A stretch of DNA of 64,000 bases, from positions 256,632 through 320,631 of the forward strand of contig JAUYAM010000002.1 of the NCBI GenBank assembly GCA_030693425.1, written 5' to 3'. Below the pieces are notes generated by a model. It did no database searches. It was not told where the DNA came from and worked only from the letters and a program-made list of their open reading frames with translations. Source of the DNA: a bacterium. GTDB lineage: Bacteria > Patescibacteriota > Minisyncoccia > Minisyncoccales > GWA2-46-15. The position numbers were made by a program, and so were the translations under genes. This document shows, piece by piece, positions 1-64,000 of this stretch; positions within the stretch are counted from its first letter, which is position 1; each line of letters opens with the position of its first letter.

Positions 1-177
1 AAACCTTTCTATCTTGACGCTCTCAATCCCGGCCTCTTCAAGCTTCTTTACCAAAAACTTCCTTATAAAAAAGTCTTCCTCTAAAAATCTAGGGAAACGC
101 TTTCCGTAAAATCCCTTGGACTCCCAGCCGTCAATGCCTCTTATCCTTAAAACTTTAGGGTGGGTTTTATGCGTCAT
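1..177 (-). CDS. rpsC: 30S ribosomal protein S3, N-terminal fragment (gene runs off window start)
   Basis: Reverse-strand ATG at 175-177 opens MTHKTHPKVLRIRGIDGWESKGFYGKRFPRFLEEDFFIRKFL, an S3-like N-terminus. It lies directly downstream of L22 as in S10 operons. It is truncated by the window edge, so it is absent from the ORF track. Confidence 0.75.
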   Translation of the reverse strand, partial: MTHKTHPKVLRIRGIDGWESKGFYGKRFPRFLEEDFFIRKFLVKKLEEAGIESVKIERF

Positions 178-185
178 GTATAAAT

Positions 186-695
186 TTAAAACGCTTTTCT
201 TCTAAAAAACCTTTTGGCTCCGGCCGGCGTTTTGGGCTTTGCTGGCTCTGCTTTTAGCCTTGGCTTGTCTGACATTATTTTTTCTTTGGCTATTCTGGGC
301 TTTGCTTTTAATTCTTCCTTTTTTAAGACCTCTGGTTTCCTGGCTTTCTTTTCTGCGACTCCCCGCTTTAAGTCAAGGACGATCGTCAGGTGCGAGGTTT
401 TTTTCTGAATCGGGGAAGCCCGGCCGCGGGCTCTGGGCCGCCACCTCTTTAATTTTGGACCCTCGTCAACCAGAACCTTGGCCAGATAAAGGTTTTTTCC
501 GTCGAGTTGAAAATTATTCCTGGCGTTGGCAACGGCCGAGTTCAAAAGGCCGAGAAAAGGCCTGGCGCCCCTCTTGTTCAGAAATGAAAGCTCTGCCTGG
601 GCTTTGACGACTTCTTTTCCACGGATTAAATCGGCAACCAGCCTGAGCTTGCGCGGAGCTATTCTCAAATGTTTTAGTTTGGCGATGACCTGCAC
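186..695 (-). CDS. rplV: 50S ribosomal protein L22 with Lys/Pro/Ala-rich C-terminal tail
   Basis: 169-aa ORF. AKLKHLRIAPRKLRLVADLIRGK...LLNSAVANA...KRWRPRARGRA is the uL22 core. Position between S19 and S3. Confidence 0.9.
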   Translation of the reverse strand: MQVIAKLKHLRIAPRKLRLVADLIRGKEVVKAQAELSFLNKRGARPFLGLLNSAVANARNNFQLDGKNLYLAKVLVDEGPKLKRWRPRARGRASPIQKKTSHLTIVLDLKRGVAEKKARKPEVLKKEELKAKPRIAKEKIMSDKPRLKAEPAKPKTPAGAKRFFRRKAF

Positions 696-715
696 GTTGT
701 ATTTAACAAGTTTTA

Positions 716-1075
716 TTACTTAGTCGGTTTCCCTGCTGCTGGCTTGGCTTCCGTTTCCTTCGCTGCCTGCACCTTAGCCGCTTCTGTTTCTGTTGCTTTG
801 GCCTCCAGCTCTCTCTGCATCCTGCCGCCGTGGCGGGAAAACTTCGTGCTTGGAGAAAACTCGCCAAGATGATGGCCGACCATTTCCTCGGTAATCTGAA
901 TCGGAATGAATTCTTTGCCGTTGTGGACTCCGAAGGTAAAACCGATCATCTCCGGGCAAATAGTCGCTCTCCTCGACCAAGTTTTGATTATCTCTCTGGC
1001 CTCGGGCTTTAAAGCCTTGATCTTGGCCAGCAGCTTTTCATCGATATATGGACCTTTTTTTAAACTGCGCGACAT
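716..1075 (-). CDS. rpsS: 30S ribosomal protein S19 with Ala/Glu/Lys tail
   Basis: 119-aa ORF. SLKKGPYID...IKTWSRR...GVHNGKEFIPI...MVGHHLGEFSPSTKF is the uS19 signature. Confidence 0.93.
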   Translation of the reverse strand: MSRSLKKGPYIDEKLLAKIKALKPEAREIIKTWSRRATICPEMIGFTFGVHNGKEFIPIQITEEMVGHHLGEFSPSTKFSRHGGRMQRELEAKATETEAAKVQAAKETEAKPAAGKPTK

Positions 1076-1087
1076 TTTTATATTATA

Positions 1088-1864
1088 TTATTTTTTCTTT
1101 CTTCTTTCGATAATAAATCTGTCAGATCTCTTCTTTCCTTTCCTGGTCTTGACTCCTTTTGCCGGTTTTCCCCAAGGAGTTTTCGGATATTTCAAGCCGA
1201 TCGGGGTTTTGCCCTCGCCGCCGCCGTGGGGATGGTCGGGCGGATTCATGGCTGATCCTCTGACCGTCGGCCTAATTCCTTTTCTACGATTAGTGCCTGC
1301 CTTGCCAACATTTTTAAACATATGCTCTCCGTGGGAAACAGCTCCCACGGTGGCAAAACAGTCGTCGAGAATCTTCCTGGTTTCTCTCGAAGGCATAACC
1401 AAATGGGTCAACCCGCCTTCCTGGGCTAAGACGGTGGCATTATTACCCGCGGACCTGACCAGTTTCCCGCCCCTGCCCGGCTCCAGTTCAATGTTAAAAA
1501 CCGTGATTCCGACCGGAACGTTCTTAAGCCGCAAGCGGTTGCCCGATTTTATCTCGGCATTGTCTTTTATAAGCACTTCGTCTCCAACTTTCAAGCCCTG
1601 GGGAGCGATCACGTACCTCTTGTCCTTGTCCTCATACTCCAAAAGGGCGATAAAAGCAGTTCTGAAAGGATCGTATTCCAGAGACAAAACTTTGGCCGAA
1701 AGACCGATTTTTTCCTGGCCGAAATCCAAAATTCGGTAAAGCCTTTTTGCTCCGCCGCCCCGGTGGCGGACGCAAATCCTGCCGCCGTAGCCGCGTCCGC
1801 CTCTCCTTCTTAGAAACTTCAGCAGTCTCTTTTCCGGTTCTTTTTTATCTAATTCTTTATACAT
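1088..1864 (-). CDS. rplB: 50S ribosomal protein L2
   Basis: 258-aa ORF. RHRGGGAKRLYRILDF...ATVLAQEG...MPSRE...NPPDHPHGGGEGK is the uL2 signature. Operon position fits. Confidence 0.93.
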   Translation of the reverse strand: MYKELDKKEPEKRLLKFLRRRGGRGYGGRICVRHRGGGAKRLYRILDFGQEKIGLSAKVLSLEYDPFRTAFIALLEYEDKDKRYVIAPQGLKVGDEVLIKDNAEIKSGNRLRLKNVPVGITVFNIELEPGRGGKLVRSAGNNATVLAQEGGLTHLVMPSRETRKILDDCFATVGAVSHGEHMFKNVGKAGTNRRKGIRPTVRGSAMNPPDHPHGGGEGKTPIGLKYPKTPWGKPAKGVKTRKGKKRSDRFIIERRKKK

Positions 1865-1867
1865 AGT

Positions 1868-2272
1868 TTAGACCGTGGCCGCCTCGATCTTTTGGCCCGG
1901 TTTCACCTGGATAATCGCTTTCTTGTAGCCTTTTTTCCAGCCCTGAACCTTGCCCAGCCTTCTTTTCTTGGCGCCCACCTTGATAATCCTTACTCCGATT
2001 ACCTTGACTTTGTACAGAGACTCGACCGCTTTCCTGATCTCGATTTTGTTGGCTGCGGGAAAGACTTTGAAAACGTACTGATTGTCTTTTGAAAGAAGAG
2101 TGGCTTTCTCGGTGACGTGGGGCGAGAACAAAATCGCTGAGCCGTCGAAAACTCTCATCTTGGAAACAGCCGACTGCTCTTTGGGTTTTTCTGGCTCCAG
2201 TGTTTTCTTCGGCAAAGGTTTTTCCGCCTTTTTTGCCCTTTTTAGTTTTTTAAAAAATCTTTCGAATATCAT
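1868..2272 (-). CDS. rplW: 50S ribosomal protein L23 with Lys-rich N-terminal extension
   Basis: 134-aa ORF. The C-terminal ~95 aa (SPHVTEKAT...YVFKV...NKIEIRKAVESLYKVKV) is uL23-like. An alternative start is M39 at 2158. The long start gives tight packing with rplD. Confidence 0.85.
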   Translation of the reverse strand: MIFERFFKKLKRAKKAEKPLPKKTLEPEKPKEQSAVSKMRVFDGSAILFSPHVTEKATLLSKDNQYVFKVFPAANKIEIRKAVESLYKVKVIGVRIIKVGAKKRRLGKVQGWKKGYKKAIIQVKPGQKIEAATV

Positions 2273-2277
2273 ATTGG

Positions 2278-2937
2278 TTATTCAGCTTCATCCTTTTTTG
2301 AAAACGCCCTTTTAAATGCCGATATTGACTCTTTCGTCGCCAGCAAATATTTAAAAGAAAGGATTTTCAGGGCGCTGAGGTTGCCAAGACCGACCGTCTC
2401 CAATCCCGGAATGTTCCTGGAAGCCCGGATGAAATTCTTGTCTAATACAGGCAGAACGACCAGAACTTTCCCCTTGTGGAAATCGGCGATTCTTCCCCTC
2501 AAATCAGAAATTATTTTGGAAACTTCTCTGGTTTTGGGCCCGCTGATATTCAAACTTTCCAGAACGATCAAATCTCCCTGCCTGGCCTTTGTCGAAAGAG
2601 CCATCAGAACGGCTTTCCTGGCCATCTTTTTGTTAATCTTCTGCTTCCAGACCTTGTCGTTCCTCGGGCCAAAGATTACGCCTCCGCCGCGCCACAAAGG
2701 AGATCTGATTGAGCTGTGGCGGGACCTGCCAGTTCCTTTCTGCCGCCAGGGTTTTCTGCCGCCGCCCCTGACCTCGCCCTTGGTTTTAGTGTGGGCCGAC
2801 CCCTGTCTTTTATTTGCGCTTTGGGACCTCGCCACCTGCCACAGCAAATCAGAATTAAGCTTGACGTCAAAAACGCCTTTGGGCAGTAAGGTCTTTCCAG
2901 TCTCTTCTCCGCTCTGGTTGTAGACTTTGACGAACAT
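2278..2937 (-). CDS. rplD: 50S ribosomal protein L4
   Basis: 219-aa ORF. QGSAHTKTKGEVRGGGRKPWRQKGTGRSRHSSIRSPLWRGGG is the uL4 signature. Confidence 0.9.
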   Translation of the reverse strand: MFVKVYNQSGEETGKTLLPKGVFDVKLNSDLLWQVARSQSANKRQGSAHTKTKGEVRGGGRKPWRQKGTGRSRHSSIRSPLWRGGGVIFGPRNDKVWKQKINKKMARKAVLMALSTKARQGDLIVLESLNISGPKTREVSKIISDLRGRIADFHKGKVLVVLPVLDKNFIRASRNIPGLETVGLGNLSALKILSFKYLLATKESISAFKRAFSKKDEAE

Positions 2938-2959
2938 AACTTTACGTAATGGTCTGTTT

Positions 2960-3565
2960 TTATACTCCTTTTATTTCTAACAAAGTGCCTCTTCTTCCCG
3001 GAACCGCTCCCTTGACCGCTATGATATTATTCTCTTTATCAATCTTGACGATTTTCAGGTTTTTGACGGTCACTCTTTCTGCTCCCATTCTTCCCGGCAT
3101 TTTCCTGCCCTTGACAACCCGGCCGGCACCGCTGGATCCGGTAGATCCCAAAGTTCTTAACTCGTGCTTGGTCCCGTGAGTGGCAGACAGTCTGCCTTTG
3201 AATCCCCACATTTTGACGGCTCCGGCTGTTCCTTTGCCTTTGGAGATTCCGGAAACCCTGACTTTGTCGCCTTCGCTGAAAATTCCTGCTTCTAAACTGT
3301 CTCCTGTCTTGTAATTCTTAATTTCTGCTTCAGGGACCCTGAACTCACGGATGTGCCTGAACTCTTTTCCTTTCATCGTTTTTTTAATCTTCTTTGCTTT
3401 AGTGATTTTCTCAAAACCCAGCTGAAAAGATGAATATCCGTCTTTGTCTCTGCTTTTAACCTGGAGTATCTGGCAGGGGCCTGCTTCAATCAAAGTCACC
3501 GGAACCACTTTTCCTTCGTCGAATATCTGGGTCATGTCGATTTTCTTTCCGAGAATGAATTTCAT
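2960..3565 (-). CDS. rplC: 50S ribosomal protein L3
   Basis: 201-aa ORF. GKKIDMTQIFDEGKVVPVTLIEAGP...GKGTAGAVK...ATHG is the uL3 signature. Confidence 0.92.
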   Translation of the reverse strand: MKFILGKKIDMTQIFDEGKVVPVTLIEAGPCQILQVKSRDKDGYSSFQLGFEKITKAKKIKKTMKGKEFRHIREFRVPEAEIKNYKTGDSLEAGIFSEGDKVRVSGISKGKGTAGAVKMWGFKGRLSATHGTKHELRTLGSTGSSGAGRVVKGRKMPGRMGAERVTVKNLKIVKIDKENNIIAVKGAVPGRRGTLLEIKGV

Positions 3566-3568
3566 AAC

Positions 3569-3606
3569 CGCTGATTTTCGCTGATCTAAACGCTGATTAA
3601 CGCTGA
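3569..3606 (+). repeat. array of four CGCTGA(T/A) hexamers spaced 10, 12, 10 nt
   Basis: CGCTGA starts at 3569, 3579, 3591 and 3601, read directly from the sequence. The inverse array lies at 3966-4003. Confidence 0.7.
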
Positions 3607-3615
3607 AACTGGCAA

Positions 3616-3830
3616 CCCCGTAGGAAATTAAATATTTTCCGTTAAATTTCTTAACCGACTGTTTGTATAAAGCAAGGTTTGTTTCATTTGATAAGAATTA
3701 GATTGAAAAGAAAATATTTATTTATTATGTTTTTGAAATAATCTCTCTTGGTTACTCCGAAAGATTAAAGTCAATTATCTCTAAATCTCTGGTTCGAGAA
3801 ACAACGAAAACATAATCATTTCCTACGGGG
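3616..3830. mobile_element. MITE-like element copy E1 (215 bp) inside the rpsJ-rplC spacer
   Basis: CCCCGTAGGAAATTA at 3616-3630 and its inverse ATTTCCTACGGGG at 3818-3830. AT-rich, ORF-free interior. Flanked by CAA at 3613-3615 and 3831-3833. Confidence 0.6.
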
Positions 3831-3965
3831 CAACGAAAAACTGGGCGCTAGCCCAGCTTTCCGCAGACTAGTTTATTTACGCTTTTCTTTAAAATGCTGT
3901 TTCAATTTGTTTTACCATCATAAAACAAAAATCTTTTTAAGTAAAGAGTTTCTCGCGCACGCGGT

Positions 3966-4003
3966 TCAGCGTCGTTCCGCGTCTAGTTCAGCGTTAGTTC
4001 AGC
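3966..4003 (-). repeat. inverse array of TCAGCG hexamers (reverse complement of CGCTGA)
   Basis: TCAGCG at 3966, 3988 and 3998, with a degenerate copy near 3976. It mirrors the 3569-3606 array across the spacer. Confidence 0.65.
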
Positions 4004-4008
4004 GGACT

Positions 4009-4356
4009 TTACATTTTTATCTCGATATCCACTCCGGTGGGCAGATTGAGATTTGTCAGGGCATCGATCACTTTCTGTCCCGGCTCTAAGATGTCAATCA
4101 GCCTTTTGTGGACTCTCATTTCAAACTGTTCCCGGCTGTCCTTGTGGACGAAAGTCGAGCGGTTGACGGTGTATTTTCTGATCTCGGTTGGCAAAGGAAT
4201 CGGGCCCCTTATCTTGACCTCGAATCTCTGGGCAGTTTCAACAATCTGACGGCAGCTGGCGTCGAGTATCTTGTGATCGTAAGCGCGCAGCCTGATGCGC
4301 AATCTCGGCACTTCAATAGTTTCCGTTTTTTCTGAAGCTTTGGTTTTGGTTGCCAT
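4009..4356 (-). CDS. rpsJ: 30S ribosomal protein S10
   Basis: 115-aa [16 protein letters not shown]...IRGPIPLPT...[28 protein letters not shown] is the uS10 signature. Confidence 0.93.
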
Positions 4357-4400
4357 TACCGGATAAAACTGTTGTTAAGGTAATTCTCTGGACTGAAAGT

Positions 4401-5600
4401 TTACTTCGTAATTTTGGTGATGACGCCAGCGCCGACCGTATGTCCTCCTTCTCTGATGGCAAACCGTTGTTTCTCTTCCATGGCGACGGCCGTAATCAGC
4501 TTAACCTTAACGTTGACGGTGTCTCCGGGCATAACCATTTCCGTTCCCTCGGGCAAGGTGACGTCGCCGGTGACATCGGTGGTCCTAAAAAAGAATTGGG
4601 GCTTATAGCCGGTAAAGAACGGGGTGTGGCGGCCGCCTTCTTCCTTGGTTAAAATGTAAACTTCTGCGTCAAAATCGGTATGGGGAGTGATCGTTCCTGG
4701 AGCTGCCAAAACCTGGCCTCTCTGGACTTCCTCTTTTTTCAAGCCTCTCAAAAGGACGCCGACGTTGTCTCCGGCAATGCCCTCGTCAAGAATCTTCTGA
4801 AACATCTCGACGCTGACGGCCGTGGTCTTGATAGTCGGCTTCAATCCCAGCAGCTCGACTTCGTCGTTAGCCTTGACTTTGCCTCTTTCAATTCTGCCGG
4901 TGGCCACGGTTCCTCTTCCTTCAATCGTAAAGACGTCTTCAATAGACATCAGGAAAGGCTTGCTGGTTTCTCTAACCGGTTCTGGAATCGCTTCGTCAAG
5001 AGCTTTGACCAGGTCCAAGATCCCTTTGGCCCACTGGTCGTCGACAGAAGTGACGTCAAGAGCTTTTAAGGCCGACCCCCTGATAATCGGAACCTTGTCT
5101 CCAGGATAACCGTATTTGTTCAACAGTTCTCTGACTTCAGATTCCACCAAATCAATGATCTCCGGCTCATCGACAGCGTCAACCTTGTTCAGAAAAACGA
5201 CCAAAGCCGGCAATCCTACCTGGCGGGCCAAAAGAATGTGCTCTCTCGTCTGAGGCATGGGGCCATCGGGAGCCGAAACCACCAGAATGGCGCCGTCCAT
5301 CTGGGCCGCCCCGGTGATCATATTCTTGATGTAGTCTGCATGGCCCGGACAGTCAATGTGGGCATAATGACGGATATCAGACTCGTATTCAACGTGACAA
5401 ACATTGATCGTAACGCCTCTGGCTCTTTCTTCCGGAGCCGAGTCAATTTCGTTGACGCCTTTCTTGGTCGCCTTAAAACCCTTGAGGTTCAGCACCTTGA
5501 GGATGGCGGCCGTTAATGTCGTTTTCCCATGGTCGACGTGACCGATGGTGCCGACGTTTACGTGAGGCTTTGACCTCTCAAACTTTTCTTTTTCTGCCAT
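4401..5600 (-). CDS. tuf: elongation factor Tu
   Basis: 399-aa [25 protein letters not shown] and SALK GTPase motifs, plus EF-Tu domains II and III. Confidence 0.97.
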
Positions 5601-5675
5601 GATTTTTTTATGAATTAGTTATGCTGTTATTATTTTATTAACTTTAACAAAATAGTCAAGGACTGGCAAGAACTT

Positions 5676-7784
5676 CTACCGTCTCTTCCCCTCAATAATC
5701 TCCCGAGCGATGTTCTGGGGCATTTCCTGGTAATGGAAGAATTCCATGGTGAAAGTTCCCCGGCCCTCGGTCAGAGACCTCAAAGAAGTGGCGTAGCCGA
5801 ACATTTCCGACAAGGGAACCTCGCCGTCGATAATCTTTGATTCAAGGCGATCCGAAGTTTCCTTAATCTGGCCTCTCTTGGAATTGAAATTGCCGATGAC
5901 CTCGCTGAAAAAGTTTTTGGGACAGATTATCTCGATTTTCATGATCGGCTCCAAAAGGACCGGCTTTGCCCTTTTGGCAACTTCTTGGAAAGCCTGGATC
6001 GAAGCGATCTTAAAAGCGAGCTCCGAAGAATCGACTTCGTGAAAAGAACCATCGTAAAGGCTGACTTCCAGATCAACCATCGGGTAGCCGGCGACGACTC
6101 CTTTTTCCATGGCTTCCTTGACTCCTTTTTCAACCGCCGGAATGTATTCCTGAGGAATGATTCCGCCTCTGATGTCGTTGATAAACTCGAATCCTTGACC
6201 GGACTCTCTGGGCTTGGCTTTCAGCCAGACGTGGCCGTACTGGCCACGGCCGCCAGACTGCTTGATGTACCTACCCTCAGCTTCAGCCTCAATCCTGATC
6301 GTTTCCCGGTAAGCGACTTGGGGGCGGCCGACGTTGGCCTCGACGCTAAACTCCCGCTTCATCCTGTCGACGATAATCTCAAGGTGCAACTCTCCCATGC
6401 CGGAAATGATAGTCTCCCCTGTTTCCATATCTCCCTTGACTTTAAAGGTCGGGTCCTCGTCTGACAGGCGTTTCAGGGCCGTGCCCATTTTCTCCTGGTC
6501 AGCTTTTGTTTTCGGCTCAATCCTGACGGAAATAACAGGTTCTGGAAACGTGATATTCTCCAGAACTATCGGGTGATCTTCGTCGCAAAGAGTGTGGCCG
6601 GTGGAGGTAGTTTTCAGGCCGACGGTGGCCCCGATCTCGCCGGCATAGATTTCCTCGACTTCCTCCCTTTCATTGGCGTGCATTCTTAAAATTCTGCCGA
6701 TTCTTTCCTTGTCCCTGGTGCTGGTATTTAAAACATAGGATCCCCTGGTCAGTTTTCCCGAATAGACTCTGAAAAACGTCAGGGTGCCGACGTAAGGGTC
6801 ATTTGCGATCTTAAAAGCCAGGGCGGCAAAAGGCTCCTCGTCAGAAGCTTTTCTTTCTACTTCCTGGCCGGTTTTAGGATCTATGCCTTTTACCGGTGGC
6901 AGATCCAAGGGAGAAGGCAGAAACTGGATAACGGCGTCCAAAATAGTCTCTGCCATAATTTTGCGGCCGTCTCCTCCTAAAATCGGAAAAAACTTCCCAG
7001 ACAGAGTCGACTTCCTGATGGCTAAAAGAAGCTCTTCTTCGGTCAGAATATTGTCTGAAAGGAATTTCTCAACCAGTTCGTCGTCAGCTTCAACCGTTCT
7101 TTCTATCAGTTCGGCTCGGTATTTTTCAACCAGCTTTTTCATGTCTTCTGGGATGGGCACTTCTTTCATTTCCAATCCCTGGTCGTCCGCATAGACAAAA
7201 GCTTTTCTCGTTATCAGATCGACGACCCCACAAAGATTCCCCTCCGACCCGATCGGCAGCTGGATCGGCGAGGCGCTGGGCGTTAATCTGTTACGGATGG
7301 AATCGACGCTCTCGTAGAAATTACCGCCGGTCAGATTGAGTTTGTTGATATAGCACATCCTGGAAACGTTGTATCTGTCTGCCTGCCTCCAGACCGTTTC
7401 CGACTGGGGCTGGACTCCTTCTTTGCCGTCAAAAACGACCACGGCTCCGTCCAAAACTCTCAAAGATCTCTGGACCTCGGCCGTAAAATCAATGTGTCCG
7501 GGAGTATCGATAATATTGATCCGAAAGTCGTCTTTGCCTAAGGGGCCGAAGTTCAGAATCTTTGTTTTCCAAAAACAGGTGGTCGCCGCCGAGGTGATGG
7601 TGATCCCCCTTTCCCTTTCTTGAGCCATCCAGTCCATTTGCGTCGAGCCCTCGTCGATATTACCGATTTTGTGGGTTTTGCCGGTGTAATACAAAAGCGT
7701 CTCGGTGGTGGTAGTCTTGCCGGCATCAATATGGGCGATAATACCGATGTTGCGGATTCTTTCTAAAGGATAGAGTCTAGGCAT
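5676..7784 (-). CDS. fusA: elongation factor G
   Basis: EF-G signature [21 protein letters not shown] start at [14 protein letters not shown] (ATG 7782-7784). The 23 upstream codons of the tracked ORF fall in a repeat element. Confidence 0.95.
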
Positions 7785-7792
7785 TTCAAAAC

Positions 7793-7876
7793 TTGTATCT
7801 TGTATTTGGTATCTAGTATCTAGTATCCGAATATTAAATAATACTAAATACAAAATACTAGATACTAAATACTAGG
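7793..7876. repeat. TAGTAT-rich quasi-palindromic intergenic element, copy A
   Basis: GTATCTAGTAT can pair with ATACTAGATAC downstream. Shares ATACTAGATACTAAATAC and TACTAAATACAAAATACTA with copy B at 14337-14400 in inverted orientation. Confidence 0.6.
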
Positions 7877-7880
7877 TTAG

Positions 7881-8345
7881 TTATCGGGCAAAATGGGCAA
7901 AAGCTCGGTTGGCCTCGGCCATCCGGTGAGTATCAATCTTCTTTTTGACGGCGGCGCCTTCGTTGTTGGCTGCTAAAATTAGCTCTTCGGACAGTTTTTC
8001 CGCCATCGGCTTTCCTTTCTTGGACTTGGCCGCTTTGATGATCCAGCGCATCGCCAAAGTGATTTTTCTGTCGCCCTTGACCTCGACTGGAACCTGATAG
8101 GTCGCTCCTCCCACTCTTTTGGGCTTGACTTCCAATAAAGGAGCGGCGTTTTTCAGAGCTTCTTCAAAAACCTCGAGGGGCTCCTTTTTCGTCTTTTCTT
8201 TTATGATCTCGAAGGCCCGGTAGACGATTTTAACCGCCACCGTCTTTTTTCCCCGACGCATCACCTGGTTGATCAATTTTGCAACCAGAACGTTGTTGTA
8301 GCTGAGATCCGGCTCGATTTCGCGTTTAGTTACTTTTCCTCTCAT
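7881..8345 (-). CDS. rpsG: 30S ribosomal protein S7
   Basis: 154-aa ORF. Ends ...[15 protein letters not shown] with [12 protein letters not shown], the uS7 signature. str-operon position. Confidence 0.95.
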
Positions 8346-8353
8346 AATAAAAA

Positions 8354-8764
8354 TTATTTAGGCGTTTTTGTTCCGTATTTAGATCTTTCCTGTTTGCGGT
8401 TTTCCACTCCGCCGGCGTCCAAAATTCCCCTGACTATGTGATATCTGACTCCGGGCAGGTCTTTGACCCGGCCGCCTCTGATGACGACGACCGAGTGCTC
8501 CTGAAGATTGTGGCCTTCACCGGGAATATAAGCGGTGACCTCCATGCCGTTGGTCAGGCGGACTCTGGCCACTTTTCTCAGAGCGGAGTTTGGCTTTTTC
8601 GGAGTCGTCGTGAAAACCTTCAGGCAAACGCCTCTTTTGAAGGGGGAAAAATAATCCTGGGGACGATTTTTCAAAACATTAAAACCGTAGGTCAGAGCCG
8701 GCGTCTTGTCCTTTTTGGCAATCTTTTTTCTGCCCCTTTTTACGAGCTGATGGATTGTTGGCAT
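8354..8764 (-). CDS. rpsL: 30S ribosomal protein S12
   Basis: [12 protein letters not shown]...[19 protein letters not shown]...[10 protein letters not shown] is the uS12 signature. Start taken at M6 of the tracked ORF. Confidence 0.95.
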
Positions 8765-8832
8765 AGGATCCGGAATCAAAAATTAAAAGTCAAAGTTAAG
8801 GATAGCAAATGATTTTTTTACTGTCAACGCGA

Positions 8833-9432
8833 TTACCCGACCAAAAACTTAAAGACTGAAAAAACAAGGGTATTGAGGAAGCGAAAACCAAAGAGAACGA
8901 AAAACACCAGCAGAAACGGGCCGTACTGATGAAAAAAAAGCCTGACTCTGGAAAACTTTTCCGGCAGCAAAGAAAAAAGGATCGACGAACCGTCGAGCGG
9001 AGGAAAAGGCACCAGGTTGAAAAATCCCCACAAGAGATTGTACAAAATAATCGTCCCTAAGAGCTGGATCATTAGCCCAGGCAACGGGAAAACCCTGATG
9101 ATGATGCTGAAAAAAACCGCCACCAGGAAATTGGCTGCCGGCCCGGCCAGGGAAACTTTCAACAGGCCCCACTTTTGATCTTTAAAATTATAAGGATTGA
9201 CCGGCACCGGCTTTGCCCAACCGAAAAGAGGCCCCCGGCCGGCTGTCACCATGAATAGAAGCAAAGGTACCAAAACCGAACCAAAAGGATCCAGGTGCTT
9301 TAAGGGGTTTAAAGACAACCGGCCCTGGTCCTTGGCAGTGTTGTCGCCCAGAGCTTCTGCGGCCAATCCGTGAGAAACCTCGTGGATGACCAGGGAAAAA
9401 AGCAGAACAACTAAAGTGAAAATCGTAAACAT
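8833..9432 (-). CDS. site-2 protease family (peptidase M50) membrane metalloprotease
   Basis: 199-aa polytopic ORF with HEVSHGLAA (HExxH) in the first TM and NLVPFPPLDGS near the C-terminal part, typical of M50. Confidence 0.8.
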   Translation of the reverse strand: MFTIFTLVVLLFSLVIHEVSHGLAAEALGDNTAKDQGRLSLNPLKHLDPFGSVLVPLLLFMVTAGRGPLFGWAKPVPVNPYNFKDQKWGLLKVSLAGPAANFLVAVFFSIIIRVFPLPGLMIQLLGTIILYNLLWGFFNLVPFPPLDGSSILFSLLPEKFSRVRLFFHQYGPFLLVFFVLFGFRFLNTLVFSVFKFLVG

Positions 9433-9523
9433 GAAATTATCTTACCACAAAAGGTTGTAAAAATACAGGTTTTAGTGTAACATTAAACCCGAACTAAAAC
9501 ATTAACCAGCATTAATAAACGTC

Positions 9524-9709
9524 ATGGCGAATATCTGCTCAATCTGCAAAAAAACTTCAACCGTAACCTGGAAGCTGAGAAAGCTCCGGGGAAAATACAA
9601 CCCCACCATCAAAAGAAGAAAGTATCCCAATTTGCAATGGGTTCGTTTGAATAATGGGAAAAGAGTTCGAGCGTGTACAAAATGCATCAAGGCAATGGCT
9701 AAAACATAA
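9524..9709 (+). CDS. rpmB: 50S ribosomal protein L28
   Basis: 61-aa basic ORF. CSICKK...RKYPNLQWVRL..GKRVRACTKCIK resembles bL28. Confidence 0.8.
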   Translation: MANICSICKKTSTVTWKLRKLRGKYNPTIKRRKYPNLQWVRLNNGKRVRACTKCIKAMAKT

Positions 9710-9715
9710 CGGTCT

Positions 9716-9845
9716 TAAAATCCAAATTTCAAAATCCAAATTACAAATAAATTCCAAATTCCAAAATTCTAAACCGTTTAAATATTTAAACTTTGGTCAT
9801 TGGATATTGTTTGGGATTTGATGCTTGGTGCTTGGAATTTAATAT
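9716..9845. repeat. long degenerate inverted repeat of A-tract/TCCAAA units around a perfect 16-bp palindrome
   Basis: GTTTAAATATTTAAAC at 9778-9793 is a perfect palindrome. The left arm carries AAATCCAAA/AAATTCCAAA units. The right arm carries TTTGGGATTT/TTGGAATTT units. Confidence 0.45.
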
Positions 9846-9848
9846 TTA

Positions 9849-9919
9849 CGGGCTGTAGTATAACAGTAGTATACCACTTTGGGGTAGTGGCGGTCCCGGC
9901 GCACCTCCGGGCAGCCCGA
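9849..9919 (+). ncRNA. tRNA-sized cloverleaf, possible atypical tRNA-Pro(GGG) or tRNA mimic
   Basis: 7-bp acceptor CGGGCTG/CAGCCCG plus A73. Anticodon stem with loop TTGGGGT (GGG, G37). 5-bp T stem CCCGG/CCGGG. However, the T loop is CGCACCT with no TTC, and the D loop has no GG. Confidence 0.3.
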
Positions 9920-9937
9920 CATCTAAACAAAAACCGT

Positions 9938-10810
9938 ATGAAACTTCTGCCGGTTAAATGTAATTTCTGTGGAAAAAAGTTTTATCGCTCGATTGGCAGA
10001 ATTAACGAATCTAAAAAATCTGGTTGGAAACAATTTTGCTCTCCACGGTGCCTATCTCGCCTTAGGACTACGAGACAATTTTTAACATGCGCCAATCCAA
10101 CTTGTGGGCAAAAATTCTATCGAGAGATTTCGCAAATAAAGATAGTTAAAAGATCTTTTTGTTCTTCATCCTGCACCGCCGTTTTTAACAACCGCGAACG
10201 CTATAAGAACCTGCCGCCAAATCTATGCGCTAACCCTTTATGCAGAAAACCGATACCGCGTGGAAGGAAATACTGCTCATCAGCTCACCGCATTAACCCA
10301 AAAAAGATACCGGAAGATTTACACAGAGAGCAGATTATTAATCGGATCAAAGATTTCTATCGAAAGCGGAAAAGAATACCGGTTAAGCGAGAGATGTACG
10401 GCATTTATAAAACAGCGAGATACTTATTCGGTAACTGGAATAATGCGGTAAAGGCGTCTGGCTTTAAACCGAATCCGGTGATGTTTTCGGAAAAACAGAT
10501 TGCCAACGATGGTCATATTTGCGATTCCGTCGCCGAAAAGATAATCGATAACTGGTTGTCTGCCAGAAAAATCATCCACCAAAGAAATGTCGCCTACCCC
10601 GAAAGTCCCTATACTGCTGATTTTGCCATCAATGGGAAATTGATAGAATTTTTTGGATTAGCTGGAGAAATGAAAAATTATGATAATATTATCTTAGAGA
10701 AAAGAAAGATATCTACAAAATCGAAAATCCCCCTTATAGAAATTTATCCCCGTGACCTGTTTCCTATTAAAAACCTCAATAGAGTTTTATCCAAACAATT
10801 ACTAGCTTAA
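9938..10810 (+). CDS. Zn-ribbon repeat / HEARO-like repeat / Vsr(DUF559)-like endonuclease-fold protein
   Basis: Start at MKLLPVKCNFCGKKF (ATG 9938). Three CxxCGK..F..FCSxxC modules. YLFGNWNNAVKASGF resembles the homing-endonuclease-associated repeat. The C-terminus YTADFAINGKLIEFFG is PD-(D/E)xK/Vsr-like. Confidence 0.6.
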   Translation: MKLLPVKCNFCGKKFYRSIGRINESKKSGWKQFCSPRCLSRLRTTRQFLTCANPTCGQKFYREISQIKIVKRSFCSSSCTAVFNNRERYKNLPPNLCANPLCRKPIPRGRKYCSSAHRINPKKIPEDLHREQIINRIKDFYRKRKRIPVKREMYGIYKTARYLFGNWNNAVKASGFKPNPVMFSEKQIANDGHICDSVAEKIIDNWLSARKIIHQRNVAYPESPYTADFAINGKLIEFFGLAGEMKNYDNIILEKRKISTKSKIPLIEIYPRDLFPIKNLNRVLSKQLLA

Positions 10811-10813
10811 AAT

Positions 10814-11378
10814 ATGACCAAATACATTCTCCACGGCGGCTATACCAAAGAAATAAATCGAGATAACGATTCATTCTTCACCGAAATCACTGCCGATGCT
10901 AAAAACGGGGCACAAATTTTGCTTTGTTATTTTGCCAGAAAAAGTGAAGAAACCCCCCGCGCTCTTTCGAAGAGACAAAAACAGAATAATTAAACACAGT
11001 AAAAATAAAAGATTAGAATTTGTTTTGGCTAGCGAAAATGATTTTGCTGAACAAGTAAGAAATGCTGACATAATTTTCCTTGCCGGCGGCAAGACGTTTC
11101 GGCTCGTCAAAAAACTTTCTAAATTTCCCGATCTCGAACGGTCCTTCAAAAATAAAATTGTCGTTGCCTCTTCGTCCGGTGTTTATGTTCTATCGAAATA
11201 TTTTTGCACGAATTTCCCGCCAAAACTCGGTAAGGGATTAGGAATTCTCAATATCAAAACCTTTTGCCATTATGACCAAAAAACATACGGCAAGTGGCTG
11301 AAAAAACTCATCGCCCATAAAAAGAGTTTGCCCATCCTCACTCTCCCCAATTACAAATGGGTAGTAATTTATAAATAA
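10814..11378 (+). pseudogene. peptidase S51 / class-I amidotransferase-like gene interrupted by a +1 frameshift in a C6 run
   Basis: ATG 10814 gives MTKYILHGGYTKE...LLCYFARKSEETP, then stops at 10991-10993. The 10896 frame continues ALFRRDKNRI...ADIIFLAGGKTFRL. The frames join at CCCCCC 10953-10958. Confidence 0.5.
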
Positions 11379-11412
11379 CTTCTCGTCTCAAAAAAGACCC
11401 TCGACCAAAAAA

Positions 11413-11434
11413 CGCCCCGCTAAAAGCGGGACGG
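11413..11434 (+). terminator. hairpin CCCGCT-AAA-AGCGGG after the S51-like gene
   Basis: Stem 11416-11421 pairs with 11425-11430, preceded by an A-run and followed by TCTTT. Member of the GTCCCGCT hairpin family. Confidence 0.45.
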
Positions 11435-11613
11435 TCTTTGATGGCCCAATTCCCTCCTAGTAGAATAATCCGGTGAAAATTCACTGGTGGGTGTCCGCTT
11501 CCGCCGCCCACGGGCGGCGGAAATAAAGACTCCCTAAAAAAATGTATTGCCGAATCTAACTAAGAAGGAACAGGACCGCTTATATTGTACCGCAAAGCAA
11601 AATCACTGGTCAA

Positions 11614-11648
11614 GCAAAAATCGGCTGGCAAAAAGCGCGCAGCCGATT
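11614..11648 (-). terminator. intrinsic terminator of the 119-aa gene
   Basis: On the reverse strand, AATCGGCTG - 12-nt loop - CAGCCGATT is followed by TTTTGC, 14 nt after the stop at 11662. Confidence 0.65.
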
Positions 11649-11661
11649 CTTTTAGAAACAA

Positions 11662-12021
11662 CTATTCGGTCTCTTTAATCTGCTCCTCTATATCCCATGT
11701 CTCGAATAAAGACCATCCGGCGTTGACAAATTCGAGAGAAATGAACTTTGTCTTGGGATAAAGAAAAACTCCCACTCCGCCCAGAATCTCGTTCTGGAAA
11801 CGACTCACTTCTTCTCGCTTCAGCACGTCGCCGGTTGAGCCATAGTGGATGGCCAGAATCCTGACATGTTCCTCAGGCTCAAACACCCGCGTTGAAGCCA
11901 AAACCTCGCAGGTATTGTTCCGGCCAAAACGATTGGCAGTTCCCAAAACAATATTTCTCAACTGCTCAGTACCAACCCCCGTCGCCAACATACTATCCAG
12001 AACCACAAAGATCTTGAACAT
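11662..12021 (-). CDS. hypothetical protein (G+C-rich island gene 2)
   Basis: 119-aa ORF with strong SD GAGGAGG 5 nt upstream of the ATG. No family recognised. Confidence 0.6.
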   Translation of the reverse strand: MFKIFVVLDSMLATGVGTEQLRNIVLGTANRFGRNNTCEVLASTRVFEPEEHVRILAIHYGSTGDVLKREEVSRFQNEILGGVGVFLYPKTKFISLEFVNAGWSLFETWDIEEQIKETE

Positions 12022-12162
12022 ATGATCCTCCTCACCAAAAAGATTGAAAGGACAAACAGTTTAATCTTTATTACCAAAATAAATTGTTTTTGTCAAAACA
12101 AAAGTGGCCACGATTGCTCGCCGCCACTATGTTTTTCCAATCAGTCCTTGAATGCCGACCGG

Positions 12163-13026
12163 CTAAGGCATAGCCGGCGGCGGGGTAAAGTCAAAGGGAT
12201 TTGGCATCTGTCCCTTTGGACAGGGCTTGAACGTCCAGTTATCGTACATATGGCTGAGGGGAGATTCCCGTAAACTGCTTAACAGCTTTCTGGGATAAAC
12301 CCCGCCCCAGTTGGACGCTACGCCGTTAGTGACGTAGGCCCAAAACAGGGTCCCGACCGTTTCAGCGACCGGAATCCACCACTGCCAGCGTTTGACCTTC
12401 CCATTAGCGTCTACCCAGGCGCCACAACGAGGCCCGCCATACCTGGTAGACGCTATGATTCCGGCGTAATTCGCCAGAAACCAGTTGAGCTCTACATTTG
12501 CCCAAGCCCCTGGCGTATACGGATCGTGCGCCGGATTTGAATGAACCGGCGCATACACGCCAGAGGCCATGTAATTTATCAACCATACAGACGCGGCAAT
12601 AACGATCAGCAACTTGACTTCGTTGCTGACCACGATCGCCGCCACCACCTCGTCCCCAAGAATAGGAGAAAGTGTGGTAATAGTAAGGGCAACCGCGCCG
12701 ATCGCGACACCTTCCAGAATGTCCTCTTGATTATAGTCGCCGCAGATGATCATTCTCTCATCTCCGGCGAGAGGAACGGTCTGATCTGATTCCTGGCATT
12801 CTTGCGGGAGCAGGCCAGTGGGGATGCCATGATCCTCAACCCAAAGATTGGCGTCAATGATGAAATCTTGTGGGGTGAGGACCGGCGGCTCAGGCGGAAG
12901 GGGCACGCCGGGGGCGTACTCATTTTCCGGCCAGATGGATTCAGATGGTTTGGGACCGCAGGCGCCCGCGATGAGCGCCACCAAAACCATAATAATAAGA
13001 ATCGCGATTGTCTTTGAGCTTTTCAT
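12163..13026 (-). CDS. hypothetical secreted protein, probable lipoprotein (G+C-rich island gene 1)
   Basis: 287-aa ORF. N-terminus MKSSKTIAILIIMVLVALIAGAC looks like a signal peptide with a lipobox-like Cys. SD AGGAGG 5 nt upstream. Visibly higher G+C than its neighbours. Confidence 0.65.
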   Translation of the reverse strand: MKSSKTIAILIIMVLVALIAGACGPKPSESIWPENEYAPGVPLPPEPPVLTPQDFIIDANLWVEDHGIPTGLLPQECQESDQTVPLAGDERMIICGDYNQEDILEGVAIGAVALTITTLSPILGDEVVAAIVVSNEVKLLIVIAASVWLINYMASGVYAPVHSNPAHDPYTPGAWANVELNWFLANYAGIIASTRYGGPRCGAWVDANGKVKRWQWWIPVAETVGTLFWAYVTNGVASNWGGVYPRKLLSSLRESPLSHMYDNWTFKPCPKGQMPNPFDFTPPPAMP

Positions 13027-13097
13027 TTTGCCCTCCTTTCAGGGCATAAAACTAATGGATTGGACTTGCGGACTGATTGGCAAAGAACTTAATCTAG

Positions 13098-13126
13098 ATT
13101 ATAAAATGATTATCAACTTTTGTCAA
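13098..13126 (-). promoter_or_regulatory. consensus sigma70-type promoter for the lipoprotein gene
   Basis: The reverse strand reads TTGACA (13126-13121), a 17-nt spacer, then TATAAT (13103-13098), about 70 nt upstream of the ATG. Confidence 0.65.
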
Positions 13127-13191
13127 ACCTCACGCCAAAAACGCCCGGCCTTTCCCGGCCTTTTTTGATTCTCAAACCTAGAACAAAAACA

Positions 13192-13223
13192 ATCGATAAA
13201 CCTACGATCGTAGGTTTATCGAT
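13192..13223. repeat. perfect 32-bp palindrome ATCGATAAACCTACGATCGTAGGTTTATCGAT, copy 1
   Basis: Perfect dyad checked base by base. Lies 42 nt 3' of the kinase-like gene stop and is followed on the reverse strand by TTGTTTTTG. A second copy is at 54891-54918. Confidence 0.85.
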
Positions 13224-13264
13224 ATTTCAATGTCAATGGATTTACCCCGGCAATTTAATTTTAA

Positions 13265-14332
13265 CTAAATGCCCAAAACCTTGACTAGTTGCTTTATCAA
13301 AGAAACGACTACTGCCGGCGCCAGCAGGCTGACCGAAGGCACGCCCTCGTCATCAGCAAAAACCCAGGGCTTTTCAATAACAACAACTTTCTTTTCCGCC
13401 TCATTCCATTTATAGCTGTATTCCGGAGTAATCTCATAATCGTCAGCCAAATTCTTTGCCTGGTCAGCGGGTATGGAATTCCTTAAAAGAATCTTGGGAA
13501 TGCCGTAAAGTGAATTGGCTTTATTAATCAGGTTGGCATCGATGTTTAGCCTGTCACGGATCCCTTCCATGCCCAAATCGCCCCCTTCTTTACTTATCAT
13601 TTCAGCTCCGCTGCAAGTCGGGTTATCGCAAGACAAATAAAACTCTTTTTTGTCTTGGTGATAGTCAATTTTAGTAGTTGGCAATAATTTTAGATTTCTT
13701 GAAGTCTGACATTTGGGACAAACTCTTCTATACTTCATTCTTTCTTCAATAACCTTTTCCGGCAGATCAATTAAAACAAAAAAGTCCGGATCATCCCGAT
13801 AGCCAATCAACTCCCTAAAGAATAAAGAATAGGAAACCTGATCCAAGTTTCTCGGAAAGCCGTCTAAAAACAATGCTTTTTTGCTAACTTTGGAAATTTC
13901 CCTTTTTAAAAGAGCTAAAATAAATTCGGTAGGCAAAAGCGTTTTAAGATCGCGGCCCAATAAAGCATCAATGGCTTTTTCTATGGGCAAATAGCCACGA
14001 TAGTTTTTCTCTAAAAACTCAATCAATGACTTTTTCTCCTCCTCGCTAGCCTCAACCGCTTTATGAACAGATCTGACCAGATCTCCAATTGAAATCTGGG
14101 CCATTCTGTCTTCTCCAAAAATCTCAATCAACAATTTTGAATAAGTGCCCTTGCCTGAATTCTTTTTCCCTAAAAGGTAGGCGATAAAACTGTTTTTCTC
14201 AAGATAAGTTTTTATCTTTTCGATTTCCGGGCCCGCCTTTAAATGAAAATATTCCCATCGTTCGGATGGGTCTGATAAATTAAGCTTTTTGCTCAATCCT
14301 TCAACTTTGGTTTTAAAAAAAGGAAAATCCAT
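13265..14332 (-). CDS. adenylate-kinase-family (NMP kinase-like) protein, unusually long
   Basis: Start at MDFPFFKTK (ATG 14330-14332). P-loop GKKNSGKGT. LID-like Cys pairs CPKC...CDNPTC. About 355 aa, much longer than the roughly 200-aa adenylate kinases I am familiar with. Confidence 0.55.
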   Translation of the reverse strand: MDFPFFKTKVEGLSKKLNLSDPSERWEYFHLKAGPEIEKIKTYLEKNSFIAYLLGKKNSGKGTYSKLLIEIFGEDRMAQISIGDLVRSVHKAVEASEEEKKSLIEFLEKNYRGYLPIEKAIDALLGRDLKTLLPTEFILALLKREISKVSKKALFLDGFPRNLDQVSYSLFFRELIGYRDDPDFFVLIDLPEKVIEERMKYRRVCPKCQTSRNLKLLPTTKIDYHQDKKEFYLSCDNPTCSGAEMISKEGGDLGMEGIRDRLNIDANLINKANSLYGIPKILLRNSIPADQAKNLADDYEITPEYSYKWNEAEKKVVVIEKPWVFADDEGVPSVSLLAPAVVVSLIKQLVKVLGI

Positions 14333-14336
14333 ATTC

Positions 14337-14400
14337 CTTGTATTTAGTATTTTGTATTTAGTATCTAGTATACGAAATACCAGATACAAGATACTAGATG
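14337..14400. repeat. TAGTAT-rich quasi-palindromic intergenic element, copy B
   Basis: TATCTAGTAT pairs with ATACTAGAT. Related to 7793-7876 in inverted orientation. Fills the gap between the MBL gene stop and the kinase-like gene start. Confidence 0.6.
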
Positions 14401-14412
14401 CAAAAACCCGAG

Positions 14413-15288
14413 TTAATCTCTTTTCTCCGTATTAATTATTATTTTTGCGCCATCAGAAAAAGCCTTGATATTCCCCCGCTCGTCTGTTCTCATCACTTTG
14501 ATACCATATTTTTCTAATCTTCCCAAGACTTCTGGAGCCGGGTGGCCGTACCTATTATCTTTACCGACCTGAATGACGGCAATTTCTGGGTTAACCTTCT
14601 CAAGAAAAGATTCTCCGGTCGAACTTGAAGAGCCGTGGTGGCCGATTTTGAGAACCTGGCTTGAAATATCGGTCCCCTCTTCTATTAGTTTCTTTTCAAT
14701 AGATACGGGAGCGTCTCCGGTAAAGAGAAAAGTGTTTTTACCGTAAACCATTCTCAAAACCAAAGAGGAAGTATTATAGTCTTTGACTGCCTTTCCTTCA
14801 AAATCCTCCAGAGGCGCCAAGACTTCAAAGAAAAGGTTTCTGCCGACAAGGATTTTTTGGCCTTTCTTTAAGACAACTTTGCTTGATTTGTTTTCCTCGA
14901 TTTCATTGCTAAGCTCCTGGAATTCTAACGTCAAACCCTTGACCCCTGTCCAGCCGACCAAACCTACCTTATAACTCTTCAATACCTCGACTAACCCGCT
15001 TATGTGGTCTGAATCAGGATGAGTGGCAATGATAAAATCAAGTGACCTGTCAAAGAAAGGCAATTCTTTACCAAGTTTTTCAACAATCTTTTTTGAAGGA
15101 CCGCCGTCAATCAGAATCTGGGTCTTTTTCGGAGTCTCAATGAAGATAGCGTCTCCCTGGCCAACATCAAAGAAAACTACTTTTAGAGATTGCCCGCTGG
15201 CTTGAAAAACAGCTGTCCAGGCCAAAACATTAAAACAAAAAAGAATCGCTATAATGCCAATGATAAGTTTTCTGGATCTAATGTTCAT
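14413..15288 (-). CDS. MBL-fold metallo-hydrolase, ComEC C-terminal-domain-like, membrane anchored
   Basis: 291-aa ORF. N-terminal TM, FFDVGQGDA, ATHPDSDHISG and HHGS motifs typical of the ComEC/Rec2-type beta-lactamase fold. Confidence 0.8.
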   Translation of the reverse strand: MNIRSRKLIIGIIAILFCFNVLAWTAVFQASGQSLKVVFFDVGQGDAIFIETPKKTQILIDGGPSKKIVEKLGKELPFFDRSLDFIIATHPDSDHISGLVEVLKSYKVGLVGWTGVKGLTLEFQELSNEIEENKSSKVVLKKGQKILVGRNLFFEVLAPLEDFEGKAVKDYNTSSLVLRMVYGKNTFLFTGDAPVSIEKKLIEEGTDISSQVLKIGHHGSSSSTGESFLEKVNPEIAVIQVGKDNRYGHPAPEVLGRLEKYGIKVMRTDERGNIKAFSDGAKIIINTEKRD

Positions 15289-16120
15289 ATTCTAAGACAG
15301 GCCTGAATCCCTGAGTCGAATACCGGTCATCTGGAAGATCCGCAAACCTAAAAGCCGCTCTGCAGAAAACCTCGCCCCGGGAATAAGAACCTCCTCTTCC
15401 CACCCTTCTTGTATTAACAGCCAGATCTTCTCTGCCGTCTTTCGGGTTATAAGGATATTTATATTTTGACGGCCATGGCTCAATGCTCCCAATAGTGGTC
15501 GAGGTCCACTCAAAAACATTCCCGCACATGTCAGCGCAGCCATAGGGACTGTCTGAGTCAGGCGAAAATCTCTTTATTGGAGTCGTATCCTTGATTCTGT
15601 ATTCAGCGTTGCAGATATCAGGATCCCAGCTATTTCCCCAGGGAAAGATTCTTGCTTCTGTCCCCCTGGCCGCTTTTTCCCACTCAGCTTCTGTGGGAAG
15701 CCGATATTTTTTTCCGGTTTCTTTGGATAGCCACCGGCAATACTCAATAGCGTCATGCCAGGAAACCTGAACAACCGGATGGTCCATCTTTTCATCAATG
15801 CCAGAAGCTGACCCTTGGGGATGTTTCCAGTCGGCCCCTTTTATCTCATTAAATCCTGGAGTAAAAACCATTCCAGTTCCTTCTTTTTCTGCAGTAGTGA
15901 CATAACTCGTATCTTTAATAAAAGCTAAAAACTCTCTGTTGCTGATGGGAGTTTTACCAATATAGTATTCTTTAAGGAAAACTTTGTGCTGGGGTAATTC
16001 TCTTTCAAGCAATCTTTTGTCTATCTCGGGAAACCTTTTAAACAAATCTTCTATTTGTTCTTTGGTTGATCCCATCATGGATTCCCCTTCAGGAATTTTT
16101 ACTAATTCTGGCTCAATCAT
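15278..16120 (-). CDS. formylglycine-generating-enzyme (SUMF1/FGE-sulfatase) domain protein
   Basis: 280-aa ORF. HPVVQVSWHDAIEYCRWLS...YRLPTEAEWEKAARG...RVGRGGSY...GFRPV is the FGE-domain signature. Confidence 0.85.
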   Translation of the reverse strand: MIEPELVKIPEGESMMGSTKEQIEDLFKRFPEIDKRLLERELPQHKVFLKEYYIGKTPISNREFLAFIKDTSYVTTAEKEGTGMVFTPGFNEIKGADWKHPQGSASGIDEKMDHPVVQVSWHDAIEYCRWLSKETGKKYRLPTEAEWEKAARGTEARIFPWGNSWDPDICNAEYRIKDTTPIKRFSPDSDSPYGCADMCGNVFEWTSTTIGSIEPWPSKYKYPYNPKDGREDLAVNTRRVGRGGSYSRGEVFCRAAFRFADLPDDRYSTQGFRPVLEYEH

Positions 16121-16304
16121 ACTGTTATTTTATCAAAAAACCGCCTCTTTGCCCACCTCCGTTGTTAAACTCCGGCGGGCAATGGCGATCAGGTCTAAAA
16201 ACTAATAACTAAAAGCTATAAACTCGTTTATCCTGCCTACGGGACGACGCCTGCCCCGCATACAGCTTTGCTGTTGTACTGGGGTTAGAACCTATCTAGT
16301 AAAC

Positions 16305-16871
16305 CTATAGAAGAGTTTTTTCTTTGAATTTTTCTATATCCTCTGGTAGTAAAAGCCGAGAAAAATTTGCGTATTTTTGCATTCCCAGAGATGGAGCGTG
16401 GGAAAAACCGACATATTCTAATTTCCTTTCTTTATATTTGATATAACGGATAGCCGGAATTAAATCTGTATCGGAGCTGACTAAAATTGCCGTGTCGTAT
16501 ACGTTATCAATGGCCCCTACTATTAAATCAACCGCGATTTTCACATCAGTGCCCTTTTCTTTATATATTTTGCCGATCGGCATGATCCTACCGCGCTTGA
16601 TCGTAAAACCGTCTTTTCCAAGATTGGTAAAGAATTTTTGTTGTCCATATACTAATTGCTGACTTTTTTCAGTCCCGTCAAGATTTCTAAAAACACCCGT
16701 ATAATACCTTTTTGAAACGCATATTCTATCGCCGACCAAAAAATCTACAAACGACTTAAAATCAAACTTAACGCCTTTGGGAAAATTTACCTCTTTATCT
16801 TTTAGATAGCCATAAAAATTGCTTCCGTCTATATAGACAGCAACTTTTTCTTTTGGGTTGAGATTATCCAT
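16305..16871 (-). CDS. NYN (LabA-like) domain protein
   Basis: 188-aa ORF. VAVYIDGSNF...GTDVKIAVD...LVSSDTDLIPAI is the NYN/LabA nuclease-fold pattern. Confidence 0.8.
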   Translation of the reverse strand: MDNLNPKEKVAVYIDGSNFYGYLKDKEVNFPKGVKFDFKSFVDFLVGDRICVSKRYYTGVFRNLDGTEKSQQLVYGQQKFFTNLGKDGFTIKRGRIMPIGKIYKEKGTDVKIAVDLIVGAIDNVYDTAILVSSDTDLIPAIRYIKYKERKLEYVGFSHAPSLGMQKYANFSRLLLPEDIEKFKEKTLL

Positions 16872-17156
16872 ATAAAATAATTATAGCATCGCTTGAAATA
16901 AAAAACTACCCTTGCCGAAGCAGAGGTAGTGTTCATAGTAGTTTCATCATACGCTCATATACATTTATGTCAAGGCCTGAAACCGACGGAACCTGAAACC
17001 ATTAATCCTGCTCTTCGAGTTCATCGAATCTGTCATTCGACCCTGAAGGGTCTCAGACCCTGAACGGGATGATTCTCTGAATCAGAAGATCTGAGACTCT
17101 CAGACGTTCGTCCCGAGGACTCAGTCCCGAGGGAGCCGAATGGCCTGCTTGGTTGG

Positions 17157-17456
17157 TTAAACAAATTCTATTTTGAGATCGCGGTCAAAAACCAAAGCTA
17201 TTTTTTGGAGGGTTTCGGTAGTAAAATTCTGTTGACCCGTTTCTAGACGAGCCACATTGCTTTGTCTAGTGCCGATCCTTTTTGCCAATTCCGCTTGCGA
17301 CATTTTGTTTTGTTTACGCAATCTTAAAATCTGGTAAGCGATTTCTAGGCGCTTGCCATATTCGTCATAGTGTTCCTTCATCTCAGGGTTTTTCAATTGA
17401 TTTTTCAAGTATTCTTGGAAATCAACTGCTTTTTGCATTTTTTTTGTTCTATTCAT
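17157..17456 (-). CDS. XRE-family HTH antitoxin (HigA-like)
   Basis: 99-aa ORF. MSQAELAKRIGTRQSNVARLETG is a helix-turn-helix. Overlaps the upstream toxin gene by 8 nt. Confidence 0.85.
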   Translation of the reverse strand: MNRTKKMQKAVDFQEYLKNQLKNPEMKEHYDEYGKRLEIAYQILRLRKQNKMSQAELAKRIGTRQSNVARLETGQQNFTTETLQKIALVFDRDLKIEFV

Positions 17457-17826
17457 ATAATTTCGGGTTATTTATGACGTCGTAATAATTTTCTTCAGCT
17501 TTTTTGATTTCCTGAACTGGCGTTCTTTCGGTTTTCTTCAAGAACGCGTGAAGTAAAACTATTGTTTTCCTGATAAATATAAAGTAGAAAATTCTGAATC
17601 TATTTTTGCTAAAATTTACTCTTAATTCCCTGATTTTCCCTTTTATATGTTTTGAATACGGTTCGTCTAAATATCCTTTATGCCCTCTCAGGAATTCAAT
17701 GTATTTTAAGATTTTTGCTCTTTCTTTATAACCAAGATTTTCTATATACTCTAAAACAGGACTTTTGCTGGTTTGAGAATTCCTATAAAACTTTACTTTA
17801 TACTCTATATTATCAGGGTATATCAT
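17449..17826 (-). CDS. RelE/HigB-type toxin (phage Gp49-like)
   Basis: 125-aa ORF. SKHIKGKIRELRV....RIFYF....IVLLHAFLKKT pattern of Gp49/HigB-like toxins, followed by an HTH partner. Confidence 0.8.
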   Translation of the reverse strand: MIYPDNIEYKVKFYRNSQTSKSPVLEYIENLGYKERAKILKYIEFLRGHKGYLDEPYSKHIKGKIRELRVNFSKNRFRIFYFIFIRKTIVLLHAFLKKTERTPVQEIKKAEENYYDVINNPKLYE

Positions 17827-18081
17827 AGATGATATGCTGTCAAGTAGTGCGTGTCAAAAATTATGTTAAAATACTTTGAATCTACCGTGCGTGCTCGTCC
17901 ATCTTTTGAATTAGATTATTAGATTATATCATATTTTAATCAAAAAGCCGCCCCTCTGGCGATTCTCTAGACGCTAATTCCCTAGGCGCTAATTAACTAG
18001 TTTGCCAGGGGACGGGATTCGCCATGTCATCCGACATGGCGCTCTATCGAATGATAGGGCGAACCCGCGCGTAATGAAAAG

Positions 18082-18108
18082 CCAAGACCGCATCAACTGC
18101 GGTCTTGG
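18082..18108. terminator. 11-bp-stem hairpin, bidirectional terminator
   Basis: CCAAGACCGCA-TCAAC-TGCGGTCTTGG. The reverse strand follows with CTTTTC. The forward strand is followed 11 nt later by TTTTTTT. Confidence 0.7.
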
Positions 18109-18141
18109 GTAAAATCTGTTTTTTTAAAAACAGCGCTGTTT

Positions 18142-18309
18142 CTAGGCTTTGCCGAGAATTCTGAACATCTTGGTTCCGCACTTCGGACAAATGCCGGTCA
18201 TAGCCCGTCTCTTAGTCCCGCCCTTTCCCTTCATGGTGATTTCCTTGGGGTCATTCATTTCTCTCTTTGCCTTGCACTTTACGCAATATGCTGTTGCTGT
18301 TTCTGCCAT
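18142..18309 (-). CDS. small zinc-ribbon protein (DUF5679-like)
   Basis: 55-aa ORF below the track cutoff: MAETATAYCVKCKAKREMNDPKEITMKGKGGTKRRAMTGICPKCGTKMFRILGKA. Has CxxC...CxxC and is followed by the terminator hairpin. Confidence 0.6.
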   Translation of the reverse strand: MAETATAYCVKCKAKREMNDPKEITMKGKGGTKRRAMTGICPKCGTKMFRILGKA

Positions 18310-18460
18310 ATTTTTAAGAAAAGTTTAATTTAATTGTTGGGAAAACCCTACCGACCTTTTATTTTCCGCCTCATCATTTTGCCTTCGGGCGGGATTTGTT
18401 CGTAAGTTTGCCTTAATTTACCTTAGTTTAAGCAAGTTTGTTCGTCAAGGGGTAAAACCT

Positions 18461-19750
18461 TTAAGCAAACATCAATAACTCTGGTTTAAAAGTTAAAGCC
18501 AGCCCCAGCAAAAGCAGTAAAACCCCGCCGATCAAGGCGCTCCAGCGGCTGTATTTGTCGGTAAAACCGATTTTCTGCAAGGTCATTGCCGCCAAAGAAA
18601 AAACAATTAGGTCGTCGAGCATGTAAAAGAAATCATAAACCAGGATATAAAGGTACTTCTGGAAGGCGCCGATCTTCTGGATAGCCAGGACTTGGGTAAA
18701 AATGGCCGGAAAGCCGGCCGAACAGAAAAGCTCAACCAGGTTTACCGAGAAAGCCAGAGCCACTATCCCCAGAAAAGTCGCAGGCAAGGCCGCCGGAACC
18801 AAAATCTTCCTGATTTTTGCTTCAATTTTGCTGTGAGACTTTTCGTCCGTAACCTTGCATACTCCCGGCTTCCAGGAAAAGAAATCTCTAATTCTCCAGA
18901 AACCGACGGCAACGGCGACAACCCCGATAATAATCCTGATAAAATTAATATAGCCGAGGAATAAAAACAGGTTCAGCCAGACGGTCATAAAAAGAAAGTA
19001 GAGAATGCCGGAAGCTAAAATAAAGGTGCCGCCAACCAGCCAAATCTTTTTCTTGGAGTTGACCGTCAGAAGCAAAGAGATTAAAAGAAGCAAAACCCAC
19101 ATAGCGCAAGGATTGAATCCGTCCATTACACCAACGACTACTGCCAATACCGGCAGAGAAATCTTTTTGGGGTCGAACTCGCCGATCAAAGGCAGTTTAA
19201 AAACCTTTGGCTCTTCTTTCTCGATTTTGTCCAGAGGGTCAGGGCAAGAATTCTCCAGGCAAAACCTGACCGCCTCTTCAATCTCCTTGCCGGTAGTCTG
19301 ATCTCCGCCGTAGCCAATGACGGTTTTCCCGCCGATAAAAATCGTCGGCACCCTAAGAGTTTCTTCTTCGCCGGCCGCTTTCAAAAATTTCTCAAAAAGT
19401 CTGGCGTTTTCCTGGCTGCCGAAAACCTCATAGGAAACTATATTTAGATCCGGATAACCTGCTTTCAGGGTTTTAAGGAAAGCCTCGGCATCCTGGCAAC
19501 GAGGACAGGTGGAACCGTAGAAAAAATGAAGCCGCGCTCGCAAGGAGGAATCACTATTGTTTGGCAAATTAGCATCAACCCTTGTGAGCGTGGCGGAACC
19601 CCGCACCGAGAGCCCTTCGCCGATTGCTAAAGTTTTTGGCTCTCTGGTGCGTGGGGAAATATCGTTATCCGCTAAAACCTGGCTGGCGAGAAAAGCGCCG
19701 GCAAGTAAAACTGACAAAAATAGAATAACTGAAATCTTCTTCCGAATCAT
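18461..19750 (-). CDS. thioredoxin/glutaredoxin-fold domain fused to a DsbD/CcdA-like polytopic membrane domain
   Basis: 429-aa ORF. Signal/TM, then FFYGSTCPRCQDAEAFL...VPTIFIGGK (redox CxxC fold), then six or more TM segments with GFNPCAMW. Confidence 0.6.
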   Translation of the reverse strand: MIRKKISVILFLSVLLAGAFLASQVLADNDISPRTREPKTLAIGEGLSVRGSATLTRVDANLPNNSDSSLRARLHFFYGSTCPRCQDAEAFLKTLKAGYPDLNIVSYEVFGSQENARLFEKFLKAAGEEETLRVPTIFIGGKTVIGYGGDQTTGKEIEEAVRFCLENSCPDPLDKIEKEEPKVFKLPLIGEFDPKKISLPVLAVVVGVMDGFNPCAMWVLLLLISLLLTVNSKKKIWLVGGTFILASGILYFLFMTVWLNLFLFLGYINFIRIIIGVVAVAVGFWRIRDFFSWKPGVCKVTDEKSHSKIEAKIRKILVPAALPATFLGIVALAFSVNLVELFCSAGFPAIFTQVLAIQKIGAFQKYLYILVYDFFYMLDDLIVFSLAAMTLQKIGFTDKYSRWSALIGGVLLLLLGLALTFKPELLMFA

Positions 19751-19788
19751 ATCTTCGATTCTAGCATATTTTCCGATAAATGAACTAT

Positions 19789-19867
19789 CACGGGCAAGCC
19801 CGTGGTATCCTCAGGCTTCGCCTTCGGCGAGTTCTTTCCCGCCGCTTCATCCACGGCCAAAGCCGTG
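19789..19867. repeat. G+C-rich double-hairpin intergenic element, locus 1
   Basis: CACGGGC-AA-GCCCGTG (19789-19804) followed by GTATC, TCGCC-TTCG-GCGA, and CACGGC-CAAA-GCCGTG (19852-19867). Related to 46295-46365 on the opposite strand. Confidence 0.55.
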
Positions 19868-19937
19868 ATTTTCACGGACAGGAAATAAAATCTGCCTCGT
19901 GAATTTTCCCACTTGGCAGACTTTACAGCGTAGATGA

Positions 19938-20207
19938 CTACTCTATATTCATCGCAACGTACAAGATTGGCGTTTGTCGAAGATTGGCCATGTAGGCTTT
20001 AAAGCTTTCTTCATCGCCTTCGCCAAACATTATGCCCTTTGCTGTCGCGCCGCATCTCGGACAGATAACGCCTCCTATTTGCCCCCATCCAGTTTTCGTA
20101 CGGTCTTCTGTCCAATAGTGGCGCTCTCCTCCCTCCTGTCCACTGCATATAAGGACTACTATTAGGGGCGACTCCCATACTCCGCCCACTCCGACTCCTC
20201 TAGGCAT
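19938..20207 (-). CDS. hypothetical small protein with Cys pairs (G+C-rich orphan)
   Basis: 89-aa ORF. SD AGGAGG 5 nt upstream of the ATG at 20205-20207. Contains ICSG...CPRCG. No family recognised. Confidence 0.5.
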   Translation of the reverse strand: MPRGVGVGGVWESPLIVVLICSGQEGGERHYWTEDRTKTGWGQIGGVICPRCGATAKGIMFGEGDEESFKAYMANLRQTPILYVAMNIE

Positions 20208-20333
20208 ATTAGCCTCCTCTCATCATCATCAAATCAGAAAAGTCTTTGTTTGTAAAGTCTTGCATGACCCAAAGACGCGGGTGTGATACAATATAAAAAG
20301 GTCATCATAATTAAAAAGTAAAATTATAATAAT

Positions 20334-20762
20334 ATGAATCCTTGTTTTGCGTATAATAGTTCTCTTAGGTTTGCCAGGAGCTTTTTCGGCATTGTTGCTT
20401 TGCTTGCCTACTTCCTTCAAAACCAGTGGCTGGTCTTTGTTCTGGGAATTATTATGGCCATGGCAGCGATTTCTTTAAAGTATAATATCGTCTATCAGCT
20501 CCACCTCAATTTCCTCAAAAAACTCCTGAAGAGCAAAGAAGAAGAGCCGGTTGCCAAAGACTCGGCTGAACTTTCTCTTGCCTGTGGCTTGGGCGCCTCG
20601 TTCTTGCTTATCCCGGCTCTGCTCTTTGGACTTGATAAATGGGTGTCTTTTGGTTGGGCAATGGTTTTGCTCAATTCGTTTTTAATGCTCCTCGCCGGAA
20701 TCACCGGAGCTTGCGTTGCTTCAATAATGTACGCTACTATCAAAAAGGCTTTGAGAAAGTGA
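20334..20762 (+). CDS. small polytopic membrane protein
   Basis: 142-aa ORF with about four hydrophobic segments. First gene of a tightly packed forward operon. Confidence 0.55.
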   Translation: MNPCFAYNSSLRFARSFFGIVALLAYFLQNQWLVFVLGIIMAMAAISLKYNIVYQLHLNFLKKLLKSKEEEPVAKDSAELSLACGLGASFLLIPALLFGLDKWVSFGWAMVLLNSFLMLLAGITGACVASIMYATIKKALRK

Positions 20763-20771
20763 AAAAAAACT

Positions 20772-21359
20772 ATGGAAAAGCTAAAACAGCCGACCCCGAA
20801 AACGATCGGTACTCCAACCTATATTAATAAGAACTGCTGGTTAGCAACTACGCTTGGGTATCCGCCGGCTAAACGCTGCTGGTTTTGCGAGTTAAGATTC
20901 CGCCAGTGTCCTTTTGCCCAGTACCTAGGCATCAGTTTACTGTTAGCGCTTATTTCTTTTGTTCTTGCTTTTTTGATAGATGGCAAAATCACTCGCGCCC
21001 ATGTCTTTATTGTTTTTATCTTAGTTTTAGCTTACGGTTATTTCACGACCCGAACTACGGAAAAGATCATCGAAGCGAATTTTGCCGAAAAACTAGCAAG
21101 AATCGCTCTGGAGGAGGCCAAAGCCTCTCTTGAAGGGAAAATCAAAGAAAGAACTAAGGAATTGGAGAATTTGACCAAAAATCTTGGCCAGAAAGTTGAT
21201 ATACGAACCACAGAGTTGGAAGAAAAACTAGAAGAGCTGGAAAAGATTAATAGACTGGCTGTTGGCCGGGAATTAAGGATGATTGAGCTCAAGGAGAAAA
21301 TCAGAAAACTAGAAGAAGAGTTGGAAAAAGCAAAAACAAATGCTAAATCCAAGATTTAA
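20772..21359 (+). CDS. membrane-anchored coiled-coil protein with N-terminal Cys cluster
   Basis: 195-aa ORF. NCW...RCWFCELRFRQC, two TM segments, then a heptad-like E/K-rich C-terminus. Confidence 0.55.
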   Translation: MEKLKQPTPKTIGTPTYINKNCWLATTLGYPPAKRCWFCELRFRQCPFAQYLGISLLLALISFVLAFLIDGKITRAHVFIVFILVLAYGYFTTRTTEKIIEANFAEKLARIALEEAKASLEGKIKERTKELENLTKNLGQKVDIRTTELEEKLEELEKINRLAVGRELRMIELKEKIRKLEEELEKAKTNAKSKI

Positions 21360-22014
21360 ATATCTGCAAATCGCCTTTAACCGCTCCTTGCCCGAAGTCA
21401 GGCATATGATTAATTTTTTGCCTGTTTCCGATAGAATTTTAATTGAAGCTGGCACTCCTTTAATTAAAAGGTACGGTGTCAAAGGAATCACTTTTTTAAA
21501 AGATTGCTGGGAACAAAAACTGCAAAAGCCGGGCTATATTGTGGCCGACCTCAAATGCATGGACAGAGGCTCAACTGAAGTTGAGGCGGTTTCTTTGGCC
21601 GGAGCTTCAGCAGCTACCTGTTTGGGACTAGCGCCAATTGAAACCATTTCTGAATTTATTAATAAATGCAAAATGGCCAATATTGATTCAATGGTTGACA
21701 TGATGAATGTCGAGTTTCCATTTGAGGTCCTGCAAAAATTGAGAAAGCTGCCGAAAATCGTCGTCTTTCACCGCGGCGTTGACGAGGCCGATCTAAACCG
21801 GGAAAGACAGCTTCCCCTCCGCAACATCCGCCGAGTCAAGGGAACCTACAATAACATCCTGGTTTCCGTGGCCGGAGGAGAAACCGTCAGAGAAGTCACC
21901 AGCTCGTTTTTCAACGATGCCAATATAACGATTGTCTGGCGGGCTTTTTACGAAGCTCCTGAAAAAACGGCCGAGTTAGCCAAAGAATTTTTAGAGCTTA
22001 TAAACAAAGTTTGA
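21340..22014 (+). CDS. OMP decarboxylase / HUMPS-family protein (3-hexulose-6-phosphate synthase-like), paralog 1
   Basis: 224-aa ORF. YLQIAFN, IEAGTPLIK, ADLKCMD, HRGVDE and VAGG strand-end motifs of the OMPDC suprafamily. Confidence 0.68.
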   Translation: MLNPRFKYLQIAFNRSLPEVRHMINFLPVSDRILIEAGTPLIKRYGVKGITFLKDCWEQKLQKPGYIVADLKCMDRGSTEVEAVSLAGASAATCLGLAPIETISEFINKCKMANIDSMVDMMNVEFPFEVLQKLRKLPKIVVFHRGVDEADLNRERQLPLRNIRRVKGTYNNILVSVAGGETVREVTSSFFNDANITIVWRAFYEAPEKTAELAKEFLELINKV

Positions 22015-22055
22015 AAGCTTGCTTTAAAACGTAGTTTTCAAGCTTCGCTTATAAA

Positions 22056-22712
22056 ATGATTCTCGATAAAAAGCAAAAATATCTCCAGATTGCCCTAAAC
22101 AGCACTCTCGAGGAAGCGGAAGAAATCATCAGGCAATTGCCCGCCTCAGAAAGAATTCTGGTCGAGGCCGGCACCCCCCTGATTAAAATCTACGGCGCCA
22201 AGGCAATCTCCAAAATCAAAGCCTGGGCGGGGCCGGGGACTTACGTTGTCGCCGACTTAAAAACCGCCGATCTGGCCCCCAGAGAAGTGAAAATGGCCTC
22301 GGCGGCCGGAGCCTCGGGAATCACCTGCCTCGGAGTTTCTCCAATTGAAACAATAGACCTGTTTATTGATGAATGCCGCAAAGTCGGAGTCGACTCGATG
22401 GTTGACATGATGAATGTTGAAAATCCTGTCCTTACTTTGCGGAAATTAAAAACGCCCCCGGATGTCGTTGTCCTGCATCGAGGGGTCGACGAAACCGAGT
22501 TTTCCAAAGAAAGACAAATCCCCTATTACCAGATAAAGCAACTGAAAGGAAACTATGGCTGTTTGGTGGCGGTGGCCGGCGGAGACACCATCAGAGAAGT
22601 CCAGCGAGCCATTTTCAACGACGCCGACATTGTCGTCGTTTGGAAAGAGTTCTACCAGCCGACGGCCAAGACCACCGATCTGGCCAGAGAATTCCTTAAA
22701 GAGATCAAATGA
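22056..22712 (+). CDS. OMP decarboxylase / HUMPS-family protein (3-hexulose-6-phosphate synthase-like), paralog 2
   Basis: 218-aa ORF collinear with paralog 1: YLQIALN, VEAGTPLIK, ADLKTAD, HRGVDE, VAGG. Confidence 0.7.
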   Translation: MILDKKQKYLQIALNSTLEEAEEIIRQLPASERILVEAGTPLIKIYGAKAISKIKAWAGPGTYVVADLKTADLAPREVKMASAAGASGITCLGVSPIETIDLFIDECRKVGVDSMVDMMNVENPVLTLRKLKTPPDVVVLHRGVDETEFSKERQIPYYQIKQLKGNYGCLVAVAGGDTIREVQRAIFNDADIVVVWKEFYQPTAKTTDLAREFLKEIK

Positions 22713-23161
22713 TCAGAAGAGAAATGCCTTCAAGACATTTATTGAAAGCTCGCCTGCTCCTGACAAGCATCGGTACCCTCGCTGTTATTTTATTATTCAA
22801 CTTCGTTATTTTTCCCGAGATGAAAAAGACGCTGATTGAGATAATTCCAGAGCAAGTGAAAACAATAGAGGCCAAGCTTCTTTATGCCACGATCGCGTTT
22901 TCGGCCTTTATTCTTCTGATTAACTTTTATTCCTGGAATCTCATCAATAAATTGACTTGGCAAGAAAACAGGATCAAACAAGCCCTTCTGGAAAACCCGG
23001 AAGACCAGACGCTTAAAGACAAACTGATAGAAATCAGCAACAGAGAAGACCGCTATCTCACCCTGATCGAACCGATATTCATGATTGTTCTGGGGGCGAT
23101 GATCGGTTTTTTCTCCATCACTGCCATCCAGCCGCTTTATAGTCTTCTCAACGCTCTCTAG
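22709..23161 (+). CDS. short membrane protein with a type II secretion/type IV pilus platform (GspF/PilC) C-terminal-like segment
   Basis: 150-aa ORF. ATGA overlap with the upstream gene. C-terminal LIEPIFMIVLGAMIGFFSITAIQPLYSL resembles the T2SS-F domain end. Confidence 0.5.
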   Translation: MIRREMPSRHLLKARLLLTSIGTLAVILLFNFVIFPEMKKTLIEIIPEQVKTIEAKLLYATIAFSAFILLINFYSWNLINKLTWQENRIKQALLENPEDQTLKDKLIEISNREDRYLTLIEPIFMIVLGAMIGFFSITAIQPLYSLLNAL

Positions 23162-23278
23162 TTTCTTCGTTTAGCCAAGATAAAATCACGGCTTCAGAAG
23201 AATTTAAAACTAACTCTGCCGCCCAAAAACAGAGAATTTGAGCCCCCCTGTTTTCCGCTTAAAATGCTTTGAGCAAAG

Positions 23279-23536
23279 TCAGATGAAATTCAGAACAGTT
23301 TCCCTTTCGGCCGAGTCCAGTCCTTCCAGCATCAAGCCGACTGACTGACCAGCTGAAGCCGACTCCTGATCCCCGCCCAGGGGTTTTTCTATTTTCCTAA
23401 TGATCACTTCTCTGTCGGGAAAATTAGTGCATTTCATTCCAGCCTTAATTGTTCCTCTCAAAACTCTGCCGACAAAAACAGTCCCTTTTCCCAGAATCGA
23501 AAAAGAATCATCGACGATAAATTGGTTTAAATCCAT
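23279..23536 (-). CDS. standalone EF-Tu domain-II-like beta-barrel protein
   Basis: 85-aa ORF. DDSFSILGKGTVFVGRVLRGTIKAGMK...AGQSVGLMLEGL parallels [27 protein letters not shown]...[12 protein letters not shown] of the tuf gene in this window. Confidence 0.65.
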   Translation of the reverse strand: MDLNQFIVDDSFSILGKGTVFVGRVLRGTIKAGMKCTNFPDREVIIRKIEKPLGGDQESASAGQSVGLMLEGLDSAERETVLNFI

Positions 23537-23537
23537 A

Positions 23538-24416
23538 CTATCCCTGCTTTTTATCTTTAAAAGCGTCTCCCAGATATTTTATCCCTTCTAAAACCTCTAC
23601 CGGCAAGGCAAAAATTACGGTCTTTGAGGGATCGGGGTTGATTTTTTCAATCGTCGCCAAAGTCCGCAAGGAAAGGCCGCCCGGAACTTGGCTCAATCTT
23701 TCGGCTGCCTGAGCCAGCTTTTCCGCCGCGGTGTATTCGCCTTCGGCCCGGATAATGACCGCCCTTCTTTCCCTTTCTGACTCGGCCTGTTTTGCCATCA
23801 CCCTTTTCATGTCGGCCGGCAGCTCAATGTCCTGGATCTTGATGTCGGTGATCTTGACTCCCCAAGCCTCGGTTGCCTCGTCAACAATCTTGGTGATCTC
23901 GTCGGCAATCTTTTCCCTCTCTGCCAGCAAAGTGTCCAATTCGATGCCGCCGATAACATCCCTCAAGGCCGCCTGGGCATACTCTCTAACTGCCTTGGAA
24001 AAGTTTTCAATGTCTAAAATCGCCCTTTCGGCAGAATCAACCCTGAAATAGACGACGGCATTGGTTCCGACCGGCACATTATCCTTGGTAATCACTTCCT
24101 GCTGGGGAATATTAGTAGTGATGATCCTCATATCAATTTTGATCATCCTCTGGATTCCCGGAAAGATCCAGTTCAAACCAGGCTGTCTGGTTGAGCTGTA
24201 CTTTCCCAGAGTCAGAACCACTCCCCTTTCAAACTGGTCGATAATCTTTAAGCCGGCGACCAAAAGTATAAAAAGAATGAAGCCGACTCCTCCTAAAGAT
24301 AATAATCCTCCGGAAATAATCCCTGTTTGGACCAGAAACCAGCCGCCAAAGCCCAAGAAAAGCAAAATGCTGATTAAAGAACCGATGGGATTACCCGACT
24401 GCGGTATTTCTTGCAT
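23538..24416 (-). CDS. SPFH/band-7 (stomatin/HflKC-like) membrane protein
   Basis: 292-aa ORF. N-terminal TMs, then GLNWIFPGIQRMIKIDMR...ALRDVIG...RRAVIIRAEGE, the SPFH signature. Confidence 0.9.
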   Translation of the reverse strand: MQEIPQSGNPIGSLISILLFLGFGGWFLVQTGIISGGLLSLGGVGFILFILLVAGLKIIDQFERGVVLTLGKYSSTRQPGLNWIFPGIQRMIKIDMRIITTNIPQQEVITKDNVPVGTNAVVYFRVDSAERAILDIENFSKAVREYAQAALRDVIGGIELDTLLAEREKIADEITKIVDEATEAWGVKITDIKIQDIELPADMKRVMAKQAESERERRAVIIRAEGEYTAAEKLAQAAERLSQVPGGLSLRTLATIEKINPDPSKTVIFALPVEVLEGIKYLGDAFKDKKQG

Positions 24417-24451
24417 GTTTTTAAAATTAAACTGTTGATAATTGTTAATTC

Positions 24452-24480
24452 ATAATATTCTTTTGAAAAATCTCTGTCAA
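24452..24480 (-). promoter_or_regulatory. sigma70-type promoter for the SPFH operon
   Basis: The reverse strand reads TTGACA (24480-24475), a 17-nt spacer, then TATTAT (24457-24452). It sits just outside the left end of element E2. Confidence 0.55.
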
Positions 24481-24484
24481 CTTT

Positions 24485-24844
24485 CCCCGTAGGAAATTAC
24501 CTGCCCGCCGAATAAACCAAAATTTTAGAGTAAATAATTTGACAATCTAATTCACATCTATATGCGGTGTAAATTAAATGCTTCTTGTCTTTACATTAAA
24601 ATTTTGGGCGGCTTTGGCAGGCGGGAAATATTTTCTTGATGTTAATTTTAACCTTTGTTATCTATTTAATTAACTATATTATGATATCTACGGCGTCCTC
24701 GTTAAAATTGCGTACGCAATGTTAACGAGGATATGGATAATGTAAAAGGGTAAATAAATACTAAATTATTTAAACGGGTTTTCTTGATAAAAATATTTTT
24801 GCCGTCTTGGTTAGCCACGGAAAACTCTGCGTTTTCCTACGGGG
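24485..24844. mobile_element. MITE-like element copy E2 (360 bp)
   Basis: CCCCGTAGGAAATTA at 24485-24499 and the inverse GTTTTCCTACGGGG at 24831-24844. Flanked by TTT at 24482-24484 and 24845-24847. The right end provides the stop codon of the upstream gene. Confidence 0.6.
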
Positions 24845-25880
24845 TTTCCCCGTTCTCAAAAAGGTCTTTGCGGCCTTTTGGCAGATGGCCGTTCAAATTG
24901 AGATAAACCAAGAGGCCGAAAGGCATGGGCAGCCAGTAAGAAACAAGCCTGTATAAGAGGACGGAAAATAAGGAAACGTGGGCCGGAAAGCCCAGACTGA
25001 TGAAAACCGTCACCATCGAAGCTTCCATGACCCCGGGAGCTTCGGGAAACAGGCTTAAAGCCGAAAGCAGGTAAGAGAGGATAACGCCGAGGATCAGTAA
25101 GGGAATGCTGGGCCGGTAGCCAAAAACAAAAAAAGAGAAATAAATAACAGAAAGATTGACAGTATAAAGCAACAGGGAAAAAACTAGGACCCTGACAGCT
25201 TTTGCCCGGCTCTGCAAAACCAAGCCTAGATCCCTCAAAAGTTCCCCGATAATCCCCTTGATTTTCTCTTGCCCAAGAAGTTCCCTTTTGGCAAAAACTC
25301 CGCCGATTTTATCGATCGGTTTTGCCGCCAGGCATAAAAGCAGAATCAGGTTTTTTGCTCTATTTCTGAATAAAAAATACCCTGAGAGCAGGACAAAGAT
25401 AACCGCAATCAGAATGCTTAAAATCTCTTTCTGGGGGACGAGGGAAGGGAAAGACCGGCGGACAAGAATTATTGAAACGAAAGAAAAAATAATGTAATTC
25501 AAAAGGTTTAAAATCGAAGAAACCGTCGCTAAGAATAAGAAAGTTGAGGAAGAAATCTTGTGCTTTTTGTAAAAAAGATAGGCAAGAACGGCGCCGCCGA
25601 CAAAAGGGGCCACCTGAAAACCCAAAGTTATCAAAGCTCCAACTTTAACCGTTTCTTTCAAAGATATCCTGGTGCCGGCGATCTCCAAAAGGGTTTTTGA
25701 AAGTAAGCCGTAAGTCAGATAGAAAACTCCTTCGGCCAAAATCAATATCAAAAACAGCTCTTTTCTGGCCTCGTTGAAAAGAGCGGGAATATCGTGGTAA
25801 GAAGAGCGGAATTTCGAGGAAACGAGAGAAAAAGCGACAACTATCAGAATAACGACGAACAGGTATCTAAGATAGCGCAT
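24837..25880 (-). CDS. polytopic membrane protein, flippase-like (UPF0104 / LPG-synthase TM-region-like)
   Basis: 347-aa ORF with eight or more TM segments. Last gene of the export operon. Family call from overall architecture only. Confidence 0.5.
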   Translation of the reverse strand: MRYLRYLFVVILIVVAFSLVSSKFRSSYHDIPALFNEARKELFLILILAEGVFYLTYGLLSKTLLEIAGTRISLKETVKVGALITLGFQVAPFVGGAVLAYLFYKKHKISSSTFLFLATVSSILNLLNYIIFSFVSIILVRRSFPSLVPQKEILSILIAVIFVLLSGYFLFRNRAKNLILLLCLAAKPIDKIGGVFAKRELLGQEKIKGIIGELLRDLGLVLQSRAKAVRVLVFSLLLYTVNLSVIYFSFFVFGYRPSIPLLILGVILSYLLSALSLFPEAPGVMEASMVTVFISLGFPAHVSLFSVLLYRLVSYWLPMPFGLLVYLNLNGHLPKGRKDLFENGETP

Positions 25881-25895
25881 AAAAAGATTTCAGAT

Positions 25896-27134
25896 TTATT
25901 CGTATCTCAAAGCCTCGATCGGGTTTTTAGCCGCAGCTCTCTTGGCCGGATAAAGCCCAAAGGCTAGGCCGACGACAGCGGAAACGATTAAGCCGGCAAG
26001 GGCGGCTGAAAGAGGAAAAGTAAAGCTCCAGTCCAAGCCGACGACCTTGCTTAAAACCAAAGAAACTAGGAACGAAAAAACCGCTCCGGCCAGGATGCCG
26101 ATGATGCCGCCAATGGCTGTCAGCAGAACCGCTTCCAAAAGGAACTGCCTTAAGATGTCTTTTTCGGTAGCCCCGACCGCTTTCCTCAAACCGATCTCTC
26201 TGGTTCTTTCGGTCACCGACACCAGCATGATATTCATGATGCCGATGCCTCCGACAATCAAAGAAATGGTCGCTACCGAAAGAAGCAAAGCCGTCAGGAC
26301 GTCGGTGACAACGCTGACTCTTTGGACCAAATCCGCCTGAGTATGGACATGGAAATCGTCTTTTTCAAAATCGGTGATGTTGTGCATCTCCCTCATCGTC
26401 GCCTTGATTTCTTCAACCGCCCGGGGAACCGCTTCTTCAGAAACGGCTTTCAGGGCAATCTCGTGATAATAACTGGTTCCCAATAAATACTCCTGAGCGG
26501 TCGTATAGGGAATGACCGCCATCTCGTCAAGATTTAGCATCGAAGCCTGGCCTCTGGCCGGGAGAACGCCAACCACTTTGAAATCGCGGTTCTTTATTCT
26601 CAGTTTCTGGCCGACGGCTTCAGACATCCCAAAAAGATCCTTTTTGATTTCAGACCCGATAACCACCAGGCTGGCTCTGGCATTAATATCTTCTTCAGTG
26701 AAAAAAGCCCCTTCTGTCGGATAGATGTCGAGAATATCCGCCAGGAGGTCGGAGGCGCCGATTACGGTCGCCTGCTTCGTCTCTCCTTGGTAGCTGAAAG
26801 TGGCGGTTGTCATGACTTCGGGCATGACTTCGGCTACGCTCGGAACATTATTTTTGTCTTTCAGGGCCTTAAAATCCCTTTCTTTCAGGGAATCCGAAAA
26901 GAACGAAGCAAAATCAGAAGGGCCTTTCGGCTCCCGCCCCGGCTGGATGACGATCGTTGCCGACCCCATTCCTCTGATCTGGTTTAAAATCAAATCCTGG
27001 CCGCCCTGGCCGATAGCCATAATCAAGATGATGGCGGTAATGCCGATAACTATGCCCAAGATAGTTAAAGCCGAGCGCGATTTATTCGCTCTCAAGCCGT
27101 TCAGGGCGGTGATGAAACTGTACTTAAAAGTCAT
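25896..27134 (-). CDS. ABC transporter permease, MacB/FtsX-type
   Basis: 412-aa ORF. N-terminal TM, large periplasmic domain, and a C-terminal FtsX-like 3-TM bundle with TERTREIGLRKAVGA. Confidence 0.9.
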   Translation of the reverse strand: MTFKYSFITALNGLRANKSRSALTILGIVIGITAIILIMAIGQGGQDLILNQIRGMGSATIVIQPGREPKGPSDFASFFSDSLKERDFKALKDKNNVPSVAEVMPEVMTTATFSYQGETKQATVIGASDLLADILDIYPTEGAFFTEEDINARASLVVIGSEIKKDLFGMSEAVGQKLRIKNRDFKVVGVLPARGQASMLNLDEMAVIPYTTAQEYLLGTSYYHEIALKAVSEEAVPRAVEEIKATMREMHNITDFEKDDFHVHTQADLVQRVSVVTDVLTALLLSVATISLIVGGIGIMNIMLVSVTERTREIGLRKAVGATEKDILRQFLLEAVLLTAIGGIIGILAGAVFSFLVSLVLSKVVGLDWSFTFPLSAALAGLIVSAVVGLAFGLYPAKRAAAKNPIEALRYE

Positions 27135-27141
27135 AGTCGTA

Positions 27142-27828
27142 TTAAATACTTGCTTGGTCGCTTTCTATTCTGCCGTCCTTCAAATAGATGATTCTTTTGG
27201 CAAAGCTGGCTATGTCTGGTTCGTGGGTAACGAGAATGATGGTGTGGCTTTTTTCCTGGTTGAGATTTTTGAGAATAGCCATCACCTGCTGACCTGATTT
27301 TGTGTCGAGATTTCCGGTGGGTTCATCGGCAAAAATCACCTGAGGCCCTAAAACCAAAGCCCTGGCAATGGCAGCCCTCTGCTGCTCTCCGCCGGATATC
27401 TGTGACGGCCGGTAGCTCTGGCGGTAGGAAAGGCCGACCTCGCCGATCGCTTTTAAAGCCATTTCCTCCCATAAAGATTCCTTGATTTCGGAATAGTACA
27501 AAGGAAGCTTGGTATTCTCCAGAATCGTAGTTCTGGCTAGAAGATTAAAAGCCTGGAAAACAAAACCCATTTTCTTGTTCCTGATTTGGGCCAGCTCACT
27601 TTCTGAATAATCGTCGGATGTCCTGCCTTCAAAAGAATAATGTCCTCTCGTCGGCTTGTCCAAAAAGCCGAGGATATGGAGCAGAGTCGATTTGCCCGAC
27701 CCTGAAGGCCCCATAATGGCGACGAACTCCCCTTTTTCAATTGAAAGGCTGATGTCTTTTAAAACTTCTGTTTTGACATCATCGGTAATATAGGTTTTAT
27801 TTAAGTTTTTTATTTCAATAAGAGTCAT
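27142..27828 (-). CDS. ABC transporter ATP-binding protein, MacB/LolD-type
   Basis: 228-aa ORF. Walker A GPSGSGKST, signature ISGGEQQR, Walker B IFADEPT. Confidence 0.93.
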   Translation of the reverse strand: MTLIEIKNLNKTYITDDVKTEVLKDISLSIEKGEFVAIMGPSGSGKSTLLHILGFLDKPTRGHYSFEGRTSDDYSESELAQIRNKKMGFVFQAFNLLARTTILENTKLPLYYSEIKESLWEEMALKAIGEVGLSYRQSYRPSQISGGEQQRAAIARALVLGPQVIFADEPTGNLDTKSGQQVMAILKNLNQEKSHTIILVTHEPDIASFAKRIIYLKDGRIESDQASI

Positions 27829-28703
27829 TTGCTTTTCTTTTCTAAATTAATGTTCGGCAAAGCGGCTCCAAAAAGAATCAGGGCCCCGCCGATTAATGAA
27901 TAGATTGTCAGGAATTCTTTGTAAAACAGCCAGCCGAAGAAAACTCCAAAAACTACCTCTGAAAGCATGATCAGGCTGCCCTTTTGCGCCTCGAGGCGAC
28001 GGAAACCATAAATATTTAAAAAAGAAGCGCCGAGAACCAGAAAAGCGAATAAAATTAGTATAAGCCAAACTAAAGAAAAGCTCGGCAAAATGATTGTTTC
28101 TTTAAAGGCAAGAACGAAAATCAAGCTGGCGAGGGTAAAAATCAAGTTGTCTATCGCCATAACCTGAATCAAGGAATACTGACTGGAAACTTTTTTGGAA
28201 AAAACCTGCCAACCAGCGAACCCAAAACCGGACAAGGCCGACAATAATAAATAGAGGGGGTTTGTTTGTTCAAGAGTCGCAGAAAATATCACAAAAAGTC
28301 CGGCAAAAGAAATCAGAAGAGAAATGATTTTAATTCTCGTCAGTCTTTCTTGGAAGAGAACAGACCCTAAGAAATAGCCGCCGAGGGTCGAGGCAGCGTA
28401 AAAGACAAATAAGGTCAAGCCAATGGCCAGATAGTTAATAGCGACAAAAAAGCAAACCACTGATAATAACTCTGACAAACTCATCCCTAAAAACCATTTA
28501 TAGTCTGTCGGCAAAATCCTTTTCCAGCTTCTTGTCAAAAGAAGGCATGCGAATAAAATTAAAAAAAGAATCAAGCCCCTGGAAAACGCTTGGTAAAAAA
28601 TGCCGAAACCAAGACCAAGTAGTCTTGAAAAAACTCCCCACAAACTCCAGAGGAAAGCGGCAAAAACTAAAGAAATAATGCCGAGGGCTTTGTTTTTGTC
28701 CAT
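27825..28703 (-). CDS. EamA/DMT-family transporter
   Basis: 292-aa ORF with ten TM segments as two EamA-like halves. ATGA overlap with the ATPase gene. Confidence 0.78.
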   Translation of the reverse strand: MDKNKALGIISLVFAAFLWSLWGVFSRLLGLGFGIFYQAFSRGLILFLILFACLLLTRSWKRILPTDYKWFLGMSLSELLSVVCFFVAINYLAIGLTLFVFYAASTLGGYFLGSVLFQERLTRIKIISLLISFAGLFVIFSATLEQTNPLYLLLSALSGFGFAGWQVFSKKVSSQYSLIQVMAIDNLIFTLASLIFVLAFKETIILPSFSLVWLILILFAFLVLGASFLNIYGFRRLEAQKGSLIMLSEVVFGVFFGWLFYKEFLTIYSLIGGALILFGAALPNINLEKKSK

Positions 28704-28705
28704 AC

Positions 28706-30358
28706 CTATTTTTCGGGCATCGAGGTAATCACCTTGTCCCCTTCTGACAGGCCTTCGACAATCTCTATCTCCCCATTGGATCCTCTTAGTCCAGTCTTGA
28801 CTTTAACTTCTTTAACCTCGTTTCCTTTTCCCAGAACCCTGACTAGCTTGTCTCCGTTTGTGGAAATGATCGCTCTTTGGGGAATTAAGATCACTCCTTG
28901 CTTTTCGGCGGTCAGAATCTCGACGTCGGCCGTCATCCCGGACCTCAAGCGGCCGTCATCCTCTAGGAACTGAAGGTTGACTTTGTAAGTCGGCAGGCCC
29001 TCAACCATGGTTTCGGCCGGATCAATCTTGGCTACCTTTGCTTCAAAAATAAGATCTGAGCCATAAGCGTCCAGGGTCACTTTGGCAGAATCTCCAATCT
29101 TTATCTTGGCAATGTCAACCTCCGGAACCTTGGCTTCGATTTCAAACCCGGAGGCAGAAATCAAGGAAACTACCGCCGTTCCGGGAACAACGCTTTCGCC
29201 GATCTCGATTTCTCTTTTGGTAACAATGCCTGCAATCGGCGAAAAAAGAATATTTTTGGCCAACCTGGTCCTGATATTTTCAACCGCTGCTCCGGCCGAT
29301 TCCTCTCTCGCCTCCTGGGCGGAAATCTGCTCTAAAGTCGCTCCGGCTTGCTTCAAGGCCAAGTCATCAAGAGCAAGATCAAGGCTGTTTTGAGCTGCGG
29401 TAAGACTTGCTCCAGCCGCAGCCAAGTTATAGGCGTTGGTCGATTTCTGAACCAATATTGTTTGTTCTTTGCCGGCAACAATCGCAATTTCTGAAAGAAT
29501 GCTGGTTTTCTCGGCGCTCAAGTTTGTTTTTTCGGTCGAAGTCAGCTCATTGCTGAAAGGGACCGCGTCCAGACTGTCTTTTGTCTTTTGCAAAGCTTGT
29601 TTTGTTTCTGACAAGGCCGAATCTATGTCTGCCTGGGCCTGGCTCAAAACCGCTTTCTGGACCAGGCTGAAGGCGCCGCCGTCAAGATCGTTGAGAGCCT
29701 GAGAAGTCCATTTGCCGGCGTTTTCCGCACCAAGCAAGGCCAGAACCGCTTTGGCCTTGGCGCCAGCCAGGTCATCGTTCTGGATAAAATGATTGTATTG
29801 GATGTCGGTCAGTGAAAGAAGAGAAGTTTTGGCAGAACTGGCCGCTTTTTGAAGGCTGGTCAAGGCGCTGCTGTAGGCATTATCAAGGTCGGCCAGGGCT
29901 TTGTCTTTGACCGTCTGCTGATTCAGGCTCGCTTCGACCAAAGCCTTTTCCAAACCTTCTGCTTTGGTCTCAGCCATCTGCAGTTCCTCGGGCCTGGTTC
30001 CTTTTTTAAGCTCTTCTAACCTGGATTTTTCCGCCTCCAGGTTGGCCTTTGCCTGATTGAGCTCGGCCAGAGTCTGGCTGTTGTCCAAAGCGATGATTCT
30101 TTCTCCAGCAGAAACCTTGTCTCCGATCTTTTTGTAGACAGAGCTGACTTTGCCGCTGATTTCAAATCCTAAGTCAAGGCTCTGGGCAGGCTTTATCTTC
30201 CCGGAAACGCTCACTTCTTGAAACAGGGTTCCATTTTTAGCCAGGACAAAATTGTATTTCGGCTTCCCTTTCCCCTTAAAATAGATAAAGCTGCCCGAAA
30301 TTATCACAATAATGGCGATGACGACAAAAATATATTTTTTAGACAAAAGTTTTGCCAT
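28706..30358 (-). CDS. HlyD/MacA-type periplasmic adaptor with an expanded coiled-coil hairpin
   Basis: 550-aa ORF. N-terminal TM, biotinyl-lipoyl-like GKVSSVYKKIGDKV, a long Ala/Leu/Gln-rich coiled coil, and beta-barrel/MP domains. Confidence 0.8.
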   Translation of the reverse strand: MAKLLSKKYIFVVIAIIVIISGSFIYFKGKGKPKYNFVLAKNGTLFQEVSVSGKIKPAQSLDLGFEISGKVSSVYKKIGDKVSAGERIIALDNSQTLAELNQAKANLEAEKSRLEELKKGTRPEELQMAETKAEGLEKALVEASLNQQTVKDKALADLDNAYSSALTSLQKAASSAKTSLLSLTDIQYNHFIQNDDLAGAKAKAVLALLGAENAGKWTSQALNDLDGGAFSLVQKAVLSQAQADIDSALSETKQALQKTKDSLDAVPFSNELTSTEKTNLSAEKTSILSEIAIVAGKEQTILVQKSTNAYNLAAAGASLTAAQNSLDLALDDLALKQAGATLEQISAQEAREESAGAAVENIRTRLAKNILFSPIAGIVTKREIEIGESVVPGTAVVSLISASGFEIEAKVPEVDIAKIKIGDSAKVTLDAYGSDLIFEAKVAKIDPAETMVEGLPTYKVNLQFLEDDGRLRSGMTADVEILTAEKQGVILIPQRAIISTNGDKLVRVLGKGNEVKEVKVKTGLRGSNGEIEIVEGLSEGDKVITSMPEK

Positions 30359-30384
30359 AATAAAGTTTAAAAGTTAGTTTAGAA

Positions 30385-31191
30385 TCAGTTCTTTTTGTCG
30401 GCAGACCAGTTTTTGAACATTTCGACCAGCTGCCGGTAGGAAAAACTTTGGTCTTTGAGTTTTAAACTCTTGAGCTTTTTCAGAATCTTTGGCGAATCGG
30501 TTAATTTAAAGCTGTCTTTACGATCCAAAAGCAAGCCATTTTTTTTCAGCTTTGTCTTCTCAATCCCAGCAAGAGTTTTGCCTATTTCCCAAGTCTGAGC
30601 CAGATAGACAAAAGGCAGCGAGGACAAATCCATTTTCTTTCGTTTTTGCAAATAATAAAGGCCTTTTAATTTAATGGCTCTGACTCGTTTTTTCTTGAAA
30701 ACCTCATTCAGATAAACCTCGACGCCGTATCTCGTCTTGGCCATTTGCTTCAAGTGAGGCAGAAGGTCTTTGCGCCAGTAAGCTCTCTGACCGGTAAAGG
30801 GCAAACTTGGTTCGAAATTGGAAGACGGAGATAAGGATATCTTAGCCAAAACAACTTCTGCCTGATTTGCCAAAAGAGGAGCAATCAGCTTTTCGAGGTG
30901 ATCTTTTTTCAGGTTAAGAAGATCTGCGTCCAGGAAGACTATGATTTCGCCTTTGGCTTTTCTGACGCCGACAACCAAAGCAAAACCTTTGCCGTGGTTT
31001 CTTTTAAGATCTATTAAAGTTATCTTACCGCCAAAGCTTTCAAGAATCTTTTGGGTGCTGTCTGACGAACCGTCATTGACGCAGATAACTTCTGATGCTA
31101 ATCCAGAACCCAAAACCGCTTCAACTAACCCTTTGACGGCTTTTTCTTCATTGAAAACCGGAATGACAATGGAAATAGTTTTCTGCTCCAT
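30385..31191 (-). CDS. family-2 glycosyltransferase with C-terminal extension
   Basis: 268-aa ORF. ISIVIPVFNEE...NDGSSD...FLDADL is the GT2 (GT-A, DxD) signature. Confidence 0.85.
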   Translation of the reverse strand: MEQKTISIVIPVFNEEKAVKGLVEAVLGSGLASEVICVNDGSSDSTQKILESFGGKITLIDLKRNHGKGFALVVGVRKAKGEIIVFLDADLLNLKKDHLEKLIAPLLANQAEVVLAKISLSPSSNFEPSLPFTGQRAYWRKDLLPHLKQMAKTRYGVEVYLNEVFKKKRVRAIKLKGLYYLQKRKKMDLSSLPFVYLAQTWEIGKTLAGIEKTKLKKNGLLLDRKDSFKLTDSPKILKKLKSLKLKDQSFSYRQLVEMFKNWSADKKN

Positions 31192-31208
31192 AAAATTTAT
31201 ATTTGTCC

Positions 31209-31237
31209 ATTATATTCTCAAGAAAACTATATGGCAA
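31209..31237 (-). promoter_or_regulatory. sigma70-type promoter for the GT2/export operon
   Basis: The reverse strand reads TTGCCA (31237-31232), a 17-nt spacer, then TATAAT (31214-31209). Confidence 0.55.
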
Positions 31238-31332
31238 CTCTTACTCTCTACGCCGCCGGGGCGCGTTGCCAAAAATACCTAGCTGTGATTTAATAAGGAT
31301 CGCATTAAAAATTCTGACGAGGAGAAGGAAAA

Positions 31333-31476
31333 ATGCCCACAGCTCATTGCAGTGATTGCGGTTGCGAGCTCTTTCCCGACGAAATCGAGCTCGCGGAAAT
31401 AAAAAGGGATGGGCTCTGCCCGACCTGCAGAGAAAAAAATAGGAAGGAGGAAGAAAAAAAGAAAGAAGAAAAATAA
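31333..31476 (+). CDS. small zinc-ribbon protein with Lys/Glu tail (G+C-rich orphan)
   Basis: 47-aa ORF below the track cutoff: MPTAHCSDCGCELFPDEIELAEIKRDGLCPTCREKNRKEEEKKKEEK. SD GGAG 8 nt upstream. A strong terminator follows 16 nt after the stop. Confidence 0.5.
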   Translation: MPTAHCSDCGCELFPDEIELAEIKRDGLCPTCREKNRKEEEKKKEEK

Positions 31477-31491
31477 AGCATTAGGAACCAA

Positions 31492-31516
31492 AGCGTCCCG
31501 CTTTCAGCGGGACGCT
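31492..31516 (+). terminator. 11-bp-stem intrinsic terminator
   Basis: AGCGTCCCGCT-TTC-AGCGGGACGCT followed by TTTAA. Confidence 0.75.
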
Positions 31517-31529
31517 TTTAATCAGGGAA

Positions 31530-31577
31530 TTAGAAACTAAGTTTCTAAGTGAATTGCTTGGAAACTTAGTTTCTTAA
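31530..31577. repeat. two copies of the AGAAAC-TWA-GTTTCT hairpin
   Basis: TTAGAAACTAAGTTTCTAA at 31530-31548 and GGAAACTTAGTTTCTTAA at 31560-31577. The latter lies 3 nt from the stop codon at 31581. A third copy is at 34631-34649. Confidence 0.7.
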
Positions 31578-31580
31578 GGG

Positions 31581-33242
31581 TCAAATCTTTGCCGCTTCCA
31601 ATAATCCGGTTTTGCATTTTTCCTTAGTGCTCGCTTTCTTGATTTTGTCACAGTAAGAGGCTTCCCTGGTGGCCCCGGCATAGCAATAATTCTTCCAGTC
31701 GTAGCCGAAAACCTTTTCACACAAAGCCGATTTTCCGGTGGCTTCGGCCACTGCCCGATAGCACTCATCCTTCCATCCTTGGGATCCCGTTCCTTTTATT
31801 TCGGCGCAGACGGCTTCGTCGCCTTTTTCCTTGGCGATCCCGTAATAGCAGTCGTTCCTTTTCGACAGAGAAACCACTTTCAAACAGTCTTTGCTGGATA
31901 AGCTGAACAGGGCCGACTGCAGATAGCACTTATCTTTGTCTTCGCCGGTCTTGGCCTCGCAATCTTCGCCAAAGCCGCCTATTATCTTCGGCAGGACTAA
32001 ACCGATAAATTCCTCAAGGGATTTGGCATCCGCCGGAACCTCAACCTTAACTGGTTTGTTAAAGTCTTTTGAAAAAACGGTTAGTTTAGCGGTACTCGAA
32101 ACCACGACGCCCTCGCGATCGACTTTCGCCACAAAATTGACTGTCGTCTTACGGGCCAAGAAATCCTTTTTGCCGATCCAGATCTCACCGTCTATTCTCT
32201 CCAAATAATCATTAATTCCCTGGGAAAGGCTTTCTTCGGACGAAAATTCCAGCCCCTCGATCTTTTCTATTTCCTGAAACAACTTTGCCAAAGCTTGTTT
32301 ATCCACCGAGTATTTATAGTGATAAGTGTTTTGGCCGTCGATTTTCTCAGCTTTGAGTTTTTCTGTAATTTGCACCGGCTTAAACTTCCGGTACAGTTCG
32401 AGCATCTTTTCCGGAGGAATTTCCGGAACGCTCTGCGCCTGGTCAAGCTCGGCGAGATCTTCTTCGGTCATTCCAAATCCCTTTAAGGTTTCTTTGATCT
32501 CCTTTAAGTCGATCCTGACCCACTGGTTCTTCAGCGTCGACAAATCCATCTGAAAATCTGCCGGGAGCGAAAGCCCCTTGATAATCATATAGGCGACTTT
32601 ATCGATTCCCCGGTATTCCATGGCAAACGGCTTTTCTGATCCGCCTACCCAGCCTTTTGGCGTCAGGTCAAATGAAAAATATGAAGCCTTATCCTGGTCG
32701 CTGGAAGCGCCTTCAAAGTTGACGACAAAACCTAAGTTTACCCCCGCTCCGAATGAAAAGGGCAATTCAGGCAGCTGCTTAACTGACTGGCTGTCGGCTT
32801 TTACTTCAAGGTCTATTTCGGCGGTTCCCGAAAAGCTTTCTGATTTAACCAGAACCGATTTCTCCATCATTTTTCCTAAAATTCTTTCCGGCGCCTGGAA
32901 GTAATAGATATAGGCGAATGCTCCCCCGCCGACTAACAAGGCTGCCACTACCGCTAAAACCACGAAAATCAGCTTTTTGTTAGGCGGCTTCGGGGGCGAA
33001 CCGTAAATCCGGGCCGTTTCTTCATCGGTTAAATCATCGTCTGTCATCACCGGCTGCCCGGCTGGTGCCGGCCTGACGGCTGCCGCAGGAGGCGGCGGAG
33101 AAAAAGCGCCGGCCATATTGATGGCGCCGCTGATGTCGGCTTCCGGCCAGCCCTTGGTGATCAAGACGCTTCTGATTTCTTCCCTGGTCTTGCCTTCTGC
33201 CAATTGTTTTTTAATATGCTCGACTAGCTCGCGGGTAATCAT
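31581..33242 (-). CDS. hypothetical membrane-anchored protein with C-terminal Cys-rich repeats
   Basis: 553-aa ORF. Cytosolic N-terminus, Pro/Ala linker, one TM, a large extracytoplasmic region, and four C..(x)..CY-type repeats at the C-terminus. Confidence 0.6.
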   Translation of the reverse strand: MITRELVEHIKKQLAEGKTREEIRSVLITKGWPEADISGAINMAGAFSPPPPAAAVRPAPAGQPVMTDDDLTDEETARIYGSPPKPPNKKLIFVVLAVVAALLVGGGAFAYIYYFQAPERILGKMMEKSVLVKSESFSGTAEIDLEVKADSQSVKQLPELPFSFGAGVNLGFVVNFEGASSDQDKASYFSFDLTPKGWVGGSEKPFAMEYRGIDKVAYMIIKGLSLPADFQMDLSTLKNQWVRIDLKEIKETLKGFGMTEEDLAELDQAQSVPEIPPEKMLELYRKFKPVQITEKLKAEKIDGQNTYHYKYSVDKQALAKLFQEIEKIEGLEFSSEESLSQGINDYLERIDGEIWIGKKDFLARKTTVNFVAKVDREGVVVSSTAKLTVFSKDFNKPVKVEVPADAKSLEEFIGLVLPKIIGGFGEDCEAKTGEDKDKCYLQSALFSLSSKDCLKVVSLSKRNDCYYGIAKEKGDEAVCAEIKGTGSQGWKDECYRAVAEATGKSALCEKVFGYDWKNYCYAGATREASYCDKIKKASTKEKCKTGLLEAAKI

Positions 33243-33438
33243 GTTTTTAAAATTAGTTGCTTAATAATATATCTTACCTCAACTAAAAAGGTTGGTAAAT
33301 ACGCTCTATTTACAAAGACTGGCAAAAACAGCTTTTTTCCTATTTTAACTACCAGCCCTTAGTTGAAGCAGTCGCAGAAATCCTCAAAGATTAAAAAAGG
33401 AGCTAAGCTTCTTGATTCTCGCTGATTTTTTTTATTCT

Positions 33439-34425
33439 CTACTTGAGAACGCGGATTTGAGAAAAGTTTTTTCCGGTTAATCCTTCCAATTCTATTGGCT
33501 CGATGGAAAAGTTTCTACTGGCAATTTGTTTCGGAGAAAAAATCCATTCGGCATAACTCTCATTGCGCCTCTCTAACGCTCCCGCTCCGACCCAAAATTT
33601 AACGACGGAGGTTTTCGTCGATCCTACGGCAATAGTCACGGGAAGAGAAGTGCTTACTACCATAATTGTATTCTCATTTCGGTAATACGGCCGGCGTTTT
33701 GAAATCTGCACATAAGAGTCATGAATAATTTGCACCCTTTCCCGCCAAAAAGGATCTTTTACCTGTTCGGTATCGGACTTCACATTAAGCTCAATTGCTT
33801 GGATCTGCTCTGGTGTTAAGGACGGAAACTTCCCCGTTCCTCCCAGTTCTCCGGTACGTTTTGCTATTTCTATTTCAAGATCCTTTTTGAAATCTTCATG
33901 GCTTTCGTATTGATCTTCAACGCGGCTCAGGGTAAATAAAAAATTGGAAGGAATATGTGGTTTTACGAAATCTAAAAGGTTTTTAAAGCCTGCAATATAA
34001 TGCTTGGTATCCTCTTGAGGAATATTATTCATTATGGGGACAATGACGTCATCGGAGAAAAAATCAAAATGGACGCCTGGCGGATAAGCAGCAATTATAG
34101 GTTTCAACCAGTCAATAAAATAAATCATACTAAACAGCTCTGCCCAATCCGGCTCGGGAGATTCGGCTAACCGCCAGAGCTTATACCCTCCAAAAACCCA
34201 TACAAAAGATATTTTTTGTCTGGTTTCTACGCTTTTATGGATAACGCTCATTATGTGTTTTTGACAATCGGGCGAGAGAGCGTATTTTCTAAATTTCTTT
34301 GAGGTCAGTTTTTTATATATAAACTCCTCAATACCAAAATCATCAAGAAGTTTTTTATCTTCCGTTGTATATTCGTAGGATGTACAGTTCTTTAACTTGG
34401 TTGAAAGATATTCTTGTATTTCCAT
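33439..34425 (-). CDS. hypothetical protein
   Basis: Start moved to MEIQEYLSTKL (ATG 34423-34425) because the first 22 codons of the tracked ORF overlap tRNA-Cys. No family recognised. Confidence 0.6.
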   Translation of the reverse strand: MEIQEYLSTKLKNCTSYEYTTEDKKLLDDFGIEEFIYKKLTSKKFRKYALSPDCQKHIMSVIHKSVETRQKISFVWVFGGYKLWRLAESPEPDWAELFSMIYFIDWLKPIIAAYPPGVHFDFFSDDVIVPIMNNIPQEDTKHYIAGFKNLLDFVKPHIPSNFLFTLSRVEDQYESHEDFKKDLEIEIAKRTGELGGTGKFPSLTPEQIQAIELNVKSDTEQVKDPFWRERVQIIHDSYVQISKRRPYYRNENTIMVVSTSLPVTIAVGSTKTSVVKFWVGAGALERRNESYAEWIFSPKQIASRNFSIEPIELEGLTGKNFSQIRVLK

Positions 34426-34433
34426 AAAACAAG

Positions 34434-34505
34434 AGATGCGGGGAGGATTTGAACCTCCGTACCCTGCTTTGCAGGCAGGTGCCTGAACCACTCGGCTACC
34501 GCATC
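34434..34505 (-). tRNA. tRNA-Cys (GCA)
   Basis: Canonical cloverleaf on the reverse strand. Acceptor GATGCGG/CCGCATC, D loop with GG, anticodon loop CTGCAAA, T arm GGAGG-TTCAAAT-CCTCC, discriminator U. No encoded CCA. Confidence 0.92.
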
Positions 34506-34630
34506 AAACCGTCTTTATCCTATCAAAAAACCCCGTACAACAACAGAGTTGTATACGGAACAAGCCGCCTCTTTGGCGATAAAATCAGAAAACGTGGGAG
34601 GTCGGACCTCCTCTGTCCTTTGTTTTTAAC

Positions 34631-34649
34631 TTAGAAACTTAGTTTCTAA
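34631..34649. repeat. AGAAAC-TTA-GTTTCT hairpin, copy 3, abutting a stop codon
   Basis: TTAGAAACTTAGTTTCTAA ends 1 nt before the stop (34651) of the beta-propeller gene. Confidence 0.7.
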
Positions 34650-34650
34650 T

Positions 34651-36660
34651 TTAGAAGCTGAGTTCCCCTATTCTTGCCCAATCAAGCTCGTTAAGAACGA
34701 CGATCTTGTCTTCGCCGATAATGTAAAGATAATCGTCCAAATAGATGGCTCTTTTGGCAGAAATATTACTGACAGCCTTTTTCATTTCTAGGTTGTCTCC
34801 TTTGTAAGAGAAAATGTAGCCTCCCTGGCTTCCGGGCAAAAAGAAAACCTCATGCTTTGTGTCTAGCAAAAAGGCGTGGTGGGTTGAAAGAACGTCAGAC
34901 CAGTACTCGTCCAAAGTGTATTTTGCCACTTCTCTGGGATTTGAAGCAGAACTGACGTCGAACAAGGAAACCTTGACTTGAGAACCCTCCTTGCCAATGC
35001 CCAAAACCTTGTCTTTGGAAATTGGCTGGAGATAAGACGAATAGCCGGGAATCTTCAACTCCCCTTTCATGGCCGGATTCCTGGGATCAGCCAGGTCTAA
35101 GACATAGAAGGGATCGGTTTCCCTGAAAGTAACCAGATAGCCCCTGTCTTCAACAAACCTGGCAGAATAGATCCTTTCAGTCAATCCTAGATTTTTTACA
35201 GAGCCGGTAATTTTCAGGTCTTTGTCTAAGACATAGACGTCGTTTGCCATTTCATTTCCTCCAGAGCCGAATCCCCAACCCCACCACCTTTGGCCAATAG
35301 TGACGGCAATTCTCAAATTGCCCTGGTATTCATCCAAACTAAACTGATTCAAAGGATGGCCGGGAATGCTGCCGACGGCCGCAACCTTAAAGTCAGACAG
35401 GCTTATTTTAACAATGCCTGTTTTCTCCAAATCCCGCATGTTTTCTTTTAAATAATCTCCCAGCCTGTTTGTCAGTTCGTTCTCAAACTTCAATCTTTCA
35501 TCATCTTTTAAAGAGCTTTGAAACTTTTCCAGGATCATCTGAAGCTCCATCATTTTTGTCTGCTGGCTCAAATCATAGCCAGATAACTTCTCCAGTTTTT
35601 CAGCAACCCACGAAGGAAAAAGGTCTTTGGCTTTTTCTTTAAGAAAACTCAAGAAAAACCTGGTCGTATCCTCAAAGTAAGAATAGGTTGCAAAGATTGC
35701 GTTTCCCGACATATAGACAACAGAACTTCCGGTAGAACCGACAAAGGAAACATTCTCTTCTATCTTGCCGGATGAGGGATCTAGGATCATGGCCGTGAAG
35801 GTGGTGTCAACGGGAACAGGGTCTACGGGGTGGTAAATGTCCTGACATCTAATACTCAACGGTGTCTCTCCAGCTTTCAAGATCTCGATTGGGCAAGGGC
35901 TATTTTGATTAATATTCGTCTGGGTCACTAAATAAATCTTGCCGTCTTTTAATCTCGAAGCGACCAGCCAAACATTATTATCAAGCTTTAAGCTCCACTT
36001 TTCTTTTGGTTTTTTGGGGTCAGAAACGTCATAGCCTACGATCTCCTGATTGGAGAAAACCACCAAGGTATTCTTTGTTAAAAGAAGATTGCCGTTTTTT
36101 TCAATCTCGGCGTCAAGCTTTAAATCTGCCGGCGGAAAAGCTTTGATAACCTTGGTGGTGGAACGGAATTCCGGTGGATACATTTCATCTTCTAGAAAAG
36201 GCCTGCCAAGATTTTCCATCATTGGCCACCACGAACGCTCCTGAGAAAAATAGATTTCCTTTCCGTCGGTCTTGACAATGTCCGGCTCGTCAATGCCGGT
36301 CACCTGGACCGTTGTTTCAGAAACCCTTTCTGCGGCTCCTGACCCGAGGCCGCCGGGCACAGCCATAGGCATTGCCTCTTTTAGGGCAACCATATTGTCA
36401 AAAGAAGTGCTCGCTTCGCTGGCCAGTTGAAGATAACTCCTGAAATCTTCCTCAGAAACAAACTTTTTGATATCTTTCAAAGACATTTGCTGCCCGGGAA
36501 TCCTCGGCAAAACGATTCTGGGAAGCTTTGGAAAGTAAATAGACAGCTGCGGCAGCAAGCCCTGAGAATCCATCCAGATAAATCCTAGAGCCAGCAGAAA
36601 AACTGTGCTTAAAACTAAAAACGATAACTTACTGCCAACCTCTTTTTTAAAGTTGATCAT
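34651..36660 (-). CDS. secreted beta-propeller domain protein (Beta_propel-like)
   Basis: 669-aa ORF. N-terminal TM/signal. The C-terminal half has YVLDL..P...GELKIPGYSSYL.P......LGIG and VSLFDVS..S.P, as I recall for the Beta_propel family. Confidence 0.7.
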   Translation of the reverse strand: MINFKKEVGSKLSFLVLSTVFLLALGFIWMDSQGLLPQLSIYFPKLPRIVLPRIPGQQMSLKDIKKFVSEEDFRSYLQLASEASTSFDNMVALKEAMPMAVPGGLGSGAAERVSETTVQVTGIDEPDIVKTDGKEIYFSQERSWWPMMENLGRPFLEDEMYPPEFRSTTKVIKAFPPADLKLDAEIEKNGNLLLTKNTLVVFSNQEIVGYDVSDPKKPKEKWSLKLDNNVWLVASRLKDGKIYLVTQTNINQNSPCPIEILKAGETPLSIRCQDIYHPVDPVPVDTTFTAMILDPSSGKIEENVSFVGSTGSSVVYMSGNAIFATYSYFEDTTRFFLSFLKEKAKDLFPSWVAEKLEKLSGYDLSQQTKMMELQMILEKFQSSLKDDERLKFENELTNRLGDYLKENMRDLEKTGIVKISLSDFKVAAVGSIPGHPLNQFSLDEYQGNLRIAVTIGQRWWGWGFGSGGNEMANDVYVLDKDLKITGSVKNLGLTERIYSARFVEDRGYLVTFRETDPFYVLDLADPRNPAMKGELKIPGYSSYLQPISKDKVLGIGKEGSQVKVSLFDVSSASNPREVAKYTLDEYWSDVLSTHHAFLLDTKHEVFFLPGSQGGYIFSYKGDNLEMKKAVSNISAKRAIYLDDYLYIIGEDKIVVLNELDWARIGELSF

Positions 36661-36685
36661 GTTAAATGTTTTTTTAATTTCAAAT

Positions 36686-36952
36686 TTATTTGCCCCAGAA
36701 CTCGTCAGCCTCCTTTTCCATTTTATGCAAACGGGTATAATAATCGGGAAATTCGTTCAAGTGAGCTAAGGCGATCTTGCCGGTTAAAAGAGGGTCGTCG
36801 TTAGTGACATTGGTAAGGGAATCTCTTTTGCCGTGCTCCAGCTCGACATCCATGCCTTGTCTGAATTGGTCAACGTCGAATCTCTGCCAGTCAAGGTCCA
36901 GGGCGTCACCGACTTTTTTAACTTCTTCTAAAGAAAAATGGTTTTCGCTCAT
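36686..36952 (-). CDS. small DUF5661-like protein
   Basis: Start at MSENHFSLEEV (ATG 36950-36952). GMDVELEHG...GKIALAHLNEFPDYYTRL motif recalled for that family. Confidence 0.55.
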   Translation of the reverse strand: MSENHFSLEEVKKVGDALDLDWQRFDVDQFRQGMDVELEHGKRDSLTNVTNDDPLLTGKIALAHLNEFPDYYTRLHKMEKEADEFWGK

Positions 36953-37030
36953 AATTACCGTTATTTTAATAAGTTTCCGCCGTAACAGGAAACCCTGGAT
37001 CAGAGGGTTTCCTGTTCGGGCTTTCAATAA

Positions 37031-37840
37031 CTACTTTGAAATGATTCCCTGGAGAACCTGGATCGCCTTTGCCAAAAGCCTGGACATCTCTTCTAAAATA
37101 TTCAGAAGCTCTTTCAGGTCTTCGTTCGGAGGCGTCTGGCTGCCGGTGATAGAAAAGGGGTTGTCGCTTTCGTCCCAATTGATTGAAGGCGACGGCCAAA
37201 TCAGATCGGGCTTTATAGATGTGTTGTCACTCTCGGAGCGATAAATAGTCATAGTCCCCTGACCGACGCTGATCCTGACGACGTAATCAGAACCGTTGGG
37301 GATGTCGCTGGAAATCTTCCAGGAATAAGAGTTGGCAAACAGATTAACTGTTGCTATATGTTTCACAAAAAAGATATAGCCAGGATCGTCTGTGTTTGAA
37401 GATCTTCTGAAAAGGTCAATTGAAGCTTTTGACCAATGGGGCGGCATAATTTTCGCATTATTGGTTTTCAGTTCTATAGGATAAGTAACGCTCCATTTAA
37501 CGGTCTGAATCTGGCCTCTATCCCAGATTTCCCCGCCATTCGGAGAAACCACGGTCACTTTATAGTCAACCGGGAAAATACACTTGTAGGTTTCGTCGTC
37601 GACAACTCCGGTTTGAGGCAAATTGCATTTTACCTGGACTTTCTGGACTGCCTTTTGGGTCACTGGCCCAAAATAGCCGGTTGCCTGTCCGGGGAAAATG
37701 GTGCTATCTGCTCTCAAAGCTTCCTGGATGTTCTTGACTTCTTCGCTCCTGGTGCCGATGGAAACTCCTGCTAAAGCGCTGTTTCCGGCAGCTAAAACCA
37801 GGATTGAAAGGAAAATGATTAAAGTTTTTTTCATATTCAA
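37031..37840 (-). CDS. secreted peptidoglycan-binding-domain protein
   Basis: 269-aa ORF. Signal peptide, then G..SEEVKNIQEAL....GYFGPVTQKAVQKVQ....TGVVDDET (PG_binding_1-like), then a beta-rich domain. Confidence 0.7.
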   Translation of the reverse strand: MNMKKTLIIFLSILVLAAGNSALAGVSIGTRSEEVKNIQEALRADSTIFPGQATGYFGPVTQKAVQKVQVKCNLPQTGVVDDETYKCIFPVDYKVTVVSPNGGEIWDRGQIQTVKWSVTYPIELKTNNAKIMPPHWSKASIDLFRRSSNTDDPGYIFFVKHIATVNLFANSYSWKISSDIPNGSDYVVRISVGQGTMTIYRSESDNTSIKPDLIWPSPSINWDESDNPFSITGSQTPPNEDLKELLNILEEMSRLLAKAIQVLQGIISK

Positions 37841-37907
37841 TGTTTTTTAATTGTTAATCGATTCGACCTTTCTTCAAAGAGAACGCGGGAATTTTAGAAT
37901 CGTTGCG

Positions 37908-38681
37908 TTACTCTTTTACATCAACCAGCTCAATTTTTTTGACGCTGGCCGATTCCAAATCAATTCTGCCTTCCCAGCTCTGGCCGTTTTTCTTGTAAAT
38001 TACGGCCGCTTCTTTTCCGGACAGAACTTCTATCTTATTTCCTTTTTTAACCAGTTTGAGCTGGATTAAAACCGGTCTAATTTCTTTGATTTCTGCCTCA
38101 AGGGGAATTTCTTTCCTGACTCTCTGGCTCTGTTCGCTGATTTCCCTAACCGCTTCCTCTTCTTCCTGATTGAAAGACAAAGACGGTTGAGGCAATTCTT
38201 TTATCTGGGAAACCTTTTTCCCTCTAAAATCGACCTCGACCAGAAAAGCCGAACCGGATACAGCCTGAGGCGCTGCTAATTTTTGGGCACTGCCGACATC
38301 TGAAAATAAAGGTATAGACTCCGGCATTTCCGACTCTTTAGCTAATTTCCCCAGGCGCACCAGCATATAGCCCCTGGAGCCGGCAAGCTCGGTCTCTCCA
38401 ATGATGCCCCCTTGCTCAATCAATGATCTAAAATTGGAATCTCTCAAAGCGATCTCCTTGGCCAGGGCAATATCCGGCCTCTGAAAAGTGGGAACTCTTA
38501 AAACCAGGGCGAACAGGACAACAAAGGCAAATCCCAAGGCGACGCTTCTGAATGGGCTAAAAACTTCTTTTTTGGCATAGTTTTTGAGCAAAACCGCCCT
38601 CAATTTCTGTTTGTGGCCTAAAAGTTCGATTTCGGGAACTTTTACTCTTTCCAGTTTTTTTTCTAAATCCTGATTTTCCAT
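37908..38681 (-). CDS. single-pass membrane protein, putative anti-sigma factor
   Basis: 257-aa ORF immediately downstream of the ECF sigma gene. About 45 cytosolic aa, then one TM. Call is by position only. Confidence 0.5.
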   Translation of the reverse strand: MENQDLEKKLERVKVPEIELLGHKQKLRAVLLKNYAKKEVFSPFRSVALGFAFVVLFALVLRVPTFQRPDIALAKEIALRDSNFRSLIEQGGIIGETELAGSRGYMLVRLGKLAKESEMPESIPLFSDVGSAQKLAAPQAVSGSAFLVEVDFRGKKVSQIKELPQPSLSFNQEEEEAVREISEQSQRVRKEIPLEAEIKEIRPVLIQLKLVKKGNKIEVLSGKEAAVIYKKNGQSWEGRIDLESASVKKIELVDVKE

Positions 38682-38705
38682 GTCCTAAGTCATAACGTTA
38701 AAATC

Positions 38706-39275
38706 CTAAGTTGGTGGCATTTTTGCCTTTAAGTATTTTAAACCGCGGTGAATCAGGGACTTAACCGTTCCCTCTCTCTTGCCTAAAATTTCTGCTATTT
38801 CTTTTATCTGCTTTTTTTCGAAGAACCTCAAAACCAAAACTTGCTGGTATTTTTCCGGCAAAGTCATAATCTCTTTCTGGATGCAAAGAAAATCCTGGCA
38901 ATCTTTCAGCCTTTGCTCAGCAGCGACAACTTCTCCAAAAAGATCTTTTTCAAAGACCGGATCTAAGACCGAATTCAGGGAGATAGTCGGCTTTTTTTTG
39001 CGGAAAAAGTTGGCAATCTCGTTTGAGGCGATCCGGTAGAGCCAGGCCCCGAACATAGGCTTTCTCCCAAAAAAACTCTGCCACTGGAACTTCCTGACGT
39101 TTTTTAGGGCTTTGAGAAAAGTCTCGGAAACTACATCCTGGCTCGTTTCCAAATTGCCGGTTCTTTTTAAAACATAGCCGAAAATCCTGGAATAATACTG
39201 ATCGTAAAGCCGGCCGAAGGCTTCGGGATCTGTTTTCGCTTTTTTGGCTAAATCTCTTTCTTCTTCCGAAGTCAT
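38706..39275 (-). CDS. ECF-type RNA polymerase sigma-70 family factor
   Basis: 189-aa ORF. Region 2 (FGRLYDQYYSRIFGYVLKRTGN..SQDVVSETFLKA) and region 4 HTH (QIKEIAEILGKREGTVKSLIHRG). Confidence 0.88.
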   Translation of the reverse strand: MTSEEERDLAKKAKTDPEAFGRLYDQYYSRIFGYVLKRTGNLETSQDVVSETFLKALKNVRKFQWQSFFGRKPMFGAWLYRIASNEIANFFRKKKPTISLNSVLDPVFEKDLFGEVVAAEQRLKDCQDFLCIQKEIMTLPEKYQQVLVLRFFEKKQIKEIAEILGKREGTVKSLIHRGLKYLKAKMPPT

Positions 39276-39325
39276 TAAAAGGCTTGGTCCGTAACGGCCA
39301 GATGCAACCGCTGAATCTATGCAAA

Positions 39326-39601
39326 CTACGCTTTTTTCTGGCCGTAATTTCTCCAGGCCGCAGAAACGACCGGATCCATAATATCGAGCTCATTCAGGGC
39401 GACTTCCCTTATCTCCGGGCTGGTGATTTCTTCCTTGTCTCCGGCAAACCCAATTACTTTGGCGAGAATAGCCGCGGCCAGTTCTTCAACTTTGTCTTCG
39501 GCAAGATTAGCCGCCCGAGCCGCTAATCTAACTCCTTTCTTGACCTTTTCTGGATCAAAGGCTTCCTTGCTGCCGTCTTTTTTAACAACAAATTTAATCA
39601 T
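39326..39601 (-). CDS. standalone ATP-cone domain protein
   Basis: 91-aa ORF. VVKKDGSKEAFDPEKV..G............EITSPEIREVALNEL is the ATP-cone pattern. No Zn ribbon and no RNR catalytic part. Confidence 0.78.
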   Translation of the reverse strand: MIKFVVKKDGSKEAFDPEKVKKGVRLAARAANLAEDKVEELAAAILAKVIGFAGDKEEITSPEIREVALNELDIMDPVVSAAWRNYGQKKA

Positions 39602-39650
39602 AAAATTTTTTAAAAATGATTATCTCTCCGACCTTTAAACAATTCTTATT

Positions 39651-40724
39651 TTAAGCTCCGTGTTTGATTTCTATAACGTCGCCGTCTTGGACAACATAGT
39701 CCCTGCCCTCGGTGCGGATCAGGCCTTTTTCCCTGGCCAGAGCAAAACTGCCTATAGCAACCAAATCCTTATAATTAATAACTTCGGCCTTAATAAAATG
39801 AGTTTCAAAATCAGTGTGAATCGTGCCGGCTGCCCGCGCCAATTTAGTCCCGGTTTTGATCTGCCAGGCCTGGACCTGTTGGGAAACCGTAGTAAAAAAG
39901 GTGATCAAATTCAATAAAGAATATGCTTGTTTGATTAAAAGATCCAGGCCTGAGTCTGCAGGCAATCCCAAAGACTGCCTCTCTTCTTTGGTGAAACCGG
40001 CTGCCCCCAGTTCTTCCAAAACGTCAACAATCAGAAACGGCCAATTGTTTTTCCGGAAAACCTCTTTTGCTTCCTGCTCTGATTCTTCTTCTTTGGCATT
40101 CAAAAAACAGAGCCTGGGTTTGAGAGAAAGCAATTGGTAGTTTTTAAGAATCTGGTTTTCCTCCTCGCTAAAGTCTTTTTCTGCCAAAATCTCCCCCTTT
40201 TCCAAAACAGCTTTGATTTTTAACAGCAGTTCCGCTTCTTTCTGGGCCTCTTTTTTCCCGGACCTGGCCTCGCCGCCAACGCTCTCAATTCTTTTTCTGA
40301 CGGTTTCCATATCCTTTAAAACCAGCTCGGTGTCCAAGATTTCTTTTTCGCCAACCGGATCAACAACGTTTCTGGTGTTGATAATATCGCTGTTTTTAAA
40401 AGCGCGCAGGACATAAATAATCGCCACTGTTTCTCTGATGTGCGATAAAAATTGGTTTCCCAAACCCTCGCCCTGGTGGGCGCCCTTAACCAAACCGGCA
40501 ATATCAACAAACTCCACTGTCTCATAGATTTTCCTTGCCGAGCCGGTCAGCTGAGCCAGAACGTCAACCCTCGGGTCAGGAACTTCAACCACCCCGACAT
40601 TGGGATTAATGGTGGTAAAAGGATAGTTCGAGCAGTCAACCTGCTTTTTGGTCAGGGCTTGAAATAAGGTGGACTTTCCCACATTAGGCAAGCCAACAAT
40701 TCCGATGGATAAATGAGAAGCCAT
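39651..40724 (-). CDS. ychF: redox-regulated ATPase YchF
   Basis: 357-aa ORF. GIVGLPNVGKSTLFQALT, DIAGLVKGA, and a TGS-like C-terminus (GRDYVVQDGDVIEIKH). Confidence 0.93.
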   Translation of the reverse strand: MASHLSIGIVGLPNVGKSTLFQALTKKQVDCSNYPFTTINPNVGVVEVPDPRVDVLAQLTGSARKIYETVEFVDIAGLVKGAHQGEGLGNQFLSHIRETVAIIYVLRAFKNSDIINTRNVVDPVGEKEILDTELVLKDMETVRKRIESVGGEARSGKKEAQKEAELLLKIKAVLEKGEILAEKDFSEEENQILKNYQLLSLKPRLCFLNAKEEESEQEAKEVFRKNNWPFLIVDVLEELGAAGFTKEERQSLGLPADSGLDLLIKQAYSLLNLITFFTTVSQQVQAWQIKTGTKLARAAGTIHTDFETHFIKAEVINYKDLVAIGSFALAREKGLIRTEGRDYVVQDGDVIEIKHGA

Positions 40725-40964
40725 TACTCCAGTCTAAAGCAAAACAAAGGATTTGACAAAAAGCTGGACAAAAATAAAGGCTAGTTATTTAACCTGGTTA
40801 AGCAACTATTAAACTGCTTCTGTTTAAATTTCTTTCGACGTAACGTTATTTGAGTATGCCTACCGAGAGTTTTTATTTGCTTAATTCGATTTGACAAAAA
40901 TCTAAAGTTGCCGCAGCATAAAAGAGCTTTACCCATCCGCTCGTTCATAGAAAAGGAGTACATT

Positions 40965-41189
40965 ATGCAAACAGTTATCACCATCACCGAGAAAGACTCG
41001 TTCAAAAGGGCTGATATCGCGAGACGCATCCGGCACGCCGCGGAGAGATTGTCCGAACGGCTCGAGGACGGGCCTAACGGGACATTCCGCTTCACCGACC
41101 ACGGGCGGGCGGGAGATGGTAACCGACCGGTGACGGTTAGCCACTCCCACTTTCAGAAAATTCCCGGCATCAAGATCGAGGACGTCTAA
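40965..41189 (+). CDS. hypothetical small protein (G+C-rich orphan)
   Basis: 74 aa from the ATG at 40965, with SD AGGAG 6 nt upstream. GAGAGC-ATT-GCTCTC hairpin after the stop. Opposite strand to both neighbours. Confidence 0.5.
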   Translation: MQTVITITEKDSFKRADIARRIRHAAERLSERLEDGPNGTFRFTDHGRAGDGNRPVTVSHSHFQKIPGIKIEDV

Positions 41190-41217
41190 GAGAGCATTGC
41201 TCTCAGGACCGGTTCTA

Positions 41218-44055
41218 TCAAGGAGCCGGCCCTTTATTTGCATACTCGCAAATCCCTTTAAAATCGCACCACTGGCACTGCCAGCCCGGAGTCGGTTTAA
41301 AATCGCTTTTCTGGATTTCTTTAATCTCTTTGACAATCTTTTCTTTTTCTTTTTTGATATCTTCTTTGCCGCCCAAAAAAGAAACGCTTTTACCCTCGTC
41401 TAAATAATAATAAGTCAGTTTTTTTGGCTTTAACCCTAAAACCTCTTCAGCCGCCATCTGATAAATCAAAAGCTGTTTTTTGTCTTCGGGCCGCAATTTT
41501 TCCTTGGCAGATCCTGTTTTGTAATCAATGATTTCCACTCCTCCGTCCAAATCGTCAATCCTATCTATCTTGCCAATGAGAGTATGGCTGCCGATTTTTA
41601 AATTAAAATCCTGCTCCAAAGCCGGCTTACCTGAAACCAGCAATATTTTCGGCTTTGTTTCCATAAGCTCTTCGTAGAAACTTTTAAGCGTTTTTTTTCC
41701 CGACTCAAAATAGTCTTTTTTCTGTTCCGGGCTTTCATACCATTCGTCCAGCCACTCTTTCTCGTAAATCGCCAGCAGCTCCTTAAAACCGGGCTTATTT
41801 CCCGAGGCAAAAGCCAAAGCAAAACTATGCAAGGTATTGTGCATTGTCTTGCCAAAAGAAAACATGGCTTTGCCCCTGACAGGAATCTTTAAAATATGGG
41901 CAAACTTGTACTGTAAAGGGCACTTGTCAAAGGCGATCAGCTGGGTGAAAGAAAACCTTTTAGGCAACTCCAGTTTTGCCGGTTTCGCTTTTCTTTCAAC
42001 TTTAAGAGAAATTTCCTTGGTTGAAATAATCTTGCCGTCGTATCCCAGCTCCGGCAAAAACCGAGACAGCCTTTTTGCCTGAACGCCCCCGTAACTTTCA
42101 GCCGAAGTCAAAAACAAAGCGTTTCTGGCGCGGGTCAGCCCCACGTAAAAAAGCCTTCTTTCTTCCTGGAGATGAAAATCCCCTTTGGGAAGGATATCCT
42201 TAATCAAGGGTTTTGGAATTTCAATCGGATCCGGCCTTTCAATGCTCGGGAATCTTTTGTCAACAAGATTGATCAGAAAAACATACTTAAACTCCAAACC
42301 CTTGGCCGAATGGACGGTCATGATTTTAACCGCTTCCGGCCCCTGCTCAATATCAAAACTAAGTCTTCCCTCTTCCCCGGACTCCAGCTCCATATCCAGC
42401 TCCTCCATAAAGCTCTTCAACCTTGCGTCCAGATGAGATTCTTCAAAGGCTTTTATCCGGCTATGGAATTGGAAAATGAGGTCAAGATCCTCTTTTCTTT
42501 CTTTCCTGACTAAATATTCAAGAAAGCCCGAATCCTCAAGAAAAGCCAAGAGGATTTCGGAAACGTTTTTTTCCAAAGCCATCCGGGTATGCTTTTCCAC
42601 CAGGACCAAGATTCTAATAACGGTTTTTTGAGTCTTGCCGGAGACGCCGCCAATCAGGGGCAGTTCCTGAAGAGCTTCATAAATCGATTTTGACCGGCGA
42701 CGGCTGTACTGGTTGATTCTGGCAATGTCTTGGGGGCTAATTCCCAAAAAGGGAAGGCTGAGAATCCGAAAAGAGGCCGAACTCTCATGATAATTGTCCA
42801 GAAACTTAAAATAGGAAATGATGTCTAAAATCACCGGCTTTGAATATAATCCCTTGAGAGCTAAAAACTGGTAGGGAACGCCCGATCTTTCAAAGGATCG
42901 GGCAAAAGGCATCGCCTGATTGTTAGCCCTGACCAAAATGGCAAAATCGTTGAAACAGGCTTTCTTGTCTGTTTTCAAGAGCCGGCCAATCCTGGCGACA
43001 ACGCCGGCAATCTCCTGCTCGGCGGTTTTAAAATGAAGGTGGGCAATTTCAGCTTTGCCCGCCCTCGCCGCTTTCAGTTTTTTGCTGATTCTATTCAGCC
43101 AGTCGGGCCTCAATGAGTCATCGAGCCGGATAAATTTATGGGCCAGGTCGAGAATATTCTGGAAAGAGCGGTAATTTTCCGCCAAGGCAATTTCTTTTGC
43201 CCGAGGAAAATCCTTTTTGAACTGGATGAGATTGCCCCAAGAAGCGCCCCGCCAGCGGTAGATCGCCTGAAAATCGTCGCCGCAAACAGTCAGGTTGTTC
43301 TCTGGCGCCGCCAAAAGCCTAACCAGCTCGTACTGAGCAAAATTTGTATCTTGGAACTCATCAACTAAAATATACTTGAATTGCCGGCGGTATTTTTCTA
43401 GAATCTTTGGCCGTTTCTGGAAAAGCTTCAAGCAGTAATTTATCAAATCGCCGAAATCCAAAACCCCTGACTTTAAAAGCAACTCCTGGTAAGTTTGAAA
43501 AGCCCGGGCCACTTCCAAAAGCCGGCCCCGGTCATCGCCCTTGGCTTTGCGGGCGTATTTTAAATAGTCCTCTGGCAAAATCTGCTGGTCTTTACAACGA
43601 TTAAAATGCTCGATTAAAGCATGGACAAATTTTGTCGGCTGGCCCAAAGGCCGGTAATAATCAAGCTTGAACCTCTCTAGGTTCTGCCTAATCAAAAGCC
43701 AGGCGCTGGTCTGGTCAACTAATTTGAAATCAGTAGATAATCCAATATCTAAACCGTGTTCTCTCAAGACCCGGTCGCAAAAAGAATGGAAAGTGGAAAT
43801 CCAAAGATCGCTGTAGCCGCAGGACAAAAGCCGATCTACTCTTTCAACCATTTCCTGAGCTGCTTTGTCCGTAAAGGTAAGCCCAAGAATCTCCTTAGGT
43901 CTAACCTTTTTCTTTTCGATCAGGTAGGCAATCCTATTGGTAATGACCGTAGTTTTGCCGGTGCCGGCCCCCGCCACGATCAAAAGCGGGCCTCGGCCAA
44001 AGGTGACAGCCTGTTTTTGCTTTGAGTTGAGTTTGGATAAAGAAGAGGCAAACAT
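41218..44055 (-). CDS. UvrD/PcrA-type helicase fused to a Cas4/AddB-type PD-(D/E)xK nuclease
   Basis: Start at MFASSLSKLNSKQ (ATG 44053-44055). AGAGTGKT Walker A, DEFQDT. C-terminus has CPLQYKF...IDRID...EIIDYKTG...LLIYQ...CQWCDFKGIC. Confidence 0.88.
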   Translation of the reverse strand: MFASSLSKLNSKQKQAVTFGRGPLLIVAGAGTGKTTVITNRIAYLIEKKKVRPKEILGLTFTDKAAQEMVERVDRLLSCGYSDLWISTFHSFCDRVLREHGLDIGLSTDFKLVDQTSAWLLIRQNLERFKLDYYRPLGQPTKFVHALIEHFNRCKDQQILPEDYLKYARKAKGDDRGRLLEVARAFQTYQELLLKSGVLDFGDLINYCLKLFQKRPKILEKYRRQFKYILVDEFQDTNFAQYELVRLLAAPENNLTVCGDDFQAIYRWRGASWGNLIQFKKDFPRAKEIALAENYRSFQNILDLAHKFIRLDDSLRPDWLNRISKKLKAARAGKAEIAHLHFKTAEQEIAGVVARIGRLLKTDKKACFNDFAILVRANNQAMPFARSFERSGVPYQFLALKGLYSKPVILDIISYFKFLDNYHESSASFRILSLPFLGISPQDIARINQYSRRRSKSIYEALQELPLIGGVSGKTQKTVIRILVLVEKHTRMALEKNVSEILLAFLEDSGFLEYLVRKERKEDLDLIFQFHSRIKAFEESHLDARLKSFMEELDMELESGEEGRLSFDIEQGPEAVKIMTVHSAKGLEFKYVFLINLVDKRFPSIERPDPIEIPKPLIKDILPKGDFHLQEERRLFYVGLTRARNALFLTSAESYGGVQAKRLSRFLPELGYDGKIISTKEISLKVERKAKPAKLELPKRFSFTQLIAFDKCPLQYKFAHILKIPVRGKAMFSFGKTMHNTLHSFALAFASGNKPGFKELLAIYEKEWLDEWYESPEQKKDYFESGKKTLKSFYEELMETKPKILLVSGKPALEQDFNLKIGSHTLIGKIDRIDDLDGGVEIIDYKTGSAKEKLRPEDKKQLLIYQMAAEEVLGLKPKKLTYYYLDEGKSVSFLGGKEDIKKEKEKIVKEIKEIQKSDFKPTPGWQCQWCDFKGICEYANKGPAP

Positions 44056-44243
44056 TTGATTATCATAACACGCCTCCAGCCTTCGCCCCAAAACCGTTCT
44101 CAACTACGCCGCCGGGTCGCGTAGTCCGCATGAAACACAAAGTATATCCATGCGTCATGGGCCAGTACAAGTTATTGACAAAATGATTCTATTTTAGTTA
44201 GATAACCTTACTATCCATCCAGTTCATTCAAGGAGGTTAAATA

Positions 44244-44483
44244 ATGGCCGTAAAAATCATCCTCAACGTTGATCCTAACGACTTTATCGCGTTCTCAAGG
44301 ATTTGCGCCAAGGTTCAGCACCTCATCAACATCGCGCCCGGAGGTAATTTTTCCCTTCAATCGGTCCCCGGCAGTAAAACAGAATACTTGTTAGTGGACC
44401 GCAGAGCCAGGGAACCGACTTCTCTCTCAGAATGGCTAAAAGAACATTTTGAAGAAATAGATGTCACCGTCACGGAATCGTGA
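44244..44483 (+). CDS. hypothetical small protein (G+C-rich orphan)
   Basis: 79-aa ORF. SD AGGAGG 7 nt upstream. TTGACA at 44175-44180. Opposite strand to both neighbours. Confidence 0.5.
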   Translation: MAVKIILNVDPNDFIAFSRICAKVQHLINIAPGGNFSLQSVPGSKTEYLLVDRRAREPTSLSEWLKEHFEEIDVTVTES

Positions 44484-44539
44484 CTAAAAACGCCGACAGG
44501 GCTTTGCCCTGCCGGCGTTTAATTTTAAGATTCTTAAAA

Positions 44540-44902
44540 TCAGCAGGTTGTATGGATCAAGGCGTTGATTTTCTGCCCCAACCCAGCTTTCTCATTATAA
44601 AACTTGATGGCTTCTGGCGTCAGCAAGGCAATAACGATTATCCCCTTTTCCCTGGCCAGGCCAACGAAATCTTCTCCGACCTCCAGAGCCCCCTGCCAGC
44701 CGGTTCCAATAACAATGATTTCGGGATTTTCTTCAAACAGCTTTTCTGCCTCCCAATCGCCTATCTTATGAGAAGTGCCAAACAGCTCTTCAAGCCTCTT
44801 ATAGTCTCTTTCTAAAACTTCAGAGCCCACAATTAAAACCTGATGGTATTTCTTGCCATCAATGACAATTGAACCAAAATCAACTGAATCAATTTTTGGC
44901 AT
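44540..44902 (-). CDS. Mth938-like (DUF498) domain protein
   Basis: 120-aa ORF. IVIDGKKY..VLIV......W........PEIIVIGTG....EV......LAREKGI.V....T.EA...YN pattern recalled for Mth938-like domains. Confidence 0.6.
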   Translation of the reverse strand: MPKIDSVDFGSIVIDGKKYHQVLIVGSEVLERDYKRLEELFGTSHKIGDWEAEKLFEENPEIIVIGTGWQGALEVGEDFVGLAREKGIIVIALLTPEAIKFYNEKAGLGQKINALIHTTC

Positions 44903-45052
44903 CCCCGTAGGAAATTAAATATCTTCCGTGGTTAAAACGTTTAAGCTTTCATATATCATAAGACATTGTTTGAAAATAGTTAGAGGGGTTTTAGAATGAA
45001 GATATTTCGCTTCCTGAAAATTCCACGAAAACCCCTGCGTTTTTCTACGGGG
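44903..45052. mobile_element. MITE-like element copy E3 (150 bp), exactly filling an intergenic gap
   Basis: CCCCGTAGGAAATTA at 44903-44917 and the inverse TTTTTCTACGGGG at 45040-45052. Flanked by CAT at 44900-44902 and 45053-45055. About 29-nt imperfect TIRs, each ending in TTCCGTGG or its complement CCACG(G)AA. Confidence 0.65.
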
Positions 45053-45362
45053 CATTCTTGCCGGGAAAGATAAAAGTTTTTTTGAAAATAATCTTGTACA
45101 GATTTTCGAGAAAGTCGCCTCCGGCATAGCCGACAATCAGGGCCAGGGGTGGGGTTAAAGTGTCCAGGCCAGAAATGATGACGCCCGACTGCTTGATCGC
45201 CGCTGCGGTCAGCAAGCCCACCACTCCGGACAAAAAAGAAGTCGCAAAAAAGTAGAGGGGATTAAAAGGAGTGTTTTTATAAGAGTAATAGTATTTTAGA
45301 AAACCGACCAGTCCCCTGATTAGGCCGCCTCCAAACCCGGCAACTAGGATAGAAAAGTACAT
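45045..45362 (-). CDS. small Gly-rich membrane protein
   Basis: 105-aa ORF with three hydrophobic segments. The last codons GCC CCG TAG come from the element E3 terminus. Confidence 0.55.
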   Translation of the reverse strand: MYFSILVAGFGGGLIRGLVGFLKYYYSYKNTPFNPLYFFATSFLSGVVGLLTAAAIKQSGVIISGLDTLTPPLALIVGYAGGDFLENLYKIIFKKTFIFPGKNAP

Positions 45363-45545
45363 GATTTGATTTGGTTATCTTATTATTTGTAAGATTTACG
45401 AGCGTTGTTTACACTTTTGTGTCTCAAACTGTAAACAACGCTAGGATTTCCTACAGATAATTATAGCGCAAAACCTGTCATTCGTCTCTGATGTCGTCGA
45501 ACTCATAAAATAGGACTATGACCGATATTTTCACCATAAAAGCGG

Positions 45546-46244
45546 TTATTTAATTGCGGCAAAATAATCATCCAGCAATCTGCTTAGATATTCTTTGAAT
45601 TTCAATTGCTCTTTGATGCTGTTCATCACCTCTAAAGCAATGGCTTTCCCAAAAACGTACTTTGGCAGACTCGTCAGATAGTCAAAGTCACGCAAGCTGG
45701 AAATAGTATGGATGTCTGTCATAAGGCCGGGCGAGTAGCCGTTGAGGTGATTGCAGGAAAACTTCCCCTTATTTTTTCTCAGAAAAATGTAATAAGCTTC
45801 TTCTCCGCCCCTAGCCAAGGATGCCTTAAGATGAGACAGGTCCACGCAAAAGCCGCCAATTCTTTCGACTTTGACCTCTTTAGCAACCTGGTCGCTATAG
45901 TCCAGCTCCAGGTAGAGCTTGTCCCAAAAGCCCTTCCACTTATCCAAATCGTCGAAGTCTGACTCGTGAATGTTGAAATACCTTGTCTGAAACTTATTAA
46001 TGAAAAACTTGATTTCTTCTTTGGTAGTGTCGGCTGTCAAGTGAACAAAAGGGACCTTCTTAATCGAGGACTTCAAAAGAAATGGGTAAAAGTTCTCCCT
46101 CTCTCTTTTATTGAAACGCTCGAGGAAAACAGCAATTTCGCTGATCTTCATTTCGTTGATCTCGTCCAGCTTTGCTTTCCAGTCAGAGCTTACCTCGCCG
46201 GTAATCCCCAAGAGTATGCGTTTTGAAAAAGATTGCTTGTCCAT
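45546..46244 (-). CDS. hypothetical protein
   Basis: 232-aa ORF with uniform coding look. No family recognised. Confidence 0.6.
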   Translation of the reverse strand: MDKQSFSKRILLGITGEVSSDWKAKLDEINEMKISEIAVFLERFNKRERENFYPFLLKSSIKKVPFVHLTADTTKEEIKFFINKFQTRYFNIHESDFDDLDKWKGFWDKLYLELDYSDQVAKEVKVERIGGFCVDLSHLKASLARGGEEAYYIFLRKNKGKFSCNHLNGYSPGLMTDIHTISSLRDFDYLTSLPKYVFGKAIALEVMNSIKEQLKFKEYLSRLLDDYFAAIK

Positions 46245-46294
46245 TTTCTTGCGCGCTTTATCCGCGCACCAGTCCCGCTTTTAGCAGGACGGTG

Positions 46295-46365
46295 CGGGAT
46301 TCCGCTCCACGCGTAAGCGTGGGAGGAATCCCGTAGCGGAGAAGATACCACGCGCTTGCGCGTGG
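46295..46365. repeat. G+C-rich double-hairpin intergenic element, locus 2
   Basis: CGGGATTCC..TCCACGC-GTAA-GCGTGGGA..GGAATCCCG (46295-46333) and CCACGCGC-TT-GCGCGTGG (46348-46365). The reverse complement matches the 19789 hairpin with a compensatory pair change. Confidence 0.55.
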
Positions 46366-46372
46366 AGCTTCA

Positions 46373-48820
46373 TTAAAACAACTTCTTTTTGGATTGGTTC
46401 ACCGCTTTTGCCAATTCGATAATTATAATGATTATGGCCGCCGCCGCCAGAAGCAGGCCCCAGTCAACCAAGTTCAAGGGAACGATGTTCAAAAGCCTTT
46501 GGGTCAAAGGAAGGTAGGTAATGGAAATCTGCAGGCCCAAGCTGGCAAAGACGGCCGCAAAAAGCCATTTATTGGACCAAAAGTTCTCATATTTCCAGAA
46601 AGGCTTCCTGAAAGTCCGGCAGGAAAAGATGTAAAGAACCGATTCAAAAGAAATTGCCATAAAAGCCATCGTCCGGCCAAGCTCTATCATCCCCAGATGA
46701 AGGCCGAAATACCAAAACAGTCCCAGGCTAAAAAGACCCGATAAAAAGGAAACCAGGAAAATCAGGAAAACGCTGAATCTGTTGAGAATGGGTTCTGCAA
46801 TTGCCTTTGGCCCCTCAGCCATCACCTCTTTTTCCTTTGGCTCAAATCCGAGAACAACGTCTTCCGGTCCGTCGCACAGCAAATGAAGCCAGAGAATCTG
46901 GACAATAGTCAAGGGCAAAGGCCAACCCAAGAAAATCGACCCCAGAATCAAAACGATCTCGGCAAAGGAATTTGAAAGCATAAAAAAGATAACTTTTCTA
47001 AGATTTTCGAAAACCACCCTTCCTTCTTCAATGGCAGAAATAATAGTCTTAAAATTGCTGTCCAAAAGAATCATGTCCGCCGTTTCCTTGGCCACTTCCG
47101 AAGCCTCGGCCATCACAATGCCGATGTTTGATTTTTTAAGGGCGGGGGCGTCGTTGACGCCGTCTCCGGTCATCGCCACTATTTCCCCGAGCTCCTGAAG
47201 AGCCTTTACTATTCTCAACTTCTGGTTGGGCGTCACCCGGGAAAACAAGAGAATGCCGGGCACCCTGGCGCGCAAATCTTCGTCGCTGAGTTTTCTCATC
47301 TCGTGCCCTTCCAAAACCTCATCCGGTTCAACTTTCATGCCTAAAAACTCCATAATCTTTTCTGACGTCCGGCGATAGTCTCCGGTAACCACTTTTATCT
47401 TAATGCCGGCTTTTTTGGCGATTAAAATGGTTTCTTTGGCTTCTTTACGGGGCGGGTCCCAAAGGCCGATCATGCCGCCCCATTGGAGAGAGGGCATGTT
47501 TCCTAAGCTAATTTCTTTTGCCTCGGCAGAGGAAACTTTTTGAAAAGCCAGGCCGATAACTTTCAAGCCCTTGCCTGCCAATTCGTCCATTTTGGCCAAA
47601 ACCTGCAGCCGGCTGCCTTCGGCTAAACTCGTCATCGCCAAAACTATTTCTGGAGCCCCTTTGACGAATAAAAAGGTCCCCTCTTCCGGCGAAGAGTTAA
47701 CAGTGGCCATAAACTTATGCTCGCTGCTGAAAAGAATCTCAGAAATCCTTTGGTATTTATCCGAAACGTTTTCAGGAGAAAAACCTTTCTGGCTCCTCAG
47801 GTAGTCCCAGATAGCGATTTCTTCCGGACTGGAAATGTCATTGCAAAGGGACATTGTCAGGAGGCTGCTTTCTCGGTCTTTAAAATCTGCCTCGCTGACT
47901 TTCATTTCCCCTTCTGTCAGGGTCCCGGTTTTATCGATACAAATAGTCGTCACCGACCCAAGAGTCTCAACCGCCAAAAGCTTCCTGATCAAGGCTTTTC
48001 TCTTCAAGATCTTCTGCGTGGCAATGACCAAAATCAAGGTAACAACTATGAGCAGGGCTTCGGGAATAATGGCTACCAGAATCACAGAAGCTGTCTGAAC
48101 CATCTGCCAAAAGTCTCTGCCGGCCAGAAATCCGGAGACGAGTACCAAGAACGAAAGGAAAACCGAAAAATAGACTATGGATCTCGTAAATCTCTTCAAT
48201 CTTAGCTGGAGAGTCGTCAAGGGCTGAGACGTTTGTTCGAGGGCCGAGGCAATTTCCCCCATCTCGGTGGTCAGGCCGATTTTTGTCACCCTGATGACAG
48301 CCCGACCGCCGGCAATAATTGTTCCCATATAGGCTTCGTCCCCGGGATTTTTTTCCACTGGCTCGCTTTCGCCAGTCAGAATCGCCTCGTTGGCAAAGAG
48401 GGAAACTGCTTCCAAAACTTTTGCGTCTGCCGGGACCTTGTCGCCGACGGCAAGAAAAACAATGTCCCCGGGAACAAGATCTGAAACCTCAATCTCCTGC
48501 CTCTGGCCGTCCCTAATAACCCTGGCCAGCGGCCTGATCAGCTTCTTCAAGGCTGCCATGGTCCTTTGGGCTTTGTATTCCTGAAAAAAGCCAAAGGCAG
48601 AGTTTAAAAGCACCACCAAGAATATAAAAGCGATCTCAAGATATTCCTTGGAAAGAAGGGAGATGACTCCGGCAAACAAAAGCAGAAAAATCAGGGGGTT
48701 GGCAAACTGGGACAAAAAGATCCTGATCGGAGAAACCTCTTTGCCTTCCGGCAAAACATTGGCCCCGTATTTAGCCTTAAGCTCTTTGACTCTTGCTGAA
48801 GAAAGACCGATGTGTTTCAT
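46373..48820 (-). CDS. P-type cation-transporting ATPase (type II, Ca2+/Mg2+-like)
   Basis: 815-aa ORF. TGES, ICIDKTGTLT, KGAPE, TGDGVNDAPALKKSNIG, and ten TM segments. Confidence 0.93.
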   Translation of the reverse strand: MKHIGLSSARVKELKAKYGANVLPEGKEVSPIRIFLSQFANPLIFLLLFAGVISLLSKEYLEIAFIFLVVLLNSAFGFFQEYKAQRTMAALKKLIRPLARVIRDGQRQEIEVSDLVPGDIVFLAVGDKVPADAKVLEAVSLFANEAILTGESEPVEKNPGDEAYMGTIIAGGRAVIRVTKIGLTTEMGEIASALEQTSQPLTTLQLRLKRFTRSIVYFSVFLSFLVLVSGFLAGRDFWQMVQTASVILVAIIPEALLIVVTLILVIATQKILKRKALIRKLLAVETLGSVTTICIDKTGTLTEGEMKVSEADFKDRESSLLTMSLCNDISSPEEIAIWDYLRSQKGFSPENVSDKYQRISEILFSSEHKFMATVNSSPEEGTFLFVKGAPEIVLAMTSLAEGSRLQVLAKMDELAGKGLKVIGLAFQKVSSAEAKEISLGNMPSLQWGGMIGLWDPPRKEAKETILIAKKAGIKIKVVTGDYRRTSEKIMEFLGMKVEPDEVLEGHEMRKLSDEDLRARVPGILLFSRVTPNQKLRIVKALQELGEIVAMTGDGVNDAPALKKSNIGIVMAEASEVAKETADMILLDSNFKTIISAIEEGRVVFENLRKVIFFMLSNSFAEIVLILGSIFLGWPLPLTIVQILWLHLLCDGPEDVVLGFEPKEKEVMAEGPKAIAEPILNRFSVFLIFLVSFLSGLFSLGLFWYFGLHLGMIELGRTMAFMAISFESVLYIFSCRTFRKPFWKYENFWSNKWLFAAVFASLGLQISITYLPLTQRLLNIVPLNLVDWGLLLAAAAIIIIIIELAKAVNQSKKKLF

Positions 48821-48895
48821 TTTCCCATTCTATCAAAAAAAGCCCGGGCTGACGACGGGATAAAAATAGAAGCGCCGCCATTTTCTCTAAAGAAA

Positions 48896-49657
48896 TTACT
48901 TTGGCTCTTCCTTGCCGATTAATCCCCTATAGGCGCAGTATTCGCATTCCTCGCTGGCTTTGGGCATTATATCTGATTCAAGGCATTTCTTTATTTCAAA
49001 TAAGGCAGGTTCCACCCAGGAGTCATCGCCCTGATAAGGAATGATCGAGGTTTCAAACTCCAGTCTAGCGTCAAACTCTGGCCTGTTTTTTCCGGCATTG
49101 GCGAAGAGGAAATAGCCTGTGTTTGAAACCTTAAAGCCCATCTGTCTGAAAATCCACTGGTAAATCTCCATCTGCTTTTTGTAGCTCTGCTTATACTCAT
49201 CCTCCAAAGAAATCTCTTTTGAAGTGCTGGTGGCTTTGTAGTCGGCAAGAAACAATTCCTTGGTTTTTTCATTTATCCAGACGTCGTCAATAATGCCGCA
49301 GACCTTTAAATTGGTCTTTTGATGGATAGCGCAGGCGCCAACGTATTGGTAAACGTCATCTCTCCAGATTTTTAAATCCGGGTGGTCAAAAGGAATGGCG
49401 TCAATACCATAAGCAATCATCAATTTATGGGACTCGCCCTTTTTTCTCAAAAGATCGAATTCGTTCTTTAATAATTTGTCAACGGCGCTGTTCAACGCCC
49501 ATCCCGGCAGGCTCGGCCGGCCCAATCCCAGCTTTCTGTCCAGATAAAAACATCTCGGGCATCCCAGGAAAAGGTCGATCTTAGACCTGCTGATCGCAAA
49601 AAGCTCTTTGGAATTTGAATTGTAGAGCCCTTTTTCTTTTTTATAGTATTTGTTCAT
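48896..49657 (-). CDS. PD-(D/E)xK nuclease-family protein (Cas4-like Cys pattern)
   Basis: 253-aa ORF. CPRCFY near the N-terminus, IIDD...LADYKATS core, QMEIYQW, and C-terminal CEYCAY. Confidence 0.72.
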   Translation of the reverse strand: MNKYYKKEKGLYNSNSKELFAISRSKIDLFLGCPRCFYLDRKLGLGRPSLPGWALNSAVDKLLKNEFDLLRKKGESHKLMIAYGIDAIPFDHPDLKIWRDDVYQYVGACAIHQKTNLKVCGIIDDVWINEKTKELFLADYKATSTSKEISLEDEYKQSYKKQMEIYQWIFRQMGFKVSNTGYFLFANAGKNRPEFDARLEFETSIIPYQGDDSWVEPALFEIKKCLESDIMPKASEECEYCAYRGLIGKEEPK

Positions 49658-49733
49658 AGTTTTATTCTAACAGAAAATCGCCCTGGTGGCGATGTAAAAA
49701 TTCGGAACCGAACTTCGGCAGCAAAAAGAAGAG

Positions 49734-50177
49734 CTAAATCAAGGATTTTTCAAGATAATGCTCTATAATTCCTTTGCTGGGAAAATAGATCGGCTCGGGC
49801 AGGTTGTTTAAGCTAAACCACTGCCATTCAGTAATCTCGTCTGGCTCCATAACCTTTGCTTCTCCTTCAAAATCTTTGCAGAGAAAGCCAATGGTGACAA
49901 AATGGGCATCTTCAACCATGTCATCGGCAACGCTGATGATTTCCAGCTTTTCCTGATTGATTCTGATGCCGGTTTCCTCAAAAGTTTCCCTAAAAGCCGC
50001 CTCTTTCAGTTTTTCACCAAAATGAAGCTTGCCTCCGGGCATTGTCCATCTGCCTTCCCCGTGGAGCTCGCTATCAGCTTTTTGAGGATCAGAATGCCTT
50101 TTGCCGAGCAAAACCTTATCATCTCTCAAAATCATCACTCCGACTCCAATCCCTGGTTTTTTGTTTAAATCATCCAT
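49734..50177 (-). CDS. NUDIX hydrolase
   Basis: 147-aa ORF with Nudix box GGKLHFGEKLKEAAFRETFEETG. Confidence 0.88.
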   Translation of the reverse strand: MDDLNKKPGIGVGVMILRDDKVLLGKRHSDPQKADSELHGEGRWTMPGGKLHFGEKLKEAAFRETFEETGIRINQEKLEIISVADDMVEDAHFVTIGFLCKDFEGEAKVMEPDEITEWQWFSLNNLPEPIYFPSKGIIEHYLEKSLI

Positions 50178-50294
50178 GTTTTAGTTATACCACAAAACGC
50201 TGTCTTGGAACCAACCGGCTGCGGCTCTGCGGCAATTTCCTCAAGATCCTATTAGAATAATGGCTTTGCCAAGCCATTTTGTTATAATGCAGGA

Positions 50295-51320
50295 ATGGCT
50301 TTAAACCTGATAAAAAATATTAGAAAATTCAGTTTGAAAAACAGAAGGGTTTTTGTCATTGCTCTTGTTATCGTTTCTCTCTGGATTTTTGGCCTGGGAA
50401 CGGGAATGAAAATCATCGCCCTTTCTTTAGCGGCCTGGTATGTCTGGGCTTTCGGGCTGGGAGTCTGGAGCGGTCGGCTCTTGGCCGAAGGTTCTCTTTC
50501 AAAGTTCCCGGACATTGAAAAAACCGACCGGGTCCTCATTCTGGCGCCTCACATAGACGACGAAATCATTGCCTGCGCCGGAATTATCCAGGAAACGATC
50601 AGTGTTGGAGCGAAAATCCTGATCGTCTACGCCACCAACGGCGACAACCATCTGGCCTCTGTCCTTGGGAAAAATACAACCTTTGACCCGAACGATTTCA
50701 TTGATCTTGGGGAAAAAAGAATGATTGAAGCCGGGAAAGCGACGGCGGCTCTGGGACTGACGCAAAAAGATTCCATTTTCCTCGGCTATCCTGATTGCGG
50801 CCTCAACCACATGCTTTACCATTTCTTTGACTCGGAAACTTCCTATACTTCGGCCGGAACCAGGTTTAACTACAATCCTTACAAAGGCACTTACAGGGAA
50901 AAACAACTCTATACCGGAGCCAATCTGGCGGCTGACCTGAACGAGATCGTTGATAAGTTTAAGCCGACTATTGCCATTGTTCCCCACCCGAGAGACAATA
51001 ACCTAGACCATAAATCCTTGTTCTATCTCTGGGAAAAAGTTATCAATGAAAAAAGCGCCGAACCGAGCCAGTATGCCTATTTGATCCATTTCGGATTCTA
51101 TCCCCTGGAAAGGAAATTAAAACAAGACGATTTTCTTTATCCGCCAAAAAAACTCTTTTCCCAGGAAGGCTGGCACAGTTTTGATTTATTGCCGGAACAA
51201 GTAGAGAAAAAACTGGAAGCGGTCAACAAGAACGCTTCCCAGCTGAGAACGATTGACGCCTCGGCCTTTTTCTTGAGAAACTTTGTCAGGCAGAACGAAA
51301 TATTTGAGAAAATTGAGTGA
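50295..51320 (+). CDS. PIG-L/LmbE-family deacetylase with N-terminal TM anchor
   Basis: 341-aa ORF. ILAPHIDDEIIACAG (PHxDD), later HPRDNNLDH. TATAAT at 50284-50289 just upstream. Confidence 0.8.
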   Translation: MALNLIKNIRKFSLKNRRVFVIALVIVSLWIFGLGTGMKIIALSLAAWYVWAFGLGVWSGRLLAEGSLSKFPDIEKTDRVLILAPHIDDEIIACAGIIQETISVGAKILIVYATNGDNHLASVLGKNTTFDPNDFIDLGEKRMIEAGKATAALGLTQKDSIFLGYPDCGLNHMLYHFFDSETSYTSAGTRFNYNPYKGTYREKQLYTGANLAADLNEIVDKFKPTIAIVPHPRDNNLDHKSLFYLWEKVINEKSAEPSQYAYLIHFGFYPLERKLKQDDFLYPPKKLFSQEGWHSFDLLPEQVEKKLEAVNKNASQLRTIDASAFFLRNFVRQNEIFEKIE

Positions 51321-51344
51321 GCAACAAGCTCTTGTCTAAAAAAA

Positions 51345-51373
51345 AGCCGCCCGGTTCTCCTTGCCGGGCTGCT
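51345..51373. terminator. bidirectional hairpin terminator between convergent genes
   Basis: AGCCGCCCGG - 9-nt loop - CCGGGCTGCT (one mismatch), flanked by an A-run on the left. Confidence 0.55.
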
Positions 51374-51378
51374 TAATG

Positions 51379-51624
51379 TCATCTGATTTCGACAATTTTT
51401 GACGGCAACCACCCCGTCTTTTTACGGCAGACGACCTCGGCCATAATCTTTATCCGCTCGCCAACCTTGGCCGATTTCAGTTTTTCGTAACCCTTGACTT
51501 GGTCATCAACCTCAAGCAGGGCCGTCTGAAAGTCGTAGTATGCATAGATACTAACGACTGAAGAGCCGGGAACAGCAAGCTGGTAAACTATCCCGGTCGT
51601 TGCAACCGTGGAAGTTTTCTTCAT
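51379..51624 (-). CDS. hypothetical small protein (orphan with strong SD)
   Basis: 81-aa ORF. AAGGAGG 4 nt upstream of the ATG at 51622-51624. No family recognised. Confidence 0.5.
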   Translation of the reverse strand: MKKTSTVATTGIVYQLAVPGSSVVSIYAYYDFQTALLEVDDQVKGYEKLKSAKVGERIKIMAEVVCRKKTGWLPSKIVEIR

Positions 51625-51684
51625 TGTTCCTCCTTATGAGAAATTGGTTTGCTAGTAAGAGCTTAGCAAAAATAGTTCCTTTTT

Positions 51685-53148
51685 TCAAGGCCTTTGGCGG
51701 AAATCAGCCAGCTTGCTGAAAAACTTCAAGCTCAGCCGCCAGTAGTAAGAAAAAACTTGAGGGCTGGAAAGCCCTTCTTTCAACTTGCGAATGAAAAACT
51801 CAAAAGAAAAAATGCTCTTGTAAAGGCTGCGGACCAGCGCCAGAGTTTCTTCGTCCGCCATTTCTGTCTTAAGAATCGGCTCTCTCATATCATACCTGTC
51901 CCAATCTTTTGTCTTGAGCCAACCCTCTTTGTCTGCTTCGGCAAAAAGAGCTGTTCCCGGATAAGGAGTGACAATGGTTGCCTGAAGGCTGTCAATATAG
52001 CCTTGTTTGAAAAGCTGACGGGTCAAGTCAACCGTTTTTTGAGCCTGCTCTTTTTTCTCCCAGGGATAGCCGATCATGCAGGTGACGTGAGGATTCAGGC
52101 CCGCTCTTTTCGCCATTTTGACGGCTTCAACAATATCTCCTTCTTTTTCCCCCTTGTTGAGCCTGTCCAAAGTTTCCTGATTGGCAGATTCCAGGCCGTA
52201 AAGAATAAATCCAAAGCTGGCTTTCCCCATCAAGTCATAAGTCTCCTGGTCGACAATGGCATTGGCTCTCATGTTGCAGCCAAACCTGATTTTCTTGTTA
52301 TAACCTCTGTCAATCATCCCCCGGCAAAAATCCTCAAGCCACGGGCCTACCGGAAAAGTGCCAGTATCATCAAAAACTTCTTTGACGCCCAGTTCAATCA
52401 GCTGGCCGATTTCGTCTAATAATCTTTCCGATTTAACGACGCGGAACTGCGGAAAAATCGCTGTCCAAGAGCAAAAACTGCAGCCGCCTTTATTCCTCCA
52501 CCAGCAGTCGCGGCCGGCCATGGAAAAAGTGCCGGGAACCAAAGTAAAGTTTGAGTTTTTAAAGGCGTACAATTTCCATTTTGCCAGGTTTCTGTCGATC
52601 AGGGGCAAAGAATCAAGGTCATGGTTTAAAACAAACTGGCCCGTGTCTTTCAAATTGCCTCCGTCTCTAAACCACCAGCCCGGCTCTAGCTTTTCTCCTT
52701 TGGTCAAATGATTGGCCAGATTCAAAAGCATAAAATCATAATCGCCTCCGGTCAAAATATAGTCTACCCGGCAATTATCCATTGACTCTTGGGGCAAGGC
52801 GGTGACGTGGTCCCCCATCAAAACAGTTTTTAGTTTATAGTTTTTAGTTTTTAGTTCATTAATGATTTTCCAGTGGCGCTTTATTACCGGAGTTTTGGTT
52901 TCAATAGCAACAATATCCGGGTTTTCTTTCAAAAGCCGGGTCTGCCACTGTTCAAACTTGAGGCCTTCGTTTATGGCGTCGTCCCAAAAAACCTCAAAAC
53001 CCGCCTGTTTTAATAAAGTAGCTGCTGAAGCCGGAATAATCGGATAAGCTGTCCAGGGGCTGTGGGCAAACTGAAACTGCCTATTTTGGGCTAGCAAAGG
53101 AATCCCCTTCTCTGACTCTAGCGGCGGATAGGAAATAGCAATTTTCAC
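51685..53148 (-). CDS. B12-binding-domain radical SAM protein
   Basis: 487-aa ORF. N-terminal Rossmann-like B12-binding-type region, then Cys cluster RDCWWRNKGGCSFCSW (spacing C-x7-C-x2-C rather than C-x3-C-x2-C) and a TIM-barrel-like remainder. Confidence 0.75.
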   Translation of the reverse strand: MKIAISYPPLESEKGIPLLAQNRQFQFAHSPWTAYPIIPASAATLLKQAGFEVFWDDAINEGLKFEQWQTRLLKENPDIVAIETKTPVIKRHWKIINELKTKNYKLKTVLMGDHVTALPQESMDNCRVDYILTGGDYDFMLLNLANHLTKGEKLEPGWWFRDGGNLKDTGQFVLNHDLDSLPLIDRNLAKWKLYAFKNSNFTLVPGTFSMAGRDCWWRNKGGCSFCSWTAIFPQFRVVKSERLLDEIGQLIELGVKEVFDDTGTFPVGPWLEDFCRGMIDRGYNKKIRFGCNMRANAIVDQETYDLMGKASFGFILYGLESANQETLDRLNKGEKEGDIVEAVKMAKRAGLNPHVTCMIGYPWEKKEQAQKTVDLTRQLFKQGYIDSLQATIVTPYPGTALFAEADKEGWLKTKDWDRYDMREPILKTEMADEETLALVRSLYKSIFSFEFFIRKLKEGLSSPQVFSYYWRLSLKFFSKLADFRQRP

Positions 53149-53240
53149 TGTATTCTTTGATTAGTTTACGGTCCGAAAATTACGATTAGTAATTTTCATG
53201 TTGGTACATTCTATCATTTTCTGCTATATAATTGAATAAT

Positions 53241-54221
53241 ATGTCTATGAAAACCGTCAGCGTTATTCTGGCCACTCTAAACAGCGGCCTTATCCTGGAA
53301 CAATGCCTGGAAAGCGTCCGGACTCAAGATTACGACCAGGGAAAAATCGAAATAATTGTTGCCGACGGCGGCTCAACCGACCAGACCATTGAAATTGCAA
53401 GAAAGTACGGCGCAAAGACAATCAATGAAAACACGGGCAGCCCGGAAGCAGCCAAAGCCATTGCTTTATCTTACAGCGAGAATGAAATTATTCTTGAGAT
53501 TGACGACGACAATATCTTGCCGGAAAAAAACTGGCTGAAAAGAATGGTTTCCTGTTTTGACAAAGAGCCAGAGATCGCCGGCTGTTATCCCTGGAGATAC
53601 ACATACAGAAAAGAGGATAAAATCCTAAACCGCTATTTCTCCCTTTTTGGCGCCAATGACCCGGTCGCCTGGTTTTTTGGCAGGGCCGACCGCCAATCGT
53701 GTCTTAATTCGAATTGGGCTCTTTCCGGAAAGGCCCTGGACAAAGGAGACTATTTTCTGGTCGAGTTCAATCAGGAGAATTTGCCGACTGTCGGCGCCAA
53801 CGGCTTCCTGATCAGAAGAGATCTGCTGATGAAGGCTGATACCAACAACTTTTTTCACATTGACGTCAATCACGATCTGGTTTCCCAAGGCTATAATAAA
53901 TATGCTGTTGTCAAAAACGACATTGTTCATGCCAGCGGCGAAGGTTTCTGGAGATTCTTTCAGAAAAGAAAAAGGTACATGGAAAACCTTTACCTGAAAG
54001 ATTCCTCAAAAAGAAGATATTTCCTCTATAATCCGAAAAAAGACAAGTTAAAGATATTTGCCTATTCTCTTTATTCCCTGACCCTAGTTGGTCCGATTTT
54101 TGACGCTCTCCGCGGTTATTTAAAAATCAAAGACCTCGCCTGGTTTTTGCACCCGATTGTCTGTTTTATGATGTTTTGGATTTACTTTTGGGCGGTAGTC
54201 AAAAACAAATTCCGAATTTAA
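53241..54221 (+). CDS. family-2 glycosyltransferase
   Basis: VSVILATLNS...ADGGSTD...EIDDDN is the GT2 signature. Start taken at the first ATG (53241); the tracked ORF begins at a TTG at 53232. Confidence 0.85.
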   Translation: MSMKTVSVILATLNSGLILEQCLESVRTQDYDQGKIEIIVADGGSTDQTIEIARKYGAKTINENTGSPEAAKAIALSYSENEIILEIDDDNILPEKNWLKRMVSCFDKEPEIAGCYPWRYTYRKEDKILNRYFSLFGANDPVAWFFGRADRQSCLNSNWALSGKALDKGDYFLVEFNQENLPTVGANGFLIRRDLLMKADTNNFFHIDVNHDLVSQGYNKYAVVKNDIVHASGEGFWRFFQKRKRYMENLYLKDSSKRRYFLYNPKKDKLKIFAYSLYSLTLVGPIFDALRGYLKIKDLAWFLHPIVCFMMFWIYFWAVVKNKFRI

Positions 54222-54357
54222 AAAAAGTACTGGAGTCAGACTCTTGTATGTTGGATAAGGAGTTTTAACCTAGATTTTACTCACTGCCCCTATAGAAAAT
54301 GGGGGGGGTTATTTAAATCAAAGTAATATATCCAAGTCACTGAACCAGTACAAAAGG

Positions 54358-54386
54358 TTGACACTCATAGATATTTATGTTATAAA
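54358..54386 (+). promoter_or_regulatory. sigma70-type promoter for the 74-aa orphan gene
   Basis: TTGACA (54358-54363), a 17-nt spacer, then TATAAA (54381-54386). Confidence 0.6.
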
Positions 54387-54422
54387 GTAAACGGTTGTAA
54401 ATCCCTTTTGGAGGAGGATCCT

Positions 54423-54647
54423 ATGGACAACAAGTTCGCTGGATTTGCCGCCCTCGTTAACGCTCTGTCTCCTCAGACAATGCCTGATGGAGACGCTCAA
54501 GATATCGCTAACGGAGCGGCTTATATCCCGGGAGAGGTGACGGACTTACGCCGTGCGGGCCAAACCGTCAGTTTTGCGAAAACGGATGGTCCCAGAACCG
54601 AATGGTATTGGACAATGCCAGGCGGTACCACAATCAAACACGGCTAA
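54423..54647 (+). CDS. hypothetical small protein (G+C-rich orphan)
   Basis: 74 aa from the ATG at 54423. SD GAGGAGG 5 nt upstream. Own promoter and a strong terminator. Confidence 0.5.
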   Translation: MDNKFAGFAALVNALSPQTMPDGDAQDIANGAAYIPGEVTDLRRAGQTVSFAKTDGPRTEWYWTMPGGTTIKHG

Positions 54648-54667
54648 GCTTCATCTCCGCGGAAGAG

Positions 54668-54706
54668 AACCTGACAGTAAGCATAAGGCACTGTCAGGTT
54701 TTTATT
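54668..54706 (+). terminator. 10-bp-stem intrinsic terminator
   Basis: AACCTGACAG - 13-nt loop - CTGTCAGGTT followed by TTTATT. Confidence 0.75.
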
Positions 54707-54890
54707 ATCAAAGATGCGTTTAGGCTTTACTTAAAGAAACACAAGATTCTAGCGTCGTTCCGCAGGCAGGACCATGGCGTCAGTCCAACGACCTGAGTTG
54801 CTTAACACGGAGTTGCTTAACTTGTAACTTGATTAAGCAACCGCAAATAAAAAATGGCTAAATCTTTTTAAAACCAGTTTGTCCAACAAC

Positions 54891-54918
54891 CGATAAACCT
54901 ACGATCGTAGGTTTATCG
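54891..54918. repeat. 28-bp perfect palindrome CGATAAACCTACGATCGTAGGTTTATCG, copy 2
   Basis: Same core as 13192-13223. Lies 45 nt 3' of the stop of the reverse-strand radical SAM gene. Confidence 0.85.
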
Positions 54919-54962
54919 ATATGATTTGTTCGGAAAACTTAATTGAGTGCTAATCAAACAGC

Positions 54963-56015
54963 TTAATCAAGGGAGCGAGGCACAAACCACTCAATGCCGT
55001 CCTGAAAAGGAAAGTTGCACTGTCGGCAAATGGCAGGCAGTTTTTCTTCTGAAAAGTTTAAGTGCGTCTGGCGGAAACTTTCCAGTATCGGAGATTTCCA
55101 TGTCTCCGAGAAAGAATGAGTTAAAATATTGCCCAAAACAAATTTAGATTCAAAATCCCGGCAGCAAATTACAAAGTTGCCTTCCCAATCAACCATAAAA
55201 GTATGCCAAAGTGACCGACAAGGATAGGTCAACTTTGAACCTTGAACGTTTCCGCCAGAGGCGGACCCGCCTTTGGCGGGAAATTTTGAATTTAGTTGTA
55301 CTCCCCCGCCCCATTCATGAGCAATGGAAATAGTCACCGAGTCAACCTTTTTAGACCAGTTCTTGATATGCTGGTTGATGTCTTTATTGTCCTTAGTCAA
55401 AACAGAAGAAATTAAAATCTTAGGCAAGGAACTCTTCTTTTCCTTCCTGATTTTGATAAGGTTTTCGATGCTTGCCTTGGTTTTGTCAAAATCCAGGCCC
55501 ATTATTTCTTGATAGTCTTCGGGACTGGCCCCGTTAAAGCTAATGTTAATTTCTTCGATCTGAAGATCAACCAGCTGTTGGCTGATGGCCGAAGTTAATA
55601 AAAAAGCATTGCTATAGAGCTTGACCGAAAAACCCATTTCCTTGAATGCTTTTATCCTCGGGATAATTTGCGGATCGGTTAAGGGTTCTCCCAAGCCGCT
55701 GAAAAAAACCTTATTAATGGGCAGGCTTTCTTGCTTTACCCTCTCAATAATTTTTGAGAAAACTTCGTCGTTCATTACTCCTTTCTGCCTTTTCATTGAA
55801 CTATGAGGACACATCAGACAGCGAGCTGGGCAGAAATTGCTCGTTTCCAGCACCAAATTGAACGGACCCTTCCCGCTCGTTCTTACCCGGCTTTCGATCC
55901 CGGCCCTGACAATCTTATAGTAGGCCCTTGAGGCGCTGACTTTTTTTGCCAGCCCTCGAACCCGGGGCAAAGACGAATAAATAAGTTTTGCCCAACGAAT
56001 GATTTTATCGGCCAT
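54963..56015 (-). CDS. radical SAM / SPASM-domain protein
   Basis: CPARCLMCP (C-x3-C-x2-C). C-terminus YPCRS....ICCRD.......CRQCNF is SPASM-like. Start M19 (56015) or M13 (56033) of the tracked ORF. Confidence 0.85.
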   Translation of the reverse strand: MADKIIRWAKLIYSSLPRVRGLAKKVSASRAYYKIVRAGIESRVRTSGKGPFNLVLETSNFCPARCLMCPHSSMKRQKGVMNDEVFSKIIERVKQESLPINKVFFSGLGEPLTDPQIIPRIKAFKEMGFSVKLYSNAFLLTSAISQQLVDLQIEEINISFNGASPEDYQEIMGLDFDKTKASIENLIKIRKEKKSSLPKILISSVLTKDNKDINQHIKNWSKKVDSVTISIAHEWGGGVQLNSKFPAKGGSASGGNVQGSKLTYPCRSLWHTFMVDWEGNFVICCRDFESKFVLGNILTHSFSETWKSPILESFRQTHLNFSEEKLPAICRQCNFPFQDGIEWFVPRSLD

Positions 56016-56023
56016 TATGGTAT

Positions 56024-56078
56024 TATAACACATGGTGATATACCGGGCATTCTGTCCGCTATAACACATAGTGATATA
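56024..56078. repeat. two 19-nt direct repeats in a divergent promoter region
   Basis: TATAACACATGGTGATATA (56024-56042) and TATAACACATAGTGATATA (56060-56078) match at 18 of 19 positions. Each is an imperfect dyad. Confidence 0.7.
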
Positions 56079-56107
56079 TCAAAACCTTGTTTTGCTATAG
56101 TAAAAAG

Positions 56108-57097
56108 ATGGCGGAATTAAAACCAAAGCTATCAATAATTGTCTGCACTTTCAACCGGGCTGAAAATCTGAAAGAATGCCTGGAAAGCCTGACAAAACAA
56201 ACTTTTGCCGATTTTGAAGTCATCATTGTCGACGCCGGCTCCACCGACAAGACCCCCGAGATTATTGACGACTATTGCCAAAAGTTAAGAGTCAAGAAGG
56301 TTTCTGACAACGGCAAAGAGTTGGCCAAAGCCAGGGATTTGGGCTGGCGGACTTCTCAAGGAGAATTGGTTTCTTGGATTGACGACGACGTCGTCGTCTG
56401 CGAAAACTGGGCTCAATCCATAGTCAAAACCTTAGACGGAAACCCTGGCATTGCCGGAGTCAGCGGCCCGACAATCGTCAAGGAAAATCTTTTAAAGAAC
56501 CGTGATGTTTTCTTTTTCTACGGCAAAAAGGGATTGGTTGGTCTTCTGGGAAAATTCTGGAATTATTTCTTCCTTGAGAGAAAAATGTACGAACCGGGCA
56601 AGCTTCTTAAAAGCGGGGCTTGGTCTCCGGGAGCCAATTTCTCCCAAAGTCTTGAAATCAAGGGCCTGAAAGAAGTTGACTACCTTGAGGCCTGTAATAT
56701 GACTCTGCGTCGAAATCTCGTTGAAAAAGCTGGCGGCTTTGATTTGGGCTTTCAGGGGACGGCTGAATGGTGCGAGATCGATCTGGCCCAGAAAATAAAA
56801 AAGCTCGGAAATAAGCTGGTTTTTAACGCTAACGTCCGGGTTGACCACGTCATTTCCCGGCAAGGAGCCTTTCCCAAAAGAACTTTTGCCAAAGAAAGGA
56901 TGGAAAATTTTTTCAGGTTTTATTTCCGCCATATCTTTAAATCCCGCCCTGATTATATATTCAGTTTTACCGCTTATGTTATTTTTCTCAATTTTTACTG
57001 GCTCGCCAAAGCAATTCAGACTAAAAACCTGAGCTGGCTTTCCGGTTGGCTGGGAACTGCCACTGGCTTTTTAAAAACAAGGGGCAAAAAAACATGA
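56108..57097 (+). CDS. family-2 glycosyltransferase
   Basis: Start at MAELKPKLSIIVCTFNR (ATG 56108). VDAGSTD...WIDDD is the GT2 signature. Confidence 0.85.
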   Translation: MAELKPKLSIIVCTFNRAENLKECLESLTKQTFADFEVIIVDAGSTDKTPEIIDDYCQKLRVKKVSDNGKELAKARDLGWRTSQGELVSWIDDDVVVCENWAQSIVKTLDGNPGIAGVSGPTIVKENLLKNRDVFFFYGKKGLVGLLGKFWNYFFLERKMYEPGKLLKSGAWSPGANFSQSLEIKGLKEVDYLEACNMTLRRNLVEKAGGFDLGFQGTAEWCEIDLAQKIKKLGNKLVFNANVRVDHVISRQGAFPKRTFAKERMENFFRFYFRHIFKSRPDYIFSFTAYVIFLNFYWLAKAIQTKNLSWLSGWLGTATGFLKTRGKKT

Positions 57098-58161
57098 GAA
57101 TCGGGGTCAACGCAAAATTGTTGCGGGAAAAATACCACACTGGAATCCAAGCCTATATCTCCAACTTATATAAAGCGATAGTTTCCGCCGATAAAGACAA
57201 TGAATACTTTTTTCTTGATGACGGGCTCGGGAGCAGCCGGCTTCTGAACGTTTTCTACAATAACCTTTTGGTCAGAAACCAAATAAAAAAAATCAAGATA
57301 GATATTTTTCATGCGGCAAATTCTATTCTCCCTTTGGGGCCAAAAGGCTGCTGCTACGTTTCCACTATCCACGATCTGGGATTCAAAACCATTCCCCAAT
57401 GGACTCCGAAGGCAGAAATCGTTTATTATAATCTTGTTTTTGAGAATATTATCAAAAAGGCCGATTTAATCGTCGCCGACTCTCTCTTCGTCAAACAGGA
57501 GATTAAAGATTATTACGGAGTTGAAGACCAAAAATTGAGAGTCGCCCCTCTAGGCCTGAACGAGTTTTATCTTGAGAAAGAAGTTGAACCTTACCTGGAA
57601 GATATCCGAAAGAAATATAGGCTTAAGGGAAAGAAAGTTGTTCTCGCCAACAGCGCCCACTGCAACAGGAAAAACATCGACTCTCTAGTAAACGCGTTCG
57701 TTGAAAACAGCGATCGTTTAAAAGATGCTGACCTGGTAATTGCCGGAGCCACCGGCAAAACCACCTTCCAAAGCCTGATCAATCCGGACAACAAAGCCAA
57801 GATAACCGTTGCCGGCTACCTCCCCATCAGAGAGCAGAGAGCCCTTTACCAGATCGCCGACATCTTTATTTATCCTTCTTTATACGAAGGCTTTGGCTTG
57901 CCGATTTTGGAGGCGATGGCTTCCGGCTGCCTCGTTTTCGCTTCAAACATTCCTCCGGTCCGGGAAATTGTCGCTGATGACAACCTTTTATTTAATCCCT
58001 TGGCGATAGGCGAGATCTGCGAAAAGATAAGGTATTACTTGGATATTGAAAATTCAAAAAAGCAGCTCTTAATCGGCTCTTACCGGGAAATTCTGGGGAA
58101 ATTCACCTGGCGGAAAGCCGCAGAAGAAATGATTAGCATTTTTAATTCCCTCAAGCCATGA
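57094..58161 (+). CDS. GT4-type (GT-B) glycosyltransferase
   Basis: Start at MRIGVNAKLL (ATGA overlap at 57094-57097). C-terminal YPSLYEGFGLPILEAMASG is the GT4 signature. Confidence 0.85.
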   Translation: MRIGVNAKLLREKYHTGIQAYISNLYKAIVSADKDNEYFFLDDGLGSSRLLNVFYNNLLVRNQIKKIKIDIFHAANSILPLGPKGCCYVSTIHDLGFKTIPQWTPKAEIVYYNLVFENIIKKADLIVADSLFVKQEIKDYYGVEDQKLRVAPLGLNEFYLEKEVEPYLEDIRKKYRLKGKKVVLANSAHCNRKNIDSLVNAFVENSDRLKDADLVIAGATGKTTFQSLINPDNKAKITVAGYLPIREQRALYQIADIFIYPSLYEGFGLPILEAMASGCLVFASNIPPVREIVADDNLLFNPLAIGEICEKIRYYLDIENSKKQLLIGSYREILGKFTWRKAAEEMISIFNSLKP

Positions 58162-58772
58162 TTCTAAAGGACAAATCTGCCATTAAAAGATATTTGCATC
58201 ATCTCGGGCCCAAAGTCATCGACAGAATAAGGCGGAGCGAAAAACTCGCAGATTTTGGATGCGCCGAGGGCCGGCTTTTGGAAGTGATCGAAGAGCATTT
58301 TGGAAAAACAAAAGAAAATCTTTATGGTTTTGACGTTTCCGAAAGCTTTGTCGCCGAGGCAAAGAAAGCTTTTCCAAACGTCTATTATCTTGATCTTTCC
58401 AGAGACGAAATGAAAGAACGGGGCTTTGACGTCGTCTTTGCCTTTGATATCATCGAACACTTGGAAAACCCTGATAAGTTTTTAGAAAACATTGTTTCTA
58501 TTATGAAAAATAAAGGGCTGCTGATTCTCTCAACTCCAAACATCAATTCCCTTTCGCATCTCATCCAAAAATCCAACTGGTTTGCCTTCAAAGACAAAAC
58601 CCATAAAGTCCTCTATTCCCGGTCCTCTCTGTTTCCGTTACTGGAGAGGTTTGAGCTGAAAACAATTGTTTCCAAAACTATTTCTGACACCGGCTTCCCT
58701 CTCTATAACAAGATAATCTCTCTGACCAGCTTGGGCGGACAGATTCTTCTGGCGGCAGAGAAAAAACAATGA
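58158..58772 (+). CDS. class I SAM-dependent methyltransferase
   Basis: 204-aa ORF. LADFGCAEG (motif I), VVFAFDIIEHL. ATGA overlap on both sides. Confidence 0.85.
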   Translation: MILKDKSAIKRYLHHLGPKVIDRIRRSEKLADFGCAEGRLLEVIEEHFGKTKENLYGFDVSESFVAEAKKAFPNVYYLDLSRDEMKERGFDVVFAFDIIEHLENPDKFLENIVSIMKNKGLLILSTPNINSLSHLIQKSNWFAFKDKTHKVLYSRSSLFPLLERFELKTIVSKTISDTGFPLYNKIISLTSLGGQILLAAEKKQ

Positions 58773-59884
58773 AGACCGTTTGCCTTTACAACATCGGCGT
58801 CGGCAACACCGAGTTGCTGGCAAAGAAAATGGCTTTCTGGCAAAGCCAGGGGCTGAAGATAAAGATGGCCTGCCCGGAATACGCCGTCCCCGCCTTTAAA
58901 GAGTTGATCTGCGATATTGAATATATCAGAATCCCTTTTTGCCACCCGGTCAGCAACAAATTCACGCTGATCTTTGAACTCCTCAAGCGCTCCCTGATCG
59001 CCTGCTTTTTCTTTCCTGAAATCGCAAAAGCCGACACTCTTTATTCTATTTCGTCGGTCTTGGACGAACTCTTACTGCCTTTTTTCATCAAAATCTTCGA
59101 CGAAAGGATTGCCTGGGTCGCCCTATTCGAAAACGAAGTGGCCTTGAAAAGGCCGGGCAATATTTTTGTCCGCATCTTGGCCCGGGTCTTTTACCGGATA
59201 AGCCTGCTGCTCTTGAAGAAAGCCGACAGGATATTTGCCGTTACCGAAGACCTGAAATCGGTTTTAATTAAAACGGGAATCAATGAGAGAAAAATTGTGG
59301 TTACCAGCAACGCCGTCGACAAGACGGAAATAGAAAAGGCGATCTCGAAAAGAGAGTCCCAGTTCGACGGCCTGTTCGCCGGCAGGCTGGAAGAGGCAAA
59401 GGGCGTTTTTGATCTGATTAAAATCTGCCGGAAAGTGGTCGAGAAATACCCCAATTTTAGCCTGGGGATTGCCGGAACCGGCCATCAAAAACAGGAAAAA
59501 AAGCTGCGAGAACTTGTAAAAACCCTGGGGCTGGAAAAGAATATTAGGTTTTTGGGCTACGTTTCCGGTACGCAAAAGTTTAGGCTTTTGGCCAATTCCA
59601 GAATCTTCCTTTTTCCGAGCCTGGACGAAAGCTTCGGCGTCGCCCTCTTGGAAGCCATCTGCAGCGGCCGCAAAGCCATTGCCTACGACCTGCCGGCTTA
59701 CAAAAATATTTATCTGAACAACGAATTGGAGACTGTTCCGATCGGCGACATCAAAAGCTTCTCAGAAAAAGTGATTGGCATCTTGGACGAAAAAAACTTT
59801 GAGAACGCCGCCGGATTGAAATTGCTAATGTCCAACAAATACCGCTATGATAGAATTGCCGGGATCGAGTCCGATAATTTCTAG
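58769..59884 (+). CDS. GT4-type (GT-B) glycosyltransferase
   Basis: 371-aa ORF. FPSLDESFGVALLEAICSG is the GT4 E-x7-E region. Confidence 0.85.
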   Translation: MKTVCLYNIGVGNTELLAKKMAFWQSQGLKIKMACPEYAVPAFKELICDIEYIRIPFCHPVSNKFTLIFELLKRSLIACFFFPEIAKADTLYSISSVLDELLLPFFIKIFDERIAWVALFENEVALKRPGNIFVRILARVFYRISLLLLKKADRIFAVTEDLKSVLIKTGINERKIVVTSNAVDKTEIEKAISKRESQFDGLFAGRLEEAKGVFDLIKICRKVVEKYPNFSLGIAGTGHQKQEKKLRELVKTLGLEKNIRFLGYVSGTQKFRLLANSRIFLFPSLDESFGVALLEAICSGRKAIAYDLPAYKNIYLNNELETVPIGDIKSFSEKVIGILDEKNFENAAGLKLLMSNKYRYDRIAGIESDNF

Positions 59885-59891
59885 AACTAAA

Positions 59892-60716
59892 ATGGACTTA
59901 GAAAAACTTTTTTTAAAAGTAGAAAAATATAAAGTGCCGCCGACAATCTTGTTCCGTAGCATCGAGATCAAGCTCCTCAGAGAAAAAATCGCCCATCTTC
60001 TCGAACCCAGCAGACCGGCTTTAGATCTTGGCTGCGGCGACGGCACCGCCGCTTTAGCGGTTTTTGACGGAAGAATCGACTACGGCCTGGACAACGAGTC
60101 TGAAGCTCTAAAAACGGCAGAAAAAGACGGCATCTATGGAAAAACGATTTTTGCCGATGCCGGAAATATCCCCCTGCCGGACAACTGCTTAAAACTGGTT
60201 TTTTGCAATTGCTCGCTCGAACATATGGAAAACCTGGATTTGGTTTTGAAAGAGGTTTCCAGGGTACTGATGGCGGGCGGCCTTTTTATTTTCACTACCC
60301 CTAGCCATAACTTCAAAAACTACAGTTTCCTCGATTTTCTGCAACTGAAAACCTTGGCGAAAATCTACGGGAACTTAAGAGACAGAAGGCAGCATCACTA
60401 CCACAGCCACTCCCTTGAGGACTGGTCTTCAATCTTAGCCAAATTCAATCTTAAAAAAACCGACGGATATTATTATCTAGACAAAAAAGTGCTGGAGTTT
60501 TGGGATTTTCTGCTGATACTCTACTTGCCCTTTTCTCTTCTGATGCGGTTAAGTTCTGTTTTTGAGATCCTGACCGACAAAATCTACTCCGGCCTCATTT
60601 ATAGAATCTTTTTCAGAAAGAAAATTTATCAAAAGTTTCTTGAATCCAAAATCAGCGGGCCAGACGGGGCGGCCGTCTGCGTCATTGCCAACAAAGAAAT
60701 GTATGCTCAAAGATAA
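59892..60716 (+). CDS. class I SAM-dependent methyltransferase
   Basis: Start at MDLEKLFLK (ATG 59892). ALDLGCGDG (motif I), LVFCNCSLEHM. Confidence 0.75.
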   Translation: MDLEKLFLKVEKYKVPPTILFRSIEIKLLREKIAHLLEPSRPALDLGCGDGTAALAVFDGRIDYGLDNESEALKTAEKDGIYGKTIFADAGNIPLPDNCLKLVFCNCSLEHMENLDLVLKEVSRVLMAGGLFIFTTPSHNFKNYSFLDFLQLKTLAKIYGNLRDRRQHHYHSHSLEDWSSILAKFNLKKTDGYYYLDKKVLEFWDFLLILYLPFSLLMRLSSVFEILTDKIYSGLIYRIFFRKKIYQKFLESKISGPDGAAVCVIANKEMYAQR

Positions 60717-62343
60717 TCTCAGGGAAAAAATTCTTAATTTCAGCTTCTGGGGCTGGTTTAACAAAAACCGGCTGGTCATTATTCTCCTGATTGCCCTTGT
60801 TTTTGCCGCCTATTTTAATTCTCTGGACAACAGTTTTGTCTCTGACGACATCGCCGCCATACCCCAGAACGAAAATCTAAACAATTTTAGTTATGTCTCG
60901 TCTAATCCCCAAGCATTTGTCAGAAACTTATTTTATTACTCAACCAACAAAGTTTGGGGATTAAATCCTGCCCCCTATAGATTAATCGGCATTTTGTTCC
61001 ACTTAGGAACGGTTCTAACTAGCTATCTTTTAATCTGGATTTTGCTTGATCCGATAACAGCTCTCATTTCTGCCTGCTTATTTGCCGTCCACCCGATCCT
61101 GATTGAAGGAGTGGCTTGGATATCCGGAGGTCTTTATGCCCAATATAGCTTTTTCATAATCTTGACGCTTCTCTTTTATGTTTTTTCAATTAAGGGTAAA
61201 AAGTTCTACCTCCTCTCTTTGGCTAGCCTTGTCATGGCCCTGCTTTCTTCAGAAAAAGCCGTAGTTTTTCCTTTTGTTCTTTTGGCATTTTTCATCTTTT
61301 TTAAAGATACTTTCAAAGATTGGAAAAAACTAATTACTCCTATTGTTATTAGCTCTGCCTGGGCTCTTTTTTATCTTCTTGCCATTCCCAAAAGAATAGC
61401 AGCTCTGCAGATACAGAGCCCCCAGCCAGCTGAAATCTTAGACCCCTTTTTGCAAATTCCCATTGCCATTGGCTCTTACTTAAAACTGATTTTCTGGCCA
61501 AAAGATTTGACCCTTTATCATTCAGAAATGGTTTTCTCACAAACACAATATTTAACCTGCCTCTTTGTTCTTATTTTACTTTTGACAATTATCTTTATTT
61601 CTCTGAAGAAAAAATCTCAAGTATTTTTCTGGCTGTCGTTCTTTTTGATTTCCCTTTTGCCCGTCCTCACTCCTTTTGGAATTTCCTGGATCGTCGCGGA
61701 AAGATATGTTTATTTGGGAACTTTGGGAATCGTAGTTGCCTTTGCCATATTGCTTAAAAAGCTGGCTGAAAAAGAAAAGCTGAAAACCGCTATCTTCATT
61801 TTTTCCTCTTTAATTGTCATTTTTCTTTTAATAAGAACCATTGTCAGAAATAATGACTGGCAGAATCAAGATAGTTTATGGCTGGCGGCTGCCAAAACCT
61901 CGCCCTCCAGCTCCCAGAATCATAACAATCTGGGAGATCTTTACGGCAGAAAAGGCGACCTAGAAAAAGCCGTCCAGGAGTTCAAGTTGGCGATTGAGCT
62001 GAATCCCCGATACGCCGACGCTTTCCACAATCTCGCCAACACCTATCAGCTGATGGGGAAAGAAGAGCTGGCGGTTGAAAACTATAAAAAGGCTGTTGAG
62101 TTCAACCCCTACCTCTGGCAATCTTACCAAAACCTGGCCTTAATTTATTTTCAACAGAAAGACTTGGTCCAGGCCAGCCAATATCTAGAAAAAGCTATTG
62201 AAGTCAATCCCGAAAACGCCTCTCTTTATTTCAATCTGGGAGTTGTTTATGCCGAGAATAACGAAAAGGAAAAAGCAAATATGGAATTCCAGAAAGCTTT
62301 TGATCTGGATCCTAAACTAAAACAGAGCCTTCTGACTCAGTAA
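60703..62343 (+). CDS. GT-C-fold membrane glycosyltransferase with C-terminal TPR repeats (TMTC/PMT-like)
   Basis: Start at MLKDNLREK (ATG 60703). First-loop FVSDDIAAI (DD motif), about 11 TM segments, then four or more TPR units. Confidence 0.72.
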   Translation: MLKDNLREKILNFSFWGWFNKNRLVIILLIALVFAAYFNSLDNSFVSDDIAAIPQNENLNNFSYVSSNPQAFVRNLFYYSTNKVWGLNPAPYRLIGILFHLGTVLTSYLLIWILLDPITALISACLFAVHPILIEGVAWISGGLYAQYSFFIILTLLFYVFSIKGKKFYLLSLASLVMALLSSEKAVVFPFVLLAFFIFFKDTFKDWKKLITPIVISSAWALFYLLAIPKRIAALQIQSPQPAEILDPFLQIPIAIGSYLKLIFWPKDLTLYHSEMVFSQTQYLTCLFVLILLLTIIFISLKKKSQVFFWLSFFLISLLPVLTPFGISWIVAERYVYLGTLGIVVAFAILLKKLAEKEKLKTAIFIFSSLIVIFLLIRTIVRNNDWQNQDSLWLAAAKTSPSSSQNHNNLGDLYGRKGDLEKAVQEFKLAIELNPRYADAFHNLANTYQLMGKEELAVENYKKAVEFNPYLWQSYQNLALIYFQQKDLVQASQYLEKAIEVNPENASLYFNLGVVYAENNEKEKANMEFQKAFDLDPKLKQSLLTQ

Positions 62344-62372
62344 GTCCACTAACATGACAAAGGCAGGCGTTT

Positions 62373-62594
62373 TTACTTGCCTGCCCCTGACGTTGGCGTA
62401 AGCTTAACCCCAAAGGTGCGTTCCCACCGTAAGGCGGGATCGACCCCCACGTTTTCCGTGGAAGGAGCCTGGCTCACTGGTTTTGGCGGCAGTTTTGGCG
62501 CTGCCCGGCCGCCGCGGCGCCCAGTCAAGCATGCACGGCAATGCCCATACATGCCTGGATCCTGGCACCGGGAGCAATTACAGGTGCATTCCAT
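62373..62594 (-). CDS. possible Cys-rich small protein in a stop-codon-poor G+C-rich patch
   Basis: 73-aa ORF MECTCNCSRCQDPGMYGHCRACL... with a weak SD. An 87-aa ORF on the other strand covers the same DNA, so coding is uncertain. Confidence 0.3.
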   Translation of the reverse strand: MECTCNCSRCQDPGMYGHCRACLTGRRGGRAAPKLPPKPVSQAPSTENVGVDPALRWERTFGVKLTPTSGAGK

Positions 62595-62739
62595 ATCATT
62601 CAGTCCTTTCTCTAAAGGAGAACGTTCTAGGTTTATCTAAATACTATTCTTGCCCTTTGTAAACCCCGCCCGATCTACAACATCTTCTTTCTTATTTCGT
62701 GAACGGCCGTTCATCAAATAAGAATATTGGTCAGACGGA

Positions 62740-63729
62740 TTAACGCTTAAGGTTCCCGGCGAGCAAGCCCCGGAAAAAACAAAGGCCGTAGCAGATATGG
62801 GTTAAAAAGATTCCCGGCATCGTCCAGAAAGCAATCTTTAAGTTTTTGGCTTTGAATAAAACCCAGAATCCGGTCAGCAGTAAAAGCAGGGCATAGAAAC
62901 CCAAAACCCCAAAATAGAGGGAAAGTAAAAAACTGCGGCCGAGAGGAACAAAAATCATCCATATCGGCAGGCCAAATACAAAAATGGTAAAAACCATGGG
63001 AGCAAAATAAAACGGCTTTCTTGAGGTCTCGGGCAGTATTTTGGCAAAATACCCCCGGTGCAGACCATAGCTGATATTTTGTTCCAAATGATCTTTGAAA
63101 AGCGGCCGGCGGTGATGGAAAACTAAAATCTTGGGGTCGTAAATAATTTTCTTTTTCAATTTCTTTGTCAGATCAAGGCAGAACTTGGTGTCTTCTCCGG
63201 GCCAAAAGCTGGTATCAAAACCGCCAATCTTGTTAAAATCGGTTTTCCTAACTAAAAAATTCATTGTCGGGAAATCCCTAACTTCTCTTTTTTTCTTCGG
63301 CAAAAACCTAAAATTCAAAGTCCCGCCGCCAAGCAAAGAAGAGGAAGCCCAGCCCGAAGCTTTCTGCCGCAAGGAATCCTCTGGCGGCGTCATTCCCGGG
63401 CCGCAAACCGCGGCAATTTTCCTGTCTTTAAAGTAAGGCAAGGCGTTTTTCAACCAGCCTTTTGAGGGATAAGCATCATCGTCGAGAAAAGCCAGGATTT
63501 CCCCCTTTGAGAGCTTTGCCGCCAGATCTCTTCTTGCCGCCGGGCCAAGCCGGCTTTGAATAACCGCAGTTCTCTCAAAAACTTCTGAAAACGGCTCTTC
63601 TGGTAGAACCAGAATCTCAAAGTTCTCGTAATCTAACTCCAGACACTTTAAAATTGCCTGCTTTAAATAATCGCAGAAACCTCGAGTGATAATAATGATC
63701 GAAACTAAAGGAGAAAAAGAATCTGCCAT
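62740..63729 (-). CDS. family-2 glycosyltransferase with C-terminal TM segments
   Basis: 329-aa ORF. VSIIIITRG......LDDDAYP is the GT2 signature, with a hydrophobic C-terminal third. Confidence 0.8.
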   Translation of the reverse strand: MADSFSPLVSIIIITRGFCDYLKQAILKCLELDYENFEILVLPEEPFSEVFERTAVIQSRLGPAARRDLAAKLSKGEILAFLDDDAYPSKGWLKNALPYFKDRKIAAVCGPGMTPPEDSLRQKASGWASSSLLGGGTLNFRFLPKKKREVRDFPTMNFLVRKTDFNKIGGFDTSFWPGEDTKFCLDLTKKLKKKIIYDPKILVFHHRRPLFKDHLEQNISYGLHRGYFAKILPETSRKPFYFAPMVFTIFVFGLPIWMIFVPLGRSFLLSLYFGVLGFYALLLLLTGFWVLFKAKNLKIAFWTMPGIFLTHICYGLCFFRGLLAGNLKR

Positions 63730-64000
63730 TTAAAGGTTTTTCTTTTTCCTGATCACATAGACCGGCCGATTTATCACTTCCTGATAAATATTGGCGATGT
63801 AAAGGGCAATCAGCCCCAGGCAAATCAAAACTATGCCGATCAAAAAGGTGGTGAAAACCGCCAGCATGGTCACGTTAGAAAAAGCCAGGCCCCAGGGGTC
63901 TCTAAAAACAAACTTATTTAAAAACATAAAAAGACCTAAAATCCCGGAAAAAACAGTGATCAAAATCCCCAGGTAGCCAGCCAATCTCAAAGGAAATAAA
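63730..64000 (-). CDS. C-terminal TM portion of a further (GtrB/ArnC-like GT2?) gene, truncated by window end
   Basis: The ORF is open to the window edge. Two TM helices and ...INRPVYVIRKK end, as in polyprenol-phosphate GT2 enzymes. The stop abuts the next gene's start. Confidence 0.55.
   Translation of the reverse strand, partial: LFPLRLAGYLGILITVFSGILGLFMFLNKFVFRDPWGLAFSNVTMLAVFTTFLIGIVLICLGLIALYIANIYQEVINRPVYVIRKKKNL

Follow-up and report, generated by a model that had tools for sequence, protein, structure and literature searches.

The element at positions 9849-9919 of the window (the whole stretch of 64,000 nucleotides that was analysed) is best read as a functional elongator tRNA-Pro(GGG), present in a single copy, that has an alternative elbow and would read the codons CCC and CCU; we put the probability of this reading at about 85 %. 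Textbooks present G18, T54, Ψ55 and A58 as invariant bases on which the architecture of tRNA rests, and the G18-G19 / U54-A58 elbow consensus is a conserved feature of tRNAs without being part of their definition. The near-universal consensus G18 G19 / U54 U55 C56 R57 A58 was not present in the window gene, four of the seven positions being different: G18 was replaced by A (9865), U54 by C (9900), U55 by G (9901) and A58 by C (9904). An initial annotation, made from the letters alone, had reported the elbow bases of both loops as missing, which is correct for these four positions; G19 (9866), C56 (9902) and the purine at position 57 were kept, and with them the G19:C56 pair. The best reading of the comparison with homologous genes is that the tRNA is rewired and not reduced, since the altered bases co-vary, appear to be isosteric replacements and recur in other species. 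The features of the locus are compiled in Table 1.

Table 1. Features of the tRNA-Pro(GGG) locus in window coordinates.
Feature	Position	Strand	Basis
rpmB (ribosomal protein L28), upstream neighbour	9524..9709	+	Pfam Ribosomal_L28 below cut-off; tblastn hit upstream of the tRNA in 12 relatives
AT-rich imperfect palindrome, 130 nt, between rpmB and tRNA	9716..9845	.	predicted folding energy -29.6 kcal/mol; confined to this genome
tRNA-Pro(GGG) gene, 71 nt	9849..9919	+	ARAGORN; RF00005, 45.2 bits; orthologues at the same syntenic site
D loop AACAGUA, 7 nt	9862..9868	+	RF00005 alignment; orthologue D loop AACGGUA
T arm, 5-bp stem CCCGG/CCGGG, closing pair G53:C61 intact	9895..9911	+	RF00005 alignment
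T loop CGCACCU (C54 G55 C56 A57 C58 C59 U60)	9900..9906	+	RF00005 and homologue comparison
ORF, 290 aa, homing-endonuclease-associated repeat	9938..10810	+	Pfam HNH_repeat PF18780, 34 bits

Two of the searches that the initial annotation had proposed, ARAGORN and the Rfam tRNA model, returned the gene. ARAGORN called a tRNA-Pro(GGG) at 9849-9920, and in a local scan RF00005 matched with its positions 1-71 at 45.2 bits (E 1e-8; gathering cut-off 29), about 15 bits lower than the canonical orthologues. The whole-window Rfam scan with default filters left the tRNA-Pro(GGG) unreported and listed the canonical tRNA-Cys at 34434-34505 alone. The aligned sequence confirmed the 71-nt cloverleaf described initially together with its acceptor, anticodon and T stems: a 7-bp acceptor stem CGGGCUG/CAGCCCG followed by U8 and A9, a 4-bp D stem, a 5-bp anticodon stem (arm CCACU-UUGGGGU-AGUGG), a variable loop CGGU of 4 nt, a 5-bp T stem, and an anticodon loop and a T loop of 7 nt each, with standard pairs only. 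The four stems are paired throughout, and G+C makes up 62 % of the gene in comparison to 44 % of the genome. Position C1 corresponds to 9849 and A73 to 9919; the CCA end is not encoded. The anticodon G34-G36 is located at 9881-9883 and G37 at 9884, and C1:G72 is formed by 9849 and 9918. The set of proline identity features named at the outset and established in E. coli, C1:G72, A73, G35 and G36, with G37 for TrmD in addition, was thus found complete. The D arm had been drawn differently, with a 5-bp stem GUAUA/UAUAC and no residue between D and anticodon stems. That drawing uses another register: in the covariance model and in more than 40 homologues a 4-bp stem lies at G10-U13/G22-U25 (GUAU/GUAU, two G-U pairs), homologues carry C13:G22 in this standard register, and residue A26 is present. 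Minimum free energy folding did not return the cloverleaf (-25.2 kcal/mol) but another structure at -28.9 kcal/mol. The gap of 3.7 kcal/mol is uninformative, since the canonical orthologue L047 also misses the cloverleaf, by 1.9 kcal/mol.

The genome (849 kb, 44 % G+C, 5 contigs, 100 % complete by marker genes) contains 49 tRNA genes. It belongs to an ultra-small CPR/Patescibacteria bacterium, in line with the related records retrieved, which are Paceibacterota and Gribaldobacteria MAGs. Proline tRNAs with the anticodons GGG (window), CGG and UGG were present in one copy each, no GGG isoacceptor other than the window gene occurring among the 49, and the anticodon set of the genome as a whole is complete. 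Without the window gene the set would lack this isoacceptor, as the inventory suggested in the initial annotation revealed. The same annotation had named a background-level covariance score combined with a complete canonical tRNA-Pro set elsewhere and no transcript of that size as the outcome refuting its proposal; the search returned 45.2 bits, and another GGG copy is absent from the genome. The codons CCU and CCC occurred with 10.0 and 11.2 per 1000 codons in long open frames and accounted for about 48 % of the proline codons. The gene might nevertheless be dispensable, because decoding of the whole CCN family by tRNA-Pro(UGG) is conceivable in principle. A trmD gene and a type-A RNase P RNA were found in the genome. 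The tRNA is probably co-transcribed with rpmB and cut out by RNase P; CCA would be added post-transcriptionally and G37 probably methylated by TrmD. A promoter and terminator scan of 9300-11000 detected near the tRNA nothing beyond the shuffled expectation and no promoter-like site directly upstream.

The gene order M50 peptidase (-), rpmB (+) and tRNA-Pro(GGG) (+) was kept in at least 12 relatives, belonging to the genus as well as to other families of the order. The window tRNA was 72-78 % identical over its full length to the tRNA-Pro(GGG) of relatives at the rpmB-adjacent site. The distance between rpmB and the tRNA is about 10-30 nt in the relatives versus about 140 nt in the window, where the AT-rich hairpin noticed initially does precede the tRNA. 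The homing-endonuclease-like gene 18 nt downstream was likewise verified; it begins with an ATG at 9938, has Cys-rich N-terminal modules and is separate from the tRNA. At the tRNA-Pro locus of 12 relatives neither the palindrome nor the HNH-repeat ORF (1.5-kb flanks searched for the latter) was found. As these relatives have the tRNA at the site without either element, the tRNA is to be seen as resident and its two neighbours as insertions. The mobile or integration context proposed for the locus hence applies to the flanking elements, which look inserted, and not to the tRNA, which lies at its ancestral site directly after rpmB. An assignment of the palindrome to a repeated mobile element was rejected, as the genome has a single full copy. 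At the same site, a genome of the same genus (G002, L008:1501-1691, rpmB-adjacent) carries a resident tRNA-Pro(GGG) of the A18/G55 type which is split in the anticodon loop and evidently dead. Its halves lie at L008:1501-1536 and 1659-1691, separated by an insert of about 122 nt that contains a complete canonical tRNA-Pro(GGG) at 1570-1640 and is bordered by a 12-bp inverted repeat, GGGAACTTGCCT / AGGCAAGTTCCC.

Canonical tRNA-Pro(GGG), represented by proL of E. coli and by the orthologues L002 and L047, shares with the window gene the cloverleaf, the anticodon, C1:G72, A73, G35-G37 and the 4-nt variable loop. L002 and L047 occupy the same genomic position after rpmB, and L047 differs from the window gene in five positions outside the D and T loops. 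Within the loops, the canonical G18, U54, U55 and A58 correspond to A18, C54, G55 and C58. The distribution of these states was recorded with a pattern search for tRNA-Pro(GGG) in 301 genomes of the order, in which positions 18, 54, 55 and 58 were left free. It detected 88 genes in 87 of the genomes. A18 together with G55 was present in 12 genes, G18 together with U55 or C55 in the remaining 76, and discordant combinations were absent in this tally by eye. In terms of D-loop and T-loop motifs, 73 genes had GG and UUC, three GG and UCC, eleven AG and UGC, and only the window gene AG and CGC. Parsing of the 43 distinct sequences by script assigned 27, 8 and 8 of them to three elbow states, again with no discordant case. 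A18/G55 was not tied to one sequence backbone but occurred on several. On a tree calculated from 57 non-elbow columns, which is short and has many unresolved forks, A18 and G55 required ten changes each, of which at least four were forced by supported branches. Both positions changed in the same direction in four of four independent pairs on supported branches and in ten of ten on all branches. Pair counts were taken from arms parsed by regular expressions, the MAFFT alignment having misplaced gaps in the D stem.

The second exchange, U54/A58 to C54/C58, is rare in the genomes covered here. Among the 88 tRNA-Pro(GGG) genes of the order, 87 had U/A at positions 54/58, the window gene C/C, and none was half-changed. 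In a phylum sample of 401 genomes, the window gene and one G54/G58 variant were the only proline tRNAs without U54. This variant (G637 C1:24391-24463, minus strand) is a tRNA-Pro(GGG) with the T loop GGCAGCA (G54, G55, G58) and the D loop AACUAGCA, and judged by these loops it adds a third combination at positions 54/58 to those seen with A18/G55. A scan with one genome per species considered tRNA-Pro with C54, C56 and C58, any base being allowed at position 55 and any sequence in the D loop. Four genes were retrieved: two tRNA-Pro(GGG) with the T loop CGCGCUA, one in a Gribaldobacteria and one in a Paceibacterota MAG, and two tRNA-Pro(CGG) with the T loop CGCACAU in two MAGs. A metagenome scan added five tRNA-Pro(CGG) and one tRNA-Pro(UGG), so that C54/C58 was found in ten other proline tRNA loci with three anticodons (GGG, CGG and UGG), representing eight distinct sequences including the window gene. 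All ten had G55 and a D-loop AG, and C54/C58 thus appears confined to the A18/G55 background. Across the eight sequences two-sided compensation was observed at acceptor pair 6:67, in all five anticodon-stem pairs, in two T-stem pairs and in D-stem pairs. Several C54/C58 genes are the sole gene for their anticodon, namely CGG and GGG in G301, CGG in G302 and GGG in G303. The backbone of the C54/C58 locus L019 is indistinguishable from that of the canonical L047 (G075), with 0 differences at 57 positions outside the D loop and the T loop, and on the non-elbow tree three to four origins of C54/C58 were needed.

Some observations accompany these loci. The T arm of the window gene is the sole C54/C58 T arm in its genome, and the low-scoring tRNAs taken from G301 and G303 had A18/G55 with U54/A58 only. 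The claim that C54/C58 is specific to proline tRNAs was dropped. A metagenome contig of 230 kb (Ga0070717_10000012, L023:3900-7700) holds an array of at least 12 closely spaced tRNA genes whose CCA is encoded. Nearly all of them have G55; the bases at positions 54/58 are C-C for Pro(UGG), A-U for Gly and for Phe, G-G for Asn, and U-A for others. A DUF3800-V RNA (RF02964, 67.6 bits) is located at L017:6634-6729 on the minus strand, about 100 nt from the Gribaldobacteria C54/C58 tRNA-Pro(GGG), and a SAM riboswitch (67 bits) at L019:3921-4035, also on the minus strand, near the C54/C58 tRNA-Pro of that locus.

The T-loop motif involves a contact between its position 2, which is U or G, and a purine intercalated between positions 4 and 5. 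In the window tRNA, A18 with G55 would replace the intercalating contact of G18 with U55 or Ψ55, as in riboswitch T-loops, the outer G19:C56 pair being kept; C54-C58, matching in shape, would replace the reverse-Hoogsteen pair U54-A58 that closes the T-loop. The predicted geometry of A18-G55 and C54-C58 relies on the covariation and on published base-pair tables. U54/A58 belongs to the trans Watson-Crick/Hoogsteen pairs (PMC4551918, PMC7566577). In this geometric family U-A and C-C share the isosteric group I4.1, and the exchange of U-A for C-C has been given as typical of isosteric substitutions (PMC2673412); C-C was termed near-isosteric in a later paper (PMC4551918). T-loops of FMN and cobalamin riboswitches have mostly G at position 2 (UGHAA) and receive an adenosine as donated nucleotide, and tRNA T-loops differ from them at this position (bioRxiv 10.1101/2022.12.26.521914). 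They resemble the window gene in a five-base T-loop that combines G at position 2 with a donated A, corresponding to G55 and the putatively intercalated A18, but are not tRNAs and have U-A as 1-5 pair in place of C-C. Given the isostericity of U-A and C-C and the riboswitch precedent for G with A, both elbow changes would lie within the known T-loop grammar, and the stacking face of G19:C56 is kept. A replacement of T54-A58 within the same geometric family has been described for eukaryotic initiator tRNA-Met and some tRNA-Ala, which have A54-A58 (PMC7566577). Their A-A pair is longer than U-A, whereas the C-C pair predicted for the window gene is isosteric with it, and they retain the canonical G18/Ψ55; variants of this type were reported as not observed in bacteria or archaea (PMC7566577). 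Canonical elbow nucleotides have also been lost in metazoan mitochondrial tRNAs, in a reduced genetic system (PMC2777451). There the loop sizes vary and the interaction is often lost, in contrast to the window gene with its standard loop sizes and pairwise compensated changes. Literature searches for A18-G55, C54-C58 and CPR with TruB retrieved no description of either variant.

The canonical elbow bases are also targets of tRNA modification: TruB forms Ψ55, TrmA or TrmFO m5U54, and SpoU/TrmH Gm18. None of TruB, TrmA, TrmFO and SpoU/TrmH was found in the genome of the window by searches with positive controls. A candidate for TrmI was rejected; the single GCD14-like match in the genome was below the cut-off and belongs to a generic UbiE-type methyltransferase. 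Since the organism appears to lack the modifying enzymes, nothing would tie the elbow positions to the canonical bases, and the loss of TruB, TrmA/TrmFO, TrmI and TrmH may have freed them from G18, U54, U55 and A58. All 12 A18/G55 genomes of the order were without TruB, as were G301-G303, and the canonical elbow was present in each of the 13 genomes that have both TruB and a matched tRNA-Pro(GGG). This association is perfect yet statistically weak, because about 82 % of the order is without TruB anyway (27 of 151 genomes have it), and it is not decisive enough to present TruB loss as the proven cause. The absent enzymes are suggestive of a relaxed constraint after their loss. That the A18/G55 elbow works in translation in this organism is indicated by its single tRNA-His(GUG) gene (contig C5:104654-104725), which also has a D-loop AG and a UGC T-loop, hence A18/G55. 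We consider it slightly more probable than the contrary that A18/C54/G55/C58 represents a second, modification-independent elbow that evolved repeatedly and stepwise, A18/G55 preceding C54/C58, in bacteria without TruB and the methyltransferases for positions 54 and 58.

The initial annotation had offered three possibilities for the element: a degenerate or pseudo-tRNA, a mimic of a tRNA, or a tRNA that functions with a reduced structure. A functional tRNA is favoured, though not a reduced one, as its arms have full length; pseudogene and mimic are disfavoured by orthology and synteny, the sole copy, the stem compensation seen in relatives that share the T-loop, and the heavy use of CCY codons. 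Decay would mean that an old tRNA-Pro(GGG) lost its elbow and fell out of use, with tRNA-Pro(UGG) covering CCY. Four altered near-universal positions, the reduced Rfam score and genome-specific insertions on both flanks would fit such a course, and the A18/G55 copy of the sister genome G002 at the same site is split and evidently dead. We regard decay of the window gene as improbable all the same. A decaying gene would be expected to have broken stems or a truncation and an altered state that is not conserved in other lineages; the window gene instead has four perfect stems with 62 % G+C in a 44 % genome, its changes hit exactly two interacting pairs, one of them by a textbook isosteric swap (PMC2673412), and its loop recurs in other species with compensated stems, as the sole isoacceptor. 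Moreover, the genome offers no canonical GGG copy, and CCY codons are abundant.

An employment outside of ribosomal decoding, either as a specialised tRNA or as a regulatory mimic whose elbow avoids parts of the translation machinery, has a slightly smaller chance still. The model for it is the non-proteinogenic tRNA-Gly of S. aureus and S. epidermidis, which is likewise without the conserved D- and T-loop elbow bases and serves in peptidoglycan synthesis (PMC4574755). The ribosome, RNase P and T-boxes all contact tRNA at the elbow (PMC4810234). However, the staphylococcal tRNA-Gly has lost G19 and C56 in addition to G18 and U55, and proteinogenic copies coexist with it (PMC4574755). The window gene has kept the G19:C56 stacking platform and is the sole copy of its anticodon, with no proteinogenic GGG gene alongside. 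The A18/G55 elbow is shared by tRNA-His, which is essential and encoded by a single gene, and in G301 the CGG and GGG isoacceptors, each a sole copy, are both C54/C58. Least probable, at a few chances in a hundred, is a foreign tRNA that arrived with a phage or a mobile element such as the cassette of HNH-repeat gene and palindrome, or that is the remnant of an attachment site. The homing-endonuclease-associated gene 18 nt downstream and the palindrome upstream might be taken as signs of such an origin, as might the rewired elbows in the tRNA array of the 230-kb metagenome contig (L023) and the tRNA cassette nested at the same locus in G002. The tRNA has full length and the ancestral position next to rpmB, though, and relatives possess it without the flanking elements. 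Its backbone groups with 98 % branch support with the chromosomal L047 and L019 of the same order, and resembles the outer resident shell in G002. The reading as a resident, working tRNA-Pro(GGG) is therefore preferred.

Routine tools have difficulties with such genes. Default ARAGORN reported none of the ten other C54/C58 proline tRNA loci (L017-L026). RF00005 reported one of four that were scanned, the UGG gene of L023; the C54/C58 tRNA-Pro of L017, L018 and L019 were unreported, that of L019 even in a scan of 221 nt, and those of G301 and G303 were missing from the RF00005 lists for these genomes. The window gene is a borderline case that is still caught by ARAGORN, and the C54/C58 loci of L017-L026 would drop out of routine annotations. 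Considering these ARAGORN and RF00005 results, some apparently missing isoacceptors in CPR genomes may be hidden rewired-elbow genes, and CPR tRNA inventories may be incomplete. On the preferred reading, all four textbook invariants are exchanged for covarying alternatives in an elongator tRNA of a bacterium, and related genes occur in several lineages. The genomes without the modifying enzymes suggest that part of the invariance stems from the modification machinery instead of the fold. Natural elbow variants could serve as scaffolds for engineered tRNAs.

Deviating elbows were also seen in other tRNAs of the genome, 11 of the 49 differing from UUC at positions 54-56. A18/G55 was observed in a second tRNA-Cys(GCA) (C5:110340-110411), the other tRNA-Cys (window 34433-34505) being canonical, and in one initiator-like tRNA(CAU) (C3:216505-216577, minus strand), of which the genome has two. 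Four tRNAs had C55: Ala-UGC, Ile-GAU, Thr-UGU and Val-CAC. The tRNA-Leu(UAA) (C5:110536-110622) with the T-loop UUGGAUU and the D-loop AACUGCUAG was read as C19:G56, and the tRNA-Asp (C3:216179-216258, minus strand) with the T-loop UUUAAAU and the D-loop AGUCUGACUAA as A19:U56; in both, the 19:56 pair of the elbow appears to have been exchanged for another Watson-Crick pair. A second tRNA-Trp(CCA) (C3:2577-2652), with the T-loop UUAAAGU (A56), a normal-looking GG D-loop, six of seven acceptor pairs and a CCA end encoded in the gene, could be of foreign origin or impaired.

Follow-up and report, generated by a model that had tools for sequence, protein, structure and literature searches.

A minority of Shine-Dalgarno-led orphan genes in a Parcubacteria-type genome whose 16S rRNA lacks the CCUCC core

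Tsurumaki et al. (2022, RNA 28:1041, PMC9297842) described a subgroup of Parcubacteria without the anti-Shine-Dalgarno (anti-SD) sequence and without uL1 in which, as far as the accessible part of that paper goes, SD helices are supposed not to form. Organisms without CCUCCU lack SD motifs according to the available text of Amin et al. (2018, PMC6107228, citing Lim et al. 2012). Leaderless genes are represented in the GeneMarkS-2 study (Lomsadze et al. 2018, PMC6028130), the accessible portion of which places the -10 box of operon-first genes at a constant, short spacing from the start codon. The Bacteroidia, exemplified by Flavobacterium johnsoniae, are SD-blind with the anti-SD sequestered by bS21/bS18/bS6 and have a strong SD before rpsU, as outlined in partly available sources. 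The prevailing view in the accessible parts of these sources is that a genome without a CCUCC anti-SD does not use SDs, and our literature search brought up no description of an SD-led minority in a genome of this kind.

We analysed a stretch of 64,000 nt (the window; contig JAUYAM010000002.1, positions 256,632 to 320,631, assembly GCA_030693425.1) together with the genome that carries it (G000; 848,783 bp, 827 genes called with a custom script). An earlier note on this DNA had proposed a look at the 16S tail, and the anti-SD core there is mutated. The single-copy 16S gene, located on the window's contig, ends in GGAUCACUUCUUUUU and not in CCUCC; the tail sequence is GGATCACTTCTTT, the part after helix 45 is GGATCACTTCTTTTT, and the anti-SD region of this organism is CACUUCUUU, with CUUCU where the CCUCC core belongs. 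CCTCC was found in none of the 23 order relatives with a readable tail. uL1 (PF00687) was not found in G000, the completeness of which is rated 100%, and the control search was positive in 14 of 14 genomes. G000 is a uL1-less Parcubacteria-type CPR genome and fits the anti-SD-less subgroup of Tsurumaki et al., with which it shares, by the available text, the tail without CCUCCU, the missing uL1, a small genome, an insertion in the 16S gene and an order-wide loss. What sets G000 apart is a minority of genes with canonical SDs, which the accessible part of PMC9297842 does not describe for the subgroup.

About 95% of the G000 genes start without an SD, a majority explained by the mutated anti-SD core of the 16S rRNA. 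G accounts for only 13-18% of the bases at -15 to -5 of SD-less starts, and four-base SDs at the longest start (33/827, 4%) are depleted relative to internal start-like codons (9%). TANNNT lies exactly 6 nt before 81 starts compared with about 25 at adjacent spacings, TATAAT occurs 15 times at the 6-nt spacing, TTGAC peaks at 30 nt, and the congener G001 has the same 6-nt TANNNT peak. A -10 hexamer about 6-8 nt before the start codon, with a -35 box at the matching distance, is characteristic of leaderless mRNAs, and the predicted promoter of ychF has this layout. Operon-leading genes are predicted to be leaderless with the -10 box 6 nt before the ATG, and the other genes to start in A/U-rich, unstructured regions. 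The statement of the earlier note that core genes lack SDs was borne out, as neither GGAG nor GAGG occurs at SD distance in the 30 nt before rplC, rpsJ, tuf, fusA, rpsG, the sigma factor, the helicase, both HPS paralogues and nine other genes.

The bulk of the G000 genes thus fits the rule given in the available text of PMC6107228, having neither an SD nor a complement to the variant tail. By the partial accounts available, G000 is also similar to the Bacteroidia in its SD-poor proteome, its A-rich start regions and its few special genes with strong SDs; however, the anti-SD is mutated in G000 and hidden in Bacteroidia, rpsU of G000 has no SD upstream, and the SD-led set consists of accessory orphans where Bacteroidia have an autoregulated ribosomal gene. 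The GeneMarkS-2 study is said to name one of its genome groups leaderless-plus-RBS. G000 resembles the leaderless group in the accessible portion of that study in the constant, short spacing of the -10 box from the start codon and in its use by the first genes of operons, and differs in that the canonical SD of its leadered minority can be matched by its own 16S tail via G·U pairs only.

Against this background, AGGAGG precedes 36 genes genome-wide at 4-10 nt from the start, about eightfold more than the 4.6 expected by chance. SD cores of at least five nt precede 65 genes compared with 25.3 by chance, so that chance accounts for about 25 of the weaker 5-mers. The SD-to-start spacing has its mode at 5-6 nt and the consensus is longer than the core, extending to AAGGAGGU; a purine motif at 4-10 nt and enriched over chance is what canonical SD-led initiation displays. 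Two populations of initiation signals, as claimed in the earlier note, do exist side by side in this genome. The roughly 4% of genes with a perfect AGGAGG at SD spacing depart from the rule in the accessible text of PMC6107228, and a subset this small would be averaged away in a whole-genome motif search.

About 30-40 genes of this kind form a separate class of transcription units that stand alone, with a strong -35 box, a leader of 25-70 nt, AAGGAGG(U) 5-6 nt before the ATG and their own terminator, and their products are small, family-less, lysine-poor and lineage-specific. The genes occur singly or in islets of at most six; large islands and prophages were ruled out as carriers, the islets comprising one to six genes. 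A terminator-like site follows the stop of 15/36 AGGAGG genes compared with 72/761 SD-less genes, exact TTGACA is found 56-103 nt upstream of 12/36 compared with 34/758, and the median upstream gap is 142 nt compared with 52 nt. The start regions (-20 to +40) are more strongly folded, with a median MFE of -11.95 for AGGAGG genes and -5.70 for SD-less genes (p = 3e-13). Being antisense to the neighbours, which the earlier note had described as frequent, is not a trait of the class, since both neighbours lie on the opposite strand in 4/36 AGGAGG genes and 49/751 SD-less genes (p = 0.30). The absence of mutual similarity held up: BLASTP among the 66 SD-led proteins paired only radical SAM and thymidylate-kinase-like paralogues.

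Eight ORFs of the window had been named as carriers of this architecture. Four are on the forward strand: ORPH1 (40965-41189; 74 aa, a family-less protein of small alpha/beta fold, with AAGGAG at 40953-40958, 6 nt before the ATG), ORPH2 (44231-44483, ORF 44244-44483; 79 aa, AGGAGG at 44231-44236, 7 nt before the ATG, TTGACA 69 nt upstream, terminator hairpin), an orphan at 54410-54647 (ORF 54423-54647; 74 aa, GGAGGAGG 5 nt before the ATG with the SD at 54412-54417, TTGACA 65 nt upstream, terminator) and one at 31320-31476 (ORF 31333-31476; 47 aa, zinc-ribbon-like CxxC...CxxC, AGGAG at 31320-31324, 8 nt before the ATG, terminator). The reverse strand carries orphans at 19938-20218 (ORF 19938-20207; 89 aa, AGGAGG at 20213-20218, 5 nt before the ATG, terminator) and 51379-51634 (ORF 51379-51624; 81 aa, AGGAGG at 51629-51634, 4 nt before the ATG, terminator), and two island genes at 11662-12032 (ORF 11662-12021; 119 aa, AGGAGG at 12027-12032, 5 nt before the ATG, TTGACA 75 nt upstream, terminator) and 12163-13037 (ORF 12163-13026; 287 aa with a lipoprotein-like signal peptide, AGGAGG at 13032-13037, a TTGACA-N17-TATAAT promoter, terminator).

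All eight have AGGAGG or AGGAG 4-8 nt before the ATG and a G+C-rich hairpin with a T-run 3' of the stop, none reaches a Pfam cut-off, and their dicodon scores of 0.20-0.41 per codon are those of coding sequence (called genes have a mean of about 0.33, rejected ORFs about -0.1). The remaining attributes hold in part. Raised G+C is clear in six and marginal for 31333 and 44244 (0.458-0.573 compared with 0.443 for the contig). TTGACA is exact in five, 65-100 nt before the ATG, but is followed by a canonical -10 at 16-19 nt in only two of those. Three of the four forward-strand orphans lie between reverse-strand genes, 54423 being the exception.

ORPH1, between ychF and the helicase gene, is the best-documented member. 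Its upstream region (40892-40964, forward strand) has an exact TTGACA at 40892-40897 and a leader in which the block ATCCGCTC, ahead of the AAGGAG, is conserved; the promoter scan found no canonical -10 at 16-18 nt. The terminator scan gave a terminator-like hairpin with a T-run at 41209-41229 on the same strand, overlapping the helicase stop region. ORPH1 scores 0.21 per codon in the dicodon analysis, and two to four homologues (50-69% identity) were found among 5.8 billion proteins. The metagenome locus L108 of another lineage has an intact orthologue of 77 aa at the same ychF|helicase site with 58% amino acid identity; AAGGAG is kept, the leader blocks GACAAAAATCT, ATCCGCTC and AAGGAGT are retained, and dN/dS is 0.41. 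The AlphaFold2 model is confident (pLDDT 89.7), and Foldseek returned no PDB match at E <= 0.001, the weak hits being ferredoxin-like folds (HMA, CheA P2) with TM 0.45-0.6. No relatives of ORPH1 were found in genome_contigs or viral_contigs. Both ORPH1 and ORPH2 are absent from the syntenic sites of G002, G003, G004 and G007, ORPH2 is also absent from that of L108, and in G004 the ychF|helicase slot is occupied by unrelated SD-led ORFs. ORPH1, which a second lineage retains together with its SD in the same location, is an older resident.

How might such SDs be read? AGGAGG leaders have a mean duplex energy of -9.0 kcal/mol with the own tail compared with -13.3 with a canonical tail; SD-less leaders reach -2.5 kcal/mol, and the internal control has its 5th percentile at -7.5 kcal/mol. 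Pairing of AGGAGG with the own tail is possible only via two G·U pairs, and the SD variants that would suit this tail (AGAAG and GAAGT) show no enrichment ahead of starts. We tentatively favour, at somewhat less than even confidence, a reading in which these are leadered accessory genes, and not freshly captured phage morons, and in which the mutated tail would read their SDs by pairing that tolerates G·U. Because the mRNAs are leadered and strongly folded at the start, the leaderless or unstructured route would be closed to them, leaving them dependent on the SD. As G·U pairing survives each of the two C-to-U changes, the tail could still read the SD, and we infer a weakened but real SD:anti-SD helix. 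The orphans would then be a fast-evolving accessory gene pool with an expression format of its own, placed in intergenic slots of variable content, ychF|helicase among them. Strong translation of the orphans, which the earlier note had considered in suggesting highly translated small effectors, is doubtful with a CUUCU tail.

Relatives with other tails limit how far this reading extends. AGGAGG-N4-8-ATG exceeds its backwards control in G002 (tail CAUAUCA; 25 vs 8), G004 (CAUUACU; 29 vs 5), G016 (CAUUAAA; 46 vs 10) and G020 (ACAAUUA; 33 vs 7), and a duplex with the G002 tail reaches only -2.9 kcal/mol, one with the G004 tail only -4.5 kcal/mol; CAUUAAAUU is an example of a non-pairing tail. The AGGAGG excess in relatives with non-pairing tails rules out tail pairing as the general reason for the class.

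The same excess, arising regardless of the tail, fits the idea that the SDs are relics, that is, that the orphans were imported from SD-using donors (anti-SD-keeping CPR, hosts or mobile elements) with the donor's promoter, SD and terminator, and that the SD has little or no use here, turnover preceding decay. We consider this unlikely, though it accounts for several observations. Only 8/36 AGGAGG-led genes have a homologue in G001, compared with 513/761 SD-less genes, which leaves 28/36 without a match, and 16/18 AGGAGG genes of G001 lack one in G000. Together with the absence of ORPH1 and ORPH2 from the syntenic sites of four congeners, this partly supports the earlier claim of acquisitions; the unrelated SD-led ORFs in the G004 slot likewise suit the relic idea. 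The SD extension GGAGGU(G) would suit a canonical CACCUCC tail. Composition speaks on both sides: amino acid usage, GC1 (0.585 compared with 0.489) and GC2 (0.39) deviate from native genes, but GC3 is native-like (0.535 compared with 0.516, p = 0.11). Similar GC1, GC2 and GC3 values are found in ordinary genomes with a G+C content near 50%, so compositional equilibrium of the AGGAGG genes is not proven by them.

Conservation of the motif weighs against relics. The SD is kept in five homologous pairs, with identities down to 30% and two of the pairs syntenic: ORPH1 and its L108 orthologue (58%), G000_0748/G001_0579 (syntenic, 71%, AGGAGG in both), G000_0284/G001_0335 (syntenic, 30%, AGGAGG and AGGAG), G000_0557/G001_0365 (33%, AGGAGG in both) and a Csx3 fusion pair (87%, GGAGGTGG and AGAGGTGG). 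The deepest SD conservation in these data spans close lineages only; a search of 200 further genomes of the order did not recover G000_0748. The 5-mer SDs of the core genes HisRS, SHMT, FtsX, UPF0182, tmk and S17 are absent in G001 and are therefore attributed to chance. The dN/dS of ORPH1 at a shared site and the dispersal of the class as singletons or small islets without integrase or phage context are likewise at odds with relics.

Searches with five orphans revealed neither a donor nor a viral relative. The viral_contigs scans gave none for ORPH1, 44244 or 54423, only a 13-residue match for 51379, and no real relative for 12163, two matches being left aside because they belong to the window itself or to a closely neighbouring genome. 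Among 5.8 billion proteins, ORPH2 matched only itself and 54423 had one homologue (43% identity). An SD-led M32 peptidase has no close donor either, its best matches (35-47% identity) being scattered across Anaerolineales, Nitrospira, Caldisericota and CPR. Like phage morons, the orphans are small and self-contained, each bringing a promoter and a terminator of its own, and deviate in composition, but they lie outside prophages, flanked by housekeeping genes such as ychF, a UvrD-type helicase and glycosyltransferases, without phage genes or an integrase. The suggestion of moron-like genes from phage or host is not supported, given these flanks, the scans without a real viral relative, the missing donor, the native-like GC3 and the older residence of ORPH1. 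The SD-led genes are not plainly recent imports.

Another possible reader of the motif is a conserved small RNA (sRNA) encoded 3' of pth (G000:C1:36960-37094, reverse strand) behind a perfect TTGACA-N17-TATAAT promoter. Its hairpin loop carries the canonical tail sequence CCUCCUUA, compensatory changes affect 9 of 40 predicted pairs across six genus sequences, and distant matches keep CCCUCCUU or CCUCCUU in the loop. A weak covariance model (effective sequence number 1.25) finds it in 13 of 41 genomes. By computed duplex energy the sRNA would bind AGGAGG leaders more tightly than the 16S tail in 33 of 36 cases (mean -12.1 compared with -9.0), and CsrA, which might read GGA leaders, was not found. 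AGGAGG could then serve chiefly as the site recognised by a regulator acting in trans, the sRNA masking or gating the SDs of the leadered genes as one post-transcriptional regulon, an explanation to which we give little credence. Across the 41 genomes the presence of the sRNA, by the same weak model (effective sequence number 1.25), is not associated with SD excess: G017 (15 vs 15) and G023 (17 vs 24) have the sRNA but no AGGAGG-ATG excess, and G009, G016 and G020 have the excess with no sRNA detected. The loop would favour G after GGAGG, which is found in only 5/65 SDs. In most genomes an SD-led small ORF lies directly 3' of the sRNA, so that its action may be confined to this ORF, in cis. 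A separately licensed translational regulon of anti-SD-less CPR bacteria, in which the canonical anti-SD would have moved from the 16S tail to the sRNA loop, and this loop and not the ribosome would read the approximately 36 AGGAGG leaders, gating or even delivering the accessory mRNAs next to a core proteome with leaderless or unstructured initiation, seems slightly less credible still.

That the mini-ORFs are not genes, with SD-like motifs arising by chance or within non-coding RNAs, is highly improbable: the ORFs are small and family-less and about 25/65 motifs of at least five nt are expected by chance, but AGGAGG is eightfold above chance at tight spacing, dicodon scores are positive, and ORPH1 has an intact syntenic orthologue of 77 aa, four database relatives, a dN/dS of 0.41 to L108 and a confident fold.

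G000 and most of the sampled relatives thus keep a small set of perfect-SD genes despite a decayed rRNA partner, counter to the prevailing view as given in the accessible literature, and in some relatives that partner is past any pairing. Either the motif is read otherwise, or weak G·U pairing suffices, or there is a steady influx of SD-led genes from unsampled sources; each of these options bears on translation start across a large share of bacterial diversity. For gene finding in CPR genomes, small SD-led genes and leaderless starts call for separate models, and the TTGACA/leader/AAGGAGG/terminator format helps in practice to recognise real small orphan genes there.

The intergenic region that houses ORPH1 also contains a start of the leaderless type. 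On the reverse strand, the promoter scan places TTGTCA-N17-TAGACT at 40731-40759, 6 nt from the ychF ATG at 40724. This layout is repeated in L108 and G004, genomes with an occupied ychF|helicase gap, and agrees with the 6-nt spacing at which TANNNT peaks across the genome. A GGAG 2 nt before the ychF ATG falls within its -10/start spacing.

The genome under study comprises 848,783 bp in five contigs with 44% G+C, and the window corresponds to C3:256632-320631. All eight small ORFs to which the earlier note drew attention were present as described, and the observation proved statistically solid. Each has AGGAGG or AGGAG at 4-8 nt before its ATG and a G+C-rich hairpin with a T-run 3' of the ORF; for the focal ORF (40965-41189, plus strand, 74 aa; ORPH1) the terminator scan called this site at 41209-41229. 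With a dicodon model trained on all ORFs of 300 aa or longer (n = 325), the eight scored 0.20-0.41 per codon, compared with a mean of about 0.33 for called genes and about -0.1 for rejected ORFs. None of them reached the Pfam cut-off; among the SD-less genes called in the window, 54 of 63 had a Pfam family at E ≤ 0.001. The core genes listed in the earlier note all lacked an SD-like run at SD distance.

Genes were predicted by our own greedy dicodon-based caller and not by a published tool, and the start codons of many of the 827 genes called are uncertain. Upstream of these starts, G makes up only 13-18% of bases at -15 to -5. AGGAGG lay 4-10 nt away from a start codon in 36 genes (4.6 expected by chance), counting any start no more than 30 codons from the longest one, and an SD core of at least 5 nt occurred in 65 (25.3 expected), the chance rate being derived from 6,156 internal start-like codons. 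The AGGAGG class is therefore real, while about 25 weaker 5-mers are due to chance, which is supported by HisRS, SHMT, FtsX, UPF0182, tmk, and S17, whose 5-mers are absent in the orthologues of the congener G001. The SD consensus is AAGGAGG(U) with a spacing mode of 5-6 nt. Two populations of translation-initiation signals thus coexist, as had been proposed, with the AGGAGG excess set against an SD-less majority.

In the SD-less genes, TANNNT lies exactly 6 nt before the start in 81 cases compared with about 25 at neighbouring spacings, TATAAT has this spacing in 15, and TTGAC peaks 30 nt upstream of the start. The 6-nt TANNNT peak recurs in G001. These spacing peaks are the predicted signature of leaderless mRNAs, an example of the type being the ychF promoter adjoining ORPH1 (40759-40731, minus strand; TTGTCA-N17-TAGACT-N6-ATG). 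The rpsU gene has no SD, which differs from Flavobacteriales, where an SD precedes rpsU; the 60 nt before this bS21 gene (C1:33795-33860) are made up of taatttct/taattact repeats.

The window's contig also bears the only 16S gene, into which about 465 nt are inserted (C3:72495-72945, minus strand) between CACCGCC, at E. coli position ~1400, and CGTCACGTCAAGC. Following an intact helix 45, the 3' tail, which the earlier note had proposed to inspect for an anti-SD, reads GGATCACTTCTTTTT, so that the core CCUCC is mutated to CUUCU. CCTCC was found in none of the 23 same-order relatives with a readable tail, and tails differ even inside the genus (CACCUCA in G001 and G007, CAUAUCA in G002, CAUUACU in G004). 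Searches of this genome (completeness rating 100%) detected bS1 but neither uL1 (PF00687) nor CsrA. Tsurumaki et al. (2022, PMC9297842) detected the anti-SD motif in just 48% of Parcubacteria and report that the lineages lacking it overlap the uL1-less group, a description that the mutated tail and missing uL1 fit. Amin et al. (2018, PMC6107228) state as a general pattern that ORFs are not preceded by an SD in organisms lacking CCUCCU. Known biology accounts for the SD-less majority: membership of the anti-SD-less Parcubacteria subgroup together with leaderless starts.

The SD-led genes are shorter (median 145 vs 240 aa) and richer in G+C (0.507 vs 0.446, p = 2.5e-17) than the SD-less ones, with a lower dicodon score (0.249 vs 0.352). 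The G+C excess is located in GC1 (0.585 vs 0.489, p = 6e-19) and GC2 (0.39 vs 0.35), reflecting fewer K, N, F, and I and more W, C, H, R, V, and P residues, with no excess in GC3 (0.535 vs 0.516, p = 0.11). The 36 AGGAGG genes are stand-alone units: a terminator-like site follows the stop in 15 of 36 vs 72 of 761 SD-less genes, the median upstream gap is 142 vs 52 nt, and an exact TTGACA lies 56-103 nt upstream in 12 of 36 vs 34 of 758. Their region from -20 to +40 is also more structured (median folding energy -11.95 vs -5.70 kcal/mol, p = 3e-13). The description of the small ORFs as often antisense to their neighbours did not extend to the class, as both neighbours are opposite for 4 of 36 AGGAGG genes vs 49 of 751 others (p = 0.30).

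Twenty-eight AGGAGG genes lack a Pfam family, and the other eight encode TK, dNK, a tmk-like kinase, AAA_18, NUDIX, a Csx3 fusion, a radical SAM enzyme, and a weak zinc ribbon. The TK and dNK genes (C1:25431-26940), both for nucleoside kinases, are preceded by leaders conserved with each other over about 60 nt (ctcttttttNNtttgcttgtttaagNatagat...aaatccaa), which may be a shared regulatory element. At C3:137340-137890, the promoter, leader, and SD modules of two neighbouring orphans (TTGACAaaat...ggtatgacc...gcacacaaaAGGAGGtgc) are nearly duplicates of each other, and the encoded proteins (115 and 68 aa) are not similar.

Gene content was compared with that of the whole G001 genome (636,697 bp; core genes at about 66-71% DNA identity), which was processed identically. 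Only 8 of the 36 AGGAGG genes had a match there vs 513 of 761 SD-less genes (p = 8e-8), and reciprocally 2 of 18 vs 446 of 598. SD-led genes, which stand alone or in islets containing 1-6 unshared genes, account for just 51 of the 299 unshared genes, the remaining 248 being A+T-rich (G+C 0.423). SD-led genes with a homologue in G001 usually share the SD with it; two such pairs, at 71% and 30% identity, are syntenic, and another two have identities of 33% and 30%. The Csx3 fusion of G001 has AGAGGTGG as its SD, matching the CACCUC tail of that genome. Database homologues are few: 1.84 billion representatives include five members of the ORPH1 family at E ≤ 0.001, the 74-aa orphan at 54423-54647 (plus strand) has one homologue (43% identity), and the 79-aa orphan at 44244-44483 (plus strand) matched only itself in 5.8 billion proteins in a word-indexed search limited by length.

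ORPH1 lies in a 493-nt gap between ychF and a helicase gene. The same gap is empty in G007, G002, and G003 (44-77 nt) and spans 720 nt in G004, where two antisense ORFs unrelated to ORPH1 each have their own SD (locus L112 of contig C14, positions 4479-5004; 86 aa with AAGGAG and a Cys-rich 34 aa with AGGAGG). A metagenome contig carries an ORPH1 orthologue there (77 aa, 58% identity, same orientation) with AAGGAG retained and leader blocks conserved; dN/dS between the two is 0.41, with pS (0.456) close to saturation. Judged by these comparisons, the gap is a variable slot that takes small gene cassettes, and ORPH1 is an older resident of it under purifying selection. The predicted structure of ORPH1 is a small beta-alpha-beta-beta-beta domain (pLDDT 89.7), for which no PDB match with E ≤ 0.001 was found.

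The best reading is that the leadered accessory genes would depend on a weakened but working SD:tail pairing. As both tail changes replace C by U, pairing with GGAGG remains possible via two G·U pairs. The 36 leaders average -9.0 kcal/mol with their own tail (-13.3 with a canonical tail), compared with -2.5 for SD-less leaders and -7.5 for the 5th percentile of internal controls. These energies, the structured start regions, and SD retention in homologues all favour it. The main contrary fact is that AGGAGG-N4-8-ATG exceeds its backwards control in most relatives, whatever the tail: 58 vs 13 here (CACUUCU), 36 vs 5 in G001 (CACCUCA), 29 vs 5 in G004 (CAUUACU), 46 vs 10 in G016 (CAUUAAA), and 33 vs 7 in G020 (ACAAUUA), with few exceptions (17 vs 24 in G023, 36 vs 40 in G030). 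As duplex energies are also just -2.9 and -4.5 kcal/mol with the G002 and G004 tails, tail pairing cannot account for the class in every genome; either unsampled sources continue to supply SD-led genes, or something other than the tail reads the motif. Our literature search found no paper on a persisting class of canonical SD-led stand-alone orphans in anti-SD-less genomes.

One lead for such a reader lies 3' of pth: a structured small RNA (about 135 nt; C1:36960-37094, minus strand) whose promoter matches the sigma-70 consensus perfectly (TTGACA-N17-TATAAT) and whose hairpin loop AUCCCUCCUUAAU contains the canonical 16S tail sequence and might read AGGAGG leaders in place of the 16S tail. Nine of its 40 pairs show compensatory changes among six genus copies, a weak covariance model found it with conserved loop in 13 of 41 genomes, and its predicted pairing with the leaders (mean -12.1 kcal/mol) is tighter than that of the 16S tail in 33 of 36. 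However, its occurrence does not follow the SD excess across genomes, and the loop would favour a G directly after GGAGG, which the SDs seldom have. An SD-led small ORF, here AGGAGG-led (MKKADVQRDQTVCCPHCGNK...), usually lies directly downstream, which suggests action in cis rather than a global role. As to origin, a moron-like acquisition from phage or host, as the earlier note had suggested, is unsupported, since five scans of viral contigs with the orphans found no viral relative.

In the scan with the 287-aa island gene (12163-13026, minus strand), two matches from the window itself or a very near genome were left out. Its island (9800-13037) adjoins tRNA-Pro (9849-9920) and contains an HNH-repeat protein, a peptidase S51-like protein, and two SD-led genes, with G+C rising abruptly to 0.53 at 12-13 kb. 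An HTH_3 (Xre-type) and Gp49/HigB-like gene pair typical of a toxin-antitoxin module (17157-17826, minus strand) sits in an A+T-rich accessory stretch (G+C 0.29-0.37) that is devoid of SDs. Short dispersed repeats occur at 44893-45055 (about 160 nt; copies at C3:228975, C3:120170, elsewhere, and in G001), at 46257-46374 (99% identity to C3:115243-115360), and at 34527-34616 (further copies at C3:361636 and C3:350293).

What the first reader, a model, noticed from the sequence alone, without database searches (positions are those of the whole stretch)
44903..45052. MITE-like element E3: TIRs, 3-bp target duplication, and an excision product that restores an overlapping gene pair
Seen in sequence:
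- A 150-bp AT-rich, ORF-free segment is bounded by CCCCGTAGGAAATTA (44903-44917) and the inverse TTTTTCTACGGGG (45040-45052).
- The imperfect inverted similarity extends to about 29 nt. The left end is CCCCGTAGGAAATTAAATATCTTCCGTGG and the right end is CCACGAAAACCCCTGCGTTTTTCTACGGGG.
- It is flanked by CAT on both sides (44900-44902 and 45053-45055).
- The left CAT is the reverse-strand ATG of the Mth938-like gene.
- The right terminus supplies GCC CCG TAG, the last two codons and stop of the upstream membrane-protein gene.
- Removing the element plus one CAT gives the reverse strand ...GGC AAG AAT GCC AAA AAT TGA. The upstream ORF then ends NAKN* and overlaps the downstream ATG by 14 nt, a normal compact arrangement.
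- Two more copies with identical left termini exist at 3616-3830 and 24485-24844, each with its own 3-bp flank duplication (CAA, TTT).

Inference: this is a non-autonomous transposable element family with a 3-bp target-site duplication. No transposase is present in this window.
Basis: partly seen in the sequence, partly recalled or inferred. Interest (0 to 1): 0.75.

Follow-up and report, generated by a model that had tools for sequence, protein, structure and literature searches.

The report
Mini transposon tied to GIY-YIG nuclease
A 150-base mobile DNA insert sits exactly on a gene's start codon in an ultra-small (CPR/Patescibacteria) bacterium, and it belongs to a widespread family whose complete ~300-base members encode only a tiny GIY-YIG nuclease, which points to a kind of bacterial transposon I could not find described.

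Summary
Window 44903-45052 is a 150-bp, ORF-free element with inverted ends (CCCCGTAGGAAAT...), flanked by CAT/CAT. Two more copies lie at 3616-3830 and 24485-24844.

It is an insertion. Near-identical strains (99% identical flanks) carry the same site empty, with one copy, with two or three tandem copies, or with a composite copy.

The family is common in Patescibacteria genomes. Across about 49 copies the flanking duplication is 3-5 bp, mostly 4. It is usually TATG/CATA, and the ATG is the start codon of a gene co-oriented with one particular end (p about 4e-9).

The new result concerns the longest copies (about 300-310 bp, same ends). They hold a single 87-aa GIY-YIG nuclease gene of the Slx1/UPF0213 type, under strong purifying selection. 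Copy E1 in the window is a decayed deletion derivative of such a copy. More distant GIY-YIG minigenes (at least 68 of 80 sampled) are also bracketed by their own inverted repeats.

I infer that this nuclease, not a classical transposase, mobilises the family. That step is not shown. Nine literature searches found no description.

The parts
44903..45052 (-). Element E3, 150 bp, non-coding. Its orientation (B-end to A-end) runs on the minus strand, the same direction as the flanking genes.
   Evidence: The same site is empty or occupied in relatives.
44900..44902 (.). Left copy of the target duplication (CAT, which is ATG on the minus strand). It is the start codon of the DUF498 gene.
   Evidence: Empty sites have a single ATG.
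45053..45055 (.). Right copy of the target duplication (CAT).
44903..44929 (-). A-end: the terminal repeat plus a conserved subterminal block (...ACGGAAGATATTTAATTTCCTACGGGG on the minus strand). This is the end that abuts the downstream gene's ATG across the family.
   Evidence: It is 88-100% conserved over 27 nt in most copies from other genomes. Orientation rule.
45040..45052 (-). B-end terminal repeat (CCCCGTAGAAAAA on the minus strand). Its TAG at 45045-45047 is now the stop codon of the upstream ORF.
45028..45036 (-). 5' arm of an internal inverted repeat (AGGGGTTTT). It pairs with 44984-44992 (AAAACCCCT).
   Evidence: Pairing is kept in relatives with a few compensatory changes, which are not statistically significant.
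44984..44992 (-). 3' arm of that internal inverted repeat.
44998..45007 (-). AAATATCTTC, complementary to GAAGATATTT in the A-end (44917-44926). The C/G pair unique to E3 changes on both sides.
44540..44902 (-). Downstream host gene (DUF498/Mth938-like, 120 aa). Its ATG lies inside the duplication.
45045..45362 (-). Upstream host ORF (105-aa predicted membrane protein). Its last two codons and stop come from the element. In empty sites it is 106 aa and ends NAKN*.
3616..3830 (-). Element E1, 215 bp, between rpsJ and rplC, flanks CAA/CAA. It is a decayed internal-deletion derivative of a copy that carried the GIY-YIG gene.
   Evidence: Alignment A3.
24485..24844 (-). Element E2, 360 bp, flanks TTT/TTT. 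It is an E3-type element carrying a nested second element. The TAG in its right end stops the LPG-synthase-like ORF 24837-25880(-).
   Evidence: Same architecture as L207.
24500..24625 (.). A 126-bp element of another type, nested in the A-end of E2 (CCTGCCCGCC...GGCAGGCGGG).

Best explanation
E3 is a non-autonomous, MITE-like copy of a family of very small mobile elements of Patescibacteria with terminal inverted repeats.

Shown:
- It was inserted at the ATG of the DUF498 gene and duplicated ATG (3 bp, possibly 4).
- Before insertion the upstream ORF overlapped that ATG by 14 nt.
- After insertion both ORFs stay intact. The downstream gene keeps an ATG directly after the element's A-end. The upstream ORF gains two codons and a TAG from the B-end.
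- The site is polymorphic among 99%-identical strains, so the family has been active recently.
- The family usually duplicates 4 bp, prefers TATG, and typically lands on the start codon of a gene co-oriented with the element.
- Full-length members (about 300-310 bp) contain one gene only, an 87-aa GIY-YIG nuclease of the Slx1/UPF0213 type. Its ribosome-binding AGGA lies inside the B-end repeat.
- Shorter copies such as E1 are internal deletions of these full-length members.

Inferred:
- The nuclease, supplied in trans by an intact copy elsewhere in the genome, recognises the conserved ends, perhaps as a folded or branched DNA structure.
- It makes the staggered cuts for excision and insertion, and host polymerase and ligase finish the joints.
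- Selection, and possibly target choice, keeps insertions that preserve the flanking genes.
For: Insertion and recent mobility:
- Empty site in L209, L211 and L212. One copy in L205 and L206. Two tandem copies in L208 and three in L210. A composite copy in L207. All are at the identical position.
- Flanks of L209 versus L205-L210 are 99.0-99.9% identical.
- Logan contigs of the source sample break 30 nt inside both ends, as expected of a repeat.

Family and duplication:
- Of 49 pairs, the flanks are duplicated by 4 bp in 30, 3 bp in 6 and 5 bp in 1. The commonest are CATA (9), TATG (8), TATA (3) and CATG (3).
- Tandem arrays share the duplicated target as spacer: L110 with TATG, L127 with TGA.

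Start-codon rule:
- In 24 of 46 elements the A-end abuts an ATG that opens an ORF of at least 60 aa.
- In 19 of 46 that ATG is the 5'-most start in its frame, against 8.9% of all YATG sites (binomial p 4e-9).
- Only 2 cases sit on the B-end side.

Link to GIY-YIG:
- The 299-311-bp copies with the same ends (L077, L110, L023, L013, L125, L126, L130) hold one ORF.
- That ORF matches Pfam PF01541 at E 1.5e-17.
- Catalytic-type residues (Y5, Y16, G18, R26, H30, E62) are invariant across 23 aligned homologues; in the larger 116-sequence set R26 stays invariant and the others are at least 90% conserved.
- dN/dS is 0.06-0.15, including between two copies in one genome.
- The AlphaFold model has pLDDT 94.9. 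Its nearest structures are UPF0213 proteins and the Slx1 nuclease domain.
- E1, L111, L057, L091 and L082 align as internal deletions of these copies.
- Gene-bearing and gene-less copies co-occur in the same MAGs: MHLV01, CAYSWC and JAHCSE.
- At least 68 of 80 more distant GIY-YIG minigenes are bracketed by their own matching inverted repeats, in units of about 280-310 bp with no other gene.
- No pair of termini 0.4-6 kb apart enclosing another gene was seen.
Against: - No experiment or read-level data show that the nuclease cuts the ends or the target.
- GIY-YIG enzymes hydrolyse DNA and do not join it, so joining must be left to the host.
- No GIY-YIG gene lies in this 64-kb window. I could not read the rest of the source genome.
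- E3-type interiors share only the ends, the A-end block and the positions of inverted repeats with the gene-bearing copies. Descent by deletion is shown for E1 and only inferred for E3.
- Duplication length varies from 3 to 5 bp.
- Many distant families show unequal flanks (TTCA|...|TAAA), which a simple staggered-cut model does not explain.
- Covariation in the internal stems is not statistically significant.
- The tandem copies in L208 and L210 are separated by CAAA, not by the local duplication. This is unexplained and could be an assembly effect.
Confidence: 0.6

Rival explanations
1. E3 is an ordinary MITE mobilised by a conventional (DDE-type) transposase of an insertion sequence that shares the CCCCGTAGGAAAT ends but was not sampled. 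The GIY-YIG ORF would be a passenger, or a separate selfish gene that colonised the element.
For: - Inverted ends with a 3-5 bp duplication are the classical signature of DDE transposition (established knowledge of the IS3, IS5, IS30 and IS1380 families).
- I could not read whole genomes.
- No GIY-YIG gene lies in the window.
Against: - None of the roughly 200 loci fetched shows termini enclosing a transposase.
- The GIY-YIG gene is the sole content of full-length units across many families with very different repeats.
- It is under strong purifying selection.
- Its ribosome-binding site lies inside the terminal repeat.
- Its 3' end often overlaps the other repeat. A passenger would not be built into both ends in this way.
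Confidence: 0.22
2. The elements spread mainly by homing. The GIY-YIG nuclease would cut empty alleles, and recombinational repair would copy the element from an occupied allele. The flank repeats would then reflect a preferred cleavage site rather than transposition.
For: - GIY-YIG enzymes are classical homing endonucleases (I-TevI; weak structural match).
- The same DUF498 site is occupied in two lineages whose flanking genes are only about 80% identical, while the two elements are 63% identical.
- Precise empty sites occur.
Against: - Copies sit at many unrelated loci within one genome. Each has its own duplicated 3-5 bp, including non-consensus ones (CAAG, TTAG, CTCG, CTTA). Homing does not produce this.
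- Nested and tandem insertions occur.
- The 87-aa protein has no separate DNA-binding domain for a long homing site.
Confidence: 0.1
3. The 150 bp is a resident functional intergenic module (a small RNA, promoter or terminator), not an insertion.
For: - Conserved inverted repeats give a stable fold (z -2.0 and -2.8).
- Pairing potential is retained in relatives.
- The position directly upstream of a start codon is consistent across copies.
Against: - Empty sites in 99%-identical strains and in relatives.
- Copies at unrelated loci with target duplications.
- No Rfam match.
- No sense-strand promoter or terminator consensus.
- A secondary, exapted role in coupling expression of the flanking genes is not excluded.
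Confidence: 0.03

Closest known systems
Bacterial MITEs without a known transposase (Neisseria Correia elements, enterobacterial ERIC/IRU, pneumococcal RUP/BOX, Bacillus cereus bcr1). This comparison rests on my own knowledge.
   Same: - Size of 100-300 bp, AT-rich and non-coding.
- Terminal inverted repeats and a short target duplication.
- Many copies.
- Sit in transcribed intergenic spacers next to gene starts.
- Can fold into a long hairpin.
   Different: - Here a gene-bearing relative exists, and it encodes a GIY-YIG nuclease rather than a DDE transposase.
- The duplication is TATG/ATG and coincides with the start codon, with a fixed orientation.
- The hosts are Patescibacteria.
Insertion sequence families with a 3-4 bp duplication (IS3, the IS5 subgroups IS427, IS1031 and ISL2, IS30, IS1380, IS701). 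This comparison rests on my own knowledge of ISfinder family features.
   Same: Inverted ends, a 3-5 bp duplication and a preference for a short palindromic-like target.
   Different: - No DDE gene was found.
- The full-length unit is about 300 bp, against at least 800 bp for insertion sequences.
- The ends begin CCCC, not TG...CA or GG.
Free-standing and intron-encoded GIY-YIG homing endonucleases (I-TevI, and the Seg proteins of phage T4)
   Same: - A GIY-YIG catalytic domain in a selfish element.
- Insertion next to or between genes without destroying them.
   Different: - Those proteins are 200-250 aa and have a separate DNA-binding domain.
- They recognise one long site and move by recombinational repair.
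- They have no inverted ends, no target duplication and no dispersed copies.
- The structural match is weak (Foldseek E 0.4).
Slx1 and the UPF0213/YhbQ family (PDB 1zg2, 1ywl, 7cq2, 4xm5)
   Same: They are the best sequence and fold matches for the catalytic domain (HMM E 5e-10; TM about 0.63). Slx1 cuts branched and hairpin DNA, which would suit an element whose ends and interior are inverted repeats.
   Different: - Slx1 has a C-terminal zinc-finger domain and the partner Slx4.
- UPF0213 proteins are not known to be flanked by repeats or to be mobile.
IS200/IS605 elements and their palindrome-associated derivatives
   Same: - Very small elements.
- DNA hairpins are recognised rather than long protein-binding sites.
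- A tetranucleotide target lies on one side. The unequal TTCA|...|TAAA flanks of distant GIY-YIG families look formally like this.
   Different: - They use an HUH (Y1) transposase.
- They have no inverted ends and no duplication.
- The family studied here makes true duplications.

Membership tests
MITE (miniature inverted-repeat transposable element) | Terminal inverted repeats | tested here: met
   The outer 12-13 nt plus an inner TTYCGTKG block are inverted at both ends of E1, E2 and E3 and of about 50 other copies.
MITE (miniature inverted-repeat transposable element) | Target-site duplication, and an empty site that has one copy of it | tested here: met
   CAT/CAT at E3. Empty sites in L209, L211 and L212 carry a single ATG. 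Family-wide the duplications are 3-5 bp.
MITE (miniature inverted-repeat transposable element) | Small, non-coding and multicopy | tested here: met
   E3 is 150 bp with no plausible ORF. There are 3 copies in the window and at least 8-10 in single MAGs such as MHLV01.
MITE (miniature inverted-repeat transposable element) | Derived from an autonomous element that encodes a transposase and shares the ends | tested here: inconclusive
   Longer copies with the same ends exist, and E1 is a deletion derivative of them. Their only gene is a GIY-YIG nuclease, which is not a recognised transposase.
DDE insertion sequences with a 3-4 bp duplication (IS3, IS5, IS30, IS1380, IS701) | A DDE transposase gene between the inverted ends | tested here: not met
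   No termini enclose an ORF other than the GIY-YIG gene in any fetched locus. The search was limited to the fetched loci.
GIY-YIG homing endonuclease genes | GIY-YIG catalytic domain with conserved Tyr, Arg and Glu | tested here: met
   PF01541 at E 1.5e-17. Y5, Y16, G18, R26, H30 and E62 are invariant across 23 aligned homologues; in the 116-sequence set R26 is invariant and the rest are at least 90% conserved.
GIY-YIG homing endonuclease genes | A linked DNA-binding domain and one long specific homing site, with no inverted ends or duplication | tested here: not met
   The protein is 87 aa with a single domain. Copies lie at many unrelated sites with inverted ends and duplications.
Slx1/UPF0213 clade of GIY-YIG nucleases | Closest sequence and fold similarity within the superfamily | tested here: met
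   1zg2 at E 4.8e-10 and 1ywl at E 2.1e-8. Slx1 chains match with TM 0.61-0.65 on the query.
Slx1/UPF0213 clade of GIY-YIG nucleases | Structure-specific cleavage of branched DNA | not testable with these tools
   This needs biochemistry on hairpin, cruciform and flap substrates made from the element ends.
IS200/IS605 and derivatives | HUH transposase, no inverted ends, no duplication | tested here: not met
   Inverted ends and duplications are present. No HUH gene was seen.
Described structured RNA families (Rfam 15) | A match to a covariance model | tested here: not met
   No match at the gathering threshold in the window except a tRNA. No match at E up to 1 over 44800-45150.

The most novel reading that the evidence does not exclude
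The 87-aa GIY-YIG nuclease is itself the mobility enzyme. The unit of about 300 bp (two inverted ends plus this one gene) would then be an autonomous prokaryotic transposon of a new enzymatic class, and possibly the smallest known. It would insert preferentially on start codons, in the gene's orientation, so that it borrows the host gene's expression signals while duplicating the ATG and leaving the gene intact. E3-type MITEs would be its non-autonomous derivatives. The thousands of small 'GIY-YIG nuclease family protein' genes in Patescibacteria and other phyla would be mobile elements rather than repair genes.
Probability: 0.45. Interest if true: 0.9.

Novelty: new variant of a known kind. 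Interest (0 to 1): 0.78.

Why it matters
- Many bacterial MITE families have no known transposase. A nuclease-based parent element would give a concrete, testable answer for at least one large group.
- It would add an enzyme class to the short list that moves prokaryotic DNA (DDE, DEDD, HUH, serine, tyrosine, Cas1).
- It would re-label a very large set of small GIY-YIG genes as selfish elements. That set has 18,813 clusters at 50% identity with E up to 1e-3, and its members are currently annotated as 'excinuclease ABC subunit C' or 'GIY-YIG nuclease family protein'.
- Start-codon insertion with duplication of the ATG shows how a mobile element can persist in tiny, gene-dense genomes with overlapping genes. 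Here it sits even inside the S10 ribosomal-protein operon.
- A compact nuclease that recognises short ends and a 4-bp target might be of practical interest.
- These repeats break short-read assemblies of CPR genomes and create false N- or C-terminal extensions in gene calls.

Tried and rejected
1. Halobacillus and Bacillaceae hits to the terminus pattern. They are an unrelated, longer conserved repeat in which the motif is internal. Rejected as family members.
2. Single hits in Proteobacteria, Clostridia and other non-Patescibacteria groups. These are unpaired, about as many as chance predicts for the pattern (my estimate, roughly 140), and were ignored.
3. Search for long copies: termini 0.4-6 kb apart, and ORFs inward of unpaired termini in L011 and L113. 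Only mutated mates 120-150 bp away, or solo ends next to housekeeping genes, were found. No transposase was seen.
4. Known RNA families. None matched.
5. A promoter or terminator inside E3 on the gene strand. None was found; the only promoter-like matches are antisense.
6. Covariation test of three candidate stems. 91% of cells are paired, against 69% or less for slid controls. Only 3 pairs have compensatory changes, which is not significant, so I make no claim of a selected RNA or DNA structure.
7. Exact-protein look-ups for the genes flanking E1 and E2. They returned only contigs from the source sample that stop at the elements, so I have no empty-site test for E1 or E2.
8. Scan for ORFs spanning the insertion in distant GIY-YIG families. 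7 of 10 long interrupted ORFs fit 'core plus 4 nt', and 3 do not. I could not derive one excision rule.
9. Orientation relative to neighbouring genes in general. Only 52 co-oriented against 26 anti-oriented, much weaker than the start-codon rule.
10. Nine literature searches for a GIY-YIG transposon, a GIY-YIG MITE or MITEs in CPR bacteria. Nothing relevant turned up in the held library.
Full report
**1. The observation**

Reading the window confirms the description.
- The 150 bases at 44903-45052 begin CCCCGTAGGAAATTA and end TTTTTCTACGGGG.
- CAT lies on both sides (44900-44902 and 45053-45055).
- On the minus strand the left CAT is the ATG of ORF 44540-44902, which is DUF498/Mth938-like (PF04430, E 1.5e-13).
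- ORF 45045-45362(-) ends GCC CCG TAG inside the right end.
- The terminus 13-mer, with up to 2 mismatches, occurs six times, exactly as three inverted pairs. Shuffles give 1.9.
- E1 (3616-3830) is flanked by CAA/CAA and E2 (24485-24844) by TTT/TTT.
- Only the ends are alike. The interiors of the three copies do not align.
- The ends are bipartite: CCCCGTAGGAAA, then 8-10 variable bases, then TTYCGTKG.

**2. It is an insertion, and a recent one**

- The closest DUF498 homologue on record, after the protein itself, is P0123 (83% identity). It is encoded on contigs from several samples. At exactly the E3 position these contigs differ.
  - L209 is empty: ...CCCAGGAGAGAATGCCAAAAATTGATTC.
  - L205 and L206 carry one 146-bp element flanked by ATG|...|ATG.
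  - L208 carries two tandem copies and L210 three.
  - L207 carries one copy with a second element nested in its A-end.
- The flanks of L209 and of the occupied contigs are 99.0-99.9% identical. This is therefore strain-level presence/absence.
- More distant relatives L211 (86%) and L212 (83%) are also empty: GGCGAGAATGCCAAAAATTGA.
- In all empty sites the upstream ORF is 106-108 aa, and in the site I translated (L209) it ends NAKN*.
- The short-read contigs of the source sample stop 30 nt inside each end of E3, which is typical of a repeat.

**3. The family**

- I scanned one genome per species with CCCCGTAGRAAA-N9-10-TTYCGT.
- Unpaired hits in unrelated phyla are about as many as chance predicts. 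Halobacillus hits belong to another, longer repeat.
- In Patescibacteria MAGs the hits are paired, 120-310 bp apart. These include Nealsonbacteria RBG_13_36_15, several Saccharibacteria, Liptonbacteria, Wildermuthbacteria and 'Patescibacteria group' bins.
- Of 49 pairs, the flanks are directly repeated by 4 bp in 30, 3 bp in 6 and 5 bp in 1.
  - Of the 12 without an exact repeat, several match 3 of 4 and some are nested or duplicate calls.
  - The repeats are CATA (9), TATG (8), TATA (3) and CATG (3), plus singletons such as CAAG, TTAG, CTTA and CTCG. The singletons show the flanks are copied from the target and not carried by the element.
- The window's three 3-bp duplications could be read as 4 bp if one terminal C/G is counted as flank. 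True 3-bp cases exist elsewhere (L085, L046, L127).
- E3 aligns over its full length with copies in other MAGs: L103 at 77% and L085 at 73%. The 150-bp subtype is therefore itself a dispersed family.

**4. Start codons and orientation**

- The two ends differ just inside the repeat. I call the end ...ACGGAAAATATTTAATTTCCTACGGGG the A-end. In window coordinates this is the left end of E1 and E3.
- After orienting all copies, the duplication is almost always TATG, CATG or AATG when read from B-end to A-end.
- In 24 of 46 elements the ATG next to the A-end opens an outward ORF of 60-642 aa.
- In reconstructed empty sites that ATG is the 5'-most start of its frame in 19 of 46. The figure for all YATG sites in the same loci is 8.9% (binomial p 4e-9).
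- Only two cases lie on the B-end side.
- E3 follows the rule. Insertion on the ATG, with duplication of the ATG, leaves both neighbouring ORFs whole.
- I cannot tell whether this reflects target choice or survival of harmless insertions in gene-dense genomes.
- E3 has no sense-strand promoter or terminator consensus and no Rfam match.

**5. The longer copies encode a GIY-YIG nuclease**

- The 299-311-bp copies with the same ends (L077, L110, L023, L013, L125, L126, L130) are filled by one ORF. It starts 4-5 nt after the B-end repeat and stops about 30 nt before the A-end repeat. The AGGA inside the B-end repeat lies 7 nt upstream of its ATG.
- The 87-aa product is a GIY-YIG domain (PF01541, E 1.5e-17).
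- It has 888 close relatives of 84-93 aa, mostly from Patescibacteria. They are annotated 'GIY-YIG nuclease family protein' or 'excinuclease ABC subunit C' and lie mostly on short contigs.
- The catalytic-type residues are invariant in a 23-sequence alignment and nearly so in a 116-sequence one.
- dN/dS is 0.06-0.15 while synonymous sites approach saturation. This includes two copies within one genome. The ends stay nearly invariant over the same divergence.
- The AlphaFold model is confident (pLDDT 94.9).
- Its nearest solved relatives are the UPF0213 proteins BH0048 and EF2693 (E 5e-10 and 2e-8) and the nuclease domain of Slx1 (TM 0.61-0.65). I-TevI matches only weakly.
- Alignment A3 shows that E1 of the window, and L111, L057, L091 and L082, are internal-deletion derivatives of the gene-bearing copies. 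They share ATTATGTTTTACG, AAAACATAAT, AAAGTATTTTC and the A-end.
- Gene-bearing and gene-less copies occur together in the same MAGs.
- The window itself has no GIY-YIG gene.

**6. Breadth**

- Using an alignment of the nuclease, I fetched 80 metagenome loci.
- In at least 68 of them the minigene is bracketed by its own inverted repeats, in units of about 270-430 bp, most of them 280-310 bp. The repeat cores vary: CCCCGTTAGAGAT, CCCCGTTAGATA, CCCCGTTGGATTAAAAAA, CCCTGTTAAATAA, CCCCGTGAGATA and CCCAGTAACTCAACT.
- Several have clean 4-bp duplications: TATG in L126, L130, L141, L158 and L170; also TAAA, TTTA, TCTA, TACA, TCAA and TTTG.
- In every TATG case I read, the right-hand ATG starts a co-oriented host gene.
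- A profile search of 1.84 billion cluster representatives finds 18,813 clusters at E up to 1e-3 and 4,315 at E up to 1e-10. Many are 'extended' at the N-terminus.
- One gene call starts MPRR..., which is ATG CCC CGT AGG: the duplicated ATG read through the repeat.

**7. How it most likely works**

Shown:
- E3 is an insertion with a duplicated ATG.
- The family is dispersed, recently active and start-codon-associated.
- Its largest members encode only a conserved GIY-YIG nuclease.

Inferred:
- This nuclease is the mobility enzyme. It would act in trans on E3-type copies through the conserved ends.
- Staggered hydrolytic cuts of 3-4 nt at the target, followed by host fill-in and ligation, would give the duplications.
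- The Slx1-like fold and the nested inverted repeats (ends; GGGGTTTT/AAAACCCC; AAATATCTTC/GAAGATATTT) suggest recognition of a folded or branched DNA form.
- That pairing is conserved, but its covariation is not significant.

I put about 0.97 on 'mobile non-autonomous element' and about 0.55-0.6 on 'mobilised by the GIY-YIG nuclease'.

**8. Rivals**

- An unsampled DDE transposase with the same ends remains possible, with GIY-YIG as a passenger.
  - It fits poorly with a gene built into both ends across many repeat families, and with the absence of any other enclosed gene.
- Pure homing cannot give dispersed copies with site-specific duplications. It might still contribute to the repeated occupancy of the DUF498 site in lineages about 80% identical, whose two elements are only 63% identical.
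- A resident functional RNA is excluded as the primary explanation by the empty sites.

**9. Unexplained**

- In many distant families the flanks are unequal: TTCA|...|TAAA or its reverse complement TTTA|...|TGAA, in about equal numbers relative to the gene.
  - Interrupted host ORFs (integrases, an IS91-type transposase, a reverse transcriptase, a RecG-like protein) suggest that TTCA is the original target and that four further bases are added with the element.
  - Frames fit in only 7 of 10 cases.
- The tandem copies in L208 and L210 are separated by CAAA rather than by the local ATG. This could mark a circular or concatemeric intermediate from another donor site, or it could be an assembly effect.

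**10. Novelty**

Nine full-text searches found no description of a GIY-YIG-encoding inverted-repeat transposon, of MITEs derived from one, or of MITEs in CPR bacteria. The library is incomplete, so prior work cannot be excluded.

E3 as such is a MITE, which is a known kind. Its parentage and its start-codon habit make it at least a new variant. If the nuclease is the transposase, the parent element would be categorically new.

Noticed in passing
window 24500-24625; L207 about 2094-2215: A second, different small element (CCYGCCYGCC...CCAAAATTTT at both ends, about 126 bp) is nested at the same point of the A-end (ATATTT|...|TAATTTCC) in window copy E2 and in L207, which sit at unrelated host loci. 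The composite therefore seems to move as a unit. No clear duplication flanks the nested element.
   Followed up: partly
L208 1495-1790; L210 about 1940-2385: There are two tandem copies (L208) and three (L210) of the E3-type element at the DUF498 site. The units are separated by CAAA (GGGG CAAA CCCC), not by the local ATG duplication. This could be a trace of a circular or concatemeric intermediate from another donor site, or an assembly loop.
   Followed up: no
L134, L137, L150, L155, L163, L191, L193, L198, L202, L203 (element flanks): Distant GIY-YIG minigene elements lie inside long ORFs, mostly of other selfish genes: tyrosine recombinases, an IS91-type transposase and a reverse transcriptase. 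Their flanks are TTCA|...|TAAA or TTTA|...|TGAA. L202 splits HTLRHSF|FATHLLE and has a clean TTTG duplication.
   Followed up: partly
L127 2484-3043; L110 3482-3986: These are tandem arrays in which each unit is separated by the same short target: TGA in L127 (one gene-bearing copy plus two MITE copies) and TATG in L110. The pattern implies repeated insertion into the duplicated target.
   Followed up: partly
L107 2343-2610; L076 2328-2586: In two different MAGs a MITE copy is inserted into another copy at the same internal site (TTTTCTCG|CCATTTCC, near the B-end). In L107 the CTCG is duplicated.
   Followed up: no
window 3566-4008: E1 sits in the S10 ribosomal-protein operon between rpsJ (4009-4356) and rplC (2960-3565). 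The spacer is 443 bp, still about 225 bp without E1, which is unusually long for this operon.
   Followed up: no
window 3569-3607: There are four direct repeats of CGCTGA(T) immediately between the rplC start and the left flank of E1.
   Followed up: no
window 13181-13225 and 54885-54931: Two 97%-identical copies of a perfect 32-nt palindrome (ATCGATAAACCTACGATCGTAGGTTTATCGAT) lie in intergenic DNA. They are probably a shared terminator-like hairpin or another small repeat.
   Followed up: no
window 7777-7876 and 14336-14412: Long AT-rich hairpins built from GTAT-type short units (CTTGTATCTTGTATTTGGTATCTAGTATCTAGTAT...) occur at two intergenic sites, in inverted and direct relation to each other.
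   Followed up: no
L005-L007, L016, L022, L026, L028, L037, L067, L068, L080, L081, L092, L097, L100, L101, L116, L118, L120, L121: Halobacillus and Bacillaceae genomes carry many copies of a conserved repeat, gcttgccagttcCCCCGTAGGAAAGCGAGTTGTTTCCGTAGCC.... It matched the search pattern by chance and is unrelated to the element. I did not identify it.
   Followed up: no
window 9849-9920: ARAGORN calls a tRNA-Pro(GGG) here, inside ORF 9800-10810(+). Rfam's tRNA model at the gathering threshold does not report it, so it may be a false positive.
   Followed up: no
window 24696-24735: A near-perfect palindrome (CCTCGTTAAAATTGCGTACGCAATGTTAACGAGG) lies inside E2. It is absent from E3 and from L205.
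   Followed up: no
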